From Candidatus Latescibacterota bacterium (GTDB lineage: Bacteria > Latescibacterota > UBA2968 > UBA8231), in assembly GCA_965204725.1 (NCBI GenBank), contig OZ242005.1, positions 5,120,001 to 5,184,000 of the forward strand: DNA of 64,000 nucleotides. The letters run 5' to 3'. The translations under genes and the position numbers were made by a program. Below, one piece after another: positions 1-64,000 of the stretch; position 1 is the first letter of the stretch; every line of letters begins with the position of its first letter. The notes beneath the pieces are model-generated. The model did no database searches. It saw only the letters and a list, made by a program, of their open reading frames with translations, and was not told the origin of the DNA.

Positions 1-162
1 ATCCACGAAGTGGTCGGGCGTCGCTTGGACATAGATCATCTGCCCCTCAGCGATGACAAGTCCCACGCCGGTATTCTCGGATATGCTTCGGAGGACTTGG
101 CGGTTGCCGTAGAGCTAGCAGCACTCGTCACATCCCAAGACGTACACCCCGCCATACCTTGA
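1..162 (+). CDS. 3' end of a hypothetical protein (partial at window edge)
   Basis: Frame 1 is open from base 1 to TGA at 160-162 (IHEVVGRRLDIDHLPLSDDKSHAGILG...VHPAIP*); convergent with the DUF3226-like gene. Confidence 0.5.
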   Translation: MHEVVGRRLDIDHLPLSDDKSHAGILGYASEDLAVAVELAALVTSQDVHPAIP

Positions 163-276
163 TCAATTTGGCCTCGTACCTGATAGGATGGCACTGCTCG
201 GGGCGGTCAAACAGCGCGGTCGCTGACCATTACTACGTCCGCTCCGTGTAGCCCGTTTTCGTGCGTCGAGCATCTT

Positions 277-882
277 TCACTCAAACAGTTGCTGTAGCCA
301 ATTAGCGAATGCTGTGCTGAGTGTTCCATCTACGTGCAAATCGTGTGCGCCAATGGCGGCACCCATTTGTCTAGGGTCTTCTCGCGTCGCCAGCCAAGCG
401 TGGATCTTGGCTCGCAGTATCTTCTTCTCGGCAAACTTTCGGTCGGCCCTTGGAATGCCGTCAATGTAGTTCTCGGATAGTGGCCATACTGGATCGTCGG
501 CGGGGATCATCTCTGAGACGAAATTTTCGAGTTCGCCGGGTGATGTGTTGTTGGGCATTAACCAGATGCCGACGCGGGGGGTGCTGTCTATAATGGTGCC
601 AGTGCGTTCAGGACTGTTGGGGACCTCGATATTCTCCGCTCGAAGCCTATTCGCCACAGCACTCCAGCGGGCGTCCAAATCGTCGTTTGCTTCCACGAGG
701 ATGCCGACGGCTTTGCGACCAGGAGCCATAATTTCCGAACCTATACCTTCGAGAAGCACTGTTATTCCATCTTTATCCTGAATGTAGAATTCTGGCATCG
801 CTTGATGGCGATTACAGAGTTGTAGAACAACATGCTTGTCGTCTGCCCCTTCAACGAGAAGAACGCGGTCATTATTATCCAT
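277..882 (-). CDS. DUF3226-family (TOPRIM-like) protein, partner of the upstream ATPase
   Basis: N-terminal LLVEGADD motif, GIWLMPNN..PGELENF and KAKIHAWLA-like motifs; lies directly downstream of an ABC-type ATPase; SD GAGGTGAGG. Confidence 0.75.
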   Translation of the reverse strand: MDNNDRVLLVEGADDKHVVLQLCNRHQAMPEFYIQDKDGITVLLEGIGSEIMAPGRKAVGILVEANDDLDARWSAVANRLRAENIEVPNSPERTGTIIDSTPRVGIWLMPNNTSPGELENFVSEMIPADDPVWPLSENYIDGIPRADRKFAEKKILRAKIHAWLATREDPRQMGAAIGAHDLHVDGTLSTAFANWLQQLFE

Positions 883-915
883 CTACTTACCTCACCTCAA
901 TATGTTTTTGAGAAA

Positions 916-2106
916 TTACCTTACTTCAATGTGTTGTTTGGCGGCGGCTTTGAGATTGCGCTCTGAATACTCGACCGCCCACATCTCCTCATCTTTCCGC
1001 TCAAGACGCACGAGTGCCCCTTCGACTTCCTCGCATTCGGCTGTTGCTTGTGCGAAGCCGCGTACACAGTCAAAGCTGTGCGTCGTCGCAATGACCTGTA
1101 CGTTGTTTGCGTGGGCGGTCTTAAAGACCATGCGCCAGAAATCGGGCTGGACGGAATGGTGAATGCCGTTTTCGACTTCGTCGATAAGTAGGAAGCCGTC
1201 CCGGCTATTGGCTAGTGCTAAGGCAGTGCCGGCTAGATGCAGTGCTCCGTCGCCTAAACTTTGCAAAGGGACGGGACGAGCTTGCCCACGGAGCTTTACG
1301 ACCACCCGCTGAATATATTCGACCTCAGGTTTCTTAGATGATACGTCTGATACGTCGGTGCGGATAACCGCCACGCGCTCTAAGTCGCTGCCGAGTATCA
1401 ATCTCATTGTCTGCATCGCTCGGTCCTCATCATCCGTCAACGCAATGGCATTCCAGAACCGTACGATTTCTTTATCGCTCAACAGGCCCGGCCCCAAAGG
1501 TTGACATCCTATTTGGGATGGCCATTCAGCTTCGAACAAGAAATTATATGAGTACAGATATACACTACCGCCATAACGCTCTACGGTTCTGGCCGCATCC
1601 GATCCTTGGATGGGAAGAACCCATGGAAGGATTTGTTCAGTGTCTTGAAATACGACTTTGAACGCCTGAGTATAGCCCCTCTGAACAGAGAAAGGTAGGA
1701 TTTGTTCGATGCTAGAAGCCTGCTCATCGTCTAGCGGAGTCTCCTCAATCCTGAGTTGTCCTATGTCGCTTTTTGGACCGATTGAGATGCGGGCACATCT
1801 CGACACATCTCGTCCGTGGAATAGGGCCGCAAAATCGGGTACAAATTTTCTGTTCACAGTGTGATTTTCAGTGGTAGCGATAGCGTACTCTTGGCGGCTT
1901 TCCAGTAGTTCGGACAGTACGGTATAGTGACCACGCGCCGCATAGACCCGGACGGCGTCTAAAACGGTCGTCTTGCCGACGCTGTTCTTGCCTGCCAGCA
2001 GCGTCACGCGGCCCAACCGCTCAATGGAAAGCTCATTGATTCCCCGAAACCCCGTTATCGACAGGCTCGGAAGATGTAAGTGGTTATCGCGTCGTTCTTG
2101 GGACAT
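916..2106 (-). CDS. AAA_15/AAA_21 (ABC-type, AbiEii-like) ATPase
   Basis: ITGFRGI, Walker A GKNSVGKT, signature SLGDG, Walker B LLIDEVENGIH, TTHS; SD-like GAAGGTG before ATG 2106; the frame stays open upstream to 2337. Confidence 0.85.
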   Translation of the reverse strand: MSQERRDNHLHLPSLSITGFRGINELSIERLGRVTLLAGKNSVGKTTVLDAVRVYAARGHYTVLSELLESRQEYAIATTENHTVNRKFVPDFAALFHGRDVSRCARISIGPKSDIGQLRIEETPLDDEQASSIEQILPFSVQRGYTQAFKVVFQDTEQILPWVLPIQGSDAARTVERYGGSVYLYSYNFLFEAEWPSQIGCQPLGPGLLSDKEIVRFWNAIALTDDEDRAMQTMRLILGSDLERVAVIRTDVSDVSSKKPEVEYIQRVVVKLRGQARPVPLQSLGDGALHLAGTALALANSRDGFLLIDEVENGIHHSVQPDFWRMVFKTAHANNVQVIATTHSFDCVRGFAQATAECEEVEGALVRLERKDEEMWAVEYSERNLKAAAKQHIEVR

Positions 2107-2313
2107 GGCGTTAGCACCTTCTTTTGAGGGCGAGAGTTTTGAACTGACGGAATGTGCTGCTGAATCTTGGTCGCTGTTTTGAGAGATCCACGCCTTGGCA
2201 GCCTCGCGTCGTTTTTCACGCGCCTTGGTTCCACGATTGATTTCGCTCGGACTTGGCGCACTTTCTTTTATGTACTTTTGATAGTCAAATTCTGTATCTT
2301 GTGTAGTATTCAT
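2107..2313 (-). pseudogene. Truncated BrnA-like antitoxin N-terminus, in frame with the downstream ATPase
   Basis: ATG 2313 (MNTTQDTEFDYQKY...) overlaps the brnT 3' end, the usual antitoxin position; no recognisable C-terminal RHH domain and no stop codon before the ATPase. Confidence 0.45.
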
Positions 2314-2569
2314 CGAGCCACCTTCCTTCTGCATCAAATGCGGTGATTAGACGATAGAGCGGCAAATCTTCTTCGGAGCAAACTATGGCTAATATCCGAC
2401 CACTGGCGGTTGCCCCTATCCGAATCCACCGATCTTCATGTCCTGCTGGGTCTGGGGATTCGTATCCGCTTGGATCATCAAATGCGGAGACGGCCTCGTA
2501 AAACTGGACTTGGTGCTTCTCTTTGACTTCTTGATATTTGTCTTCATCCCATATAAATCCGATATCCAT
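2285..2569 (-). CDS. brnT: BrnT-family (DUF497) ribonuclease toxin
   Basis: FIWDEDK...KH.V.F.EA..AF.DP...HEDRWIRIG...RLITA pattern typical of BrnT; SD GGAG. Confidence 0.85.
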   Translation of the reverse strand: MDIGFIWDEDKYQEVKEKHQVQFYEAVSAFDDPSGYESPDPAGHEDRWIRIGATASGRILAIVCSEEDLPLYRLITAFDAEGRWLDEYYTRYRI

Positions 2570-2705
2570 GCTACGGACTCCATGTAGTATGTGTACTTAC
2601 AGGCGTTGTTGCAGGAAATCCGTGTTCGCTTACCGATGCCTACTCGTCCCAAAAGCCTGTCTCGCTTAACGTCTCGTATCGCCCAAACTCTGTCAAGAGA
2701 CGCAT

Positions 2706-5700
2706 CTACACCGCGACCCTCGTCTCCGTATCCCCCGCTGTTAGCGCATTCATATACGCCAGCGTCATATCGCGGGTGCGGTATGTTCCGAAGGCGGCTT
2801 CGTCGTTGCGGCGGACGATGGGGAAGGTGTTGAGGATGTATTGGGCGTCGTCGCGCGACAGGCAGTAGAGGTGGAAGTAGAGGGCGTCGAGGCGGGCGCG
2901 TAGGTGGCGGCGTTCCTCTTCATCCCATGAGAAGGGCGGGCTGTCGTAGCCGAGGTCGCGGGCGAAAGGGGCCATGTCGTGGGCAGTGTACGTGAGGCGG
3001 AGGACGTGGTCGCGGATCAGGTCTCGGGCGGTTTTGTTGCCGAATTTTTGGTCGTATGCGTCGAGGGCGATGACGGGGAGTTGCTCGACGATGTACCAAT
3101 TCAGATGAGTGCCTTGAGCCTTCTGTCTCGCAACAAAGTCCACACATATAGCATTCAGGTTTGCCATGAGATACGCGGTGGCCATGGGGTCGGCACTGAG
3201 GAGTAGAGGCACCGTGTTTCCACAACCCGCCCATGGGACGATGGAAGCAATTACTGTTCTCTCATTTGTAGGATTGGTGATGTCGCGGAAACCCAATGCG
3301 TACCCGCGACTTTGGGGCAAAGCCGCCTCTACGTTGTGAGCCGGCACCCAATACTGTGTTTGGGGTAGGAAACTAGGGTCTGCGTGTTGCGCTTGGGTTA
3401 CTTCCTCGCTGAGATACGGGTTGTGTGTGCTCTCCGGGTTGACGCGAACCGAGTTGGCGCGGTGGTCAAAATGCCAGATCATCCGGCCCTGATACAGCGG
3501 CAAATACAGCTCCTGACCTTTCTTCCAGCGATTGCCCTCAACGGGATAGAAACCTTCTGCATTGAGTTGTTCCGCTGTCCTGAAGAGATGAGAGTCGTTG
3601 GCCATGTGAAACATCGTAGCGTACCGCACCGGCCACACGCGCTTTTCTTCGCCATCCGAACGATCCACTAGCACGGGATGCTGCTCGTAGATGCGGCGTG
3701 TGATCTCCGCGTCCCTCCGGCGGCGGAACACGGGCGCGGTGCCGGTATTCGGATTCACGCGGGCGAAGTCGTCCGGCGTCAGCGGGAAGCAGCGGTCTTT
3801 GTCATGGATCGTTTTCGTGTCGCGGAGGAAGAAGGCGCATTCAGTTTGGTCGAATCGGCGCTCTTCGCCGCCCAAGATGAGAGCGCAGAATTTGAAGGAT
3901 GCGTGAACATCCTTGAAGAAAATTTTCTTGTTCTCAAAATCGAACACGCCGCCCACCCGCCCTGTGGTTGAAACCGACTTAAAAAACCGGGCCGCAGTCT
4001 TGTCGGCGTAAATGCCCGACGGCGTCAACAAGCCGACAAAGCCATCCGGCTTCACCAAGCGTAGCGTCCGCTCGACGAACAGCGAATAGAGATTGATGTC
4101 GCCGCCACCCAACAGTGGGTAGTAGCCGGAGGTACGAACCACATGACCGAGCTTGTCGGAGTGTTCCTTGGCCGCGTCGAACTCAATGGCCAGTGGGTCG
4201 TCCTGTCGGCGGAGTTTCTGGATGGCCGTGCGTCGTATCGCTGCCGTCGGAGCACGGGCCAGTTCCGGGGCGCGACTGGCAAACCACTCAACCTCTTGCA
4301 ACTTGATGCGATCCCACGGCGGATTGCCGATGATGGCGTCGAAGCCGCCCTCTGGACACTTCGCTTGCCAGTGCTGCCACACGCCGGGGAACGCCACCTC
4401 CCAGTGCAAAAAGTGCTCGCGTTGAGCCGTAGCGCAGGCCTCATGCCATAACTCGGCGAAACCCAACCATGCCGCGTCGCTGGTGTCGGGCAAAAGCTCG
4501 TCTATGCGCTCCGGCCCCCGGGCGAGCAGGGTGTACGCACTGGCCTGCTGGCGGCCGAGGGTGGTAACCAGCGGCCCTTCCAAAGAAGCGAGGTTTTTCT
4601 TCGTCAGGCCAGCCGTTACCCAGCGCAAGCCGCATAGGAAATCCAGCAAGCCGCGCAGGTCGGCTGTCGTCGCCTCCACATGGCCGAACAGTGACGTGGA
4701 CTCGCGCACCTCGGCCACGTCGGTGTCGGACATTTCCTCAATGCGCTGCATTCCTCCGGTGGCGGCTTCGGCTCCGGCAATGGCACTGGTAGCGAACAAG
4801 CCGCCGAGCCGGTTCAACTCGTCCAGAGCGTCGGCAACGCGCAGGCCGATGAGTGAGTCGCCGCAACGCAGGTGGTGGTCGAGGAAAGACAGCGGTGCGC
4901 CTACGGTGAAGCTGTGTAGCCATAGCGACACTTTCGCCAATTCGACGGTGAGCGGGTTCTTATCGACACCATAGATGCAGCGTTTGAGGACCATGCGGCG
5001 GATAATGGCTTGGTCGGTGAGTTGAACCTCATCGAGAATCCAGTTGGACGCCTTGGCTTGTTGGAGGATGGCCTCGCGGGTCGCCGCCACCCGCTTGACT
5101 AACGGCGACACGTATTTGCCATCAAGCCAGTCAGGAATCGCTGGGACGCGCTCGACCAAGGCGGCGATGGCGTCGGCGAGGAAATCTACAGCGGTAACGA
5201 GGAAGTGGCCGCTGCCCATCGCAGGGTCCACGACCTTGAGGTGCAAAACCGCCTCGGCCGGATCGAGGGCTTCTAGCTCGGCCTTCCGCCTGTTCTTGGG
5301 ATGGCGAGTATCCTTGAGTTCGGCCGCCCTTGCTGCAAAGGCGGAGAACCGCTCGTCAATGAGGGGCTTGAGCGTCCGCTCCACGACCAGATCGACGAGG
5401 GCTTGCGGCGTGTAAAAACTGCCGCTGTCCTTACGGGCATAAGGGTTGGGGCGGATGACGATTTTGCCGCCGTTGTCGCGGACAGGTTCGCGTTCGAGGA
5501 GTTGTTCGTAAATGGATCCGAGTTGTTGTACGGACATGTCGCGGTAGTTGACAAAGCGAGACGTACCAGTGGTGTCGGTGTGGCTCATGTCGTAGATGAT
5601 CGGCGCGATGGCGGCGTCGGCGAGGCGAGTGGTTTCCAACAGCGGCGCGGCATCCGGTGCGAACAGGCCGCCGTTGTAGGGAGGCAGGCCAATGGCTTGG

Positions 5701-6716
5701 TCTCCTTGGTCGATGAGCCGGAACAGGTTAGCAAGGTGGTCGTAGTAGTTGGTCGCCAGCGTGGAGAACGGGTCGCGCTGGTTCATCCTCGCGGCAATGT
5801 CGTCTCGCACTCGTTTCCGCAAACCATAGTCGTCGTAGCGCGCATCGTGGACTGGCAGCAGCCCCCGGTCCTCGGCGTAGAGCACAAACAGCAAGCGGTA
5901 GAGGAAGATTAGCGCCGCATCCCGGCTCTCGGCGAGGCTTTGACCCGACGCCTCGGCCAGCGCATCGACGAGGCGGGGAAACACGCGCTCAAACACCACC
6001 CCGGAAAGGTCTTGCGCGACCTGTTCCTCATAGCGGCGTCCCTCGGCCAGTGCCGCTTCAAGGAACGTGACCGTGGACCCGTGCCGGAGAATGAAAGACT
6101 CGCGGCGGAACAGCAGGTGAAAGACGCGGAGATCGTCTTCGCGGTCGGGCGCGAGCAGGTCGCCCAAGTCGGCTTCAAAGTAGCCGCTGGCTCGCGGCCG
6201 GGCGCGGTAATCGTAGAGCCGCCAGACCCGGCCGTTGGTCAAGATGCCCCAGCGAATGCGCCCCTCCGACTCAATCTCAGCCGTCGCTAAGTATCGGAGA
6301 ATTTGGCCGTGCGGCGTTCCGCTCCGCTCCCGGCCGTCAAGGGAAAGCCCAAAGCGTTTGCTCTCTTCAACGACGGTGGCGTGACGAAGGCGATCGCCGG
6401 CATTGCGCTCGGCAGCGGCTTGCTGCTTGGCAGCGGCGTCGGCGAAAAGCAGATGGTCGGGAATGTCCTCGTTGTGCGCGACGCCCTGCTGCGGCAAATA
6501 ATCCGCCCATCCGAGCAACGCCAAAACCGGACGGATTAGGTCCTGCTCAGTGGCCGCTTCGTTAGGCTCTTGGGAACGGCTGAGAGCGTCGTACCGCTGT
6601 TGAACGCCACCCCTAAACGCAGCAAACGCCTCCGGCTGGGAGCAAGACGCTTGCCACTCCGCCGTGGCCTTTATGCCGTCAGTGAGAAAGTAATGGGTGA
6701 ACAATTGGCCGGGCAT
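2706..6716 (-). CDS. Type IIG (Eco57I-like) fused restriction endonuclease / N6-adenine methyltransferase
   Basis: N-terminal PD...E.K nuclease region and ILTNGRVWRLY; YNGGLF, RKDSGSFYTP, motif I DPAMGSGHF, motif IV GNPPW; C-terminal TRD-like region. Confidence 0.88.
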   Translation of the reverse strand: MPGQLFTHYFLTDGIKATAEWQASCSQPEAFAAFRGGVQQRYDALSRSQEPNEAATEQDLIRPVLALLGWADYLPQQGVAHNEDIPDHLLFADAAAKQQAAAERNAGDRLRHATVVEESKRFGLSLDGRERSGTPHGQILRYLATAEIESEGRIRWGILTNGRVWRLYDYRARPRASGYFEADLGDLLAPDREDDLRVFHLLFRRESFILRHGSTVTFLEAALAEGRRYEEQVAQDLSGVVFERVFPRLVDALAEASGQSLAESRDAALIFLYRLLFVLYAEDRGLLPVHDARYDDYGLRKRVRDDIAARMNQRDPFSTLATNYYDHLANLFRLIDQGDQAIGLPPYNGGLFAPDAAPLLETTRLADAAIAPIIYDMSHTDTTGTSRFVNYRDMSVQQLGSIYEQLLEREPVRDNGGKIVIRPNPYARKDSGSFYTPQALVDLVVERTLKPLIDERFSAFAARAAELKDTRHPKNRRKAELEALDPAEAVLHLKVVDPAMGSGHFLVTAVDFLADAIAALVERVPAIPDWLDGKYVSPLVKRVAATREAILQQAKASNWILDEVQLTDQAIIRRMVLKRCIYGVDKNPLTVELAKVSLWLHSFTVGAPLSFLDHHLRCGDSLIGLRVADALDELNRLGGLFATSAIAGAEAATGGMQRIEEMSDTDVAEVRESTSLFGHVEATTADLRGLLDFLCGLRWVTAGLTKKNLASLEGPLVTTLGRQQASAYTLLARGPERIDELLPDTSDAAWLGFAELWHEACATAQREHFLHWEVAFPGVWQHWQAKCPEGGFDAIIGNPPWDRIKLQEVEWFASRAPELARAPTAAIRRTAIQKLRRQDDPLAIEFDAAKEHSDKLGHVVRTSGYYPLLGGGDINLYSLFVERTLRLVKPDGFVGLLTPSGIYADKTAARFFKSVSTTGRVGGVFDFENKKIFFKDVHASFKFCALILGGEERRFDQTECAFFLRDTKTIHDKDRCFPLTPDDFARVNPNTGTAPVFRRRRDAEITRRIYEQHPVLVDRSDGEEKRVWPVRYATMFHMANDSHLFRTAEQLNAEGFYPVEGNRWKKGQELYLPLYQGRMIWHFDHRANSVRVNPESTHNPYLSEEVTQAQHADPSFLPQTQYWVPAHNVEAALPQSRGYALGFRDITNPTNERTVIASIVPWAGCGNTVPLLLSADPMATAYLMANLNAICVDFVARQKAQGTHLNWYIVEQLPVIALDAYDQKFGNKTARDLIRDHVLRLTYTAHDMAPFARDLGYDSPPFSWDEEERRHLRARLDALYFHLYCLSRDDAQYILNTFPIVRRNDEAAFGTYRTRDMTLAYMNALTAGDTETRVAV

Positions 6717-6740
6717 ATCCAATCCTCTTAGCTGAACTCC

Positions 6741-7529
6741 TTATTCCTCAACCTCGGCCCACGCGCCCTTGGCCATCAGCCCGCCGTCAACACAGACGTT
6801 CTCGCCGGTCATAAACGATGCCTTGTCGCTGGCTAAGAACAGCATGGCGTTGGCGATGTCCGCTGGCTGGCCGTAGCGGCCGAGCGGATGGATTTTGGCG
6901 TAGTCCTTGAAGAATTGCTCGCGCTCGTGGCCGAATGCCTCGATAACCTCATCGACTAACGGCGTCTGGATGCCCCCCGGATTGACCGCTAAAACCCGAA
7001 TTCCGTGCTGGGCGTAGTCGAGCGCGAGTTGCCGAGTCAGGGAGATGATCCCGCCCTTGCTGGCAGCATAAGCCGAAACCATCGAAGCCGACTGCAACCC
7101 TTGGACGCTGGCCGTGTTGATGATGACGCCCTTGCGCTGCTCCATCATCTGCGGCAGGCAGTGCCGCGCCATCAGGAAAAAGCTCTTCAGGTTGACGTCG
7201 ATGATCCGGTCCCACATTTCCACCGGCAACTCGTGGGCCGGCAAATAGCTGGGCACGGGCTGGATGCCGACGTTGTTGCACAACACGTCAATGCGGCCCC
7301 ACTCGTCGAGAATCTGTCCCACGGTCTGGGCGCAAACCTCGTCGTTGGCTACGTCGGCCGCAAAAAAGCGGATTAGGCCCTCTTCTTTGGCCAACGCCGC
7401 GCCCGCCTCCGCGTCTATGTCCAACGCTGCGACCTTGGCCCCCTCGCCGGCGAACGCCCGCGAAATCCCCGCGCCAATGCCCTTGGCGCCGCCGGTTACG
7501 ATTACTACTTGGCCCGTAAAATCAGCCAT
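6741..7529 (-). CDS. SDR family NAD(P)-dependent oxidoreductase
   Basis: TGGAKGIG, NNVG, YAASKGG, NPGGIQT, VDGG. Confidence 0.93.
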   Translation of the reverse strand: MADFTGQVVIVTGGAKGIGAGISRAFAGEGAKVAALDIDAEAGAALAKEEGLIRFFAADVANDEVCAQTVGQILDEWGRIDVLCNNVGIQPVPSYLPAHELPVEMWDRIIDVNLKSFFLMARHCLPQMMEQRKGVIINTASVQGLQSASMVSAYAASKGGIISLTRQLALDYAQHGIRVLAVNPGGIQTPLVDEVIEAFGHEREQFFKDYAKIHPLGRYGQPADIANAMLFLASDKASFMTGENVCVDGGLMAKGAWAEVEE

Positions 7530-7547
7530 GACAATCTCCTTTGTGGT

Positions 7548-8600
7548 TTAATGAAATTTCTTCAATTTACAACAAAACGCCCGTTGCCCCAGCACCTCAA
7601 CCGGGAACACGCGCTCCATGTACAGCGCCGGCCACGCGCCGAATGCGTCGGCCAGCAGTGTGCGCTCGCTGGTCAGGCATACGGCCACGCCACCGGCCTT
7701 TAGCACTCTGGCCACCTCACGGGCAAACCCCTCGTAGAGCGACCGCAGTGCTTGCGGCTCGCCGATTTTTTTGCCAAAAGGCAAGTTGCACACCACCCGA
7801 TCGACGCTGCCGTCGCCCAAGGGCAAATCCCGCGCATCCCATTGGCGGATGGCGATCGGCTTATAGCGCGGGCCGATGTTGGTACGAGCGGCAGCCACAG
7901 CGGCCGGGGACATGTCGCCGCCCAAGAGCTGGGCATAGCGACCGCATAGCCCTCGCTCGATGAGGATGGTCCCAGCCCCGCACATCGGATCGACGAAGAC
8001 GTCGCTGTCGGCTGGCTCGGATAGCATTACCAAGGCCCGCGCCACGGTCGGTCGCAACGAAGCCTCCACTTGCGCGACCTTGTAGGTGCGGTGGCGCATG
8101 GTCTCGTCGGAAAGGCGCACCCCGCACAGCAGCTCGCCGGCGACCTCCAAGCCCCACACCTCCAACAGGGCGTGCTCGGCCTTGTACTTCCAGCGCGGGA
8201 AACGCCACGCTACGGCTTGCTGCAAGGCGCGGCGCATCTCTTGGCGCGCATAGCGCTGCTGTCCGCCGCGACGCTGGGCCACTATTCGGTAGGTGATGCG
8301 CTTGATTCGCTTGGGGCGAGCGCGGCGGTGCGCCCCCACGGCCTCGGCAAAAAGCGGAGACTCAGCGACGAGTGCGCCGGCTTGGGCCAAGCCCTCGCGC
8401 GCCGCGCCCACCGGGCCGCGCACGACCAGCGCGAATATATCTTCGGTCGTTCCCAAGGAGAGCAGGGCCGGCGGCGGAGCATCCGTCGCAAAGAATACCA
8501 CGCCGCGCTGCTGGCCCTGCCGCTGGCCCCCCACGCACGCCGCGATTTCTCGTTGGGCGATCTGCTCTAGCCCAGGGGCGACGAATGCGTAGAATTGCAC
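7548..8600 (-). CDS. THUMP-domain class I SAM-dependent RNA methyltransferase (Trm14/RlmL-like)
   Basis: PGLEQIA N-terminus, ASLRPTVA, DPMCGAGTI, NLPFG. Confidence 0.85.
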   Translation of the reverse strand: MQFYAFVAPGLEQIAQREIAACVGGQRQGQQRGVVFFATDAPPPALLSLGTTEDIFALVVRGPVGAAREGLAQAGALVAESPLFAEAVGAHRRARPKRIKRITYRIVAQRRGGQQRYARQEMRRALQQAVAWRFPRWKYKAEHALLEVWGLEVAGELLCGVRLSDETMRHRTYKVAQVEASLRPTVARALVMLSEPADSDVFVDPMCGAGTILIERGLCGRYAQLLGGDMSPAAVAAARTNIGPRYKPIAIRQWDARDLPLGDGSVDRVVCNLPFGKKIGEPQALRSLYEGFAREVARVLKAGGVAVCLTSERTLLADAFGAWPALYMERVFPVEVLGQRAFCCKLKKFH

Positions 8601-8604
8601 GGCC

Positions 8605-9366
8605 CTATTCGTAGAGGTCGTTTAGATCGGCCGCGGCGAGCTCGACCAAAAACTCGGCGAGCTGCGCTGCCACTTGCTCCAAGCAGCGGCGGCCCTTTTC
8701 CGGGGTGGCTTGGCGCGGGTCGCCAATGCCTGTGTCGTCGGTCGCCTGCGTCCAGTCGCGCTGGGTCCAGACCCAGCCTTCCCGCAGCGCGGCCATCTTA
8801 AACTTGTGCTCGCGGCCGCTACCCGCCTCCGACAGGGGCCGCACCCAATCCGGCCGCAAGTACTGCATGAGGCTGGTTTCCATTTCGTTGGCGTGGTCGC
8901 CGCCGGCCGCGAAAAGCCCGGTATCGACGATGCGATACCAATCCATGCAGCAAATAAAAATCGCATGGCGCGGCAAAAGCTCCCGCACCATCTGCTTGAA
9001 GTCGTTGCCACCGTGGCCGTTTACAATGAGCAGTTTGGGGATGCCCTGATGGGCGAGGGCCTCGACCAAGTCGCGCAGGACCGCGAGTTGGGTCGAGGGA
9101 TTGATATTGAGGTCCAGCTTGATGTCGAGTTGGCCGGTGTTGACCCCAAAGGGCACGGTCGGCAAGACGATGACCTGAGCGGCTTGCTCCCAAGCGATGC
9201 CGGCCGCGGCCGCCGCGATTTCGTCGCACTGAACCACGTCGGTCGAATAGGGCAGGTGGTAATTGTGGGCTTCCGTAGCCCCCCACGGCAGGATCGCCAC
9301 CTCATACGGGGTTTGCGCTACGGTCTGCCAATTGGTCTCGGCGAGGATGTAGGGTCGGCCGGGCAT
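8605..9366 (-). CDS. Creatininase family protein
   Basis: LPWGATEAHNYHLP..TD, NGHGGN, HANEMETS, G.GDP..AT.EKG; start taken at MPGRPY. Confidence 0.88.
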   Translation of the reverse strand: MPGRPYILAETNWQTVAQTPYEVAILPWGATEAHNYHLPYSTDVVQCDEIAAAAAGIAWEQAAQVIVLPTVPFGVNTGQLDIKLDLNINPSTQLAVLRDLVEALAHQGIPKLLIVNGHGGNDFKQMVRELLPRHAIFICCMDWYRIVDTGLFAAGGDHANEMETSLMQYLRPDWVRPLSEAGSGREHKFKMAALREGWVWTQRDWTQATDDTGIGDPRQATPEKGRRCLEQVAAQLAEFLVELAAADLNDLYE

Positions 9367-9914
9367 TATAATAGTACCGCTCGGTGCAGGGGCCGGTACA
9401 CCGCTCCGCTCGGCTTGAGGATGCTTTCGATCAGTTCCATCGCCTCCACCGGAACCTGCAATCGCGGCAGGTCGCCGCTCCCCTTGCCGCTGGGCGGGCG
9501 CACCCCGGCCCGCACCCGACCGAGCGTCACGTGCGGGCGGAAGTCCCGTTCCTCCCGCGCCCAACCCGCAGCGTACACCACCGCTTCAACATCCCGTTGC
9601 AACGCCCCCAACCGTCCGTCCGCGTCGGCCACGCCGGCCCAAACGACCTTGGGCTGGCGGCGATTGGGAAAGCAGCCGCTCTGCCCAACCGACGTGACAA
9701 ACCCTGTGTGCCGGGCGGCAACCGCGGTCAGCCCCTGCCTCAGCGCGGCGATTTGTGCGTCCTCAGCCGCGCCGAGAAAGCGCAGCGTCAGATGGAGGTT
9801 TTCCGGCCGCACCCAAGCCACGCTCTGTGCCGGCCACAACGGCCGCAGCGCGTCGCTCAGCTTCCCTAGCACGGCCGGCAGCCGGATGGCGACAAAGGCG
9901 CGTTTAACGGGCAC
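9366..9914 (-). CDS. thpR: RNA 2',3'-cyclic phosphodiesterase (2H phosphoesterase)
   Basis: RAFVAI, HLTLRFLG and PHVTLGR (two HxT motifs), SILKPSGAVY. Confidence 0.9.
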   Translation of the reverse strand: MPVKRAFVAIRLPAVLGKLSDALRPLWPAQSVAWVRPENLHLTLRFLGAAEDAQIAALRQGLTAVAARHTGFVTSVGQSGCFPNRRQPKVVWAGVADADGRLGALQRDVEAVVYAAGWAREERDFRPHVTLGRVRAGVRPPSGKGSGDLPRLQVPVEAMELIESILKPSGAVYRPLHRAVLL

Positions 9915-10704
9915 CGCAAGCCCGCAAACAGGCGTTTAAGTACCCCCGGCTCTCGGCCGCAATCGTCGCCACCTGTCCCAAGTCGTACTCCCTCGCGCCG
10001 ATCACTTCTAGGTTGGCCGCCACGTCTAGGCCGTTGTCGTGCAGCACTTTGACGTATCCGAACAAGTCGATATCGCCGCGCCCACACGCTTGCAATTCCG
10101 GTTCGCCCGGCCCGCCGGCTGCCACCGCGCAATCCCGGATATGTACGTGCTTGACCCGCGCAATAACCGCTGCTAGGGCCTCTACCGCATTCTCCCCCGC
10201 CCGATGGATGTGGCTCGGATCCATATCGACGCCAAACCCCGGCGAGTCAATTCGCTCCATCGCCCGCAACGTGGTCGGCGTATCGTAGATGCACTGCCCC
10301 ACGTGCGCCTTGACGCACAGCGTTACGCCGTGTTCGTGTGCCCTATCGGCCATTTTGGCCAACAGCGCGACCTGCCGGTCGAAATCTTCCTCCACATCGC
10401 TTTTGCCCCCCGGGCCGACGTTGACGACCGGAATGCCGATTTCAGCACCGGCCGCAAACGCCTGCATCAAGCGCTCTTCGTCGAGCGCCGCTTCTTCCAT
10501 CGCCAGCAATTTTAGCTCGTATTTTTCCGCTAGTTCCTTGATTTGGTTGGCCTGCGCCGACCAGTTGTCCAACTCCAAGTGCTCGCACATGCCCTTGATC
10601 GCCGCGAGCTCGACGCCGTCGTAGCCAGCGAGGTGGATATGGCGCATCGCCGTTTCTAAATCGAATCCGGCAAAGAGCACCGAATTGGCCCCTAAATGAA
10701 TCAT
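9904..10704 (-). CDS. Sugar phosphate isomerase/epimerase (xylose isomerase-like TIM barrel)
   Basis: GYDGVEL, DPSH, HVHIRD, GRGDID, LEVIG; SD GAGGAG before MIHLG. Confidence 0.85.
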   Translation of the reverse strand: MIHLGANSVLFAGFDLETAMRHIHLAGYDGVELAAIKGMCEHLELDNWSAQANQIKELAEKYELKLLAMEEAALDEERLMQAFAAGAEIGIPVVNVGPGGKSDVEEDFDRQVALLAKMADRAHEHGVTLCVKAHVGQCIYDTPTTLRAMERIDSPGFGVDMDPSHIHRAGENAVEALAAVIARVKHVHIRDCAVAAGGPGEPELQACGRGDIDLFGYVKVLHDNGLDVAANLEVIGAREYDLGQVATIAAESRGYLNACLRACGAR

Positions 10705-10761
10705 TTTAGCAAACTCCTCTTGGGTGATAAGCAATTGATTTTACTGAATTACCGAGCGGCT

Positions 10762-10790
10762 AGTATAGGGCGGTGAAAAAGGGGCGTCAA
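10762..10790 (-). promoter_or_regulatory. Sigma70-type promoter for the leftward operon
   Basis: TTGACG-N17-TATACT on the minus strand, about 58 nt upstream of the start codon. Confidence 0.6.
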
Positions 10791-10925
10791 GCGACTGTAG
10801 GGAGAATGCTTGACGGGGTTTGGCCGTTGGTATTTCATCTGTTAATAAAAACCATCGGAGGGTTTTTCTGGGATGGCGTAGTTTCGTCCAGACCTCGGCC
10901 AGACTCTGTTGGTCTAGATATACCG

Positions 10926-11228
10926 CTACGCATTTACCTTATCGAGATCGCGCACCTTGCGCGTAGTGATTTTGAAATCATGCCCCAAGGCACCGAGGAT
11001 ATTGAAAAGTACATCGAAGCTAATTTTTCCGATCTTGGTTCTATTTTCGATCTGGGCAATGCGCGGTTGGGAGACGCCGACCATCTCGGCCAATTGGCCT
11101 TGCGTCAAGCCAAGCCGCTTTCTACTCTGCACGATCTTTGCGATGAGCTGTTCCTTCTGGCGTAGTTCGTTGATATTGACGCCGAGTTCCTCTGCCCATT
11201 GCTCAATGTTTACCTTTTCCCAAGACAT
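10926..11228 (-). CDS. XRE-family HTH antitoxin (HigA-like)
   Basis: RKRLGLTQGQLAEMVGVSQPRIAQIE HTH; follows a RelE-type toxin. Confidence 0.85.
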   Translation of the reverse strand: MSWEKVNIEQWAEELGVNINELRQKEQLIAKIVQSRKRLGLTQGQLAEMVGVSQPRIAQIENRTKIGKISFDVLFNILGALGHDFKITTRKVRDLDKVNA

Positions 11229-11230
11229 TT

Positions 11231-11563
11231 TCAAATCTCCTTCAGTCTGCTGAGAATAAGCCGTCTATCCTTATCGGGAATGGTTTTGGTCTTTTTTTGA
11301 AGCACATGAACCAGATAAATCGCATCCCCGCGTTTGATAAAATAGAAGACTCGATAGATATTACGCCGTTCTTTGAAGCGCAGTTCGTGTAAACCGAGAG
11401 CAATATTGAACAGCGGCTTGCTCAACGGCATCTCTAGAATTTCCCCCTGCCTCAGCCGATCAAGTGCCAAGAAGAAATCCTCCTGTAGGCTTTGAGATAA
11501 TCCCTCGACAAATTTCTCGACCGGCGAATTGCCTGAAGCAGTGGTATAGTAGAGGATTTCCAT
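11231..11563 (-). CDS. RelE/ParE-superfamily toxin (HigB / Gp49-like)
   Basis: YTTASGNSPVEKF, GLHELR, YRVFYF, LVHVLQKKTKTIP; toxin-first gene order. Confidence 0.85.
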   Translation of the reverse strand: MEILYYTTASGNSPVEKFVEGLSQSLQEDFFLALDRLRQGEILEMPLSKPLFNIALGLHELRFKERRNIYRVFYFIKRGDAIYLVHVLQKKTKTIPDKDRRLILSRLKEI

Positions 11564-11569
11564 CCTTGA

Positions 11570-11598
11570 ATTATAAGCTGTGTATTATAATCGATCAA
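11570..11598 (-). promoter_or_regulatory. TA promoter with overlapping palindromic operator
   Basis: TTGATC-N17-TATAAT, 6 nt before the ATG; inverted repeat ATTATAA-N8-TTATAAT (11570-11591) overlaps the spacer and -10. Confidence 0.6.
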
Positions 11599-11628
11599 CA
11601 GAGCCTGCTAGGGCTGAAAGGGGGTCTT

Positions 11629-11748
11629 TCCATCCCGCACTCCACCGCTTGCCCGCTGCACATTCGTATAGTATATTCTTTGTTTTCGTTCCCCTCCCCT
11701 CGCGCTACACGAAGCCATGGAAACCCGAGATATCGTCGTCTGCGGTGC
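11629..11748 (+). repeat. Copy 1 of 120-bp direct repeat (uvrA promoter plus first ~10 codons)
   Basis: Aligns without gaps to 13106-13225 with 5 mismatches. Confidence 0.95.
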
Positions 11749-11851
11749 TGGGACAGAATGGTTCCTCACTCATCTGAAGTTCCTCGACTCGACTGCCGAA
11801 CTACTCGGCCTCAAGACCCACTTCGCAATCGACGACTCGGACAGCGATTAG
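11717..11851 (+). pseudogene. 44-aa chimeric ORF: UvrA N-terminus joined to a foreign C-terminal fragment
   Basis: METRDIVVCGA (uvrA-derived) followed by GTEWFLTHLKFLDSTAELLGLKTHFAIDDSDSD*. Confidence 0.5.
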
Positions 11852-11880
11852 AACGCACTAAATCTAACGGGAGTATTGCC

Positions 11881-13086
11881 GTGGTCATCGAAGAAATTCG
11901 CATCCGAAACTTTAAGGCGTTAAGAGATGTTCAGCTAAAGAACCTGCCTGCACTGGCGGTGTTTATCGGCAAAAACGGGACCGGCAAAACCACCTTGTTT
12001 CGCGTTTTTGCGTTTCTGAAAAACTGTTTGTCCGACAACGTCCGCATTGCGTTGCAAAACGAAGGCGGATTCAGAGGGTTCAAGGAAGTTATTACGCGCG
12101 ATGTGGACCCCGCGGAAAGCATTGTCATCGAATTCAAGTTTCGCTTGACGATAGCAGAAAAAGAGCGCCTTGTGACCTACCATTTGGAAATCGGCTTACA
12201 AGACGAAAAACCAATCGTGCGCCGCGAGGTACTGCGCTATAAACGGTCCTCTTATGGCAAGCCTTTTCACTTTCTCGACTTTTTCGCCGGCAGAGGCAAA
12301 GCCGTCAGTAACGAAGAAGATTTTAGCAAACCCGACGCCGAACTCACGCGAGAGGAACAAGTGGTTGCCCCCGACGTGTTGGCGATTGGCGGCCTCGGGC
12401 AATTGGAGCGTTTCAAGGCGGCGAAAGAACTCCGCGACCTAATCGAAAACTGGCATATTTCGGATTTTCACATCAGCCAAGCACGCGGTAAGAAAAGCCA
12501 TCAAGAGGGCCTCCACCTCTCCAGCTCAGGGGATAACTTACCTTCGGTTGCTTTCCAATTGAGAGAAGACCATCCAGATATTTTTGCGACCGTCCTACAA
12601 AAAATGCGCGACAGGGTGCCGGGCGTCTCGGATATTGAGGCCAAAGTCGGCGACGATGGGAGCTTGCTAATCCGCTACGCCGATGGTGCTTTCAAAGACC
12701 CTTTCTTGGACTTCAATGTCTCCGACGGCACCATCAAAATGTTTGCTTACATGTTGCTGTTGCACGAGCCTAAACCACACAAAGTTCTCTGCGTCGAAGA
12801 ACCTGAAAACCAGCTATATCCACTACTAATGAGTTTGCTTGCAGAAGAATTTGCAGAGTACGCCCATAGAGGCGGGCAGGTGTTCGTCTCCACGCACTCG
12901 CCGCAGTTTCTAAACGCCATACCGCTAGAAAACCTGTATTACATAGAGAAAATCGACGGTACATCGGTCATTGCCCCCTTTACCGACGATCCACTAAGCA
13001 GAAGCCAAATGGAGGCCGGAGATAAAGCCGGCTATCTGTGGGAACAGGGTCTGCTCACCGGCTTCGGCGAAAGGGCTACAACGTGA
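11881..13086 (+). CDS. AAA_21 / COG4637-type ABC ATPase
   Basis: IRIRNFKAL, GKNGTGKT, SDGTIK, VEEPENQLYP, STHSP; GTG start with SD GGGAG. Confidence 0.88.
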   Translation: MVIEEIRIRNFKALRDVQLKNLPALAVFIGKNGTGKTTLFRVFAFLKNCLSDNVRIALQNEGGFRGFKEVITRDVDPAESIVIEFKFRLTIAEKERLVTYHLEIGLQDEKPIVRREVLRYKRSSYGKPFHFLDFFAGRGKAVSNEEDFSKPDAELTREEQVVAPDVLAIGGLGQLERFKAAKELRDLIENWHISDFHISQARGKKSHQEGLHLSSSGDNLPSVAFQLREDHPDIFATVLQKMRDRVPGVSDIEAKVGDDGSLLIRYADGAFKDPFLDFNVSDGTIKMFAYMLLLHEPKPHKVLCVEEPENQLYPLLMSLLAEEFAEYAHRGGQVFVSTHSPQFLNAIPLENLYYIEKIDGTSVIAPFTDDPLSRSQMEAGDKAGYLWEQGLLTGFGERATT

Positions 13087-13125
13087 TTGTCTAAAACCCC
13101 CTCGCTCCATCCCGCACCCCACCGC

Positions 13126-13154
13126 TTGCCCGCTGCACATCCGTATAGTATATT
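13126..13154 (+). promoter_or_regulatory. uvrA promoter with candidate SOS box in the spacer
   Basis: TTGCCC-N17-TATATT; spacer contains CTGCACATCCGTATAG, similar in sequence and position to a motif in the recA promoter. Confidence 0.5.
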
Positions 13155-13193
13155 CTTTGTTTCCGTTCTCCTCCCCTCGCGCTACACGAAGCC

Positions 13194-18859
<5,666 letters not shown>

Positions 18860-18863
<4 letters not shown>

Positions 18864-19513
18864 GCGATTTGCACCTGCCCCAACGCGCCTTTTTCGAGTT
18901 TTCCTTTTGCTGCTCGCGGCGGCAGAAGCCGCCCAAGATCGACGGCAACTTGCGCGATTGGGACGCCGCCGAGCGCGTGCCCGACCTGATGGCCGTCGAT
19001 GGCCACAAGCCCTTTGCCTCCGTCTATATGGCCTACGACGACAGCGGCCTGTACTTTGCCTGCGCGGTCAAGAACAAGACGAAGTACCAGCTCAACCCGC
19101 TGCAACCGGCGGCCGGCGACAGCCTCGAACTGTTCATCGACACCCGCGACATCAAGGAGCATCGCGCCAACCGCTTTTGCCATCGGTTTTACGTCTTGCC
19201 CGGCGGCAGCGGCCAAGGGGGCAAGCAACCCATTGCCCGCCAGACCTCCATTGCAGACGCCCGCGAACAGGCCCCGCCCTGCCCGGAGGACTCCATCGAA
19301 ACCGGCCTGCGCCGGCTCAAGCGGAGCTATCAGTTGGAGATCAAACTGCCGGCGGCCGGCCTCAATGGTTTTGCCCCGAGGGAGTTCAGCCGAGTGGGGT
19401 TTGCGTACCTGTTGCACGACGTGCAGCACGGCACCCAATCTTGGTCGTCCATCCCAGACCTAGGAGTAGAGCGCGATCCGAGCACTTGGGGCACGGCCGA
19501 ACTGGTGGGCTAG
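18860..19513 (+). CDS. CBM9-like / DOMON-like sugar-binding domain protein
   Basis: PKIDGNLRDW, YMAYDDSGLYF, GDSLELFIDTR, YQLEIKLP, PSTWGT; ATGA overlap with uvrA. Confidence 0.65.
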
Positions 19514-19581
19514 GACAGTCGGCGGCCTTTTGCCTATATTTACAATGAATTTTCATCCGCGCCTTTACCTAAGACCATGCC

Positions 19582-22152
19582 ATGCCTAATTCCGCTGTAA
19601 TCCACCGGGTCGCCGGGGTGGGGATTTTCGTGCTGACCTTGGGGATGTACGTCAAGACCCTCGCGCCCACCGTGTCGTTTTGGGACTGCGGCGAGTTCAT
19701 CGCCACGTCCTATATCCTCGGGGTGCCCCATCCTCCGGGCGCTCCGTTGTACGTGCTGTTGGGGCGCGTCTTCACGTTGTTCCCCATCGGCGAGGTCGCC
19801 CTCCGCGTCAACTTCATGTCCGCGCTGACCTCCGCGCTGGCAATCTGGTGCGTCTATCTGTCGACCGTCGCGCTGGGGCGGCGGGCGTTGGGCGGCCAGC
19901 CCTTGCAACCGCTCGGCGACGCCCGCGACATCGGCGTCCTCGCCGGGGGGGCCGTGGCCGCGCTGACGTTGGCGTTTTCCTACACCCAGTGGTACAATGC
20001 CTCCGAAGCCGAGGTCTATGGGTACTCCATCTTGTTCACGTGTCTGGGGCTGTGGCTGATTCTCTACTGGGAAGGCAGCGGGGCCGGGGCCGCCAACGAC
20101 CGCTGGCTGTTGGTGCTGGCGTATTTGTTTGGGCTCGGCGGCGGCTTGCACCTGTTGTGCCTGCTGACGATTCCATCGCTCATGCTGCTGGCGTGGTTTG
20201 CCGACCGCGGGCTGCGGCAACTCATCGTGCTGTTGATAGCATGGGGCGTGGTCGGCGGGCTGGGGCTGGTGGTGTTGGGGCCGGGGGCGCAGTCGAATGG
20301 GGTGCTGGGGCTGGGGCTGGTCGGGCTGCTGGCTTACCTGTACGGCCGCGACCGCCGGCTGTTTGTCCTGCTGCTAGGCGTCCTCGTGCTGTTCGCGCTG
20401 GGCTATTCCACATACAGTGCGCTGTACATTCGCTCCGGCCTAAATCCGGCCATTGACGAAAACGATCCCGAGACGTGGTCGGCGTTTGTCAAGTTTCTCA
20501 ACCGCGAGCAATACGGCACCGAGAGCATGCTGACGACCATGCTGACGGCGCGGGCGAGCCGCACCTATCAGTTTTGGGATCAGCAGATGAAATACTTTTT
20601 TCAGCAGTTTCCCTTTCCGCTGTTGGAGCGGACCGTAGAGTTCCGCAAGGCCACCATTAACCTGCCGGAACAGGTGGCCGTTTCGCTGGTGCCGTACTTG
20701 CTGGGGCTGTGGGGGCTGTTGTGGCACGGGCGGCAGGACTGGCGGCGGTTTGGGGGCGTGTTGGTGCTGTTCTTGGTCATGGGGTTTGGGCTGTCGCTCT
20801 ACCTGAACATGCCCGACCCGCAGCCGCGCGAGCGGCACTACGTGTTTGGGGGCATGTACTTGGCGTTCGCGCTGTGGATGGGGTTGGGCTGGCTGGGCGT
20901 GGTGGAAGCGGTGCGGCAGCAGTGGGTGCGGCATCGGGCGGCCGTAGTCGCGGTGGCCGCGGCTGGGTTGTTGCTGCCGGCCGGAGTGGCGGCGAAGCTC
21001 TATCACGTGGAAGACCGCACGGGCGACTTTATTGCCTACGATTACGCGCACAACATGCTGACGGGCTGCGAGGAAGGCTCCATCCTGTTCACCAATGGCG
21101 ACAACGACACGTTTCCGCTGTGGTTTTTGCAGGAGGTGGAACAGGTGCGCCGAGACGTGCGGGTGGTCAACCTGAGCTTGTTGAACACCAACTGGTACAT
21201 CAAGCAACTGCGCGACCGCGAACCGCGCATCGACATCCGCTATACAGACGACTTCATCGACTCAGTGCTCACCGACACGCAGATGGTCGATTTATACAAA
21301 CGGTACTGGCCCGATCCCAAGGTGCCGCCGGAGTTCAAAAAACTGGGCATCGACCTAGAAGTGAGCACCCCCCCCGAGTTCCCAATCCTCCGCGTCCAAG
21401 ACGTCATGGTCATCAAAATTCTGGCTTGGAACGAGTGGAAAAAACCCATTCACTTTGCCATCACCGTTCCCTCCAGCAACCTGCTCAACCTCGACCCGCA
21501 CCTGACGATGGTCGGCATGAGCGTAAAGGTCTCGCCCGAGCCCACAGACGGCGTAGATGCCGAGGCCCTAGAGCGCAATCTCCTCGAAAAATACCGCTTC
21601 CGCGGCCTCAACGATCCATCCTTGTACAAGGACGAAAACTCCGAGCGCCTCTTGGGCAACTACTGGGCTTGCGCCTTGCAACTGGCCCGCAGCTACGAGG
21701 AGCAGGGCCGCCGGGCCGAGGTGCCGCAGCTCATGCAGTGGGCGCGGGACAACATCTATCTGAGCTGGGAAAACCACTATACGGCGGCTGATTACTTCAG
21801 CGAGCTCGGGCAGTACGACATAGCGACCGAGCACCTCTACGAGGCCGCTCGGTTTCTCATTGAGCGCGTGGGCACTGAGCCTGCCGCCACCTACGACAAC
21901 ATCGTCGCGCTGGCCGGATTGCTGACCCAAGAACCCTATTTGGCCTACGAGCGCGCCGAGGGCCTTTATCGCCAAGCCATTGCCCTCGCGCCGCCCCGCT
22001 GGGAGGGCTACTACGAGTTGGCTGTCGTCCGCCAAGCTAAGGGCGATGTGGCCGGGGCCTTGGCCATCCTCCAACAGTACAAAGAGCAATACGGCGAGCG
22101 ACCGGAGTTGGTCGAGGCCGAGCGCATCCTCCGCCAGTCCGTTGCTCCATGA
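19582..22152 (+). CDS. DUF2723 (GT117 / TMEM260-like) membrane glycosyltransferase with C-terminal TPRs
   Basis: TLAPTVSFWDCGEF, GVPHPPGAPLY, EAEVY, QPRERHY, FTNGDNDTFPLW, NLSLLNT.WY. Confidence 0.9.
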   Translation: MPNSAVIHRVAGVGIFVLTLGMYVKTLAPTVSFWDCGEFIATSYILGVPHPPGAPLYVLLGRVFTLFPIGEVALRVNFMSALTSALAIWCVYLSTVALGRRALGGQPLQPLGDARDIGVLAGGAVAALTLAFSYTQWYNASEAEVYGYSILFTCLGLWLILYWEGSGAGAANDRWLLVLAYLFGLGGGLHLLCLLTIPSLMLLAWFADRGLRQLIVLLIAWGVVGGLGLVVLGPGAQSNGVLGLGLVGLLAYLYGRDRRLFVLLLGVLVLFALGYSTYSALYIRSGLNPAIDENDPETWSAFVKFLNREQYGTESMLTTMLTARASRTYQFWDQQMKYFFQQFPFPLLERTVEFRKATINLPEQVAVSLVPYLLGLWGLLWHGRQDWRRFGGVLVLFLVMGFGLSLYLNMPDPQPRERHYVFGGMYLAFALWMGLGWLGVVEAVRQQWVRHRAAVVAVAAAGLLLPAGVAAKLYHVEDRTGDFIAYDYAHNMLTGCEEGSILFTNGDNDTFPLWFLQEVEQVRRDVRVVNLSLLNTNWYIKQLRDREPRIDIRYTDDFIDSVLTDTQMVDLYKRYWPDPKVPPEFKKLGIDLEVSTPPEFPILRVQDVMVIKILAWNEWKKPIHFAITVPSSNLLNLDPHLTMVGMSVKVSPEPTDGVDAEALERNLLEKYRFRGLNDPSLYKDENSERLLGNYWACALQLARSYEEQGRRAEVPQLMQWARDNIYLSWENHYTAADYFSELGQYDIATEHLYEAARFLIERVGTEPAATYDNIVALAGLLTQEPYLAYERAEGLYRQAIALAPPRWEGYYELAVVRQAKGDVAGALAILQQYKEQYGERPELVEAERILRQSVAP

Positions 22153-23189
22153 CCGAGGCCGTCACCGTCGTCATTCCGCACTACCGTGCGGACGTGCTCT
22201 ACGACTGCGTGGCCTCGGTCTATGCCCACAGCGATCATCCGGTTTGTGTCCTCGTCGTTGACGACGGCGGCAACGCCCCGAGCTTGCAGCGCGCCCAAGC
22301 CGCCTTCCCCGCGCTGGCGGTCTTGAGCAACGAGCGCAATCTGGGGTTTGCCGCGGCCTGCAACCGGGGGTTGGCGGCCGTCCGCACTCGCTACGCCGTA
22401 CTGCTCAACGACGACACCCGCGTCGGCCCGAACTGGCTCGCTCCCCTCGTGGCAATGGCCGACGGCAATCCCCAGATCGCCGCCTGCCAGCCCAAGCTGC
22501 GCTCGGCCAGTGCGCCCGAGTGCTTTGATTACAGCGGCGGGGCCGGTGGCTACATCGACGCCTTGGGGTACGCTTTTTGTCGGGGGCGGCTCTTCGACCG
22601 CTGCGAGCGCGACGAGGGCCAATACGACGCGGCCGTGCCGATCTTTTGGGCCTGTGGCGCGGCCCTCTTCCTCCGCGTGACCGCGGCCCGCCAAGTCGGT
22701 TTTTTCGACCCCGAATACTTTATGCACTTTGAGGAAGTTGACTTGTGCTGGCGTCTCCAACGCGCCGGCTACCAAATCCGCGCCGTGCCGCAATCGGTGG
22801 TTTTTCACCACTCGGGTTTTTCCCAGCCGCCGGCCACGTTCCGCAAGGCGTACTTCAACCACCGCAATAGCCTCATCACGGTGTGCAAAAACTCGGGGCT
22901 GCGCCGCCTACTGTGGCTGCTGCCCTTGCGCCTGTGGTTGGAGGGATTGGCCGTGCTCTACTACCTCGGCCGAGGCCGGTGGTCCAGCGCCTTGGCCCCT
23001 TGTGCCAGCTTGCTTTGGTGCCTCGTGCATTCGCGCAACATCTATCGCCGCCGCTGCCAGAGCCAAGCCATCCGCGGCGCAGCGGTCGCACCGGCCGGCG
23101 TCTATCCGGGCAGCGTCCTCTACCAGCACTTTGCCCTCCGCGTCCAGCACACCTCGGCACTCGTACCCGAGCCGGCCGCAGCCCGATGA
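22149..23189 (+). CDS. Glycosyltransferase family 2
   Basis: VVDDG, NLGFAAACNRG, LLNDDT, WACGAALF, FMHFEEVDLCWR. Confidence 0.92.
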   Translation: MTEAVTVVIPHYRADVLYDCVASVYAHSDHPVCVLVVDDGGNAPSLQRAQAAFPALAVLSNERNLGFAAACNRGLAAVRTRYAVLLNDDTRVGPNWLAPLVAMADGNPQIAACQPKLRSASAPECFDYSGGAGGYIDALGYAFCRGRLFDRCERDEGQYDAAVPIFWACGAALFLRVTAARQVGFFDPEYFMHFEEVDLCWRLQRAGYQIRAVPQSVVFHHSGFSQPPATFRKAYFNHRNSLITVCKNSGLRRLLWLLPLRLWLEGLAVLYYLGRGRWSSALAPCASLLWCLVHSRNIYRRRCQSQAIRGAAVAPAGVYPGSVLYQHFALRVQHTSALVPEPAAAR

Positions 23190-24343
23190 GCCGCGTCGTC
23201 CTCGGGTGCGAACGCCTGCTCGCGGACGCCGGCCCAATCCGCGGTCGGCGCGTCGGCCTGATTACCAATCACTCAGGAGTCGATGCGCGCCTGCAATCCA
23301 CGGCCGACCGGCTACACCAAGCCGATTGCTGTACGCTCGTCGCCTTGTACGGGCCAGAGCACGGGATTCGCGGTGCCGCGCAGGACGGCGAGCGCATCGC
23401 CCACTCCACTGATGCTCGCACCGGCGTACCGGCGTACAGCCTCTACGGTCAAACGCGGTCGCCGGACGCGGCCCTGCTCGCGGGCGTCGAGCTGATGCTC
23501 TTTGACATTCAAGACGTGGGCGCACGCTTTTACACCTATCTCTACACCATGAGCCTGAGCATGGCCGCCTGTGCCCAAGCGGGCATCCCCTTCCTCGTGC
23601 TCGACCGCCCCAACCCCTTGGGTGGCCAAGCCATCGCCGGCAATTGTCTCGACCCGGCGTTTGCCTCGTTTGTTGGGCAGTACCCGATTCCAGTGCGCTA
23701 TGGGCTGAGCATCGGCGAGCTCGCCCGGCTCTTCAACGAGGAATACGGAATCGGCGCGGAACTGCACGTCGTGGCTATGGAGGGTTGGCAACGCTCCTTT
23801 TACTGGGAAGATACCGGCCTGCCGTGGGTCCCGCCGTCGCCCAACATGCCCAGCCCGGAGACGGCCGTGGTCTATCCGGGAACCTGTTTTTTTGAAGGGA
23901 CGAATGTGTCTGAAGGACGGGGGACAGCCAAGCCTTTTGAGCAGTTTGGCGCGCCGTTTATCGACGGGGCGCACCTAGCCGACGCGCTCAACAGCCGCGC
24001 GCTGCCCGGGGTGGGCTTTCGCCCGGTGTTTTTCCAGCCAGCGGCCGGTAAGTACGCGGGCGAACCCTGCGAGGGCGTCCAAGTCCACGTCCTCGATCGC
24101 GCCGCCTTTGAGCCGGTCGGCGTTGGCTTTGAGGCCCTCGCGGCCGTGCGGCGGCTCTACCCGCGTGAATTCGCTTGGCGCGTACCGGCCGGTGGCATCC
24201 ACAACTTCGACCGCCTCGCCGGCACCGACCAAATCCGCCGCGCACTCGACGCGGGCGCGGTCGTCGCCGAGCTACAGGCCGCTTGGGTCGAGGCGTGCCA
24301 AGCCTTTGACGCGATTCGCCGCCGCTACTGGGCGTACCCTTGA
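23186..24343 (+). CDS. DUF1343 exo-beta-N-acetylmuramidase NamZ family
   Basis: GLITNHSG, PEHGIRG, FDIQDVGARFYTY, LDRPNP, WVPPSPNMP, SEGRGT; ATGA overlap with the GT2 gene. Confidence 0.92.
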   Translation: MSRVVLGCERLLADAGPIRGRRVGLITNHSGVDARLQSTADRLHQADCCTLVALYGPEHGIRGAAQDGERIAHSTDARTGVPAYSLYGQTRSPDAALLAGVELMLFDIQDVGARFYTYLYTMSLSMAACAQAGIPFLVLDRPNPLGGQAIAGNCLDPAFASFVGQYPIPVRYGLSIGELARLFNEEYGIGAELHVVAMEGWQRSFYWEDTGLPWVPPSPNMPSPETAVVYPGTCFFEGTNVSEGRGTAKPFEQFGAPFIDGAHLADALNSRALPGVGFRPVFFQPAAGKYAGEPCEGVQVHVLDRAAFEPVGVGFEALAAVRRLYPREFAWRVPAGGIHNFDRLAGTDQIRRALDAGAVVAELQAAWVEACQAFDAIRRRYWAYP

Positions 24344-24411
24344 GCGCGGTTGTCCGGCCACGCGGTCTTTGTTATCGTCCATAGCAGCACGCGCTACCCC
24401 TGATATCTGCC

Positions 24412-25002
24412 ATGCCCGCACCACTCCAAACCGGCACCCTGTTGGTCGCTACTCCGGCGCACGAATCGCTGGCCTTCGACCGCGCGGTCGTGCTCATCAC
24501 CCGCTATAGCGAAGAAGACATCACCATGGGCTTGGTGATCAACCGGCCCCTCGGCGAGCAGGTCCGGCGCTACACGGCCGAATCCCTGCAACACCTCGCG
24601 GGCAGCGAAGAGGCCCATGCGGAATTGGGGCGGATATTCTATCAGGGGGGGCCGGTGCGCCCGCACTGGCTTTTCTTTTTGCACCGGCTCGATGGCCTAG
24701 TGGAAGGGGGGACGAAAATCCTCGATGGCCTCTATCTGGGCGGCAGCCTCGACGCCGAGTACGCCGAACCCGAGGTCTTCCAAGCCGACGTGCCGCGGCT
24801 GCGATTTTACTTGGGGTATGCCGGCTGGGAGCCGGGCCAACTCGAAGCCGAGATTCGCGCTGGCACTTGGTTTTTGGCACCGGGCAACGCCGAGCAGGTC
24901 CTCGCGCCCACGCCCGAAACTATATGGCAAACCGTGCTCTACTCCATGGGGGGCAAGTATCGCCCCATCTCCGTATTTCCCAAAGATCCATCCGTCAACT
25001 AA
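24412..25002 (+). CDS. YqgE/AlgH (UPF0301) family protein
   Basis: GTLLVATP, GLVINRP, GGPV, GYAGWEPGQLEAEI..G.W. Confidence 0.9.
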   Translation: MPAPLQTGTLLVATPAHESLAFDRAVVLITRYSEEDITMGLVINRPLGEQVRRYTAESLQHLAGSEEAHAELGRIFYQGGPVRPHWLFFLHRLDGLVEGGTKILDGLYLGGSLDAEYAEPEVFQADVPRLRFYLGYAGWEPGQLEAEIRAGTWFLAPGNAEQVLAPTPETIWQTVLYSMGGKYRPISVFPKDPSVN

Positions 25003-25010
25003 TCAGCTAA

Positions 25011-25994
25011 TCAGCACACCATGCCCCGCTTGGCGCGGATGCCGTGCGCGGGCGGGTCGTCGCCGATCCAGCGCTCGTCTATGGGCTCGTGTGAGCGCTG
25101 GTAGCGCGTATCGGCCGAGAGACGAATGCGGTCCGTCTGGTTGTCTGAGCTGGCGTGTAGCAGATACATGCTGAAAACCAGCAAATCCCCCATCTGGTAC
25201 TCGGCCGTCAGCCAGCGGCCCTGTAGCTGCTCGCGCACGGCAATCGCGTCGTTAGCATAAGCCCCGGACGAGTTCCAGCGAATTTGCTCGCGTTCTTGCT
25301 TGGTCAGTTCGCGGCCCTGCTCTTGCGCGGCCGCGACGATTTGGCCTGCGGTGGGGCCGTCGTTTTCGCAAAACGCATCTACATCGGTCTGGCCGTAGCC
25401 TTGCTTTAGGGCTTCGTTTTGGTGCGACCACTCCAACACCATCAACCCCCCCATCTCGTAGGGCACGTCGCTAAAGGGCGTCCACGACGTATAGAGGGCT
25501 TTGGTTCCTCGGCCCATATAGACGATGTCGCAATGCGGGGTCGTCGCCGTATTGGTGCCCGGCTGCTTGGCGCGGAACCAAGTGTAGTCGTAATGCCGGA
25601 CCGGGCCGCCTAAGAAGAACTCGTAAAAGGCCATCATCGGGCCGTCGTATAAGACCTTGTCTAGGGCCGGGTTGTTGCGCGCCAAAATGGGCATAAACGG
25701 GCCTGTGGCCGCCGGATTGACCGTCTTGCCCGTGGCGACTACGCCTTCCAGGGGCGGGTGCGCCGGGTCTAGCACCCCGAATTTGCAGAGGCGATCGCAC
25801 AATGCGGCCCGCGCCACCAACACTTCGCGCCGGTCCAAATGCTGCGGCAAAAACAAATACCCGTCTTCTTCCATCCGCTCCCAGAGCGCGTCCCGATCGT
25901 CGGTTATGTCATCCGAGCGGCGGAGCTCGCCTACTTGATCTCTGGCGATCGGCTCGCCGCTATACGTGAGTTGAGGTATGGCTGCGGTAGTCAT
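25011..25994 (-). CDS. Phytanoyl-CoA dioxygenase family (2OG-Fe(II)) protein
   Basis: DGYLFL, HxD in TPHCDIVYMG, WTPF, GGLMVL, GDLLVF...LHAS, RLSADTRY; start at MTTAAIP. Confidence 0.85.
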   Translation of the reverse strand: MTTAAIPQLTYSGEPIARDQVGELRRSDDITDDRDALWERMEEDGYLFLPQHLDRREVLVARAALCDRLCKFGVLDPAHPPLEGVVATGKTVNPAATGPFMPILARNNPALDKVLYDGPMMAFYEFFLGGPVRHYDYTWFRAKQPGTNTATTPHCDIVYMGRGTKALYTSWTPFSDVPYEMGGLMVLEWSHQNEALKQGYGQTDVDAFCENDGPTAGQIVAAAQEQGRELTKQEREQIRWNSSGAYANDAIAVREQLQGRWLTAEYQMGDLLVFSMYLLHASSDNQTDRIRLSADTRYQRSHEPIDERWIGDDPPAHGIRAKRGMVC

Positions 25995-26142
25995 CTGTCG
26001 TCCTTTCTGGTATGGCTGGCCCTCGCAAGCAAACACCCGCAGTGATTGATATAAAGTGGCCGAGCTATTACATTTATAAGCACCCCAATTTTGCATCCCC
26101 CGCGTTTTATAAGTCCTGTCCGCTTTTTGATCGGAAGAAACA

Positions 26143-27270
26143 ATGTACATCCGCTCGCTGTGTGTCGCCCTATGTCTGTCGTATGTACCGCTGCACGCCG
26201 CTGTCTTCAACCCCGGCCCGAACCCACCGTATGCCGCCGCCATTTTGCTCGAAGCCGAAAGCGGTGCGGTGCTATTTGCCCACAATCCAGATTTGCAGCG
26301 CTCGCCCGCCAGCACCCTCAAGCTGATGCTCGAGCTGGTGGTCATGGACTTGGTCAAAGCCGATAAGATCGCGCTAGACGACCCGATCCGAGCCTCGCGT
26401 CGCGCCGCCCGAACCGGCGGCTCTCAGGTCTATCTAGCGCAGGGCGAAGTCTTTACGCTGGAGCAGCTCATGGAGGCGGTCGTCATTGTCTCGGCCAACG
26501 ACGCCTGCGTCGCCATCGCCGAGCACGTGGGCGGCTCAACCGAGAGCTTCGTCGATCTGATGAACAGCCGCGCCCAAAGCCTCGGCTTGGACCACACGCG
26601 CTACGTGAACGTCCACGGTCTCGACGATACTCCGCGCAACAACCGCAACATTACTACGGCCCGCGACCTGTCCAAAGTTGCCCAAGCGCTCTTGGCGTAC
26701 CCCGAAATTTTGGCTTGGTCCTCCATTCGCTACAAGCCGTTCCGCAACGGCAAATTCATACTCCGCGCCACCAACAAACTTTTGGGGCGGTTCCGGGGAG
26801 CGGACGGGTTTAAGACCGGCTATACCCGACGCGCTGGATATTGTCTAGTCGCCACGGCCCAGCGCCACGAGATGCGCCTGATCTCGGTGATCTTGGGTGC
26901 TCCATCCGCGCGCGTCCGCACCCGGGAGACCAGTCGCCTATTGAGCTGGGGCTTCAATAGTTTCTCGCGCGTACCTCTCGTCAAAACCGGCGAACTAATG
27001 GGCAAGGTCGTGCTCGACTGGGGTATAGAGCCAGAGGTGCGCGTTTTGGCCCAAGACACCGTAGTCGCCGTGCTCACCCCCGAACAAGAGCAACAGGTCG
27101 TTCGCCACCTCGATCTGCCCGAGGAACTGCCAGCGCCGGTCGATGCCGGCGACGAACTGGGCAAGCTCAGGGTCTCGCTGGGCGATAGCCTCTTGGCCGT
27201 AGTGCCCATCCGCGCTGAAAAGAGCATCGGCCGCATGGGGATTTGGGACAAACTAATGACGTATTTTTAA
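26143..27270 (+). CDS. D-alanyl-D-alanine carboxypeptidase (S11, DacA/DacF-like)
   Basis: PASTLK (SxxK), SAN, HGL, KTGYT; signal peptide; PBP5-like C-terminal domain. Confidence 0.93.
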   Translation: MYIRSLCVALCLSYVPLHAAVFNPGPNPPYAAAILLEAESGAVLFAHNPDLQRSPASTLKLMLELVVMDLVKADKIALDDPIRASRRAARTGGSQVYLAQGEVFTLEQLMEAVVIVSANDACVAIAEHVGGSTESFVDLMNSRAQSLGLDHTRYVNVHGLDDTPRNNRNITTARDLSKVAQALLAYPEILAWSSIRYKPFRNGKFILRATNKLLGRFRGADGFKTGYTRRAGYCLVATAQRHEMRLISVILGAPSARVRTRETSRLLSWGFNSFSRVPLVKTGELMGKVVLDWGIEPEVRVLAQDTVVAVLTPEQEQQVVRHLDLPEELPAPVDAGDELGKLRVSLGDSLLAVVPIRAEKSIGRMGIWDKLMTYF

Positions 27271-27309
27271 GCGGAGGTGATGGGCATTTTGATCTCCGCT
27301 CGCGCAACC

Positions 27310-27338
27310 TTGACGCTGTTGGGGGGCCGGGATATATT
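27310..27338 (+). promoter_or_regulatory. tRNA promoter
   Basis: TTGACG-N17-TATATT. Confidence 0.6.
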
Positions 27339-27366
27339 ATTGGCCCGTCAGCAATTAGGCAACATG

Positions 27367-27443
27367 GGGCGATTAGCTCAGCTGGCTAGAGCGCCTGCTT
27401 GACATGCAGGAGGTCACTAGTTCAAGTCTAGTATCGCCCACCA
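27367..27443 (+). tRNA. tRNA-Val(GAC)
   Basis: Acceptor GGGCGAT/ATCGCCC plus ACCA; anticodon arm CCTGC-TT GAC AT-GCAGG; T loop TTCAAGT. Confidence 0.95.
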
Positions 27444-27449
27444 TCTTCT

Positions 27450-27478
27450 AAGCCCCTGATTTTTCAGGGGCTTTTTTA
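27450..27478 (+). terminator. Intrinsic terminator after tRNA-Val
   Basis: AAGCCCCTGA-loop-TCAGGGGCTT followed by a T run. Confidence 0.8.
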
Positions 27479-27534
27479 TGTTCTGTTGGTTTTGCAGCGG
27501 GGCTGGATCTCTTTGAGTCAACCGAGGTTTATCA

Positions 27535-28089
27535 TCAGGGCTGGGAAAGCCTGAAGGACGCGAAAAATCGCTCGATGTCCGCAGGGTCGTCAAACGCATG
27601 GGGGGATCCGACCGCCATTAAGCTGTAGAGCCGCTGGCCTACCTGTAGGCTCTGCAATCGCAGGAGGCTTTGGTCCGTAGCTTGGATCTGCGTCTGCCAA
27701 GCGGGATGCCCGTCCATCTCAACGGCGGCTTCCGACAGGACCGTCCCCTCGACCTTCTGCAAGATGGCATCTCGACGGGCGGCAATCGCGCTATCGGCGT
27801 GGACGGCCTCGGGCACATCTCCGTAGGCAACGGCGTATTGCACGTCGGCGCGCTCGAACATCAGGTATTGGAACTCTACCTCGCCAAAGGGCAACGGCTC
27901 GCGCAACTTGCGCAGATTGGGCCGCCCGGCCATCTGCACGGCGAAGGCCCCGGCCTCATAGGTCCGCTCCTCCCATTCCGGTGCGCCGCGCACCCAATTG
28001 GCGATGTTGTAGGCGACAATGGCCCCTAGGACGACGAAGAAGAGCTTGACGGACCAGAGGTCCGTTTTGGTTTTAGGCTCGCGGCCCAT
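27535..28089 (-). CDS. Hypothetical membrane-anchored protein
   Basis: Start at MGREPK; N-terminal TM segment; C-terminal RLY.L....FF.SF pattern seen in PsbP-like periplasmic proteins. Confidence 0.6.
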   Translation of the reverse strand: MGREPKTKTDLWSVKLFFVVLGAIVAYNIANWVRGAPEWEERTYEAGAFAVQMAGRPNLRKLREPLPFGEVEFQYLMFERADVQYAVAYGDVPEAVHADSAIAARRDAILQKVEGTVLSEAAVEMDGHPAWQTQIQATDQSLLRLQSLQVGQRLYSLMAVGSPHAFDDPADIERFFASFRLSQP

Positions 28090-28093
28090 TGGC

Positions 28094-28912
28094 TTAGGCC
28101 AGCCCCAGCCTTTCTTCGGCGCTGTCTGCTGGAATATAGCCCAAGACCTCGCGCGGATGGTCGATATCGACCCAACGCCAGCGGTTGTTGGACACGCCGT
28201 AGAAAATATCAAAGCGCAAGTCTGCGGGGGCCTTGATTGCGCGCTGCACGAGCTGCACCACGTCGCGCTGGCTACACCAGATGGCACCGCCCCGCTCGTC
28301 GCGCGGGTGGTCCTCGGCATTGACCCAGCCGATGCGCAGACAGGGCACTGACATATTGTGTACGTCGGCGTAGTAGCGCGCTAGTGCCTCGCCCCAAATT
28401 TTAGTCGCCGGATAGAGGCCCGTCGGGCGATGCGGCCATTCGTGAGTCACGAACTGGACCTGACTGGCATCGACCGCGTCGAAGCGCCCTTCGGAGATTG
28501 CCTTGTACGGGTCGTCCTGCTGGTAGCCCCAAGACACCATGATCGAGCTAGCCAAGACCACGCGCCCGACGCTAGCGCGGCGCGCGGCCTCTAGCACATT
28601 GCGCGGCCCGATGATATTGCTGCCGAGCAGGCTCTCCCAACTGGCGTCTGGGCGCGGGTCGGCCGCTAGTTGCACGATCACGTCCATGCCTTCAACGGCT
28701 TGGGCGACTGCGTTGTAGTCGGTTAGGTCTGCGAGGGAAAGTTTTTCTTGGGGAATTTTCAACGCGGCGTCTTTGGGTGCGCGCGCCGAAGGCTGGAACC
28801 GCCGAGCTAGGCCATAGAGGTCGTAGCGGTCGGGTTGGGTGTTCAGGTGCTGATACACGGCACTGGCGATTAGGCCATAGACGCCGGTGATTAAGACTTT
28901 CTTGGGGGCCAT
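28094..28912 (-). CDS. NAD-dependent epimerase/dehydratase (uronate dehydrogenase-like)
   Basis: VLITGVYGLIA, ASS, YPATK, LRIG, FYGVSNN; start at MAPKK. Confidence 0.85.
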   Translation of the reverse strand: MAPKKVLITGVYGLIASAVYQHLNTQPDRYDLYGLARRFQPSARAPKDAALKIPQEKLSLADLTDYNAVAQAVEGMDVIVQLAADPRPDASWESLLGSNIIGPRNVLEAARRASVGRVVLASSIMVSWGYQQDDPYKAISEGRFDAVDASQVQFVTHEWPHRPTGLYPATKIWGEALARYYADVHNMSVPCLRIGWVNAEDHPRDERGGAIWCSQRDVVQLVQRAIKAPADLRFDIFYGVSNNRWRWVDIDHPREVLGYIPADSAEERLGLA

Positions 28913-29478
28913 TGCTCTGGTGCTCCTCTGGTGGGTTCGATGGCGGCGATGTGGTGCAGGGCGCGGTAGTGCTGGTCGCAATCCATGCCGTAGCCGACGA
29001 CGAACGCGTCTTCAATTTCAAAACCACAGTAATCTATGGGCACTGGAAACTCTCTGCGAGCGCGCTTGTTGAGCAGCGTACATGCTCTGAGCGAACGGGG
29101 TTGCCGCGGCGCGATCATGGCCATCACAAAATCTAGGGATCGTCCCGTATCGACGATGCCATCGACGACAAGCACATCCCGGCCGGCCACGGCCACGACG
29201 AGGTCTTTGGCCTGCTCAACCTGCCCGGTGTTCTCTGTGCCTTGATAGCTCGAAACATCGACGAAGTCGTAGTCCAACCGCGCCAACAGTTCCTCGGGCA
29301 GGCGGTTTAGCAGGGCCATCATAAACTGCACTGCTCCGTTGAGGAGGCCGATAAATAAGGGGGCCGCCCCAGCGTAGTCGAGGGCTAGTAGCTCGGCCAA
29401 CTCGTCAATGCGCCGCTCTACTTGCTGGCGCTCGATCAGCACCTTTAAGACCGGGGTTTCCAGCGGACTGCAAGGCAT
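28891..29478 (-). CDS. hpt: Hypoxanthine phosphoribosyltransferase
   Basis: GLLNGA, VSSY, VLVVDGIVDTG PRPP motif, FVVGYGMD; promoter TTGCAA-N16-TATAAT. Confidence 0.9.
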   Translation of the reverse strand: MPCSPLETPVLKVLIERQQVERRIDELAELLALDYAGAAPLFIGLLNGAVQFMMALLNRLPEELLARLDYDFVDVSSYQGTENTGQVEQAKDLVVAVAGRDVLVVDGIVDTGRSLDFVMAMIAPRQPRSLRACTLLNKRARREFPVPIDYCGFEIEDAFVVGYGMDCDQHYRALHHIAAIEPTRGAPEQWPPRKS

Positions 29479-29550
29479 ACCTCTGATTATACGGCTTGGG
29501 CTATTCTTTGCAAAACGCGGCCGGGCCTTCAGAGCCAGCGGAAAGTAATC

Positions 29551-29814
29551 TCAGGCGGCTTGACGGGTGTTGTGTGGCATTTCCCGGCCCCGATTCAGGA
29601 GGGCCTCGGCGGGGATGCTGGGGTGCTCGGGCACCTTCAGAGCGGTAGCCGCAACCAAGGCACTCAGCTCGTCGGCACTCGACAGGTCGAGATCACCGCG
29701 CTGGTAGGCGGCGTCGATGTGCCCGCACAACAACTCTAAGTCGGCCCAAGAGCGGGCTTGCCCAATGCGCGCCTGCAAGGGGATGGCCGTGGGGCTTAGT
29801 CTGGCAGTCTGCAT
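29551..29814 (-). CDS. Small hypothetical protein downstream of recA
   Basis: 87-aa ORF with strong SD AAGGAGGT. Confidence 0.65.
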   Translation of the reverse strand: MQTARLSPTAIPLQARIGQARSWADLELLCGHIDAAYQRGDLDLSSADELSALVAATALKVPEHPSIPAEALLNRGREMPHNTRQAA

Positions 29815-29926
29815 GATTTTACCTCCTTGGGGGAGTTAAGGAGAACGCGCGGGTGCGAGGTGCTGGGGCCACTTTGGCGTGGGGTTTCCAGCAGCCTTGG
29901 CACCTCGACCCGCGAGTGCATAGAGG

Positions 29927-31042
<1,116 letters not shown>

Positions 31043-31086
31043 GATTTCCTCCTCGCGTGTCCTATGAGATATGTAGCACACCGCCA

Positions 31087-31126
31087 ACCTGAACAAAAAG
31101 ATAGTGAAGTAATGTTCAGGTGTCAA
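31087..31126 (-). promoter_or_regulatory. recA promoter with inverted repeat / candidate SOS operator
   Basis: TTGACA-N17-TATCTT; perfect inverted repeat ACCTGAACA-N17-TGTTCAGGT (31087-31121). Confidence 0.7.
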
Positions 31127-31138
31127 GATTTTTTTAAT

Positions 31139-31178
31139 TGAAGCGGATTAAGCTACTCTGAAGCGGATTAAGCTACTC
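31139..31178. repeat. Perfect 20-bp tandem duplication
   Basis: TGAAGCGGATTAAGCTACTC occurs twice in tandem. Confidence 0.9.
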
Positions 31179-31319
31179 TACCCGTTTATAACAAATATCG
31201 TGCCAAACGGCAAGAATACGCGCAACTTATTGTTTTATGTTAGGTTATAAAGAATGAAGGGGATGCTGCGAAAAGCAAAATGTGGGAACTGGGAGAAACA
31301 GGACTGTAAAAAAAAGGGA

Positions 31320-32693
31320 CTAGCTCGCGCCCAGTGCGAGTGCTTCAACCGCCTCCATCCCCCCTATCCCGACCACCTCCATCTCGGCCGGCCGCTTCCA
31401 CCCCTGTAGGTTGCTCCGCGCAACTAAACACCGCTCAAACCCCAAACTCCGCGCCTCAACCACCCGCCGGTCAATCTGGTTCACCGGCCGGATCTCCCCC
31501 CCCAACCCGATCTCGCCAATGGTCACGGTCTGTGCGTCAATGGGCTTGTTGCGGAAGCTCGAGACAATCGCCAGCCCCACCCCCATGTCCACGGCCGGCT
31601 CGTCGAGGCGAATACCCCCTACGACATTGACGAAGATGTCCTCGCCCGACAGGTCGTGGCCGCAGCGCTTTTCGAGCACCGCGATGATAATCGAGAGCCG
31701 CTTGGCGTCAATGCCGGTGGCCACCCGCTGCGGATAACCAAAACTAGAGCGCGAGACGAGGGCCTGAATTTCGATCAAGAGCGGCCGAGTGCCCTCCATG
31801 CTACAGACGATGGCCGAACCCGACACGCCCTCAGCGCGCTCGGCCAGCAGAATTTTGGAGGGGTTGGCGACCTCTATTAGCCCTTGGTCTCGCATCTCAA
31901 AAATCCCGATCTCGTTGGTTGAACCAAAGCGATTTTTGGCGGCGCGCAGGATGCGGAAGTGGTGGTGTCGCTCGCCCTCTAAATAGAGCACGGTATCGAC
32001 TAAGTGCTCCAGCACTCGCGGCCCGGCGACCGTGCCTTCTTTTGTCACGTGGCCGACCAAAAACGTGGGAATGCCGCTCTCTTTGGCCAAATAGACCAGC
32101 CGCGCCGCGCATTCGCGCACTTGGGTCACGCTGCCGGGTGCGCTCTCCAACTCAGGCATGTAAATGGTCTGGATCGAATCGATGACGATGACCAGCGGGC
32201 TGGCCGATTGCAACTGGTCGAGAATGGCCGCGAGGCTCGTCTCGGCCATCACGTGCAGGCTTTCACACAACGCGCCCAAGCGCCCGGCGCGCAGGCGGAT
32301 CTGCGCGGCCGACTCCTCGGCGGAGATGTACGCGATGCGAAGATCAGAGGCCGCTAGCTGGCCGGCCATTTGCAACAGGAGTGTCGATTTGCCAATGCCG
32401 GGATCGCCGCCGACTAATACGACCGAACCGGGCATGATGCCGCCGCCCAAGACCCGGTCAAACTCAGAGATACCGATTGACAGCCGCTCGTGGTCTTGGT
32501 CGTCAACTTGGGTGATGGGCTGTAGTTGGGAGCGCGGCGACACCGCTAGATGCTCGCGCCGGCTGTCGGCTGCTTGGGGCCGCTCTTCGACGCAGGTGTT
32601 CCACTCGCCGCAGGCCACGCAGCGCCCAAACCAGCGCACGGCACTGTGCCCGCAGGACTGGCAGACGTAAGTGGAGCGGTTCTTTTTAGCCAT
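31320..32693 (-). CDS. radA: DNA repair protein RadA/Sms
   Basis: C4 zinc finger, GDPGIGKST, KNRFG, Lon-like C-terminus. Confidence 0.97.
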   Translation of the reverse strand: MAKKNRSTYVCQSCGHSAVRWFGRCVACGEWNTCVEERPQAADSRREHLAVSPRSQLQPITQVDDQDHERLSIGISEFDRVLGGGIMPGSVVLVGGDPGIGKSTLLLQMAGQLAASDLRIAYISAEESAAQIRLRAGRLGALCESLHVMAETSLAAILDQLQSASPLVIVIDSIQTIYMPELESAPGSVTQVRECAARLVYLAKESGIPTFLVGHVTKEGTVAGPRVLEHLVDTVLYLEGERHHHFRILRAAKNRFGSTNEIGIFEMRDQGLIEVANPSKILLAERAEGVSGSAIVCSMEGTRPLLIEIQALVSRSSFGYPQRVATGIDAKRLSIIIAVLEKRCGHDLSGEDIFVNVVGGIRLDEPAVDMGVGLAIVSSFRNKPIDAQTVTIGEIGLGGEIRPVNQIDRRVVEARSLGFERCLVARSNLQGWKRPAEMEVVGIGGMEAVEALALGAS

Positions 32694-32696
32694 GCC

Positions 32697-33569
32697 TCAA
32701 CTCGCCTGAGCAGTCATCTGCGCGACGACGACTCGGGGGATTTGGTTTAAGTCTGGCCTTATCTGGACCGCGGTCAAGCGTTCTGAGCGCGTGAGTAGAT
32801 CCGCTACGGCTGCGCTTTGGCCGTCCCCTACCTCTAGCAGTAGATAGCCTCCGGGGCGCATGAAGTCGGCGGCCTCCTGTGCGATGCGGCGGTGGTACGC
32901 CAAGCCATCCTCGCCCCCGTCTAGCGCGAGATGAGGCTCGTAGTCGCGAACTTCCGGCGCCAGTTGCGCCAAGTCGCCGCGGCGCACATACGGCGGGTTC
33001 GCCGCGACGAGGTCAAAAGGCTCGGTGCCGCAAAGGGGGGCGAACAGGTCGCCGCAGTGCCACTCGACGCGCCCGGCTAGCCCGCAGCGCTGGCCGTTGG
33101 CCTTGGCTGCTTCTAAAGCCGTGGCCGATACGTCGGCGGCCACCACTTCGGCCGCGGCCGCCTCTTGGGCCAGCGACAGGGCGACCGCTCCTGAGCCGCA
33201 ACACAGGTCGAGAACCCGGCCGCCCTCGGGCAAAAGCTCCAAGGCCACCTCGACGAGTACTTCGGTCTCGGGGCGCGGGATCAACACCGCAGGCGTCACG
33301 GCCAACTCTAGATGGCGAAAGGCCGCCACGCCCGTGATGTACTGCACAGGTACGCGCTGCAACCGCTGACGCACGTATTCCCGATAGCGATCCACTTCGC
33401 TGGGGTGCAAAGGGCGGTCAAATTGCAGGTAGAGATCGAGGCGTTTGACGCCGAGCACCGCGGCGAGCAGCAGCTCTGCTTGTAGGCGGGCGTTTTCCAA
33501 CCCCTTGGCCGCGAAGAACCGGCTCGTGTTTTCGAGGATGTCGAGCAGCCGCCAAGCGCGCCCGCTCAT
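32697..33569 (-). CDS. prmC: Release factor glutamine methyltransferase
   Basis: LIPRPETE, DLCCGSG, NPPY; follows prfA. Confidence 0.96.
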   Translation of the reverse strand: MSGRAWRLLDILENTSRFFAAKGLENARLQAELLLAAVLGVKRLDLYLQFDRPLHPSEVDRYREYVRQRLQRVPVQYITGVAAFRHLELAVTPAVLIPRPETEVLVEVALELLPEGGRVLDLCCGSGAVALSLAQEAAAAEVVAADVSATALEAAKANGQRCGLAGRVEWHCGDLFAPLCGTEPFDLVAANPPYVRRGDLAQLAPEVRDYEPHLALDGGEDGLAYHRRIAQEAADFMRPGGYLLLEVGDGQSAAVADLLTRSERLTAVQIRPDLNQIPRVVVAQMTAQAS

Positions 33570-34642
33570 AGGGCTGACGCCAGCGCGTCCTGCTGAGATG
33601 CGAGGGCTAATTGATCTATGAATTTTTCAAAATCGCCATCGAGGACTTCCTCTAGACGATAGAGGGACAGGCCAATGCGGTGATCGGTAACTCGGCCCTG
33701 CGGGAAGTTGTAGGTGCGAATTTTCGCGCTGCGGTCACCGGAGCCGATCTGGCCCGCGCGGGCGGCGTCGCGGGTGGCCTTTTGCTCGGCCTGCAATTTG
33801 TCGTAGAGCCGAGCGCGGAGAACCTTCAGCGCCTTGTTCTTGTTCTTTAGCTGCGACTTCTCGTCTTGGCAGGAGACGATAAGGCCCGTTGGGACATGGG
33901 TGATTTTCACGGCCGAATCCGTGGTGTTGACGCTTTGGCCGCCGGGGCCACTGGAGCGGTACACTTCGATTTTCAAATCCTCGGGGGCGATCGCCACCTC
34001 CACGTCCTCGGCTTCGGACAAGACCGCCACCGAAGCCGCCGACGTGTGAATCCGGCCCGAAGCCTCGGTTTTGGGAACCCGCTGGACGCGGTGTACCCCG
34101 CTCTCAAACTTGAGCTGGCCGAAGGCGTCCGCGCCCGAAACCAAGAACACCACCTCCTTAAAGCCGCCGGCCGGATTCTGACTTGAAGAAAGCTCCTCGG
34201 TTTTTAGGCCCTTGCGCTCGGCAAAGCGGTGGTACATGCGGTACAGGTCGCTGGCGAACAGCCCGGCTTCGTCGCCGCCCGTGCCGGCGCGGATCTCGAC
34301 GATGGCGTTGCGGCTGTCGTTGGGATCTTTGGGGATCAGCAGCAGTTTGAGTGTTTCTTCTAGCTGCGCGACTTGTCCTTGGAGTTGGTCGCATTCGGCT
34401 ACGGCCAATTCGACTAGCTCAGCGTCGCTGCCGTCGGCGATGATTTCCTTGGTCTCTGCGAGCTGTTCCAGCGCGGCGCGGTACTGGCCCGCTCTATCTA
34501 CCACTTCCTGCAAGTCGCCCATGTCCCGCGCCAGCTTCTGGTACTGAGCCGGGTTTTGGCTGGTAGCCGGGTCGGCCATAAGGGCGCTTAGTTCCTCGTA
34601 GCGCTGCTCGTATTCGCGCAATTTATCTAGCACGACCACCAC
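33566..34642 (-). CDS. prfA: Peptide chain release factor 1
   Basis: GTGGDEA, PKT tripeptide, GGQ motif. Confidence 0.97.
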
Positions 34643-34663
34643 CTCTTTGCGCGGACTGAAGCG

Positions 34664-34921
34664 CTAGGCTTGCGTACTGGTGCCGTAGCGGCGGTTGAAC
34701 TGGTCGATGCGCCCACCGCGATCCATGATTTGCTGACGCTTGCCTGTGTAGAAGGGATGCGACGCCGAGCTGATTTCGACCCGAATCACCGGATAGGAAT
34801 TCCCGTCTTCCCACTCCATCGTCTCTTTGGACGTCATCGTCGAACGCGACAGTATCTTGAAGTCACAGCTAGTGTCGAGAAAAATGACCGTTTGGTACGG
34901 GGGATGCATGGCTTTTTGCAC
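34664..34921 (-). CDS. rpmE2: 50S ribosomal protein L31, type B (zinc-free)
   Basis: [26 protein letters not shown]; lacks CxxC pairs. Confidence 0.92.
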
Positions 34922-34963
34922 CTTTGCCCTCCTCTCTTTTTTGTTAATAAAAAACCAAGGTGG

Positions 34964-36238
34964 CTAGTCGTTCATGGCCTTGAGGAATTCCTCGTTGGAT
35001 TCCGTGCCCTGCATGCGCTCTTGGAGGAACTCCATGCCCTCAATGACTCCCATCTGGTTGAGTATGCGGCGCAGCACCCACGAGCGGTTCAATTCAAACT
35101 CCGTGAGCAGTAGCTCTTCTTTGCGGGTGCTCGTCGCCGTCACGTCAACGGCCGGATAGACGCGGCGGTTGCTCAGCCGGCGGTCTAGCTGCACCTGCAT
35201 ATTGCCCGTGCCTTTGAATTCTTCAAAGATCACTTCGTCCATGCGACTCCCGGTCTCGACCAAGGCCGTGGCGATAATCGTCAGGCTGCCGCCTTCTTCG
35301 AGGTTGCGGGCTGCGGCGAAAAAACGGCGCGGCCACTGCAAAGCCGTCGAGTCAACGCCGCCGGAGAGAATCCGGCCCGAGTGCGGCGTCACCGTATTGT
35401 AGGCCCGCGCCAAGCGCGTGATGCTGTCGAGCAGGACGACCACATCCCGCTTGTGCTCGACTAGACGCCGAGCCTTCTCGATCACCATGTCCGCCACTTG
35501 CACGTGCCGCGTAGCCGACTCGTCAAAGGTCGAACTGACGACTTCGCCCTTTACCGAACGCAGCATATCCGTGACTTCCTCGGGGCGTTCGTCAATGAGC
35601 AAGACGATGAGAATCGCTTCGGGATGGTTGGTGGTAATGGCGTTGGCGACCTTTTGCAGAAGCATGGTTTTGCCGGTGAAAGGCGGTGCTACGATTAGGC
35701 CGCGCTGCCCCTTGCCGATGGGCGAGAGCAAGTCGAGAATCCGCGTCGTCATGTCCTTGGGATTGTGTTCCAGCTTGAAGCGATCCGTGGGATGCAAGGC
35801 CGTCAGGTTCTCAAAGATCGTCTTGTTCTTGGTGACTTCTGGATCGTCGAAGTTGATGGCCTCAACTCGCAGCAGTGCAAAGTACTTCTCGTCGTTTTTC
35901 GGCGGGCGGATCTGACCGGAGATCGTGTCGCCCGTGCGCAGGCTAAAGCGCTTGATCTGCGAGTGGGAAACGTAGATGTCGTCGGGGCCGGGCAAGTAGT
36001 TATAGCTCGGCGAGCGGAGAAAGCCGAATCCTTCTTCCAACACCTCCAAAGTGCCTTGGGCAAAAATCAGCCCACTGCGCTCGGTCTGGTGCTTGAGGAT
36101 GGAGAAGATCAACTCCTGTTTGCGCAAAGAGGTGCTATCTACAACTTCCAATTTCTTGGCCAGCTCTTGGAGGGCCAAGATGTTCATGCGCTGGAGTTCG
36201 ACAATATTCATTTTCTGCGTTCTATTGACAGGCGGCAT
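34964..36238 (-). CDS. rho: Transcription termination factor Rho
   Basis: [40 protein letters not shown]; start could alternatively be TTG 36283. Confidence 0.97.
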
Positions 36239-36531
36239 CTCTTCCTTGCGACCTTTCTTGCGGTTAAAGTTGTAGGTTCTCAAAGCGGATATCTGGTTTG
36301 AGGCGGCACTAGCAGTACCATGGGCTATTGCGAGGATTGGATGTTAAAAGCGGTAGTACCGCTAAGACACTAAAACCTAGAATAGAGTATGCCGTATCTC
36401 GGCAAAATTCTTTAATCGCTCAGGAGGTCTATCGCGAAGAATATATCTAAAGCTAAAGGGAGAGTGGAATTTCAAGCGGAATAAACCGCTGAGGTATTTG
36501 CTTGGAAAAGGAGAGGTGTGAAAGAGTTTAG

Positions 36532-36560
36532 AGAATACAGAGAACATCCTCGTTTGTCAA
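36532..36560 (-). promoter_or_regulatory. Putative rho operon promoter, giving a ~290-nt leader
   Basis: TTGACA-N17-TATTCT. Confidence 0.6.
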
Positions 36561-36639
36561 GACGTGATGTTATAAAAATAGGACGCTCGCTCTTTGAGTG
36601 GGCGTCCTATCCTTTGCAACTTATGCGATTTCTCGGCCC

Positions 36640-37323
36640 TTATTCGCCGCCGACGATAGCCGTCCGGGCTACATCTTCATTGGAAGCAAAAGGCGCGACA
36701 ACGCCGGTTTCGTTGTCTCCGTCAAAGGCTCTTACATCATAGACATAGGCGGACCCGCTGACGACGTCGTTGTCGACGAATTCGGTGACGCCCGGCCCTA
36801 GCGTGGTGATCAACGTTTCGCTGCCCTGTTCCTGAGTTACGGCCTTGCCGAAATCATCGGCGAACCGAAGAAAATCATCCATATCGATTTGGCCATTGGG
36901 CACTATGTCGAAGAACAACTCAAAGTCCGCATCGGCATTAGAAGTGCCGATGCGATCGGCTAAGAGGAAGAAGTCGTCAAAGTCAACTTTGGTCCCTTCG
37001 CGCGTAAACCAGCCGAGTACTACCTCGCCGCTATCGTCCATGGGCAGAAAGAGATCCGTGCGATACACGCGATAGCCGTGTACGTCGCCCGTGGGCACCA
37101 CTTGGCTACCAAAGGTCGTAAACGAACGAGCGTCATCTGTTGATAGCGTCCAAGACAGCGACACGGATGGATCATCGCCGGATGTAGCGAGCACTTGTAG
37201 ATTGGTCACAGGTGCGGGAGGAATGTTATCGACGGAAGCTACAGGCCCGGAGGTGGTCAACTGAGCGGCCGCGGGAACAGCGCAAAAAGCGGCTAGCGCG
37301 ACGATGCGGATATACTCTTTCAT
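36640..37323 (-). CDS. Secreted FN3-like protein with internally inserted EF-hand/dockerin-like domain
   Basis: Signal peptide MKEYIRIVALAAFCAVPAAA; PPAPVTNL, LSWT, GYRVYR, Y.VRAFD; VDFDDFFLLAD and IDMDDFLRFADDFG; SD AAGGAG. Confidence 0.7.
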   Translation of the reverse strand: MKEYIRIVALAAFCAVPAAAQLTTSGPVASVDNIPPAPVTNLQVLATSGDDPSVSLSWTLSTDDARSFTTFGSQVVPTGDVHGYRVYRTDLFLPMDDSGEVVLGWFTREGTKVDFDDFFLLADRIGTSNADADFELFFDIVPNGQIDMDDFLRFADDFGKAVTQEQGSETLITTLGPGVTEFVDNDVVSGSAYVYDVRAFDGDNETGVVAPFASNEDVARTAIVGGE

Positions 37324-37374
37324 CGAACTATACTCCTTTTGAAAGGATGGAATACATAGCATTGCGGCCAGCAC

Positions 37375-38040
37375 CTAGTACAAGCTGGTGCCGAGGTTAT
37401 CGGCCCAAAGGAAGAAGTCCTCGAGAGCAACCACGCCGTTGCCGTCGATGTCTGTGGCTGGGTCGAATTCGGCTTGGCCGAAGTTGGCTTGAAAAATCCC
37501 GTAGTCATTGAGGTCCACATCGCCATCGTAGTCAAAGTCGCCGAGGAGCAACATGTTCTTGACTTCGGCGGACGCGATGGGAGCACTCTCGTTGCCGCTG
37601 GCATCAACGACCGAGACCATGTAGAAATACCGCTTGCTTCCCCCAGCCACGCTGATCGACTCATCAACTAAGGACGTTACGCCAGCACCAACAGTACCGA
37701 CTATTGCCAAGTTGCCTTCGGCGTCATCGGCGAGACGACGCCATATATTGTAACCAGCGACATCGTTGACGTTGACAAAGGTCCCGCCCGACGTAAAGTC
37801 GCTACTTGTCGGGGTCTGGCGCAGGACATCGTCGCCGGACAAGGTCCAAGAGACGGTGATACTCCTTCCGCCTTCGTTGAACTCAGCCTGTACTCCGCCG
37901 ACAGGACTAGGGGCGAGATCGTCTGTATCGGCCGTAGCCCCAGAGACCGCCAACTGCGCGGCAGCCGGGCTCGCGCACAGAAAGACGCTGAGCCCCAACA
38001 AGGCCAAATTCGCGATAGCTCTCTTTATGCCTTTCGACAT
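37375..38040 (-). CDS. Secreted FN3-like protein with C-terminal EF-hand/dockerin-like domain
   Basis: Signal peptide; APSPV, VSWT, GYNIWR, DASGNES; GDFDYDGDVDLND and DIDGNGVVALEDFFLWAD; SD GAGGAGG. Confidence 0.72.
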   Translation of the reverse strand: MSKGIKRAIANLALLGLSVFLCASPAAAQLAVSGATADTDDLAPSPVGGVQAEFNEGGRSITVSWTLSGDDVLRQTPTSSDFTSGGTFVNVNDVAGYNIWRRLADDAEGNLAIVGTVGAGVTSLVDESISVAGGSKRYFYMVSVVDASGNESAPIASAEVKNMLLLGDFDYDGDVDLNDYGIFQANFGQAEFDPATDIDGNGVVALEDFFLWADNLGTSLY

Positions 38041-38272
38041 ATCTGATATCCTCCTCAATGCTCAATGGGTCAAAATTCGGATTTGGCCCCAGCAAAGCAA
38101 GGCCATGAATAAGCGTTTAATATCAATCAATACCAAAATACCAATAGTTTGCTGTAAACTCAAGGAATTAACGCAAATTAGCGTCGCTAATTGACTTTCT
38201 TGACCCGGTTAATGGACCGCCATATTTTGCTCAATGGCCCCGTTAATATAGAGAAAAAGCCCCCTGCTAGCA

Positions 38273-40072
38273 ATGCCACGCAACTACGAAGATGAAGCCG
38301 TGCGCGAGCGCATCCGCGACGCCACCGACATCGTCGATTTGGTCTCCGAACATGTCCAGCTCGTCAAGAAGGGCCGCAACTTTTCCGGCCTCTGCCCCTT
38401 TCACGATGAAAAGACCCCCTCTTTCAGCGTCAACCCCGACCGCCAGTTCTACCACTGCTTCGGCTGTGGCACCGGCGGCGATGTCTTCAAGTTCATCCAA
38501 GAGATCGATCGCGTCACTTTTGTCGAAGCCCTCAAATTCCTCGCCGAGCGGGCCGGCATCGCCCTACCCGAGCGTTCGGGGCCATCGCGTGAGGAGGTTG
38601 CGGCCGAAGACGAACTCTACCGCGCCAATGACCTAGCGCAAAAGTACTTTCACCATCTATTGCTCAACGACGAGGTTGGCGCTGGTGCCCGCACGTATCT
38701 ACAGGCGCGCGGCCTTGCTGGCGAAACCATCGCGCGCTTCGGCTTGGGCTACGCGCCGCCGGGGTGGGACGCCTTGCTCAAGGTAGCCGGTCGCCGAGGC
38801 TTGAGTCCCCAGATCTTGGAGCGAGCCGGGTTGGCTGTGCCGCGCCCCAAAGGCGGCGGCCACTACGACCGCTTTCGGGACCGGGTCACTTTTCCCATTG
38901 CCAATCTCTCCAATCGGACCGTAGCCTTCGGCGCACGCGCGCTCCAGCCCGACCAAGAGCCTAAGTACCTGAACTCGTCCGAAACGCCCATCTACCACAA
39001 GGGCCGGGTGCTCTATGGGCTGTCCATCGCCCGCGACGCCATCCGCCGCCAAGATGCCGTACTAGTCGTCGAAGGCTACACGGACCTAATCAGCCTAGCG
39101 CAGGCCGGCATCCAGCACGTGGTCGCAACGGCCGGCACGGCCCTGACGGAGGACCACTGCCGCTTGTTGGCTCGCTTTGCTCACCAATTAGTACTGCTGT
39201 TCGATGGCGACGCGGCCGGCTCCACGGCCGCCATGCGCGCCCTCGAAGTCCTCCTCGGCACGAGCCTAGACGTCCGCGTCGTCTCCCTGCCTTCCGAGCA
39301 CGACCCCGATTCCTTCATCCAAGAGCACGGTCCCGAAGCACTGCTCAACCAAGCCGAAAACGCCCAGTCGGTCCTCGATTTTTACCTCGGGCGCCTCGCC
39401 CAGCAGCACGACCTCTCCAGCATGGAGGGCAAGAGCCGCGCTGTCGAAACGTTCAAACCGCTCGTAGCCAAGCTGAACAAACCCCAAGATGCTGTCCGCC
39501 GCGACTTGCTGCTGCGGGAAGTCTCCCAGCGTCTAGTGGTTGACGAACAGGCCCTGCGCGACGGGGTGCGAGCCTCCATGCGCCGTCCCCAACGGCCGCG
39601 CCAAGCCGCTGCCGATCCGCCGCCAACGGCCGCGCCCGACCCGCCGCGCCACGAGCTCGAATTCATCGGCTTGTTGATCAACTTTCCGCAGTTTATACCC
39701 GAAACGGTCCGGGAATTTGCCGCTGACTCGCTAAGCGACGCACGCACGCAGGCGCTGTGTCGCGCACTCTTCGACCGTCATTCCCACGGCCAAGTCATCG
39801 ACCTTAGCGCGATCATCAGTGCGCTAGCGGACGACGCACTAGCACGGCTAGCCGCCCAATGCGCAGCCCAAGGTTTCGACGAGGAACAAGTCGATCGGCA
39901 ATGGCGCGACTACTTGCGGTACTTTCAGAAAAATGCGCTGCAAAAGCGCATCGCCAATGCGCGTCAAGCCCTCGCAAGGGCATCCGACGACGACGAGATT
40001 GCGCGCATCAGTGCCGAGCTCGTCGCGCTCAACCAAGAGCGCCAAGCCATCGCGGCCCAACAAAGCTCTTGA
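38273..40072 (+). CDS. dnaG: DNA primase
   Basis: CPFHDEKTPSF...CFGC zinc finger, KYLNS, VVEGYTD, FDGDAAG, DPD. Confidence 0.97.
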   Translation: MPRNYEDEAVRERIRDATDIVDLVSEHVQLVKKGRNFSGLCPFHDEKTPSFSVNPDRQFYHCFGCGTGGDVFKFIQEIDRVTFVEALKFLAERAGIALPERSGPSREEVAAEDELYRANDLAQKYFHHLLLNDEVGAGARTYLQARGLAGETIARFGLGYAPPGWDALLKVAGRRGLSPQILERAGLAVPRPKGGGHYDRFRDRVTFPIANLSNRTVAFGARALQPDQEPKYLNSSETPIYHKGRVLYGLSIARDAIRRQDAVLVVEGYTDLISLAQAGIQHVVATAGTALTEDHCRLLARFAHQLVLLFDGDAAGSTAAMRALEVLLGTSLDVRVVSLPSEHDPDSFIQEHGPEALLNQAENAQSVLDFYLGRLAQQHDLSSMEGKSRAVETFKPLVAKLNKPQDAVRRDLLLREVSQRLVVDEQALRDGVRASMRRPQRPRQAAADPPPTAAPDPPRHELEFIGLLINFPQFIPETVREFAADSLSDARTQALCRALFDRHSHGQVIDLSAIISALADDALARLAAQCAAQGFDEEQVDRQWRDYLRYFQKNALQKRIANARQALARASDDDEIARISAELVALNQERQAIAAQQSS

Positions 40073-40112
40073 CCTACGAGGGAAAAATCCTAGATTTTTA
40101 GCAGCGTTACAG

Positions 40113-40189
<77 letters not shown>

Positions 40190-40261
40190 TTACTTTCTAC
40201 TTTATGCGCGGTTACGAGGATTGGGCCACCAATTTTTGTAGCCGTTTTTTATTTTTTACTC

Positions 40262-42463
40262 ATGCAGAAGCAGAGCTTTATAGCCGTCCTTATATCGGCC
40301 ACAGCCGCTTGGGGGCAGGTAGAAACCGATGTCGATCGCGGCGATTCGCGTTTTATGACGACGGTGCTGGCGCGCCTCGCCCAGCGGGCCGATCCCATTG
40401 CCAACATCTATTTGAACCAAGCTCGCGTCGAGGGCCTTAGTTCGCTGCTGGACCAACCCATGAGCGCGGTTAAGCGGCTGAACATGCGCCTGCGGATTGC
40501 CCAAGAGCGGGTGCGGGCCGGGGATTTGCGGGCGGGCATCGCAGAGCTACAAAGCGTCCTAGCGGCCGTAGAGGCCGAGCAGGTGCCGGCGACCGAGGGC
40601 TTCGTCTATATGCTGCACGACCAGCTCGCCATTGCCTATTTGCGCCTCGGAGAGCAGGAAAACTGCCTGCACAACCACACCACGAATTCCTGCTTGCTGC
40701 CGATCCGCGGCGACGGCGTCCATCGCTTGCAGGAAGGCTCTCGCCGCGCCATTGAGCACTACACCACCAACCTGAACAAGCGCCCCAGCGATCTGGGAAC
40801 GCGCTGGCTGCTGAACTTGGCGTACATGACCTTGGGCGAATACCCGGCAGCGGTGCCCGCATCCCAGCGCATTCCCCCGCACGTATTCGATGGCGATCCG
40901 GGCGGGATCCAACGCTTCCGCGACGTGGCGCCGGCGGCTGGCGTCGCGGCCGTGGGCTTGGCCGGCGGCAGCGCGGTCGAGGACTTCGACGGCGACGGTC
41001 TCCTCGACATCGCGGTCTCTTCGTGGGGGCTGCGCGATCCCCTGCGCTATTTCCACAACGAGGGCGACGGCACCTTTACCGAGGCCACGACAGCGGCCGG
41101 GCTGGCCGGGCAAATCGGGGGGATCAACCTAGAGCAAGCCGACTACGACAACGACAGCGATGTCGATCTGCTCGTTTTGCGCGGTGCTTGGATGGGGGAA
41201 GAAGGCCGCATGCCCAACTCCCTATTGCGCAACAACGGCGACGGCACTTTTGCCGACGTGACGCGGCGCGCTGGCTTGTTTTCCTTGCACCCGACCCACG
41301 CAGCGGCCTTTGCCGACTACGACAACGACGGTTGGCTCGATCTGTTCGTCGGCAATGAGTCCGGCCGGCGGCCCCACCCATGCCAGTTGTTTCGCAACCA
41401 AGGGGACGGCCGTTTTGTCGATGTGGCCCCCGCAGTCGGCGTCGATCATGTGGGCTTTGTAAAGGGCGTTGCGTGGGGCGATATAGACAACGACGGTTTA
41501 ATTGACCTATACGTATCTCAGTTTTACCGCGAAAACATCCTCTATCGCAACCTCGGCCACACACCAGCGGGCTGGCGCTTTGCGGCGGCGGTTGTCGCGC
41601 CGGGGCCGACCGAGAGTTTTCCCACTTGGTTTTGGGACTACGACAACGACGGCTGGCTCGATTTGTTTGCTGGCGGCTACAACATGGACGACCTCGGCGA
41701 CATGGCCCGTGCGTACCTCGGCGAAGAATTTGCCGCCGACCGGGCATACGTGTACCGCAACCTCGGCGACGGCACCTTCATTGAGGTCGCCGATTCGCTG
41801 GGGTGCTTTGGGCAAGTCATCCTCGCCATGGGCGCCAACTACGGCGACTTGGACAACGACGGGTTCCCCGACTGCTACGTGGGCACTGGAATTCCCGATC
41901 TGCGCTCGCTCACGCCCAACCGCATGTTGCGCAACGACCAGGGCGTGCGGTTTCTCGACGTCACCACGGCCGGCGGCTTTGGCAACGTACAGAAAGGGCA
42001 CGGCGTGTCCTTTGCCGACCTCGACAACGATGGGGACCAAGACGTCTTCGAGGTCATGGGCGGGGCCTTTGAAGGCGACCTCTACCAAAACGTGCTCTAC
42101 GAAAATCCCGGGCACGGCAATCGCTGGCTGCGGCTGTATCCCCAAGGCGTCCAGTCAAACCGAGGGGCTGTTGGCGGTCGCGTCCGCGTCCGTGTGCGGC
42201 AACCAGACGGCCGCACCCGCGATATTCACCACCTCATCGGCTCGGGCGGCAGCTTTGGGGCCAATCCGCTCGCGCCGCAACTCGGGCTGGGGGACGCTGT
42301 GGCCGTGGAGTTCGTGGAAATCACTTGGCCGGCGACCCAGCAGGCGCAGCGCTGGTCCGCGCTGAAGCTCGACCGAGCGTACCGCCTGCGCGAGGGGGAC
42401 CCGTCGGCTATTGAAGTAACCCTGCCGAAATTCCACTTTGCCGCCGGGCACCGCGAACATTGA
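40262..42463 (+). CDS. CRTAC1 / ASPIC-UnbV family FG-GAP repeat secreted protein
   Basis: Signal peptide; repeated DxDxDGxxD motifs; C-terminal NRGAVGGRV...GLG...VEITWP. Confidence 0.88.
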   Translation: MQKQSFIAVLISATAAWGQVETDVDRGDSRFMTTVLARLAQRADPIANIYLNQARVEGLSSLLDQPMSAVKRLNMRLRIAQERVRAGDLRAGIAELQSVLAAVEAEQVPATEGFVYMLHDQLAIAYLRLGEQENCLHNHTTNSCLLPIRGDGVHRLQEGSRRAIEHYTTNLNKRPSDLGTRWLLNLAYMTLGEYPAAVPASQRIPPHVFDGDPGGIQRFRDVAPAAGVAAVGLAGGSAVEDFDGDGLLDIAVSSWGLRDPLRYFHNEGDGTFTEATTAAGLAGQIGGINLEQADYDNDSDVDLLVLRGAWMGEEGRMPNSLLRNNGDGTFADVTRRAGLFSLHPTHAAAFADYDNDGWLDLFVGNESGRRPHPCQLFRNQGDGRFVDVAPAVGVDHVGFVKGVAWGDIDNDGLIDLYVSQFYRENILYRNLGHTPAGWRFAAAVVAPGPTESFPTWFWDYDNDGWLDLFAGGYNMDDLGDMARAYLGEEFAADRAYVYRNLGDGTFIEVADSLGCFGQVILAMGANYGDLDNDGFPDCYVGTGIPDLRSLTPNRMLRNDQGVRFLDVTTAGGFGNVQKGHGVSFADLDNDGDQDVFEVMGGAFEGDLYQNVLYENPGHGNRWLRLYPQGVQSNRGAVGGRVRVRVRQPDGRTRDIHHLIGSGGSFGANPLAPQLGLGDAVAVEFVEITWPATQQAQRWSALKLDRAYRLREGDPSAIEVTLPKFHFAAGHREH

Positions 42464-42488
42464 CGCCGCATCCGTTGGGGGCTAATTT
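42460..42488 (+). promoter_or_regulatory. tRNA promoter
   Basis: TTGACG-N17-TAATTT, 12 nt before the tRNA. Confidence 0.55.
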
Positions 42489-42500
42489 AGCAATGCTCTG

Positions 42501-42577
42501 GGGCGATTAGCTCAGTTGGTTAGAGCGCCGGTCTCACATACCGGAGGTCCGCAGTTCAAATCTGCGATTGCCCACCA
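42501..42577 (+). tRNA. tRNA-Val(CAC)
   Basis: Acceptor GGGCGAT/ATTGCCC plus ACCA; anticodon arm CCGGT-CT CAC AT-ACCGG. Confidence 0.95.
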
Positions 42578-42581
42578 TCGC

Positions 42582-42625
42582 AAAGGCCGTGCCAAGCGCG
42601 TTTCCGCTTGCACGGCCTTTCTCTT
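42582..42625. terminator. Hairpin terminator between tRNA-Val and the convergent gene
   Basis: AAAGGCCGTGC...GCACGGCCTTT inverted repeat. Confidence 0.7.
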
Positions 42626-42686
42626 TGTGCCAATAAAGGGCATCTACCCGCAAGTAGATGCCCTTTGTTTGGTTCGGCAATCCGCG

Positions 42687-43358
42687 CTATGGTAGATGCT
42701 CTTTTACCAAAGCCCAAGACAGCGGTAGAATAGCCGTCTTCAGGACGCGCTCGGGTGCTGTTTCCCCGGCCGACAGCAAGTGCGTGGGAATGGAGCCTGG
42801 GGTGCCCAACTCGCGGGCCCCCGCATCCCAGCCGCTTTGTTGGGTGGCCGTCGCCCAGCTTTCGGGCTGGTCGCCGGGCTGGTCAAAGGCGATGCGGACC
42901 ATGGCACTTTTGCTGGCCGAGTCGCCGGCGAAAGGAGCCCCGCGGCCATCGTCGGCCACGTCCATGAGCAGGCCCCCGGCTTGCGGGTCGCCGTCGTACA
43001 GATGCAAGAGCAGCTTGGTGTTGGGCAGCGAAACGGCTGCGTCAACGCGCTGCGGTTCGACAGCGAGGAGGGATTTTTTGTGATCGGCCGCATAGTTGGC
43101 GATGAGAAAGGTCTGTCTAGGGGGAATGGCCGCGGCTTCGAGGACGAACATCACCTTGTCCTCGTTGCCGCTACGGTAGGTCAGGGTCCAGCCGGCTATG
43201 TCAACCGTTGAGTCGCTGGGATTGTAGAGCTCGATCCACTCGTCCGCCGTAGATGCCGTACTACCCGGCCACATCAGTTCGGAGATGACGACCGGGCCGG
43301 GTTGGGCCGAAACAGCAGCGGCGAGGGCGAAAAAGACTAAGGAAATAAAAGGGCGCAT
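42687..43358 (-). CDS. Secreted lamin-tail-domain protein
   Basis: Signal peptide; VVISELMW, DEWIELYNP...VDIAGWTL, GTPG; C-terminal TAILPLSWALVK. Confidence 0.85.
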   Translation of the reverse strand: MRPFISLVFFALAAAVSAQPGPVVISELMWPGSTASTADEWIELYNPSDSTVDIAGWTLTYRSGNEDKVMFVLEAAAIPPRQTFLIANYAADHKKSLLAVEPQRVDAAVSLPNTKLLLHLYDGDPQAGGLLMDVADDGRGAPFAGDSASKSAMVRIAFDQPGDQPESWATATQQSGWDAGARELGTPGSIPTHLLSAGETAPERVLKTAILPLSWALVKEHLP

Positions 43359-43538
43359 GGCAGCCTCCAAGGTTGGGGTGAGATGGCAATTACCATGCGT
43401 TTAATGCAATATGTGTACCGCAGGGTTTTACTTTTTATAACTTATTGTAAAATATGATAAATATGGAAATTGCCCTGCGCGCCGCACCCGCGCTTAGCGC
43501 GTCTGTTGGGCAACAGTTCTGACCCCTAGGCGATACAG

Positions 43539-44957
43539 TCAGCGGGCGCGGGCTGTCAGTGCTGTGCATAGCTTCTGTTGCGCGCCACCGAAACCGCCGT
43601 TGCTCATAAAAACCACCAAATCGCCCGCACGGGCTTCTGCAACCAAAAAAGCGACCATCGCTGCGGCGTCGGGCAGGTAGTGCGCCGGTGTGCCGGTGGC
43701 GCGGAGACGCTCCACCAAGCACTCGGGCGAGAACGGCTCGTCGCCCCGGGCGCGTTCGGGACGGGGGACCGCAGTGGCGACGAACGCGTCGGCCAAGGCG
43801 AACGCCTTGACGTACCGGTCTGCAAAGATGGCGCGTGCGTTGGTCGCGCTGGCTGGCTCGAAAACCGCGAGGAGCCGACGCCCAGGATGGGCTTGCCGCA
43901 GCCCCGCGAGGGTGTGGGCGACCGCCGTGGGATGGTGGGCGAAGTCGTCGATGAGGAGCACATCGTCAATGAGGCCCAGCGGCTCCTGCCGCCGCTTGAC
44001 GCCGGCAAAGCGGGTCAGGGCCGCCCGCAGCGCACCCGCCGTCAGGCCCGCGTGGAAACCAGCGGCCAAGCTGGCGAGCGCGTTGCAGACGTTGTACTCG
44101 CCGCTCAGGGGCAGGTCGAAAACCCCCATCTCGCGGCCCGCCCGGCACAAGGTGAAGCGCGTGCCCTCGGCCCTCGCTTGGAGGTTGGCGGCGCGCCAAA
44201 AAGCACCTTCTTCAAGGCCAAAGGTCTCCACCGGCGCCGGCGCGTCCGGGAGGAGTTCGGCGATATTGGGGTCGGCGTCATGGGCCAGAATCAGACCGTT
44301 TTGCGGCACCATGTTGACGAGTTGGCGGAAGGCAGTGGCGATTTCGGCGAGGTCTTGGTAGATGTCGGCGTGGTCGAATTCAATGTTGTTGACGATGAGC
44401 ACCTCGGGTAGGTAGTAGAAGAATTTCGCCCACTTGGCAAAGAAGGCACTGTCGTATTCGTCGCCTTCGACGATGAAGTGTGCGCCGCGACCGAGCCGGT
44501 AGGAGCGGTCGAAGTTTTGCGGCACCCCGGCCACGAGAAAGGACGGGTCCAAGCCACCGGCCGTGAAAAGGTGGGCGATGAGCGCGGTCGTGGTGGTCTT
44601 GCCATGGGTTCCGGTTACCACCACCGAGTGCTTGCCGCGAATGAAAAAATCGCGCAGCACTTCCGGCAGCGATAAGTACGGAATTCGACGCGAGAGGACG
44701 GCCTCGGCCTCTGGGTTGCCCCGCGAGACTGCATTGCCAATGACGACCAAATCCGGCGTCGGCACGAGGTGATCGGCCGAAAACCCGGCCCGCACGTCAA
44801 TCCCCAAGTCCGCGAGCAGGGTGCTCATCGGCGGATAGACGCGGCTGTCCGACCCGGTGACGCGATACCCCCGCTCGCGCAACAGGCCGGCCAAAGACCC
44901 CATGGCCGTGCCGCACGCGGCAATCAAGTGAATGTGGGAACCCAAGGGAAGCTGCAT
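43539..44957 (-). CDS. mpl: UDP-N-acetylmuramate:L-Ala-gamma-D-Glu-mDAP ligase (murein peptide ligase)
   Basis: HIHLIAACGTAMGSLA, YPPMS, GTHGKTTT, EGDEYDSAFF, DDFAHHPTA, MSNGGFGG. Confidence 0.92.
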   Translation of the reverse strand: MQLPLGSHIHLIAACGTAMGSLAGLLRERGYRVTGSDSRVYPPMSTLLADLGIDVRAGFSADHLVPTPDLVVIGNAVSRGNPEAEAVLSRRIPYLSLPEVLRDFFIRGKHSVVVTGTHGKTTTTALIAHLFTAGGLDPSFLVAGVPQNFDRSYRLGRGAHFIVEGDEYDSAFFAKWAKFFYYLPEVLIVNNIEFDHADIYQDLAEIATAFRQLVNMVPQNGLILAHDADPNIAELLPDAPAPVETFGLEEGAFWRAANLQARAEGTRFTLCRAGREMGVFDLPLSGEYNVCNALASLAAGFHAGLTAGALRAALTRFAGVKRRQEPLGLIDDVLLIDDFAHHPTAVAHTLAGLRQAHPGRRLLAVFEPASATNARAIFADRYVKAFALADAFVATAVPRPERARGDEPFSPECLVERLRATGTPAHYLPDAAAMVAFLVAEARAGDLVVFMSNGGFGGAQQKLCTALTARAR

Positions 44958-45068
44958 GTTCGTATATACCGCTGGGGGAATGCGGGTGTCAAGGGAATCG
45001 GGCCGGTTTGTGCGCGGCAATCGGCGATTGTTTTATTGTGGGAACACTCGCTGGCAAGAGAGGAGATC

Positions 45069-46046
45069 ATGGGCCAAGAACGAAAAAAAGAAGCGGCCGA
45101 GGAGATTTTTCTGTCCCTCGTCATTCCCGTTTTTAACGAAGAGGAAAGCCTGCCCCATCTGTGGCGTCAGATCGAGGAGGCGCTGGCGACCGCGGAATGG
45201 GCTTGGGAGGCCATTTTTGTAGATGACGGGAGCACGGACGCCTCGTTTGCGGTCTTGGCCGAGTTGGCCGAGCAGCATCCGCAGGTGTGCGCCTTGCGCT
45301 TCCGCCGCAACTACCGCAAGGCCGCGGCCCTCGCCGCCGGCTTCAAGCAGGCGCACGGCCAAGTCATCGTCACCCTAGACGCCGACCTGCAAGACGATCC
45401 CCGCGAAATCCCGCGGCTGCTGGCCGCGCTCAATCGCGATTGCGACTTGGTCTCCGGCTGGAAGGCTAAGCGCCGCGACCCGTTGAGTAAGACCCTCCCC
45501 TCCCGCTTGTTCAACCGAATTACCTCGCTGGTCTCCGGCGTACGCCTGCGCGATTTCAACTGCGGCCTCAAGGCGTATCGGCGCGAGGTGGCCGAAGACG
45601 CGCTGCCGTATCTCTACGGAGAATTGTATCGGTTTTTGCCCGCCGTGGCCCACTGGCTGGGCTATCGAGTCGGCGAGATCCCCGTGCAGCACCACCCCCG
45701 CCGCTTCGGTCATTCCAAATTCGGCACCAAGCGGCTGCTAAACGGGTTTTTGGACCTGCTGACCGTGACCTTCGTCCTGCGCTTTATGACCGCGCCCATG
45801 CACGTCTTTGGCAGCTTGGGGCTGGGCGCCACGCTTTGCGGGTCGGTCGTCTGCGCCTATGTGGCCTTGTTGCGCTACGAGCACGGCAACATCCAAAACC
45901 GCCATCCCCTGCTCATGCTGGGCATCCTGCTGATCATCGTCGGCATTCAGTGCTTTTCCATCGGCTTTTTAGGCGACATGATCGCCAGCATGCACCAGCG
46001 CGGCGGGCGCACCCCGCGCATTGCCGAGCGCTTAAACGGGGGCTAG
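45069..46046 (+). CDS. GT2 glycosyltransferase, ArnC/DPM1-like
   Basis: VIPVFNEE, VDDGSTD, DADLQDDP, DFNCG.KAYR; two C-terminal TM helices; SD AGGAG. Confidence 0.9.
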   Translation: MGQERKKEAAEEIFLSLVIPVFNEEESLPHLWRQIEEALATAEWAWEAIFVDDGSTDASFAVLAELAEQHPQVCALRFRRNYRKAAALAAGFKQAHGQVIVTLDADLQDDPREIPRLLAALNRDCDLVSGWKAKRRDPLSKTLPSRLFNRITSLVSGVRLRDFNCGLKAYRREVAEDALPYLYGELYRFLPAVAHWLGYRVGEIPVQHHPRRFGHSKFGTKRLLNGFLDLLTVTFVLRFMTAPMHVFGSLGLGATLCGSVVCAYVALLRYEHGNIQNRHPLLMLGILLIIVGIQCFSIGFLGDMIASMHQRGGRTPRIAERLNGG

Positions 46047-47096
46047 CGCGGCTAGGGCCTCCAGCAGCGCGGCAATCTCGGCGTCTGTGCCCACCGAGAT
46101 GCGCAGGCAGTCGGCCAAGCGCGGCGGCGCGGCAAAATAGCGCACCAAAATCCGGCGCTCCTTGAGTTGCGCGTAGATCTGGGCCGCCGTGCAGTTGGCC
46201 CAGCGCGCCCCGAGCCGGGCGAGCACGAAATTGGCCTGTGAATCCCACACGTAAAACCCCAACGCCCGCAGCCGCGCACTCAGGTGGGCGCGCGTCGCGC
46301 AGACGCGGGCGGCGTTGGCGCGCATCGCGTCGATGTCGTCTAGGGCCGCCTCGGCCGCTATCAAGCTCAGCCGATTGAGGTTGTAGTGGTCCTTGACCTT
46401 CCACATGCCCGCAATCAGCGCGGCCGGGGCCAAGGCAAAGCCAATGCGCATACCGGCGAGGGAAAAGGACTTGGACAGGGTGCGCACGACGATGGCATTG
46501 GGGTATTCCGCGACGAGCTGAACGCAGCCGCCCTGCGAGAAGTCGATATATGCTTCATCCACGACCAAGACGCCGTCGACCCGCGCACACAATGCGGCGA
46601 CCTCGTCGTAGGGCACGAGGGTCCCGGAGGGCGCATTGGGATTGGCTAGGAAGGTGATGCGCGCCCCGGGCACGGCCAGCCCCTCGGGCAGGGAAAAATT
46701 TTCCCCGAACTCGACCGGGGTTGCCTTGGCTCCTTGGATGTCGATTAGCGGTTGGTAGTAGCCGTAGGTGGGGTGGGGATAGGCGATTTTGTCGCCCTCG
46801 CTGGCAAAGCTGCGGATGATGACGTTGAGCAACTCGTCCGAGCCGTTGCCAACCATGATCTGCTCGGGGGCCATGGCGAATACGTCGCCCAACTTGCGGC
46901 GCAGAGCCAAAGCGTCTGGATCGGGGTAGAGGCGCAGATCAGCCGCGCAGGCCGCGCGCAGCCGCGCTAGCACTAGCGGGGAGGGCGGGTACGGGTTTTC
47001 GTTGGTGTTGAGCTTGATATAGCCCTGTTCGCGGGGCTGTTCCCCGGGGACGTACCCGCGCAGCCGGGCGATGTTGGGGCGGAACAGGTCCGACAC
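46032..47096 (-). CDS. hisC: Histidinol-phosphate aminotransferase
   Basis: YVPGEQP, KLNTNENPY, GNGSDE, NPNAPSG, DEAY, RTLSKSFSLAGMRIG. Confidence 0.94.
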   Translation of the reverse strand: MSDLFRPNIARLRGYVPGEQPREQGYIKLNTNENPYPPSPLVLARLRAACAADLRLYPDPDALALRRKLGDVFAMAPEQIMVGNGSDELLNVIIRSFASEGDKIAYPHPTYGYYQPLIDIQGAKATPVEFGENFSLPEGLAVPGARITFLANPNAPSGTLVPYDEVAALCARVDGVLVVDEAYIDFSQGGCVQLVAEYPNAIVVRTLSKSFSLAGMRIGFALAPAALIAGMWKVKDHYNLNRLSLIAAEAALDDIDAMRANAARVCATRAHLSARLRALGFYVWDSQANFVLARLGARWANCTAAQIYAQLKERRILVRYFAAPPRLADCLRISVGTDAEIAALLEALAALAPV

Positions 47097-47098
47097 GG

Positions 47099-49288
47099 CT
47101 AATTGCTCGTCGGCTCATCCACGCGCAGCACTTCCAAAACGCCCTCGATGTGCTCGATTTGGTCTATGGCTTGGCGCAGTTGTTTGTTGTCGGCGACATC
47201 GATCCAAAAGTCCTGTTCGGCGATGTGGCCATCGGTGCGAGTGGTGGAGTCGCGGATGTTGGAGCCGGCGTCGCTGATCGCCCGGGCGATGTCCGCGAGC
47301 AAGTACGTGCGGTCCCAACTGCGGGTGCGGAGTTGAACGGTAAAGGCCGGTTCGTCCTCCAACTCCCACTCCACCGCGAGGAGGCGGTCTGGCTCGGCGG
47401 AAATCCGGCCGATGTTGGGGCAGTCCGTGCAGTGAACCGTGACGCCGCGCCCGCGCGTGACCAAGCCGACAATCTCGTCGCCCGGGATGGGACCGCAGCA
47501 CTTGCCGAAGCGGATCATCAGGTTTTGCATGCCTTGGATGCGAATATCGCGGCGGTCTTGGGGCTTAAGGGCGCGCCGCTTGGGCTGGGTCGGAGCTATT
47601 TTGCCGACGACCTTGCCGATTGACAGATCCCCGTTGCCCAAGGCCGCATAGAGGTGCTCGGCGTCGCTAAACCCGAACTCCTCGGCCACGGCTTCGAGGT
47701 CGGGGGGCGCGTCGGCCCGATAGGGTTGCAACCGCCGGTCGAGCGCCTCCTTGCCGAGGCGCACGTTGTGGTCGTATTGCTCCTCCCGCAGCCAGCGGCG
47801 AATGGCTTGGCGGGCCTTGGCGGTCTTGACTTGGTCCAGCCACGCTAACTTGGGCTTTTGCTGCGGCGCCGTGACGATCTCCAAGGTTTCGCCGCTGCTC
47901 AACGTCGCGTTTAGCGGCACGACCTGATTGTTTACTTTGGCTGTCGCGCAATGCAGCCCGATGTCGGTGTGAATGGCAAAGGCGAAGTCAATCGGCGTGG
48001 CGCCCTTGGGCAATGGGTATAGGTCCCCTTTGGGGGTAAGGACAAAAATTTCGTCCGGCGCCGCGAGCTCGGTCTTTAGACTTTCCATGAACTCGACCGG
48101 GTCGGGGGCCTCCTGTTGCCACTCGGAAAGTTGGCTCAGCCAACTCAGGTGTTGGTTCAAATCGCCGGGCGTCTTGTCGTTGGATTTGTACCGCCAGTGG
48201 GCGGCGATGCCGATCTCGGCCGTGTGGTGCATCTGCGCGGTGCGAATTTGCACTTCGACGTATTGCCCGTTGGGGCCAATCACCGAAGTGTGCAGCGACT
48301 GGTACATGTTGCTCTTAGGAGTCGATATATAGTCTTTGATGCGCCCGGGGATGGGGGTGTAAATGTGGTGGACCCAGCCGAGGATTTGATAGCATTCGCG
48401 CACAGTGCCGGTAATGATGCGCACGGCCAGCAGGTCGTAGATTTCCTCAAAGGGCTTGCCGCGTGCCTTCATCTTGTTGTAGATGCTGTAGAAGTTCTTG
48501 GCGCGGCTGGCAAACTCGGCCTTAATGCCATGGGCGTGTAGGCATTCCTCGATCGGGACCTTGAATTCCTTTATATAGTCTTCGCGCTCTTGGCGCGTCA
48601 TGGCCACGTTGTTGCGCAACTCTTGGTACATTTCGGGTTCGAGGAACTTGAGGCTTTGGTCTTCTAGTTGCCAGCGGATCCGCGCCAGCCCAAAGCGGTG
48701 GGCCAGCGGCGCGTACACTTCGAGCGTTTCGCACGCGGTCCGCTCACGGGATTTGGGGCTTAGGTATTCGAGCGTCCGCATGTTGTGTAGGCGATCGGCC
48801 AGCTTGATGAGTATGACGCGGATGTCCTCGACCGTAGAGAGCAACATCTTGCGGTAGGTCTCGGCTTGGCGCGCCTCGCGGCTTTCGTAGGTTATCTGAT
48901 CGATTTTGGTGACGCCGGCGATCAGCTCGGCGATCTTGTCGCCAAACTGATCGGCGACCTCCGCATGGGTGGCCGGTGTATCTTCGATGACGTCGTGCAA
49001 AAGCCCGGCTGCAACCGTGGTGTGGTCCAAGCCCAACTGGGCGAGCAGCCGCGCCACTTCGACGCAGTGGGACAAAAACGGCTCGCCGGACTTGCGGATC
49101 TGGCCTTCGTGGTGCTCTTTGGCGAAGTGGTAAGCGCGGTTGATCAGCGCGAAATCGGCTTGGTCGTTGCAGGAGGAGACCTCGATGAGCAGCATCGACA
49201 GCCGCAGCTCATCGCCCCCCTGCTCGACGAGTTCGTCCAAGTAGGTATTCGGAAGGGCCGACAGCGGCATGGGAGTGGTTTCGACCAT
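47099..49288 (-). CDS. rel: Bifunctional (p)ppGpp synthetase/hydrolase (long RSH)
   Basis: HD hydrolase LLHDVIED, KLADRLHNMRT, YQSLHT, EVQIRT, TGS and ACT domains. Confidence 0.95.
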   Translation of the reverse strand: MVETTPMPLSALPNTYLDELVEQGGDELRLSMLLIEVSSCNDQADFALINRAYHFAKEHHEGQIRKSGEPFLSHCVEVARLLAQLGLDHTTVAAGLLHDVIEDTPATHAEVADQFGDKIAELIAGVTKIDQITYESREARQAETYRKMLLSTVEDIRVILIKLADRLHNMRTLEYLSPKSRERTACETLEVYAPLAHRFGLARIRWQLEDQSLKFLEPEMYQELRNNVAMTRQEREDYIKEFKVPIEECLHAHGIKAEFASRAKNFYSIYNKMKARGKPFEEIYDLLAVRIITGTVRECYQILGWVHHIYTPIPGRIKDYISTPKSNMYQSLHTSVIGPNGQYVEVQIRTAQMHHTAEIGIAAHWRYKSNDKTPGDLNQHLSWLSQLSEWQQEAPDPVEFMESLKTELAAPDEIFVLTPKGDLYPLPKGATPIDFAFAIHTDIGLHCATAKVNNQVVPLNATLSSGETLEIVTAPQQKPKLAWLDQVKTAKARQAIRRWLREEQYDHNVRLGKEALDRRLQPYRADAPPDLEAVAEEFGFSDAEHLYAALGNGDLSIGKVVGKIAPTQPKRRALKPQDRRDIRIQGMQNLMIRFGKCCGPIPGDEIVGLVTRGRGVTVHCTDCPNIGRISAEPDRLLAVEWELEDEPAFTVQLRTRSWDRTYLLADIARAISDAGSNIRDSTTRTDGHIAEQDFWIDVADNKQLRQAIDQIEHIEGVLEVLRVDEPTSN

Positions 49289-49424
49289 GGGAGCTTTCGT
49301 TTTCTAGGGGCTCGTCAATATCGTCAATATAGAAAAAAAACAAGTACATACAAGCAGAATTCACCCCCCTCGTTTGCCCGCGCGGCCGAAGTTAAATTAA
49401 AATGGGAAGAGCAAAGGACGCAGC

Positions 49425-49814
49425 ATGGGGCGGCTACATACTGAAAACGCACCGGCGGTGACGCGCGCGGATAAAATCCTCGCGCTCGTCGTGGGCTTGA
49501 GCGCAGTTGGGCTGGTACTCTACGGCCGCTACACGGCCGAGGCCGGCGGCGTGCTCATCGTCGAGCTGGCGGGGGCCGCGCCGGCCGCGCACGACCTGTC
49601 CAACTACGGAGTCTTGCCGATTGTCGGGCCTTTGGGAGCGAGCGAAATCGAAATCGGCCCCCAAGGCGTGCGCGTGATTTCCGCGCCCTGCGTCCACAAG
49701 GTCTGCATGCGGCGCGGCTGGATGCAGCGAGCGGGAGACGTGACCGCGTGTGTGCCCAACGGCCTAGTGCTGAGAATCGCTGGCCCCGCGCCCCTAGACG
49801 CGATGGTGCGCTGA
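49425..49814 (+). CDS. NusG domain II-containing membrane-anchored protein
   Basis: N-terminal TM; GPLG, APCVHKVC...G.......CVPN. Confidence 0.8.
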   Translation: MGRLHTENAPAVTRADKILALVVGLSAVGLVLYGRYTAEAGGVLIVELAGAAPAAHDLSNYGVLPIVGPLGASEIEIGPQGVRVISAPCVHKVCMRRGWMQRAGDVTACVPNGLVLRIAGPAPLDAMVR

Positions 49815-50335
49815 TGTTTACGCGCCCTAGAGACGTGGCCCGTTTGGGGCTTATGGCCAGTGCGGCCATCGTGCTCTTCGCCTTTGAATCGCTGGTCCCC
49901 AAGCCTTTGCCGTGGATGAAGTTGGGGCTCGGCAATCTGCCGGTCTTGGTCGCGCTGGTGAGCTTTGGCGGGGGGCCGGCCCTCGCCGTTAGTGCCACCA
50001 AGCTCCTAGTCGGCGGTTTGCTCAGCGGGGGCTTTGCCGGTCCGGCCTTTGTCATCGGCGGCGGGGCTGGCTTGGCGAGTTGGCTGGTCATGGTTGCGGT
50101 GCGCCGCATGGGAGCGCGGCTTTTCAGCGTCGTGGGCCTGAGTATCTGGGGCGCGTTGGCGCATCAACTCAGTCAACTCGTTCTGGCCGCTGGCTATATC
50201 GGCCACAGCGGTCTGTTCGCGCTTTTGCCGCTGGCCTTGTTCAGTGCGTTGGTAAGCGGGGGGGCGATTGGCCTGTTGGCTTGGTGGACCTTGGAACAGC
50301 TAGCGAAAATAGGCTGGTTGGACCAAGCCGAGTAA
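49814..50335 (+). CDS. Gx transporter family (heptaprenyl-PP synthase component I-like) membrane protein
   Basis: ES..P.PLPWMKLGLGN, SVVGLSIWGALAHQLSQL; TGATG coupling with the upstream gene. Confidence 0.8.
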   Translation: MFTRPRDVARLGLMASAAIVLFAFESLVPKPLPWMKLGLGNLPVLVALVSFGGGPALAVSATKLLVGGLLSGGFAGPAFVIGGGAGLASWLVMVAVRRMGARLFSVVGLSIWGALAHQLSQLVLAAGYIGHSGLFALLPLALFSALVSGGAIGLLAWWTLEQLAKIGWLDQAE

Positions 50336-50383
50336 CCGTATATCTATTCTATAATGTATAGACTTTTTCGTTAGCTCCTCGCC

Positions 50384-52354
50384 ATGGATTTGCCAAAAGA
50401 GCCTACCTTTCCCGCCCCCGGACGAGCCGAACCAGTCTTTACCACCAAAGCACTGGTGGGGGGCACCCTAGGGTCGCTGTGCATCGCCGTGGGTGCCCCT
50501 TACGGCAACATGGTCATCCGCGGCTCGTACATGTCCATTGATTTCAGCGCGGCGGGTGCCTTGTTCCTCTTCTTCGTGCTGACGGGCTTGTTCAACGCCT
50601 TGCTGGCTCGCTTCGCCGCTCCGGTGGCCTTTGGGCGCGGCGAGCTCATCGTCGCGTACATCATGATGCTCACGGCCTCGGCCATCCCCACGATGGGCCT
50701 TAGCGAGTACTGGCTGACGATCATCACCGGCGCCCAGTACTACGCCACCCCGGAAAACGAGTGGGCCTTGCTCATCCTACCGCACCTTCCCGACTGGATC
50801 GCGCCGCAGGATCCCGAGTCGATCAAGTGGTTTTACGAAGGGGCGCCGCGCACCGCGGGCGTACCTTGGGCGGTCTGGAGCGTCCCGCTGTGCTATTGGG
50901 CCGTGCTGATCGTGGCGCTGTACTTGGTCATGATCTCGTCTATGGTCATTTTGCGCCGCCAATGGGTGGAGCGGGAGCGGCTGGTCTATCCGCTGGTGCA
51001 AGTGCCCTTGGCCATGGTGCAGAGCGGCAGCCGAGGGCAGGCCCTAGGGCCTTTCTTCAAAAACCCGATCATGTGGATCGGATTTGCCCTGCCCGTGTTC
51101 GTCAGCAGCCTCAACGCCCTACACGCGTACTTCAACTTCGTCCCCGCCATCCAGCTCGTCGCCTCGGTGCCAATCCTACGCAACACCGTCAGCCTGATCT
51201 TCCGCTTGAGCTTTCCCATGGTGGGGTTCGCCTATCTCATCAACCTCGACATCGCCTTCAGCCTGTGGTTTTTCAACACCATCGCCAAGCTGATTCGAGG
51301 AGGGCTGGGGGTTTTAGGGGTCGGCAGCACCGAAAAGCTGGGCATTTACGGCGCGCCCAGCGAGCCTATTCTCGCCCACCACGGGCAGGGGGCGATGATC
51401 GTCTTGGTGCTGTTCGGCCTGTGGGTTGGCCGCGAGCACCTGCGCGACGTGCTGCGCAAGGCCCTCAAGGGCGACGACCGTATTGACGACCGCGGCGAGA
51501 TGCTCTCCTATCGGGCAGCGGTCTTAACTTGGCTCGGGGGGGTCGCGGTGATGACAATCTGGCTGTGGCAGTCCGGCTTGCCGCTGTGGGCGTCCTTTTT
51601 GACCCTGATGCTGGCCATTCTTATTTTCGTCGGCTTGACCCGCGTGGTGGTAGAGGGGGGCGTGGCCGCGGCGGTCGGGCCGATGATTTCGTCGTCGGCC
51701 TTGGTCTCGGCCGTAGGCTCTTCGGCGCTTGGCCCGGCGGGTATGGTGGGCCTTGCGTACACTTATGTATGGGCGGCGGATATCCGCACGTTTGTCATGG
51801 CTTCCTGCGCCCACGGACTCAAGCTGGGCGAGGAGTTGGGGCCGCGGCTGCGCCCGCTTTTTTGGTACATGTTGCTGGCGATTTTTGTCAGCATCGTCGG
51901 CTCGGTCGCAGCCATTTTATACCTCGCCTACGAATACGGCGGCATCAACCTCAACGGGTGGTTTTTTGGTGGTGGAACTCGCGCCCCTTTTGATTATATT
52001 ACCACCAAGTTGAGCGCGCCCACCGAGCCGAATATAGACGGCTGGATTCACACGGTGGTCGGCGGGGGCATCATGGCCCTGCTCATGTGGGCGCGGCACC
52101 AGCTTTTGTGGTGGCCGCTGCATCCCATTGGCTATCCCATTGGGGCCGTGTGGCTGATGGATCAGTTGTGGTTTAGCATTGCCCTTGCTTGGCTCTTAAA
52201 GTTAGCGGCCATGAAATACGGCGGTCCCAGCCTTTTTCGCCGGGCGCGCCCCTTCTTTTTAGGACTAATCGTAGGTCAGTTTTTTATCGCCGGGCTCTGG
52301 TTGATTATCGACTTTTTTACAGGCATGACCGACAATGTGGTCTTCTGGATCTGA
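50384..52354 (+). CDS. DUF6785/DUF6784-like polytopic membrane protein (OPT-like transporter candidate)
   Basis: Many TM helices; LRRQWVERERLVYPL, WWPLHPIGY, WLLKL...KYGG......PFFLGLIVG. Confidence 0.75.
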   Translation: MDLPKEPTFPAPGRAEPVFTTKALVGGTLGSLCIAVGAPYGNMVIRGSYMSIDFSAAGALFLFFVLTGLFNALLARFAAPVAFGRGELIVAYIMMLTASAIPTMGLSEYWLTIITGAQYYATPENEWALLILPHLPDWIAPQDPESIKWFYEGAPRTAGVPWAVWSVPLCYWAVLIVALYLVMISSMVILRRQWVERERLVYPLVQVPLAMVQSGSRGQALGPFFKNPIMWIGFALPVFVSSLNALHAYFNFVPAIQLVASVPILRNTVSLIFRLSFPMVGFAYLINLDIAFSLWFFNTIAKLIRGGLGVLGVGSTEKLGIYGAPSEPILAHHGQGAMIVLVLFGLWVGREHLRDVLRKALKGDDRIDDRGEMLSYRAAVLTWLGGVAVMTIWLWQSGLPLWASFLTLMLAILIFVGLTRVVVEGGVAAAVGPMISSSALVSAVGSSALGPAGMVGLAYTYVWAADIRTFVMASCAHGLKLGEELGPRLRPLFWYMLLAIFVSIVGSVAAILYLAYEYGGINLNGWFFGGGTRAPFDYITTKLSAPTEPNIDGWIHTVVGGGIMALLMWARHQLLWWPLHPIGYPIGAVWLMDQLWFSIALAWLLKLAAMKYGGPSLFRRARPFFLGLIVGQFFIAGLWLIIDFFTGMTDNVVFWI

Positions 52355-52371
52355 GAAAGGCACGTACAGCT

Positions 52372-55300
52372 ATGCCTAAGTTCGCGGTGAGGTGGATGGC
52401 CCTCGGCTGGGTTTTGGCCAGCGCGGCCCCGGCTTGGACCGAGGTCGATTTCGCCGAATTGGCGCATACGACTCCGGTCGAGCGCGTACAGCAGACGATG
52501 GACACTTTTGCTGGCTTGGGGTCTAGAGTGGCTGGCTATCGAGGCGCCGATCAAGCAGCCCAGATCGTGCAGGAGCGCTTCCGCGCAATCGGCCTCGACG
52601 ACATTGCAGTCCACGAATACGATGTGTCGATTCCCGTCGATAAGGGCGGGTTTCTGCAAGTCGTTGGCAGCGACGAACAAGTGCCCATTCACGGCCTCTG
52701 GCCCAACCTCGTCAAGACCTCGACGTTGCCCGAGGGTGGGGTGACCCAGCGCTTGATCGACGCCGGCGCCGGCGAGTACGCAGACATGGACGGCCAACAA
52801 GTCGAAGGGGCCGTGGCCCTGATGGACTTCAACTCGGATGACGCTTGGCTCAATGCCGCGTACCTCGGGGCGCAGGCCATCCTCTTTATCGAGCCGGATT
52901 CCACCGTGTACTTGGAGGGCGAAAAGAAGTTCCTGACCATGCCGCTCGACCTGCCGAGGTTTTGGGTCAATCGCCAAGCTGGTCAGCGCTTGCGCCGCCA
53001 GTTGGCCACCGAGGGCGAGCAAACTCTGCACCTAGAGTACCGCATGGATTGGGAGCGGCGTCCCGCTTGGAACATTCTCGGCTCGATCCCCGGGTACGAT
53101 CCCCTAATGAAAGAGGACGTCATCGTGCTGGAGGCGTACTACGACGCCATGTCGGTCGTGCCGGCCCTCGCCCCGGGTGCCGAGCAGGCCTCCAGCATTA
53201 CGGCGCTGTTGGAACTAGCGCGCTATTTCCGCGCCAACCCGCCGGCGCGCACAATCGTCTTTCTCGCCACCTCGGCCCACCACTTGGGCTTGCGCGGGGT
53301 CGATGATTTCATTCAGCGCTATTTGCGTAAAGAAGATCCCTTTATCGAACACATGCTGGTCAGGCGGGTCGTCGATGCGGCCCTCGCCCAGGACCTGATC
53401 GCCCAAGACGGCATTCACTACGCCATCGGCGAGGACCAATTCACCGGCAAGGAAGCCCTCGTGCGGGGCGTTGCCGAAGGGCGCACCGACTTGGCCGTGC
53501 GCGTTGCCGACGCCGCTCTCGCCGAAGGGCTGCTGGCCCAAGCGGAAGCCACTCCGAGCAGTTCAAGCTGGTGGAAAAAAACAATAGCATGGCTCAGGGG
53601 GCTGCTGAGCCGCGAAGAAGGCGTCCTGCACCTTGCCGACAAGCAATTCAAAGACCGCCGCGAACTGATCGCTCAGCTCGACGCGGACGATGACTTGCGC
53701 TTGGCCCTGTACAAGCGCTGGGCCGATCCCAAAATCGATTCGCTCGCGGTCAAGCTCTTTATCAGCCTCGACCTTTCGTCCCAGACCGACGAGCTCGGGG
53801 TGTGGAACAGCAATACCAGCTTTTACTACAAGCGCTACTTCGCGCCCTTCGGCAAGAACTTTATGGGATATGCGCGCACGATCAGCCGCGAGTTGGGCTA
53901 CCAGCAGCGCGACGTGCTGGTCAATGGCATCAGCCCCGAAGGCGGCATGAGTTGGCAGACCTTTGTACCCGGCGAAATATCGGTCAACAGCGAATTGGTG
54001 TTGGCCACCGGTACGCCGGCGTTGGCCTTTGTCACGGTCAACGACGCCCGCTTCCTCGTCGATACGCCCTTAGACCGCGCCGAGCGCGTCAACCACGCCA
54101 ATCTCGCCAAACAGATCCGAGTCCTCGCCGGCATGTTCGAGATGGCCTTTGAAGACCCCGAGCTTTTCCCAGACTTCAAGATGCGCCTGCGCGACAATCT
54201 GCGCTCGCTCCGCGGCCGCACCATGGTCTTTCCGCGCCGCAGCATCATCCCCGACCTGCCGCGCGCCGACGCCGTGGCCGTGGTGCGCAACGGCAAGAAA
54301 AAGTCGTATAAGGGTGTGCGCGGCGAGTACTATGAAGTCGTCGACGACAAGGGGGCCTTTTTCGTAAATCGGGTGCGGGTCAACAACGTCCAGATCGAGG
54401 GCTACTACATGGACCCGATCACCGGCCGCATCACCTACGCTCCAGACCGCGGCGTGCAAGGCGACGAGAGCTACCCCATGAAGGTCGCCATGGACTGGCG
54501 CGACAAGCAGTGGATGGTCATCCTCTTCCCCTGTGTGCCCTACAACTTCTTCGACATCGTCGATCCGCGCTATCTCACCAAGCTGTCCAACGTGGAGGTC
54601 TTCGACGAGACGAACAGCGCCCCAGTAGAATACGGTTATACCATTGGCGAAGGCCCCTCGGCCCAAAACGAGCCGGTCGGCGTGCTCTTTGCGCGGCCCG
54701 GCTCGCGCATCAAGATGGGATTCGGGGCCGGCCTGCTGGGGTTCCGCTCGCTCCTGCTCAACGCCACCAGCGTAACCGACAAGGAAAAGGCCGAGGGCGA
54801 GGGCTTTGAGATCCGCCCCGGGACTTCCTTTGCCCGCACGACCTTCCAAGCCGCCCAAGACATGTGGAACCTCGACGAGTCGCGGATGCGCGAGCTGCGG
54901 AGCTTTGCCATTGAAAACCAGCGCCTCAACGACCTTCACTATCGGGCCGAGACCGAGTTGGACCAAGCGGCCGCGGCCGGCACCGAGCAGCGCTGGGGCG
55001 ATTTTGTGCGCCACACCCGTGCGGCCTTCGGCTTAGAGTCGCGCGCCTACCCCGACGTCAAATCCACCCAAAACGACGTCATTCAGGGCATCATCTTCTT
55101 CATGGCCCTCGTCATTCCCTGCGCCTTTTTTACCGAGCGGCTCCTGTTTACGGCCGCCACCATTCGCAACCAGATCATCGGGTTTGTCGGGGTTTTTATC
55201 GCGATTTGGAGCGTGTTGTGGATGGTGCATCCGGCCTTTCAGTTGTCCAACCCCTTCGTCATTCTGCTCGCTTTCGTCATCATCGCGCTGGCCGTCCTCG

Positions 55301-57195
55301 TGATGTCGATCATCTCCGGCCGCTTCAACGAGCAGATGAAGAAGCTGCGCACCGAGGTGGCCGTGATCCACGACACGGATGTCAGCCGCTCTTCGGCCTC
55401 GCTCACGGCTTTTCAGCTTGGGATTTCCAATATGAAGCGGCGCAAGACGCGCACGGTCCTCACCTTTACCACGCTCTTGCTGCTGACCTTTACGGTCCTC
55501 TCCTTCACCTCCATCCGCACCGGCCTGCGGTTCAATCAAATCAGCCGCGACAACGAGGGCCTCTACGAGGGCATCCTAATCCGCAGCAAGGCGTGGAATC
55601 CCATGGAGGATTCCGTCCTCGAATACGCGCGCAGCAATTTCGGCGATCGGGCTGCGGTCGCGCCGCGCAGTTGGTACAGCAATAAGGCCAAAGCGCACAT
55701 CAAGATAAAACACGGAGAAAACGCCCATAACGCCCTCGGCGTCTTGGGCCTGACCCCGGAGGAAACCGAGGTCACCGGGCTGGACCAAGCCCTCGTCGCC
55801 GGGCGGTGGTTTGCGCCGGGCGAGGACAAGGTCTGCATCCTGCCCATCGACATGGTCAAGGAGGCCCATCTCGACGTCGATCTGGCCGATGTCGGCCAAG
55901 CGCAGGTCCGCATCTTCGGCGACTTGTTCACGGTGGTTGGCGTCCTCGACTCCAAGCGGATGAAGGACCTCAAAGACCTCGACGACGAAATCCTGACGCC
56001 GGCTGACTTTGCCGTCACCGGCGGCCAAGCCGTGCAGGAAATCGCCGAGGAGGAAAAGCGCGAGAAGCAGGGCTTGGAGGACGCCAAAGTCGTCATCAAG
56101 CCCTTTGTCCATCTGGAGCCAGCCAACATCCTCATCGTGCCCTACCACACGCTGCGCAACGTCGGCAGCGGCAACCCCTTACAGTCTGTGGCCGTGCGCT
56201 TTCCCGCCGGCAGCGACGTGCGCGGTGAGGTCGAGGAATTTCTCTCGCGCCTCGCGGTGACCCTGTTTGCTGGCATCAAGGAGCCGGGCGACGAATACAT
56301 CAAGGTGGCGATTTACTCTTCGCTGGGGCTGACCTCCTTTTCCGGGATGAGCAACTTGTTCATCCCCATGCTGATCGCTTCGCTCATCGTGCTCAATACC
56401 ATGATGGGCAGCGTGTACGAGCGCTTCCGCGAGATTGGCATCTACTCTTCAGTCGGCCTCGCGCCCGGCCATATCTCTTGGCTGTTTATCGCCGAGAGTT
56501 GCGTCTATTCGGTATTGGGCGTCGTCGCTGGTTATCTCAGCGGCCAAGTAATCGCCAAGGTGCTCATTGAGTCCGACCTGCTCGGAGGCTTCACGCTCAA
56601 CTACTCTTCTGTGGCTGCGGTGCTGTCCTGTATGCTGGTGATGGCCGTGGTCATGCTCTCGACGATTTATCCCGCCCGCAAGGCTTCGCAAATGGCCGTG
56701 CCGGACGTGACCCGCAAGTGGAAGCTGCCGCCGCCCGATGGCGACCAGTGGGATTTCGAGTTCCCCTTTACGGTGAGCGGCCACGAAGTCTTGGGCTTGA
56801 GCGTATTCCTCATCGGCTACTTCGATTCCTACAGCGAAGAGTCCATCGGCACCTTCTACACCGACGGTGCTCAGCTGCGCCGCGAAGAGACGCCCAACGG
56901 CGAAGGGTATCTCATCGACATGAATATCTGGCTGGCTCCGTTCGACTTGGGCGTCAGCCAACACGTCACCGTGCGGGCCATGCCCGAGGACGAGCACAAC
57001 ATCTACTCCGTCGGCCTGCAAATCAAGCGACTCAGCGGCGAGGATGCCTCGTGGCGTCGGGTCAACCAACGCTTTATGAACGTCATCCGCAAACAGTTCC
57101 TTATCTGGCGCACGGTGGATGCCGAGGCCAAGGAGAGCTACCGCCAACAGGGCGCGGAAATTCTGCAAGGGCTGCGTAGCGAAGTGTCGGCGTAG
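52372..57195 (+). CDS. Large fusion: signal peptide, PA/M28 peptidase-like ectodomain, TM bundle, MacB/FtsX-type permease
   Basis: GSRVAGYRG, LEAYYD, APGAEQASS..ALLELA; LGISNMKRRKTRT; SVYERFREIGIYSSVGLAP; IYPARKA. Confidence 0.8.
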   Translation: MPKFAVRWMALGWVLASAAPAWTEVDFAELAHTTPVERVQQTMDTFAGLGSRVAGYRGADQAAQIVQERFRAIGLDDIAVHEYDVSIPVDKGGFLQVVGSDEQVPIHGLWPNLVKTSTLPEGGVTQRLIDAGAGEYADMDGQQVEGAVALMDFNSDDAWLNAAYLGAQAILFIEPDSTVYLEGEKKFLTMPLDLPRFWVNRQAGQRLRRQLATEGEQTLHLEYRMDWERRPAWNILGSIPGYDPLMKEDVIVLEAYYDAMSVVPALAPGAEQASSITALLELARYFRANPPARTIVFLATSAHHLGLRGVDDFIQRYLRKEDPFIEHMLVRRVVDAALAQDLIAQDGIHYAIGEDQFTGKEALVRGVAEGRTDLAVRVADAALAEGLLAQAEATPSSSSWWKKTIAWLRGLLSREEGVLHLADKQFKDRRELIAQLDADDDLRLALYKRWADPKIDSLAVKLFISLDLSSQTDELGVWNSNTSFYYKRYFAPFGKNFMGYARTISRELGYQQRDVLVNGISPEGGMSWQTFVPGEISVNSELVLATGTPALAFVTVNDARFLVDTPLDRAERVNHANLAKQIRVLAGMFEMAFEDPELFPDFKMRLRDNLRSLRGRTMVFPRRSIIPDLPRADAVAVVRNGKKKSYKGVRGEYYEVVDDKGAFFVNRVRVNNVQIEGYYMDPITGRITYAPDRGVQGDESYPMKVAMDWRDKQWMVILFPCVPYNFFDIVDPRYLTKLSNVEVFDETNSAPVEYGYTIGEGPSAQNEPVGVLFARPGSRIKMGFGAGLLGFRSLLLNATSVTDKEKAEGEGFEIRPGTSFARTTFQAAQDMWNLDESRMRELRSFAIENQRLNDLHYRAETELDQAAAAGTEQRWGDFVRHTRAAFGLESRAYPDVKSTQNDVIQGIIFFMALVIPCAFFTERLLFTAATIRNQIIGFVGVFIAIWSVLWMVHPAFQLSNPFVILLAFVIIALAVLVMSIISGRFNEQMKKLRTEVAVIHDTDVSRSSASLTAFQLGISNMKRRKTRTVLTFTTLLLLTFTVLSFTSIRTGLRFNQISRDNEGLYEGILIRSKAWNPMEDSVLEYARSNFGDRAAVAPRSWYSNKAKAHIKIKHGENAHNALGVLGLTPEETEVTGLDQALVAGRWFAPGEDKVCILPIDMVKEAHLDVDLADVGQAQVRIFGDLFTVVGVLDSKRMKDLKDLDDEILTPADFAVTGGQAVQEIAEEEKREKQGLEDAKVVIKPFVHLEPANILIVPYHTLRNVGSGNPLQSVAVRFPAGSDVRGEVEEFLSRLAVTLFAGIKEPGDEYIKVAIYSSLGLTSFSGMSNLFIPMLIASLIVLNTMMGSVYERFREIGIYSSVGLAPGHISWLFIAESCVYSVLGVVAGYLSGQVIAKVLIESDLLGGFTLNYSSVAAVLSCMLVMAVVMLSTIYPARKASQMAVPDVTRKWKLPPPDGDQWDFEFPFTVSGHEVLGLSVFLIGYFDSYSEESIGTFYTDGAQLRREETPNGEGYLIDMNIWLAPFDLGVSQHVTVRAMPEDEHNIYSVGLQIKRLSGEDASWRRVNQRFMNVIRKQFLIWRTVDAEAKESYRQQGAEILQGLRSEVSA

Positions 57196-57211
57196 GTGCG
57201 GTCTAAGAGGC

Positions 57212-57265
57212 GTCATTCCCGCGAACGGACGTCACCCCGTGCCCCGACACGGGGCGGGAATCCAG
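57212..57265. repeat. REP-like palindromic element with a second hairpin nested in its loop
   Basis: GTCATTCCCGCG...GCGGGAATCCAG enclosing GTCACCCCGTG-CCCCGA-CACGGGG. Confidence 0.6.
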
Positions 57266-57565
57266 CCGGTATCGTTTAGACTCAAAGGACGCCCACCAGA
57301 GTTTGCAGACCGCTTCTAAGTAGAAGTTTCCCGTCTCGACCGGCGGCTCGGCGGTAGCGGGTTTGCCTATTCTTTCCAGATCAACGACCAGATGACAGCC
57401 GTCGTGTGGTTCGTTCTGCTCCTTCTTTTTTACTCAAACATAACAAGCGTACCGAGGGGGATGTGGGCGCGTCGTCGGAGGCGTATCGGCCGGTTCGGGG
57501 GATGAGGATTGGCAACTGCGGGCAACGGCTCGCTACCTGCTCTTAGGGAGCGTGGAGGACACAAA

Positions 57566-58408
57566 ATGTGGACGTATCGAGTGGGCATCATTGCGTTGTT
57601 CGTCCTATTGCGGATGGGCGATGCGGATGCGGATGCGGAGCCAGCAGAAATCACGATTCACATCCGTGGACAGTACAAGGCGGAGATTTCGGCTCTGTTG
57701 TTGGCGGCTGATGGGGGGACGACGAGGACTGGGATCGCCGAGTTGGATTCCCTTGCTGCCACATACCGCCTGATGGGGATAGATCATAAGTCTGGCTTTT
57801 ATGGGTATCGGTTTCGGCTGACGTTTCCACCGGGTGCGGATGGGGCCGCCATGGCCGGAGCCTATAGGAACCTATCCTATATACAATCGGTTGAATCGGT
57901 TAGCTCCTTGACGGTGAACGAGAGACACCGCCCTTTCCTTTTGTTTGACATAGAAGACAGGGGACTCCGGTTGCTCGCAAAGGTGGGTGCTGGGACTGTT
58001 TCGGGGCTCGCTCTTACAGCCTTGTCCATACCTTTTCAGGACGGGATAGTTGAGCCATCTGGCGACCCTGACACTGACGCTTGGAGAGGATTAGAATTTC
58101 TTTTAATTGGCACAGCCATCGGCTGTAGTGTCGGATTCCCGTTGGGTGTGAGCTTAGTCGATCCTTATGATTCTTTACCCAAGACTCTACTCGCCGGTGT
58201 TATACCGGGAGCGGTCGGCTTTTCCACCTTGTTACTAAATCAAGAGGCCGCGGGCATAGCGTTCTTGTCTATGTACGTCGTCCCTGTTATTAGTTCACCT
58301 ATTATGTCTGAACTATCGCGCCAGCCTCCTCAAGCCCGCCGCGTCTCCTTCGCTTTATCCCCCACCCTCAACGGCGGCCTCTCCGCCGTAGCCCAACTTC
58401 GCTTTTGA
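57566..58408 (+). CDS. Array paralog 1 (type A C-module), secreted/membrane protein
   Basis: SD GGAGG; signal peptide; EITIHI...TGIAELDSLAA core; ends SPTLNGGLSAVAQLRF. Confidence 0.75.
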   Translation: MWTYRVGIIALFVLLRMGDADADAEPAEITIHIRGQYKAEISALLLAADGGTTRTGIAELDSLAATYRLMGIDHKSGFYGYRFRLTFPPGADGAAMAGAYRNLSYIQSVESVSSLTVNERHRPFLLFDIEDRGLRLLAKVGAGTVSGLALTALSIPFQDGIVEPSGDPDTDAWRGLEFLLIGTAIGCSVGFPLGVSLVDPYDSLPKTLLAGVIPGAVGFSTLLLNQEAAGIAFLSMYVVPVISSPIMSELSRQPPQARRVSFALSPTLNGGLSAVAQLRF

Positions 58409-58435
58409 CCTTGCAACAAGAGAAAGGCTCGCCTC

Positions 58436-59296
58436 ATGTCCCCTATGATCGCTGTACTTACCCTGTTCGCCGCTTTCATGGCAGCGGAGGCCGATGCGAG
58501 AACAGAGCCAGCAGAAATCACGATTCACATTCGCGGCGAGCACAAAGCGGTGATTTCGGCTCTGTTGGCGGCAGTTGACGAGGGGACGACGAGGACCGGG
58601 ATCGCCGAATTGGATTCCCTTGCTGCCACCTACGGCCTGATGGGGATAGAGCGCAAAGGTAGGTCTAGTTTTTATGGGTATCGTTTTCGGCTGACGTTTT
58701 CGCCGGGTGCGGATGGGGCCGCCATTGCCGGAGCATATTGGACCTTAGCCTATATACAATCGGTCGAGCCGGATCCACCACCCGGAGCGAGAGCCCAGAA
58801 GCTGGTCCAGCCGACTCCTACTCTCGGTAATTCCCTAAATAATAGGGCTATTACGCGGATTCCCAAAAAGATAGGCGTAGGTGCGCTGACGACAGTCGGG
58901 GTAGGAATCGCATTATTGCCAGGGGCAGGGACAGCGGGAGATGATGGTATTGGTGCAGGACTTGCCGGGATTACATCACTATTTCTTGGATACCCTCTTG
59001 GCGTGTACTTGGCCGATAGGAAAGAGAGTTCATTCTGGCTGACATTCCTCGGTAGCGGTTTAGGATGGTGGGGGGGTGTTAAAATGTTAGATTCGCCAAA
59101 TTCTAGCACGTTATCAGAGTGGGCTGCTTTGATAACTATACTTGGGGCACCAGTGCTTGCATCGGAGCTATCGCGGAAGGACGCCGTAACAGGAGGCCCC
59201 AAGCGACCCAAGCAATCTCAAGACCTACGGTTTTCTCTCGGTTTGGTGCCGGAGTTCCAAGGAGGCTTGTCGGCTGTCGCCACGCTGCGCTTTTAA
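58436..59296 (+). CDS. Array paralog 2 (type B C-module)
   Basis: Same core; ends PEFQGGLSAVATLRF. Confidence 0.78.
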   Translation: MSPMIAVLTLFAAFMAAEADARTEPAEITIHIRGEHKAVISALLAAVDEGTTRTGIAELDSLAATYGLMGIERKGRSSFYGYRFRLTFSPGADGAAIAGAYWTLAYIQSVEPDPPPGARAQKLVQPTPTLGNSLNNRAITRIPKKIGVGALTTVGVGIALLPGAGTAGDDGIGAGLAGITSLFLGYPLGVYLADRKESSFWLTFLGSGLGWWGGVKMLDSPNSSTLSEWAALITILGAPVLASELSRKDAVTGGPKRPKQSQDLRFSLGLVPEFQGGLSAVATLRF

Positions 59297-59500
59297 TCCC
59301 TCAATGACGGGAGGATACGCTTTATGCCGCTTATGATCGTTGCTACCCTGTTCGCCATACTCATGGTAGAGGAGGCCGAGGCAGAGACGAAGCCAGCAGA
59401 AATCACGATCCACATCCGTGGAGAGCACAAGGCGGTGATTTCGGCTCTGTTGGCGGCGGTTGACGAGGGGACGACGAGGACCGGGATCGCCGAGTTGGAT
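59142..59500 (+). repeat. ~360-bp direct repeat spanning the gene 2/3 junction (second copy about 60021-60379)
   Basis: Near-identical over about 225 bp (3' end of gene, intergenic, signal peptide), still highly similar into the core domain; offset 879 bp. Confidence 0.9.
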
Positions 59501-60175
59501 TCCTTGGCGGCCATCTATGGCCTGAGGGATATATCACAAGTCCCTTTTTTTAGGTATCGGTTTCGGCTGACGTTTCCGCCGGATGCGGATGGGGCCGCCA
59601 TGGCCGGAGCATATTGGAACTTAGCCTATATACAATCGGTCGAGCCGGATCCACCACCCGAGGCATGGGAGACATCCTCTCAAAGACCGGCAGGTCAAGA
59701 GACTACAAGTACGACGGCAGTGAAAAAACAAGGCTCTAGCTTTTTGAGAGGCTCTTTAAGAGTGGTAAAAAAGGTGGCCTCCGGTACGATAGTTGGGATC
59801 GTATTCTCTGGGATCGTACTCGGAGGGTCGAGATCTGCAGGGGGAGATTCTGGTATTGGTGCCGCGGCGGCCGGGTATGCCGCCTTCGGTCTCGGATACC
59901 CTATTGGCGTGTACGCAGTCGATGCGAGAGAGAGTTCGTTCTGGCTTACACTCATAGGTGGCGGTTTAGGATGGTGGGGGGCTGCTACATTATCAGAGCG
60001 GGCCGCTTGGGTGACTTTTTTTGGGGCACCAGTGCTTGCATCGGAGCTATCGCGGAAGGACGCCGTAACAGGAGGCCCCAAGCAACCCAAGCAATCTCAA
60101 GACCTACGGTTTTCTCTCGGTTTGGTGCCGGAGTTCCAAGGAGGCTTGTCGGCTGTCGCCACGCTGCGCTTTTAA
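59324..60175 (+). CDS. Array paralog 3 (type B C-module)
   Basis: SD GGGAGG; same core; C-terminus nearly identical to paralog 2. Confidence 0.78.
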   Translation: MPLMIVATLFAILMVEEAEAETKPAEITIHIRGEHKAVISALLAAVDEGTTRTGIAELDSLAAIYGLRDISQVPFFRYRFRLTFPPDADGAAMAGAYWNLAYIQSVEPDPPPEAWETSSQRPAGQETTSTTAVKKQGSSFLRGSLRVVKKVASGTIVGIVFSGIVLGGSRSAGGDSGIGAAAAGYAAFGLGYPIGVYAVDARESSFWLTLIGGGLGWWGAATLSERAAWVTFFGAPVLASELSRKDAVTGGPKQPKQSQDLRFSLGLVPEFQGGLSAVATLRF

Positions 60176-60202
60176 TCCCTCAATGACGGGAGGATACGCT
60201 TT

Positions 60203-61033
60203 ATGCCGCTTATGATCGTTGCTACCCTGTTCGCCATACTCATGGTAAAGGAGGCCGATGCAGAGACGAAGCCAGCAGAAATCACGATCCACATTCGCGG
60301 CGAACACAAAGCGGTGATTTCGGCTCTGTTGGCGGCTGTTGACGAGGAGACGACGAGGACCGGGATCGCCGAATTGGATTCTGTTGCTGCCACCTACGGC
60401 CTGATGGGGATAGATCGCAAGGGTCGATCCTCTGGCTTTTATGGGTATCGGTTTCAACTGACGTTTCCGCCGGATTCGGATAGGGCCGCCATTGCCGGAG
60501 CCTATTGGACCTTACCCTATATACAATCGACTGACCCGGAGCCACCCCCCGAGGCGCGAGCCCGGAAGATGCACCGTCCTTTTAACATAGAAAACAGGGG
60601 ACTACGGTTGCTCGCAAAGGTGGCCGCTGGAACTGGTTTGGGGATCGTTGTTACAGCCATGACCTTGGATATTCAGGCCGCGATACATGAGCCATCTGGC
60701 AACATTGACTTATTAAACTCTCTTGTAACGGGCACAGCCATCGGCTGGAGTGTCGGCTTCCCGTTGGGTGTGAGCTTAGTCGATCCTTATGATGCTTTAC
60801 CCAAGACTCTACTCGCCGGTGTTATACCGGGAGCGGTCGGCTTTTCCTACTTGTTACTAAATCAAGACAACGCGGGCATAGAAGCGTTCTTTTTTCTGTA
60901 CGTCGCCCCTTCTATTGGTTCATTGATCGTGTCAGAGAAGTCGCGCCAGCCTCCTCAAGCCCGTCGCGTCTCCTTCGCTTTATCCCCCACCCTCAACGGC
61001 GGCTTCTCCGCTGTAGCCCAACTTCGCTTTTGA
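60203..61033 (+). CDS. Array paralog 4 (type A C-module)
   Basis: N-terminus nearly identical to paralog 3; C-terminal half most similar to paralog 1. Confidence 0.78.
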   Translation: MPLMIVATLFAILMVKEADAETKPAEITIHIRGEHKAVISALLAAVDEETTRTGIAELDSVAATYGLMGIDRKGRSSGFYGYRFQLTFPPDSDRAAIAGAYWTLPYIQSTDPEPPPEARARKMHRPFNIENRGLRLLAKVAAGTGLGIVVTAMTLDIQAAIHEPSGNIDLLNSLVTGTAIGWSVGFPLGVSLVDPYDALPKTLLAGVIPGAVGFSYLLLNQDNAGIEAFFFLYVAPSIGSLIVSEKSRQPPQARRVSFALSPTLNGGFSAVAQLRF

Positions 61034-61075
61034 CCCTGCACTGAGAGAAAGGCTTGAAACAGAAAGGACTGTGAC

Positions 61076-61750
61076 ATGGGCTTTATTTTGCTGGTCTTAT
61101 GGCTACTGCTCGCCCTTTGGGAGCCGGTGGCGGCTCGGACGATTCGGGTATCAGAAAAGGAATCAGAACACGGGGAACTGGCCTTATATATGGCCCTGTT
61201 AGAGGCGGCTCCTCACGATACGCTGCTCGTCGCCGCCGGGTATTACGAAGGGGTTGGTATTGACAAACCCCTGACGCTCATTGGGGCCGGAGCCGATAGC
61301 ACAATAGTGGCAGGTCCCTATACGGCAATCGGGATAGGAGCCGAAGGGGTAACTATTGAAGGATTTTATGTACAGGGCTTTGGGAAATGCCGTCTGACGA
61401 GTGCTATTTATTGTAATAACTGTTCCGCAACGCTCAAGCACAACATTCTCGAAGGATGTTACTCGGTGATTACTACCGATGGTAATGCTCGACTAACCGT
61501 CAACTACAACCACCTAATAGCAGGAACCTTCGCCTTTGACATTTTCCCCTCGGACGATCCGAGTGCTATTGACGCTCGCTTCAACTGGTGGGAGACGACG
61601 GTTGAACAGGAGATACAGGCCAAGATATCCGCGACGATGGACGAGGTGGTGTATCGGCCTTGGCTGCAAGGTCCCGAGGAAATCTTCCGTGATCTTCCTA
61701 CCTTTATATCCCCGATCAGTTGGGGTCGGTTGAAACAGAAAGGACGATGA
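61076..61750 (+). CDS. Secreted right-handed beta-helix (pectin lyase-like) protein
   Basis: Signal peptide; A...DTLLVAAGYY...IDKPLTLIGAG, VTIEGF, IDARFNWW, V.YRPWL; C-terminal PTFISPISWGRLK. Confidence 0.7.
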   Translation: MGFILLVLWLLLALWEPVAARTIRVSEKESEHGELALYMALLEAAPHDTLLVAAGYYEGVGIDKPLTLIGAGADSTIVAGPYTAIGIGAEGVTIEGFYVQGFGKCRLTSAIYCNNCSATLKHNILEGCYSVITTDGNARLTVNYNHLIAGTFAFDIFPSDDPSAIDARFNWWETTVEQEIQAKISATMDEVVYRPWLQGPEEIFRDLPTFISPISWGRLKQKGR

Positions 61751-61751
61751 C

Positions 61752-63101
61752 ATGCGCTTTATCTTGCTACTCTTTCTGTTGGGAGTTGGCTCTGCGGCTG
61801 GCGACGCCAGCGAGCCGGTTCCCTCGCCGCCCTACTGGACGGGTCGGATCGAACAGGACACGACGTGGCGCGACACGGTATATGTCGGCGGCGACGTGAC
61901 GATTGCAGCAGCGGCGACCCTGACGCTGGCTCCCAATACGCAGGTTCTCTTTCTGCCCTACCACGATGCGACCCGAAGCGGCTTGGACTCGACCCGTGCG
62001 GAACTGACCGTCGAAGGGCGGCTGGCGGCGCAAGCAGGCGGCATCGTCTTTCGTTCAGCGGATGCGGGTTCGTTGGGAGCCGATTGGCATGGCCTTGTCG
62101 TCGAGCGAGGTGGGCGAGCGGACGTATCCAACGCTGCGATACGCGATGGCTTGCGCTGTCTGTATGCCAAGCGGGGTGGGCGCGTCAGGATGGACGCTAT
62201 CGCCTTTGCCAACTGCGGCAAGCCGACCGCACCAGCGGATGCGGCCAAGCTGGCGACGCCGGCGGGAACATGGCGAAAAGAAGAGCTTGGGCTGTTCCAT
62301 CCACGCGAAACAAAAATCACACCCCCGATGAACCAACCATTCGAGAGACAAGAGATCACGATTCATATCAGTGGAGAGCACAAGGCGGTGATTTCGGCTT
62401 TGTCGGCGGCTGTTGACGAGGAGACGACGGTTACGGGGATCGCCGAGTTGGATTCTCTTGCTGCCATCTATGGCCTGATGGGGATATATCGTACGGGTCG
62501 ATCCTCTAACGTTGATGATGGGTCTCGGTTTCGGCTGACGTTTCCGCCGGGTGCGGAGGTGGCCGCCATTGCCGAAGCCTATTTGAACCTATCTTATATA
62601 CAATCGGTAGGGAACGAGAGGCACCGCCCTTTTGACATAGAAAACAGGGGACTACGATTACTCACAAAGGTGGCCGCTGGGACTGCTTCGGGGGCCGCTC
62701 TTACAGCCATGACCACGAGTGCTCTGGGCGCAATAGATGAACCATCTGACGACCATAACAATAATCCTTATGGAGGATTAGACTTTTTCATATTTGGCGC
62801 AGCCATCGGCAGTACGGTCGGATTCCCAATTGGTGTGAGCTTAGTTGATCCTTACGATTCTTTCGTCGCGACACTCATGGGCGGTGTTATGACTGGAGGG
62901 GGTGGTTTAGCCTTGGTAGGAGCTGGGAGGGGCTCATGGCTCTCGGTTATAGGGGGAGCGGTGGCCTTATGCGGCCCTTTTATTGGTTCACTCAGTGCGT
63001 CAGAGAAGTCGCGCCAGCCTCCTCAAGACCGCCGGATCTCCTTCGCTTTATCCCCGACCCTCAACGGCGGCCTCTCCGCCGTTACCACGTTGCGCTTTTG
63101 A
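61752..63101 (+). CDS. Array paralog 5: beta-helix cap module fused to core and type A C-module
   Basis: G.IEQDTTW...VGGDVTI...ATLTL.P module, then EITIHISGEHK core; ends SPTLNGGLSAVTTLRF. Confidence 0.78.
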   Translation: MRFILLLFLLGVGSAAGDASEPVPSPPYWTGRIEQDTTWRDTVYVGGDVTIAAAATLTLAPNTQVLFLPYHDATRSGLDSTRAELTVEGRLAAQAGGIVFRSADAGSLGADWHGLVVERGGRADVSNAAIRDGLRCLYAKRGGRVRMDAIAFANCGKPTAPADAAKLATPAGTWRKEELGLFHPRETKITPPMNQPFERQEITIHISGEHKAVISALSAAVDEETTVTGIAELDSLAAIYGLMGIYRTGRSSNVDDGSRFRLTFPPGAEVAAIAEAYLNLSYIQSVGNERHRPFDIENRGLRLLTKVAAGTASGAALTAMTTSALGAIDEPSDDHNNNPYGGLDFFIFGAAIGSTVGFPIGVSLVDPYDSFVATLMGGVMTGGGGLALVGAGRGSWLSVIGGAVALCGPFIGSLSASEKSRQPPQDRRISFALSPTLNGGLSAVTTLRF

Positions 63102-63130
63102 CCCTGCAACAAGAAGAAAGGCCCCGCCCC

Positions 63131-63175
63131 ATGTTCCTTCGGCTCTGTCGGCGGCGGTTGACGCGGAGACGATAG
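63131..63175 (+). pseudogene. Relic of a further array paralog
   Basis: Follows the same intergenic sequence as the gene 1/2 junction; ATGTTCC then TTCGGCTCTGTCGGCGGCGGTTGACGCGGAGACGA, matching the SAL(L/S)AAVD..T core. Confidence 0.65.
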
Positions 63176-63178
63176 GTG

Positions 63179-63202
63179 GCCCTTTGCCGGAGGGCTTTTT
63201 TT
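63179..63202 (+). terminator. Intrinsic terminator
   Basis: GCCCT-N7-AGGGC followed by T7. Confidence 0.65.
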
Positions 63203-63266
63203 AGCATATTAAGGAGCATGGTGCGGCTCCTGCTTATACCACTGTCCAGCTTGGGAGGCGTCAAAA

Positions 63267-63809
63267 ATGGACTGGAATAATCCTCTTATCTACATAGTTC
63301 CCGGACTAGCTGTCCTTGGATGGATCATCCGTTTGGAAAGATGGATGGGTAAGAAAGACGAGTCTATACGCCTCATAGAAGAGAATATCGTGAAATTAGA
63401 AGCAGCTATCCGTGAAATAAGGACGGATATTAAGGAATTGTTCAGAAATGGCCCTGGGGCGGTTACTGCACAAAATAGCCCGCTCCGCTTAACTGAGCGG
63501 GGAGAGGCTATCTCTGAGGTGTTGGGAGCAAAGGCGTGGGCAACGCGGACGGCGCAGGACGTATCACCTAAGCTGAAGGGGAGCCACCCCTATGATATTC
63601 AAATGTTCTGTATGGACTACGTGGACCAAACTTCCAATTTTACCCGCGAGTTTATTGACCAGATTAAGACGTACTCGTATGAGAAAGCTGTGCCGATGAG
63701 CCAAATTAAGGACGTGATGGCGGTAGAATTGCGCGATGCGATCCTGACAGCTATTGCCCGATTAAAGCCGGATGAAGCGTCAGCGTCCCGCCGATATGAA
63801 CCAACTTAG
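63267..63809 (+). CDS. Hypothetical protein with N-terminal TM, coiled coil and SPLRLT..G motif
   Basis: SD GGGAGG; lower GC than the core genes. Confidence 0.7.
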   Translation: MDWNNPLIYIVPGLAVLGWIIRLERWMGKKDESIRLIEENIVKLEAAIREIRTDIKELFRNGPGAVTAQNSPLRLTERGEAISEVLGAKAWATRTAQDVSPKLKGSHPYDIQMFCMDYVDQTSNFTREFIDQIKTYSYEKAVPMSQIKDVMAVELRDAILTAIARLKPDEASASRRYEPT

Positions 63810-63824
63810 GTAAAATCCCCTACC

Positions 63825-64000
63825 ATGATACCCCATAGGCTGCCTATCATCGTCTGGTTCGTCTTGGTCTTGCTGGCGGGTCGTGCGGTAGATGGGAAGG
63901 CAGAGACGCTGCCGAGAAATACGGCTCAAGCCATCGACCATACCTACGACACGCGCCTGTACTGGATGGGTCAGATCGAGCAGGACACGACGTGGCGCGA
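63825..64000 (+). CDS. Partial secreted protein beginning with the same beta-helix cap module as paralog 5
   Basis: MIPHRLPIIVWFVLVLLAG...YWMGQIEQDTTWR; DNA matches about 61833-61873. Confidence 0.7.
   Translation, partial: MIPHRLPIIVWFVLVLLAGRAVDGKAETLPRNTAQAIDHTYDTRLYWMGQIEQDTTWR

What the first reader, a model, noticed from the sequence alone, without database searches (positions are those of the whole stretch)
57566..64000. Tandem, mosaic array of modular surface proteins: candidate recombination-diversified system
Seen: five intact paralogs, one relic, and a related gene cut by the window edge, all co-oriented and tightly spaced. Each paralog has a signal peptide, a ~80-aa conserved core (EITIHIxGEHKAVISALxAAVD..T.TGIAELDSLAA.YGL.GI...RFRLTFPP..D.AA.A.AY..L.YIQS), a variable linker, a variable Gly-rich hydrophobic region and a conserved C-terminal ...GG.SAV..LRF. 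Two C-module types occur (A in genes 1, 4, 5; B in genes 2, 3). Gene 4 pairs the gene-3 N-terminus with a gene-1-like C-half, and gene 5 has gained a beta-helix cap. I do not recognise the family. Inference: an expanding, module-swapping locus for variable envelope proteins (adhesin, receptor or protease-inhibitor repertoire), diversified by homologous recombination rather than a dedicated recombinase.
Basis: partly seen in the sequence, partly recalled or inferred. Interest (0 to 1): 0.82.

Follow-up and report, generated by a model that had tools for sequence, protein, structure and literature searches.

The report
Mosaic tandem array of membrane-anchored proteins
A row of related genes in an uncultured Latescibacteria-like bacterium encodes exported proteins that share an undescribed four-helix membrane tail, and the genes have repeatedly exchanged pieces by ordinary recombination; what the proteins do is still unknown.

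Summary
Five intact co-oriented paralogs, a short relic and an edge-cut seventh member lie at 57566-64000.

Each paralog has four parts:
- a signal-peptide-like start;
- a ~90-aa ferredoxin-like domain, distantly tied to subtilase prodomains (PF22148) through remote homologs only;
- a variable linker;
- a ~150-aa C-terminal module, modelled by AlphaFold2 as four glycine-zipper helices plus a beta-hairpin ending in LRF.

The module has no Pfam, NCBIfam or PDB match. Among 261 homologs, 77 carry it without the N-domain.

Recombination is well supported:
- a 163-nt exact repeat spans two gene junctions;
- dS is 0.2-0.45 in the core but saturated between the two C-module types;
- PHI p=5e-4;
- the core tree rejects the C-module split, AU p=5e-9;
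- relatives in other assemblies are different mosaics of the same five genes.

Not supported: surface location, "expanding", and selection for diversity (dN/dS about 1, not significant). Function and target membrane remain inferred. This is a new protein family showing a known evolutionary pattern.

The parts
57566..58408 (+). g1: paralog with type-A C-module (280 aa). Signal-peptide-like start, core at about 57635-57901, C-module from about residue 125.
   Evidence: core HMM 1.4e-27; C-module HMM 1.3e-60; GGAGG before the ATG
58436..59296 (+). g2: paralog with type-B C-module (286 aa). The C-module (58826-59293) was modelled.
   Evidence: AlphaFold2 pLDDT 85.7, four helices plus hairpin
59324..60175 (+). 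g3: paralog with type-B C-module (283 aa). Its 5' end equals that of g4 and its 3' end equals that of g2.
   Evidence: 97% identical counterpart P0015
60203..61033 (+). g4: paralog with type-A C-module (276 aa). g3-like start, g1-like C half.
   Evidence: 99% identical counterpart P0001
59206..59368 (+). Exact 163-nt tract, repeated at 60085-60247. It covers the last 91 nt of g2 (or g3), the 27-nt spacer and the first 45 nt of g3 (or g4). It lies within a 300-nt repeat of 96% identity (59108-59407 = 59987-60286).
   Evidence: (family D4)
61076..61750 (+). Interposed 224-aa secreted beta-helix-like protein, not a family member. Its ribosome-binding site and signal-peptide start resemble those of g5.
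   Evidence: NCBIfam NosD family 8.9e-12, 44 bits, far below the 300-bit cut-off; no cap, core or C-module HMM hit; 45-nt repeat D9 at 87%
61752..63101 (+). g5: long-form paralog (449 aa). Beta-rich cap at about residues 20-195, core 62343-62621, type-A C-module 62637-63098.
63102..63177 (+). Relic: family-type spacer, an ATG and ~40 nt of core with a ~113-nt internal deletion.
   Evidence: (35-nt hits, 89-91%)
63178..63206 (+). Terminator-like hairpin plus T-run, the likely end of the g1-g5 transcription unit.
   Evidence: consensus scan only; 7 sites found against 6.5 expected
63825..64000 (+). g6: start of a further long-form member, cut by the window edge.
   Evidence: D10, 93% to the g5 cap; cap HMM E=2e-4

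Best explanation
SHOWN.
- The locus is a tightly spaced, probably co-transcribed tandem array: g1-g4, an unrelated beta-helix gene, g5, a relic and a terminator, with a further member downstream.
- It belongs to an undescribed modular protein family. The one locus with a record title is a Latescibacteria MAG; one homolog is labelled Gemmatimonadota.
- Each window protein has four parts. First, a hydrophobic N-terminal signal-peptide-like segment followed by an acidic stretch. Second, a ~90-aa ferredoxin-like alpha/beta domain. Third, a variable, often Pro-rich linker. Fourth, a ~150-aa C-terminal module modelled with high confidence as four Gly-rich helices (GxxxGxxxG), a conserved basic hinge (SE.SRKPPQ.RR) and a beta-hairpin that ends the protein in LRF.
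- The C-module is an independent domain. It always sits at the very C-terminus, and it also occurs behind other passengers or behind little more than a signal peptide.
- The array evolves by homologous recombination between neighbours (unequal crossing-over and gene conversion). The core, the tail and the gene junctions are kept alike. The two C-module types are ancient. Closely related assemblies carry different mosaics of the same five genes.

INFERRED.
- The N-terminal segment exports the protein through Sec, so the N-domain lies outside the cytoplasm.
- The four helices embed the protein in a membrane. My estimate is cytoplasmic membrane 0.45, outer membrane 0.35, other 0.2.
- The N-domain, as a relative of subtilase prodomains, is a binding module, possibly a tethered inhibitor or chaperone of S8 proteases (about 0.3).
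- Because many relatives are nearly C-module only, the module probably has a role of its own in the membrane, such as organising lipid or protein or forming an oligomer, beyond anchoring.
- Recombination yields a strain-variable repertoire. Whether that variation is selected is not shown.

The confidence given (0.6) is for the whole statement: about 0.85 for the anatomy and the recombination, and about 0.3-0.45 for the functional inferences.
For: Anatomy: ORFs and spacing; alignment.

Structure:
- g5 model: core residues 200-290 are beta-alpha-alpha-beta-beta-alpha-beta at pLDDT about 90. Helices 299-328, 341-365, 371-391 and 396-419 have pLDDT 93-98. The hairpin 430-446 has pLDDT 64-76.
- Type-B module alone: pLDDT 85.7, pTM 0.70, same four helices plus hairpin.
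- Foldseek matches the core to ferredoxin-like ACT/IlvN/S6 domains (probability up to 1.00, TM to target about 0.55).

Family:
- 269 homologs at E<=1e-3 among 8000 scored candidates, none named and none with a Pfam domain.
- The exhaustive search of 50% representatives gave 355 at E<=1e-3 and 220 at <=1e-10, many matching only profile positions ~107-280.
- Of 261 fetched homologs, 147 have both domains, 77 the C-module only, 24 the core only and 13 neither at 80% HMM coverage. The C-module match ends on the last residue in 213 of 224. GxxxGxxxG occurs in 209 of 224. In 28 of the 77 C-module-only proteins, 60 or fewer residues precede the module.
- 216 of 261 end in F and 180 end in LRF.
- Other passengers include LRR and Ig/cadherin-like domains.

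Prodomain link: remote core homologs P0229, P0247 and P0248 (profile E of 6e-20 to 1e-16) score 31.8, 40.2 and 25.5 bits on PF22148 (cut-off 21). P0229 and P0248 end in T9SS sorting domains instead of the C-module.

Recombination:
- 163-nt exact junction repeat.
- Core dS 0.19-0.45 for all 10 pairs, against 1.1-3.0 (or not computable, i.e. saturated) between A and B C-modules. dS is 0 for g3-g4 at the start and for g2-g3 in the tail.
- PHI p=5e-4, the floor of 2000 permutations, for all five genes and for g1-g4. Pair-specific runs have p<=4e-4 in 4 of 6 pairs.
- The A/B label changes 11 times on the core tree and once on the C-module tree. The AU test rejects a type-B clade for the core data (delta lnL 207.7, p=5.1e-9).
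- Painting of 39 close homologs shows mosaics such as P0002 (g3 start, g4 C-module), P0010 (g2, then g1, then g4), P0014 (g2 start, g3 rest) and P0017-19 (g1/g3 core, g1 helices 1-2, g5 helices 3-4).

Not an assembly artefact of this contig: P0005, P0015 and P0001 are 96, 97 and 99% identical over the full length to g1, g3 and g4.
Against: Membrane embedding is a model, not a measurement.

The charge pattern contradicts a standard cytoplasmic-membrane topology with an exported N-domain. Family-wide, the start of helix 1 carries net +2.5 and the post-helix-4 hinge +3.0; both are on the passenger side. Loops 1 and 3 on the other side are net -2.5 and -0.5. The positive-inside rule (recalled) would place the positive flanks in the cytoplasm.

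The helices are only moderately hydrophobic: mean Kyte-Doolittle 1.0-1.3 and 9-21% Gly.

An invariant free C-terminal Phe has no obvious role in a cytoplasmic-membrane anchor.

The prodomain link fails directly:
- 0 of 150 family members match PF22148 at E<=0.01.
- The window proteins have no Pfam hit at E<=1.
- A core profile finds no subtilase in the PDB.
- No S8 protease gene is in the window.

No signal-peptide predictor was available.

The homologs used for the mosaic painting come from metagenome assemblies, often on short contigs. Repeated paralogs can be mis-joined there.

dN/dS in the helices (0.8-2.2) is never significantly above 1 (p=0.11-1.0), so selection for diversity is not shown.
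Confidence: 0.6

Rival explanations
1. The C-module is a new kind of C-terminal outer-membrane anchor or sorting domain. The glycine-zipper helices pass through Sec because they are only marginally hydrophobic. They then insert into the outer membrane from the periplasm, as glycine-zipper lipoproteins do. The terminal hairpin ending in Phe acts as a beta-signal for BAM or docks on an outer-membrane protein. In this reading the array is a true envelope or surface repertoire.
For: - The terminal F is invariant in full-length members (216 of 261 end in F).
- The module ends exactly at the protein end in 213 of 224.
- The charge pattern is inverted for a cytoplasmic-membrane protein.
- Helix hydrophobicity is low and Gly content high.
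- ESM Atlas neighbours are labelled glycine-zipper or GlsB/YeaQ/YmgE (score 0.89-0.91, leads only).
- Remote core homologs use T9SS sorting domains in the same position.
- Passengers elsewhere in the family (LRR, Ig/cadherin-like, beta-helix-like) are typical of exposed proteins.
- There is precedent for transmembrane glycine-zipper outer-membrane lipoproteins: YfgH/SlyB, bioRxiv 10.64898/2025.12.22.696046 (title and start of abstract seen only).
Against: - There is no lipobox Cys in the signal peptides (sequence).
- Helices 2-4 reach a 19-residue Kyte-Doolittle mean of 1.5-1.8. That is typical of stop-transfer segments, so escape from the inner membrane is doubtful.
- The hairpin strands are only 6-8 residues long and of lower confidence.
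- No Pfam glycine-zipper model matches.
- No route across the periplasm or the outer membrane is identified.
Confidence: 0.25
2. The array is part of an interbacterial-antagonism repertoire. The glycine-zipper modules would be membrane-permeabilising toxins or multi-helix membrane immunity proteins. They would be kept in mosaic tandem arrays, as polymorphic toxin/immunity loci are.
For: - Glycine-zipper helices occur in 209 of 224 C-modules.
- The genes form tandem, recombining paralogs with dN/dS about 1 in the helices.
- Many relatives are small C-module-only proteins.
- Surface-associated glycine-zipper bacteriocins are a precedent: Cdz, PMC5380434 (title and start of abstract seen only).
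Against: - No toxin, immunity, T1SS, T6SS or CDI family was found in or next to the array.
- PADLOC gave nothing for g1.
- The proteins carry Sec-type starts and a conserved, purifying-selected N-domain and tail.
- Neighbouring genes differ in the one other locus available.
Confidence: 0.1
3. The paralogs are accessory subunits or substrates of the giant M28-peptidase/MacB-FtsX-type protein encoded just upstream (52189-57195). They would have an FtsX-like layout of a periplasmic alpha/beta domain followed by membrane helices.
For: - The upstream gene is on the same strand, 370 nt away.
- The best whole-model Foldseek hits are FtsX chains (8w6i_C, E=0.03, probability 0.57).
Against: - The Foldseek match is weak (TM 0.16-0.22, rmsd 24 A; 0 hits at E<=1e-3).
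- There is no Pfam FtsX or MacB match.
- In locus L001 the two family members sit among T9SS-type cargo, fibronectin-repeat and transposase genes, with no such transporter.
Confidence: 0.07
4. The mosaic is only apparent. It would be plain tandem duplication with uneven constraint along the gene, or a mis-assembly of repeated paralogs.
For: - Conserved regions naturally look alike.
- Metagenome assemblies can join paralogs wrongly.
- The core tree has few columns (99) and many open forks.
Against: - Synonymous divergence, not just protein identity, differs roughly tenfold between modules.
- The exact 163-nt tract includes the non-coding spacer.
- PHI and the AU tests are significant.
- The same mosaic genes recur at 96-99% identity in other assemblies.
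- The window's genes lie on a contig listed as 5,381,243 bases.
Confidence: 0.03

Closest known systems
Subtilase N-terminal prodomains (Pfam PF22148 Fervidolysin_NPro-like; inhibitor-I9-type fold, the latter recalled)
   Same: - Ferredoxin-like alpha/beta fold of about 90 aa.
- Remote homologs of the core pass the PF22148 cut-off.
- The domain ends in a ...Y[IV]..[VA]EP motif. This resembles the '...AEPNY' end of those remote homologs and, from memory, of subtilase propeptides.
   Different: - No catalytic S8 domain follows.
- The window proteins and 150 family members do not match the Pfam model themselves.
- The domain is fused to a membrane module instead.
Glycine-zipper membrane proteins (glycine zipper 2TM outer-membrane lipoproteins SlyB/YfgH; GlsB/YeaQ/YmgE small membrane proteins)
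   Same: - Gly-rich helices with GxxxGxxxG packing motifs.
- ESM Atlas nearest clusters carry these labels (lead only).
   Different: - Four helices rather than two or three.
- No lipobox.
- An added basic hinge and a terminal beta-hairpin ending in Phe.
- No HMM match to any Pfam glycine-zipper family.
Type IX secretion C-terminal sorting domains (Por_Secre_tail, CHU_C)
   Same: - A conserved domain fixed at the extreme C-terminus behind interchangeable passengers.
- It occurs in the same bacterial superphylum.
- Remote core homologs carry a T9SS domain where this family carries the C-module.
   Different: - The T9SS domain is a ~70-100-aa beta-sandwich that is cleaved off (recalled).
- This module is ~150 aa and helical.
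- It has no Pfam or NCBIfam match.
Mosaic multigene envelope families that evolve by gene conversion (for example Neisseria opa and Helicobacter bab/hop; recalled, not examined here)
   Same: - Paralogs with conserved ends and variable middles.
- Recombination tracts between copies.
- Strain-to-strain mosaics.
   Different: - No host-immunity setting.
- No phase-variable repeats or silent cassettes were seen.
- All five copies look expressible and sit in one operon-like row.
- Selection for diversity is not shown.

Membership tests
Fervidolysin_NPro-like / subtilase prodomain (PF22148) | Match to the Pfam model at or above its gathering score | tested here: not met
   The window proteins have 0 Pfam families at E<=1. 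0 of 150 family members match at E<=0.01. Only 3 remote homologs among the 38 scanned pass (31.8, 40.2 and 25.5 bits against 21).
Fervidolysin_NPro-like / subtilase prodomain (PF22148) | Ferredoxin-like beta-alpha-beta-beta-alpha-beta fold | tested here: met
   AlphaFold2 models the core as beta-alpha-alpha-beta-beta-alpha-beta at pLDDT about 90. Foldseek finds ferredoxin-like hits with probability up to 1.00. No subtilase prodomain appears among the listed hits.
Fervidolysin_NPro-like / subtilase prodomain (PF22148) | Placed in front of an S8 catalytic domain | tested here: not met
   There is no peptidase domain in any paralog. The core is followed by a linker and the membrane module.
Glycine-zipper membrane proteins (Pfam PF13488, PF13441, PF05433) | HMM match to a glycine-zipper family | tested here: not met
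   No Pfam hit. The ESM Atlas gives only feature-level leads of 0.89-0.91.
Glycine-zipper membrane proteins (Pfam PF13488, PF13441, PF05433) | GxxxGxxxG motifs within hydrophobic helices | tested here: met
   209 of 224 C-modules have the motif. Helix 2 of g1, g4 and g5 has G-x3-G-x3-G-x3-G. G357 and G361 of g5 are nearly invariant.
Type IX secretion C-terminal domain | Match to Por_Secre_tail or CHU_C models and a beta-sandwich fold | tested here: not met
   No Pfam or NCBIfam hit. The model is helical.
Outer-membrane beta-barrel protein | C-terminal aromatic residue (beta-signal) | tested here: met
   216 of 261 homologs end in F and 180 end in LRF. All five window paralogs end in LRF.
Outer-membrane beta-barrel protein | Barrel of eight or more amphipathic strands | tested here: not met
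   Only one hairpin is modelled; the rest of the module is four helices.
FtsX/MacB-type permease | FtsX or MacB_PCD domain match, or a clear structural match | tested here: inconclusive
   No Pfam match. Foldseek best hit is FtsX at E=0.03, TM 0.16-0.22, rmsd 24 A.
Programmed variation systems (silent cassettes, invertases, diversity-generating retroelements) | A dedicated recombinase or reverse transcriptase, or promoterless donor cassettes next to an expression site | tested here: not met
   None among the 32 large ORFs of the window scanned with Pfam. All five copies have their own start codon. The only fragment is the 76-nt relic. Small ORFs were not scanned.

The most novel reading that the evidence does not exclude
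The ~150-aa C-terminal module would be a previously unrecognised envelope-sorting and anchoring device of Latescibacteria-like bacteria. It would be a helical glycine-zipper anchor delivered to the outer membrane through its terminal Phe hairpin. It would be functionally parallel to the T9SS C-terminal domain and able to carry interchangeable passengers. The tandem array would then be a recombining repertoire of tethered prodomain-like binders.
Probability: 0.15. Interest if true: 0.8.

Novelty: new variant of a known kind. Interest (0 to 1): 0.55.

Why it matters
The family is invisible to current annotation. It has no Pfam, NCBIfam or PDB relative, and the one source name seen is 'hypothetical protein'. 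Yet the exhaustive search found 355 cluster representatives at E<=1e-3.

Its C-terminal module is a compact, confidently modelled domain with an invariant terminal Phe. It is reused behind many passengers.

If the module proves to be a sorting or anchoring signal, it would help in reading the envelope proteomes of uncultured FCB-group bacteria.

The array is also a clean natural example of gene conversion and unequal crossing-over re-assorting protein modules, with breakpoints that can be mapped to the nucleotide.

If it is only a membrane anchor of unknown use, the finding is a useful annotation but not a surprise.

Tried and rejected
Searches that found nothing:
- Sequence search of the PDB with the five-paralog profile. 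The single hit, at E=0.35, was to a subtilisin catalytic domain aligned to the Gly-rich region and was judged spurious.
- PDB search with a core profile that included remote members: best E=0.61.
- Foldseek against the PDB: 0 matches at E<=1e-3 for the g5 model and for the type-B C-module (best E=0.43).
- PHROGs gave nothing for g1, g5 or the beta-helix gene. PADLOC gave nothing for g1.

Weak or unusable results:
- The ESM Atlas gave only feature-level neighbours at 0.89-0.91. That is within the range the tool says random sequences sometimes reach.
- A four-copy complex prediction of the C-module returned 'no answer' (score 0.01). It is not used either way.
Source names and accessions of the NCBI-held homologs therefore stayed unseen, apart from one name.
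- The genome-contig scan returned a single locus. Gene order and copy number of the arrays holding P0001-P0041 could therefore not be checked.

Ideas considered and dropped:
- Positive selection in helix 1 and loop 1: the ratio reaches 2.16 in one pair but p=0.11.
- Kinship between the beta-helix gene and the g5 cap: the cap HMM does not hit that gene.

Literature:
- 'Latescibacteria' plus 'glycine zipper' returned 0 papers.
- Fervidolysin / prodomain / type IX secretion returned 16 papers. None of the 10 listed titles concerns this family.

Full report
1. WHAT IS THERE

One search lists a run of + strand ORFs:
- g1 57566-58408
- g2 58436-59296
- g3 59324-60175
- g4 60203-61033
- a 224-aa ORF, 61076-61750
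- g5 61752-63101
- a 180-aa ORF, 63267-63809
- an ORF running off the window, 63825-63998

Spacers are 27, 27, 27, 42 and 1 nt, and each gene has a purine-rich stretch before its ATG.

The five paralogs align over their whole common length, at 46-69% identity to g1.

After g5 comes a 76-nt relic: a family-type spacer, an ATG and about 40 nt of core with a ~113-nt gap. A hairpin and T-run follow at 63178-63206.

The edge ORF begins like the 467-479-aa long forms of the family.

HMMs of the three modules find no further copy in the other 57 kb.

2. THE PROTEINS

Database matches.
- Neither Pfam nor NCBIfam recognises any paralog at E<=1. The only rows returned are three chance-level NCBIfam hits at E=0.13-0.9, far below their cut-offs.
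- A PDB sequence search with the profile finds nothing credible.

Structure models.
- AlphaFold2 with a 150-row alignment models g5 in three parts. The N-terminal cap is poorly defined and beta-rich (pLDDT below 50). The core (200-290) is a confident beta-alpha-alpha-beta-beta-alpha-beta domain at pLDDT about 90. Four long helices follow at pLDDT 93-98, then a C-terminal hairpin at 64-76.
- The type-B C-module of g2 modelled alone gives the same four helices and hairpin (pLDDT 85.7, pTM 0.70).
- Foldseek against the PDB gives no match at E<=1e-3 for either model. The core resembles generic ferredoxin-like domains. The best whole-model hit is FtsX at E=0.03 with TM about 0.2.

Properties of the helices.
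- They are Gly-rich: 9-21% Gly and mean Kyte-Doolittle 1.0-1.3 across 150 members.
- They carry GxxxGxxxG in 209 of 224 modules.

3. THE FAMILY

Size and annotation.
- The word-indexed search gave 269 proteins at E<=1e-3 among 8000 scored candidates. None was named and none had a Pfam domain.
- The exhaustive search of 50% representatives gave 355 at E<=1e-3, 220 at <=1e-10 and 70 at <=1e-30.
- A further search with distant members gave 30 proteins. One is named 'hypothetical protein' from a MAG labelled Gemmatimonadota.

Domain architecture.
- By HMM, 147 of the 261 fetched proteins have core and C-module, 77 the C-module only, 24 the core only and 13 neither at 80% coverage. An earlier count with a six-residue regular expression gave 111 and 105; the HMM count is the better one.
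- The C-module match ends on the last residue in 213 of 224. 216 of 261 proteins end in F.
- In 28 of the 77 C-module-only proteins, at most 60 residues precede the module.
- Others carry LRR or Ig/cadherin-like passengers, or passengers with no Pfam match.

The C-module is therefore a domain in its own right, not just the variable half of these genes.

Link of the core to prodomains.
- Three remote homologs of the core (P0229, P0247, P0248) pass the Pfam cut-off for the fervidolysin N-terminal prodomain.
- P0229 and P0248 end in type IX secretion sorting domains.
- In the alignment they carry two tandem cores ending in AEPNY.
- No closer member matches that Pfam model (0 of 150).

Organism.
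- The only genome-collection locus is from a MAG titled Latescibacteria.
- RecA of the window is 83-85% identical to proteins labelled Latescibacterota, Handelsmanbacteria or Gemmatimonadetes.
- I call the organism Latescibacteria-like, with moderate confidence.

4. TOPOLOGY (inferred)

Export of the N-domain.
- 195 of 216 full-length-looking members have a hydrophobic 12-residue window in their first 41 residues.
- In the window genes this segment is followed by an acidic run and has no Cys.
- A Sec signal with the N-domain exported is therefore the natural reading. No signal-peptide predictor was available.

Arguments about which membrane.
- The positive charges of the C-module sit at the start of helix 1 (net +2.5) and after helix 4 (+3.0). 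Both are on the passenger side.
- Loops 1 and 3 on the other side are acidic.
- This is the reverse of what the positive-inside rule (recalled) predicts for a cytoplasmic-membrane protein with an exported N-domain.
- Together with the invariant terminal Phe, this keeps an outer-membrane location open.
- Against that, helices 2-4 reach 19-residue hydropathy means of 1.5-1.8, which is typical of stop-transfer segments.
- I put the cytoplasmic membrane at about 0.45 and the outer membrane at about 0.35.

5. RECOMBINATION

Within the window.
- g3 and g4 are 97-100% identical over the upstream spacer and first ~90 nt.
- g2 and g3 are 98-100% identical over the last ~190 nt.
- g1 and g4 are 96-98% identical in parts of the C half.
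- An exact 163-nt tract (59206-59368 = 60085-60247) runs from one gene's tail, through the spacer, into the next gene's start. It lies inside a 300-nt repeat of 96% identity.
- Synonymous divergence is 0.19-0.45 in the core for all ten pairs. Between type-A and type-B C-modules it is 1.1-3.0 or not computable (saturated). In the two junction tracts it is 0 (my own Nei-Gojobori script).
- A PHI test gives p=5e-4, the floor for 2000 permutations, for all five genes and for g1-g4. With three type-A genes there are no informative sites.
- Pair-specific runs of matching polymorphic sites are significant in 4 of 6 pairs. g1-g2 (p=0.09) and g1-g3 (p=0.36) are not.

Across the family.
- I built trees from 73 rows: the five window genes plus the 68 of P0001-P0070 that have both domains. 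P0009 and P0016 were dropped as identical to g2 and g5. The method was quick IQ-TREE under LG+G4.
- The C-module tree splits 16 type-B rows from 57 type-A rows at 100% support.
- On the core tree (99 columns, many open forks) the A/B label changes 11 times, against once on the C-module tree.
- The AU test rejects a type-B clade for the core data (delta lnL 207.7, p=5.1e-9). The group was defined from the C-module tree.

6. STABILITY VERSUS EXCHANGE

Stable genes. Each window paralog has a closer relative elsewhere than in the window. Over the full length, g1 is 96% identical to P0005, g3 is 97% identical to P0015, and g4 is 99% identical to P0001. The mosaic genes are therefore real and stable among close relatives, not artefacts of this assembly.

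Different mosaics. Painting 39 close homologs against g1-g5 shows the following.
- P0002: g3 start with a g4 C-module.
- P0010 and P0013: g2, then g1, then g4.
- P0014: g2 start with the rest from g3.
- P0017-19: g1/g3 core, g1 helices 1-2 and g5 helices 3-4.
- P0029: g1 start, g2 core and module, g3 tail.

Breakpoints also fall inside the C-module.

Caveat. These proteins come from metagenome assemblies, some on contigs of 1-10 kb. The contigs themselves could not be fetched, so chimeric assembly cannot be excluded for individual cases.

7. SELECTION

dN/dS values:
- 0.40-0.55 in the core for three of the four pairs tested, and 0.91 for g1-g5.
- 0.2-0.5 in the tail.
- 0.8-2.2 in the helices, never significantly above 1 (p=0.11-1.0).

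The variable part is weakly constrained. Diversifying selection is not demonstrated.

8. SURROUNDINGS

- Upstream on the same strand lie a DUF6785/DUF6784 protein and a 1668-aa fusion of an M28 peptidase with MacB/FtsX-type domains.
- The rest of the window holds housekeeping genes (recA, rho, prfA, dnaG, a relA/spoT-type gene) and a defence-gene cluster at 0.3-19 kb.
- In L001 the two family members are 8 kb apart. They sit among T9SS-type cargo, a fibronectin-repeat protein whose N-terminus matches the cap HMM, and an IS4-type transposase.
- No neighbour is conserved between the two loci.

9. VERDICT

The anatomy and the recombination are solid. The family and its C-terminal module are new to the databases searched. 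Surface location, an inhibitor role and adaptive diversification remain hypotheses.

The evolutionary pattern is a known one: a tandem family with gene conversion and module exchange. I therefore rate the finding as a new variant of a known kind, of moderate interest.

Papers were seen only as search listings with the start of the abstract.

The following are recalled, not tested:
- the beta-signal idea
- the positive-inside rule
- the inhibitor-I9 fold
- the comparison families of antigenic variation

Noticed in passing
window 277-18863: A cluster of defence-type genes. It holds a DUF3226 protein and an AAA ATPase matching the PADLOC candidate system PDC-M38 (B and A). It also holds a 1338-aa type IIG restriction-methylase/DrmMI-like protein and an HEC-01-like ATPase. 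A 1889-aa protein combines UvrA-type domains (Pfam) with matches to the PADLOC models mad3 and mad8.
   Followed up: partly
window 50384-57195: A DUF6785/DUF6784 membrane protein is followed by a 1668-aa single polypeptide. That polypeptide fuses an M28 peptidase domain with MacB periplasmic-core and FtsX permease domains. This is an unusual architecture, directly upstream of the array.
   Followed up: partly
window 61054-61098 and 61730-61774: The ribosome-binding site and first codons of the unrelated beta-helix gene are an 87% copy of those of g5. The start and signal-peptide segment therefore seems to be exchanged between different gene families as well.
   Followed up: partly
L001 10808-11950 and 19805-20380: A second secreted family (passenger beginning ...KKFSPILIL.EETG.KWGD...) shares the same signal-peptide type as the array genes. 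It sits next to both family members in the Latescibacteria MAG. Some homologs fuse this passenger to the C-module (for example P0137, P0143 and P0181).
   Followed up: no
window 63267-63809: A 180-aa ORF lies between the relic/terminator and the edge-cut member. It has an N-terminal hydrophobic segment and no significant family match; its weak GapR-like and PHROG hits are below their cut-offs.
   Followed up: partly
window 56001-64000: G+C falls to 0.55 across the array, against about 0.60-0.65 in most of the window.
   Followed up: no
L001 15449-16546: An IS4-type DDE transposase lies between the two family members of the related MAG. It is a possible contributor to rearrangement there.
   Followed up: no
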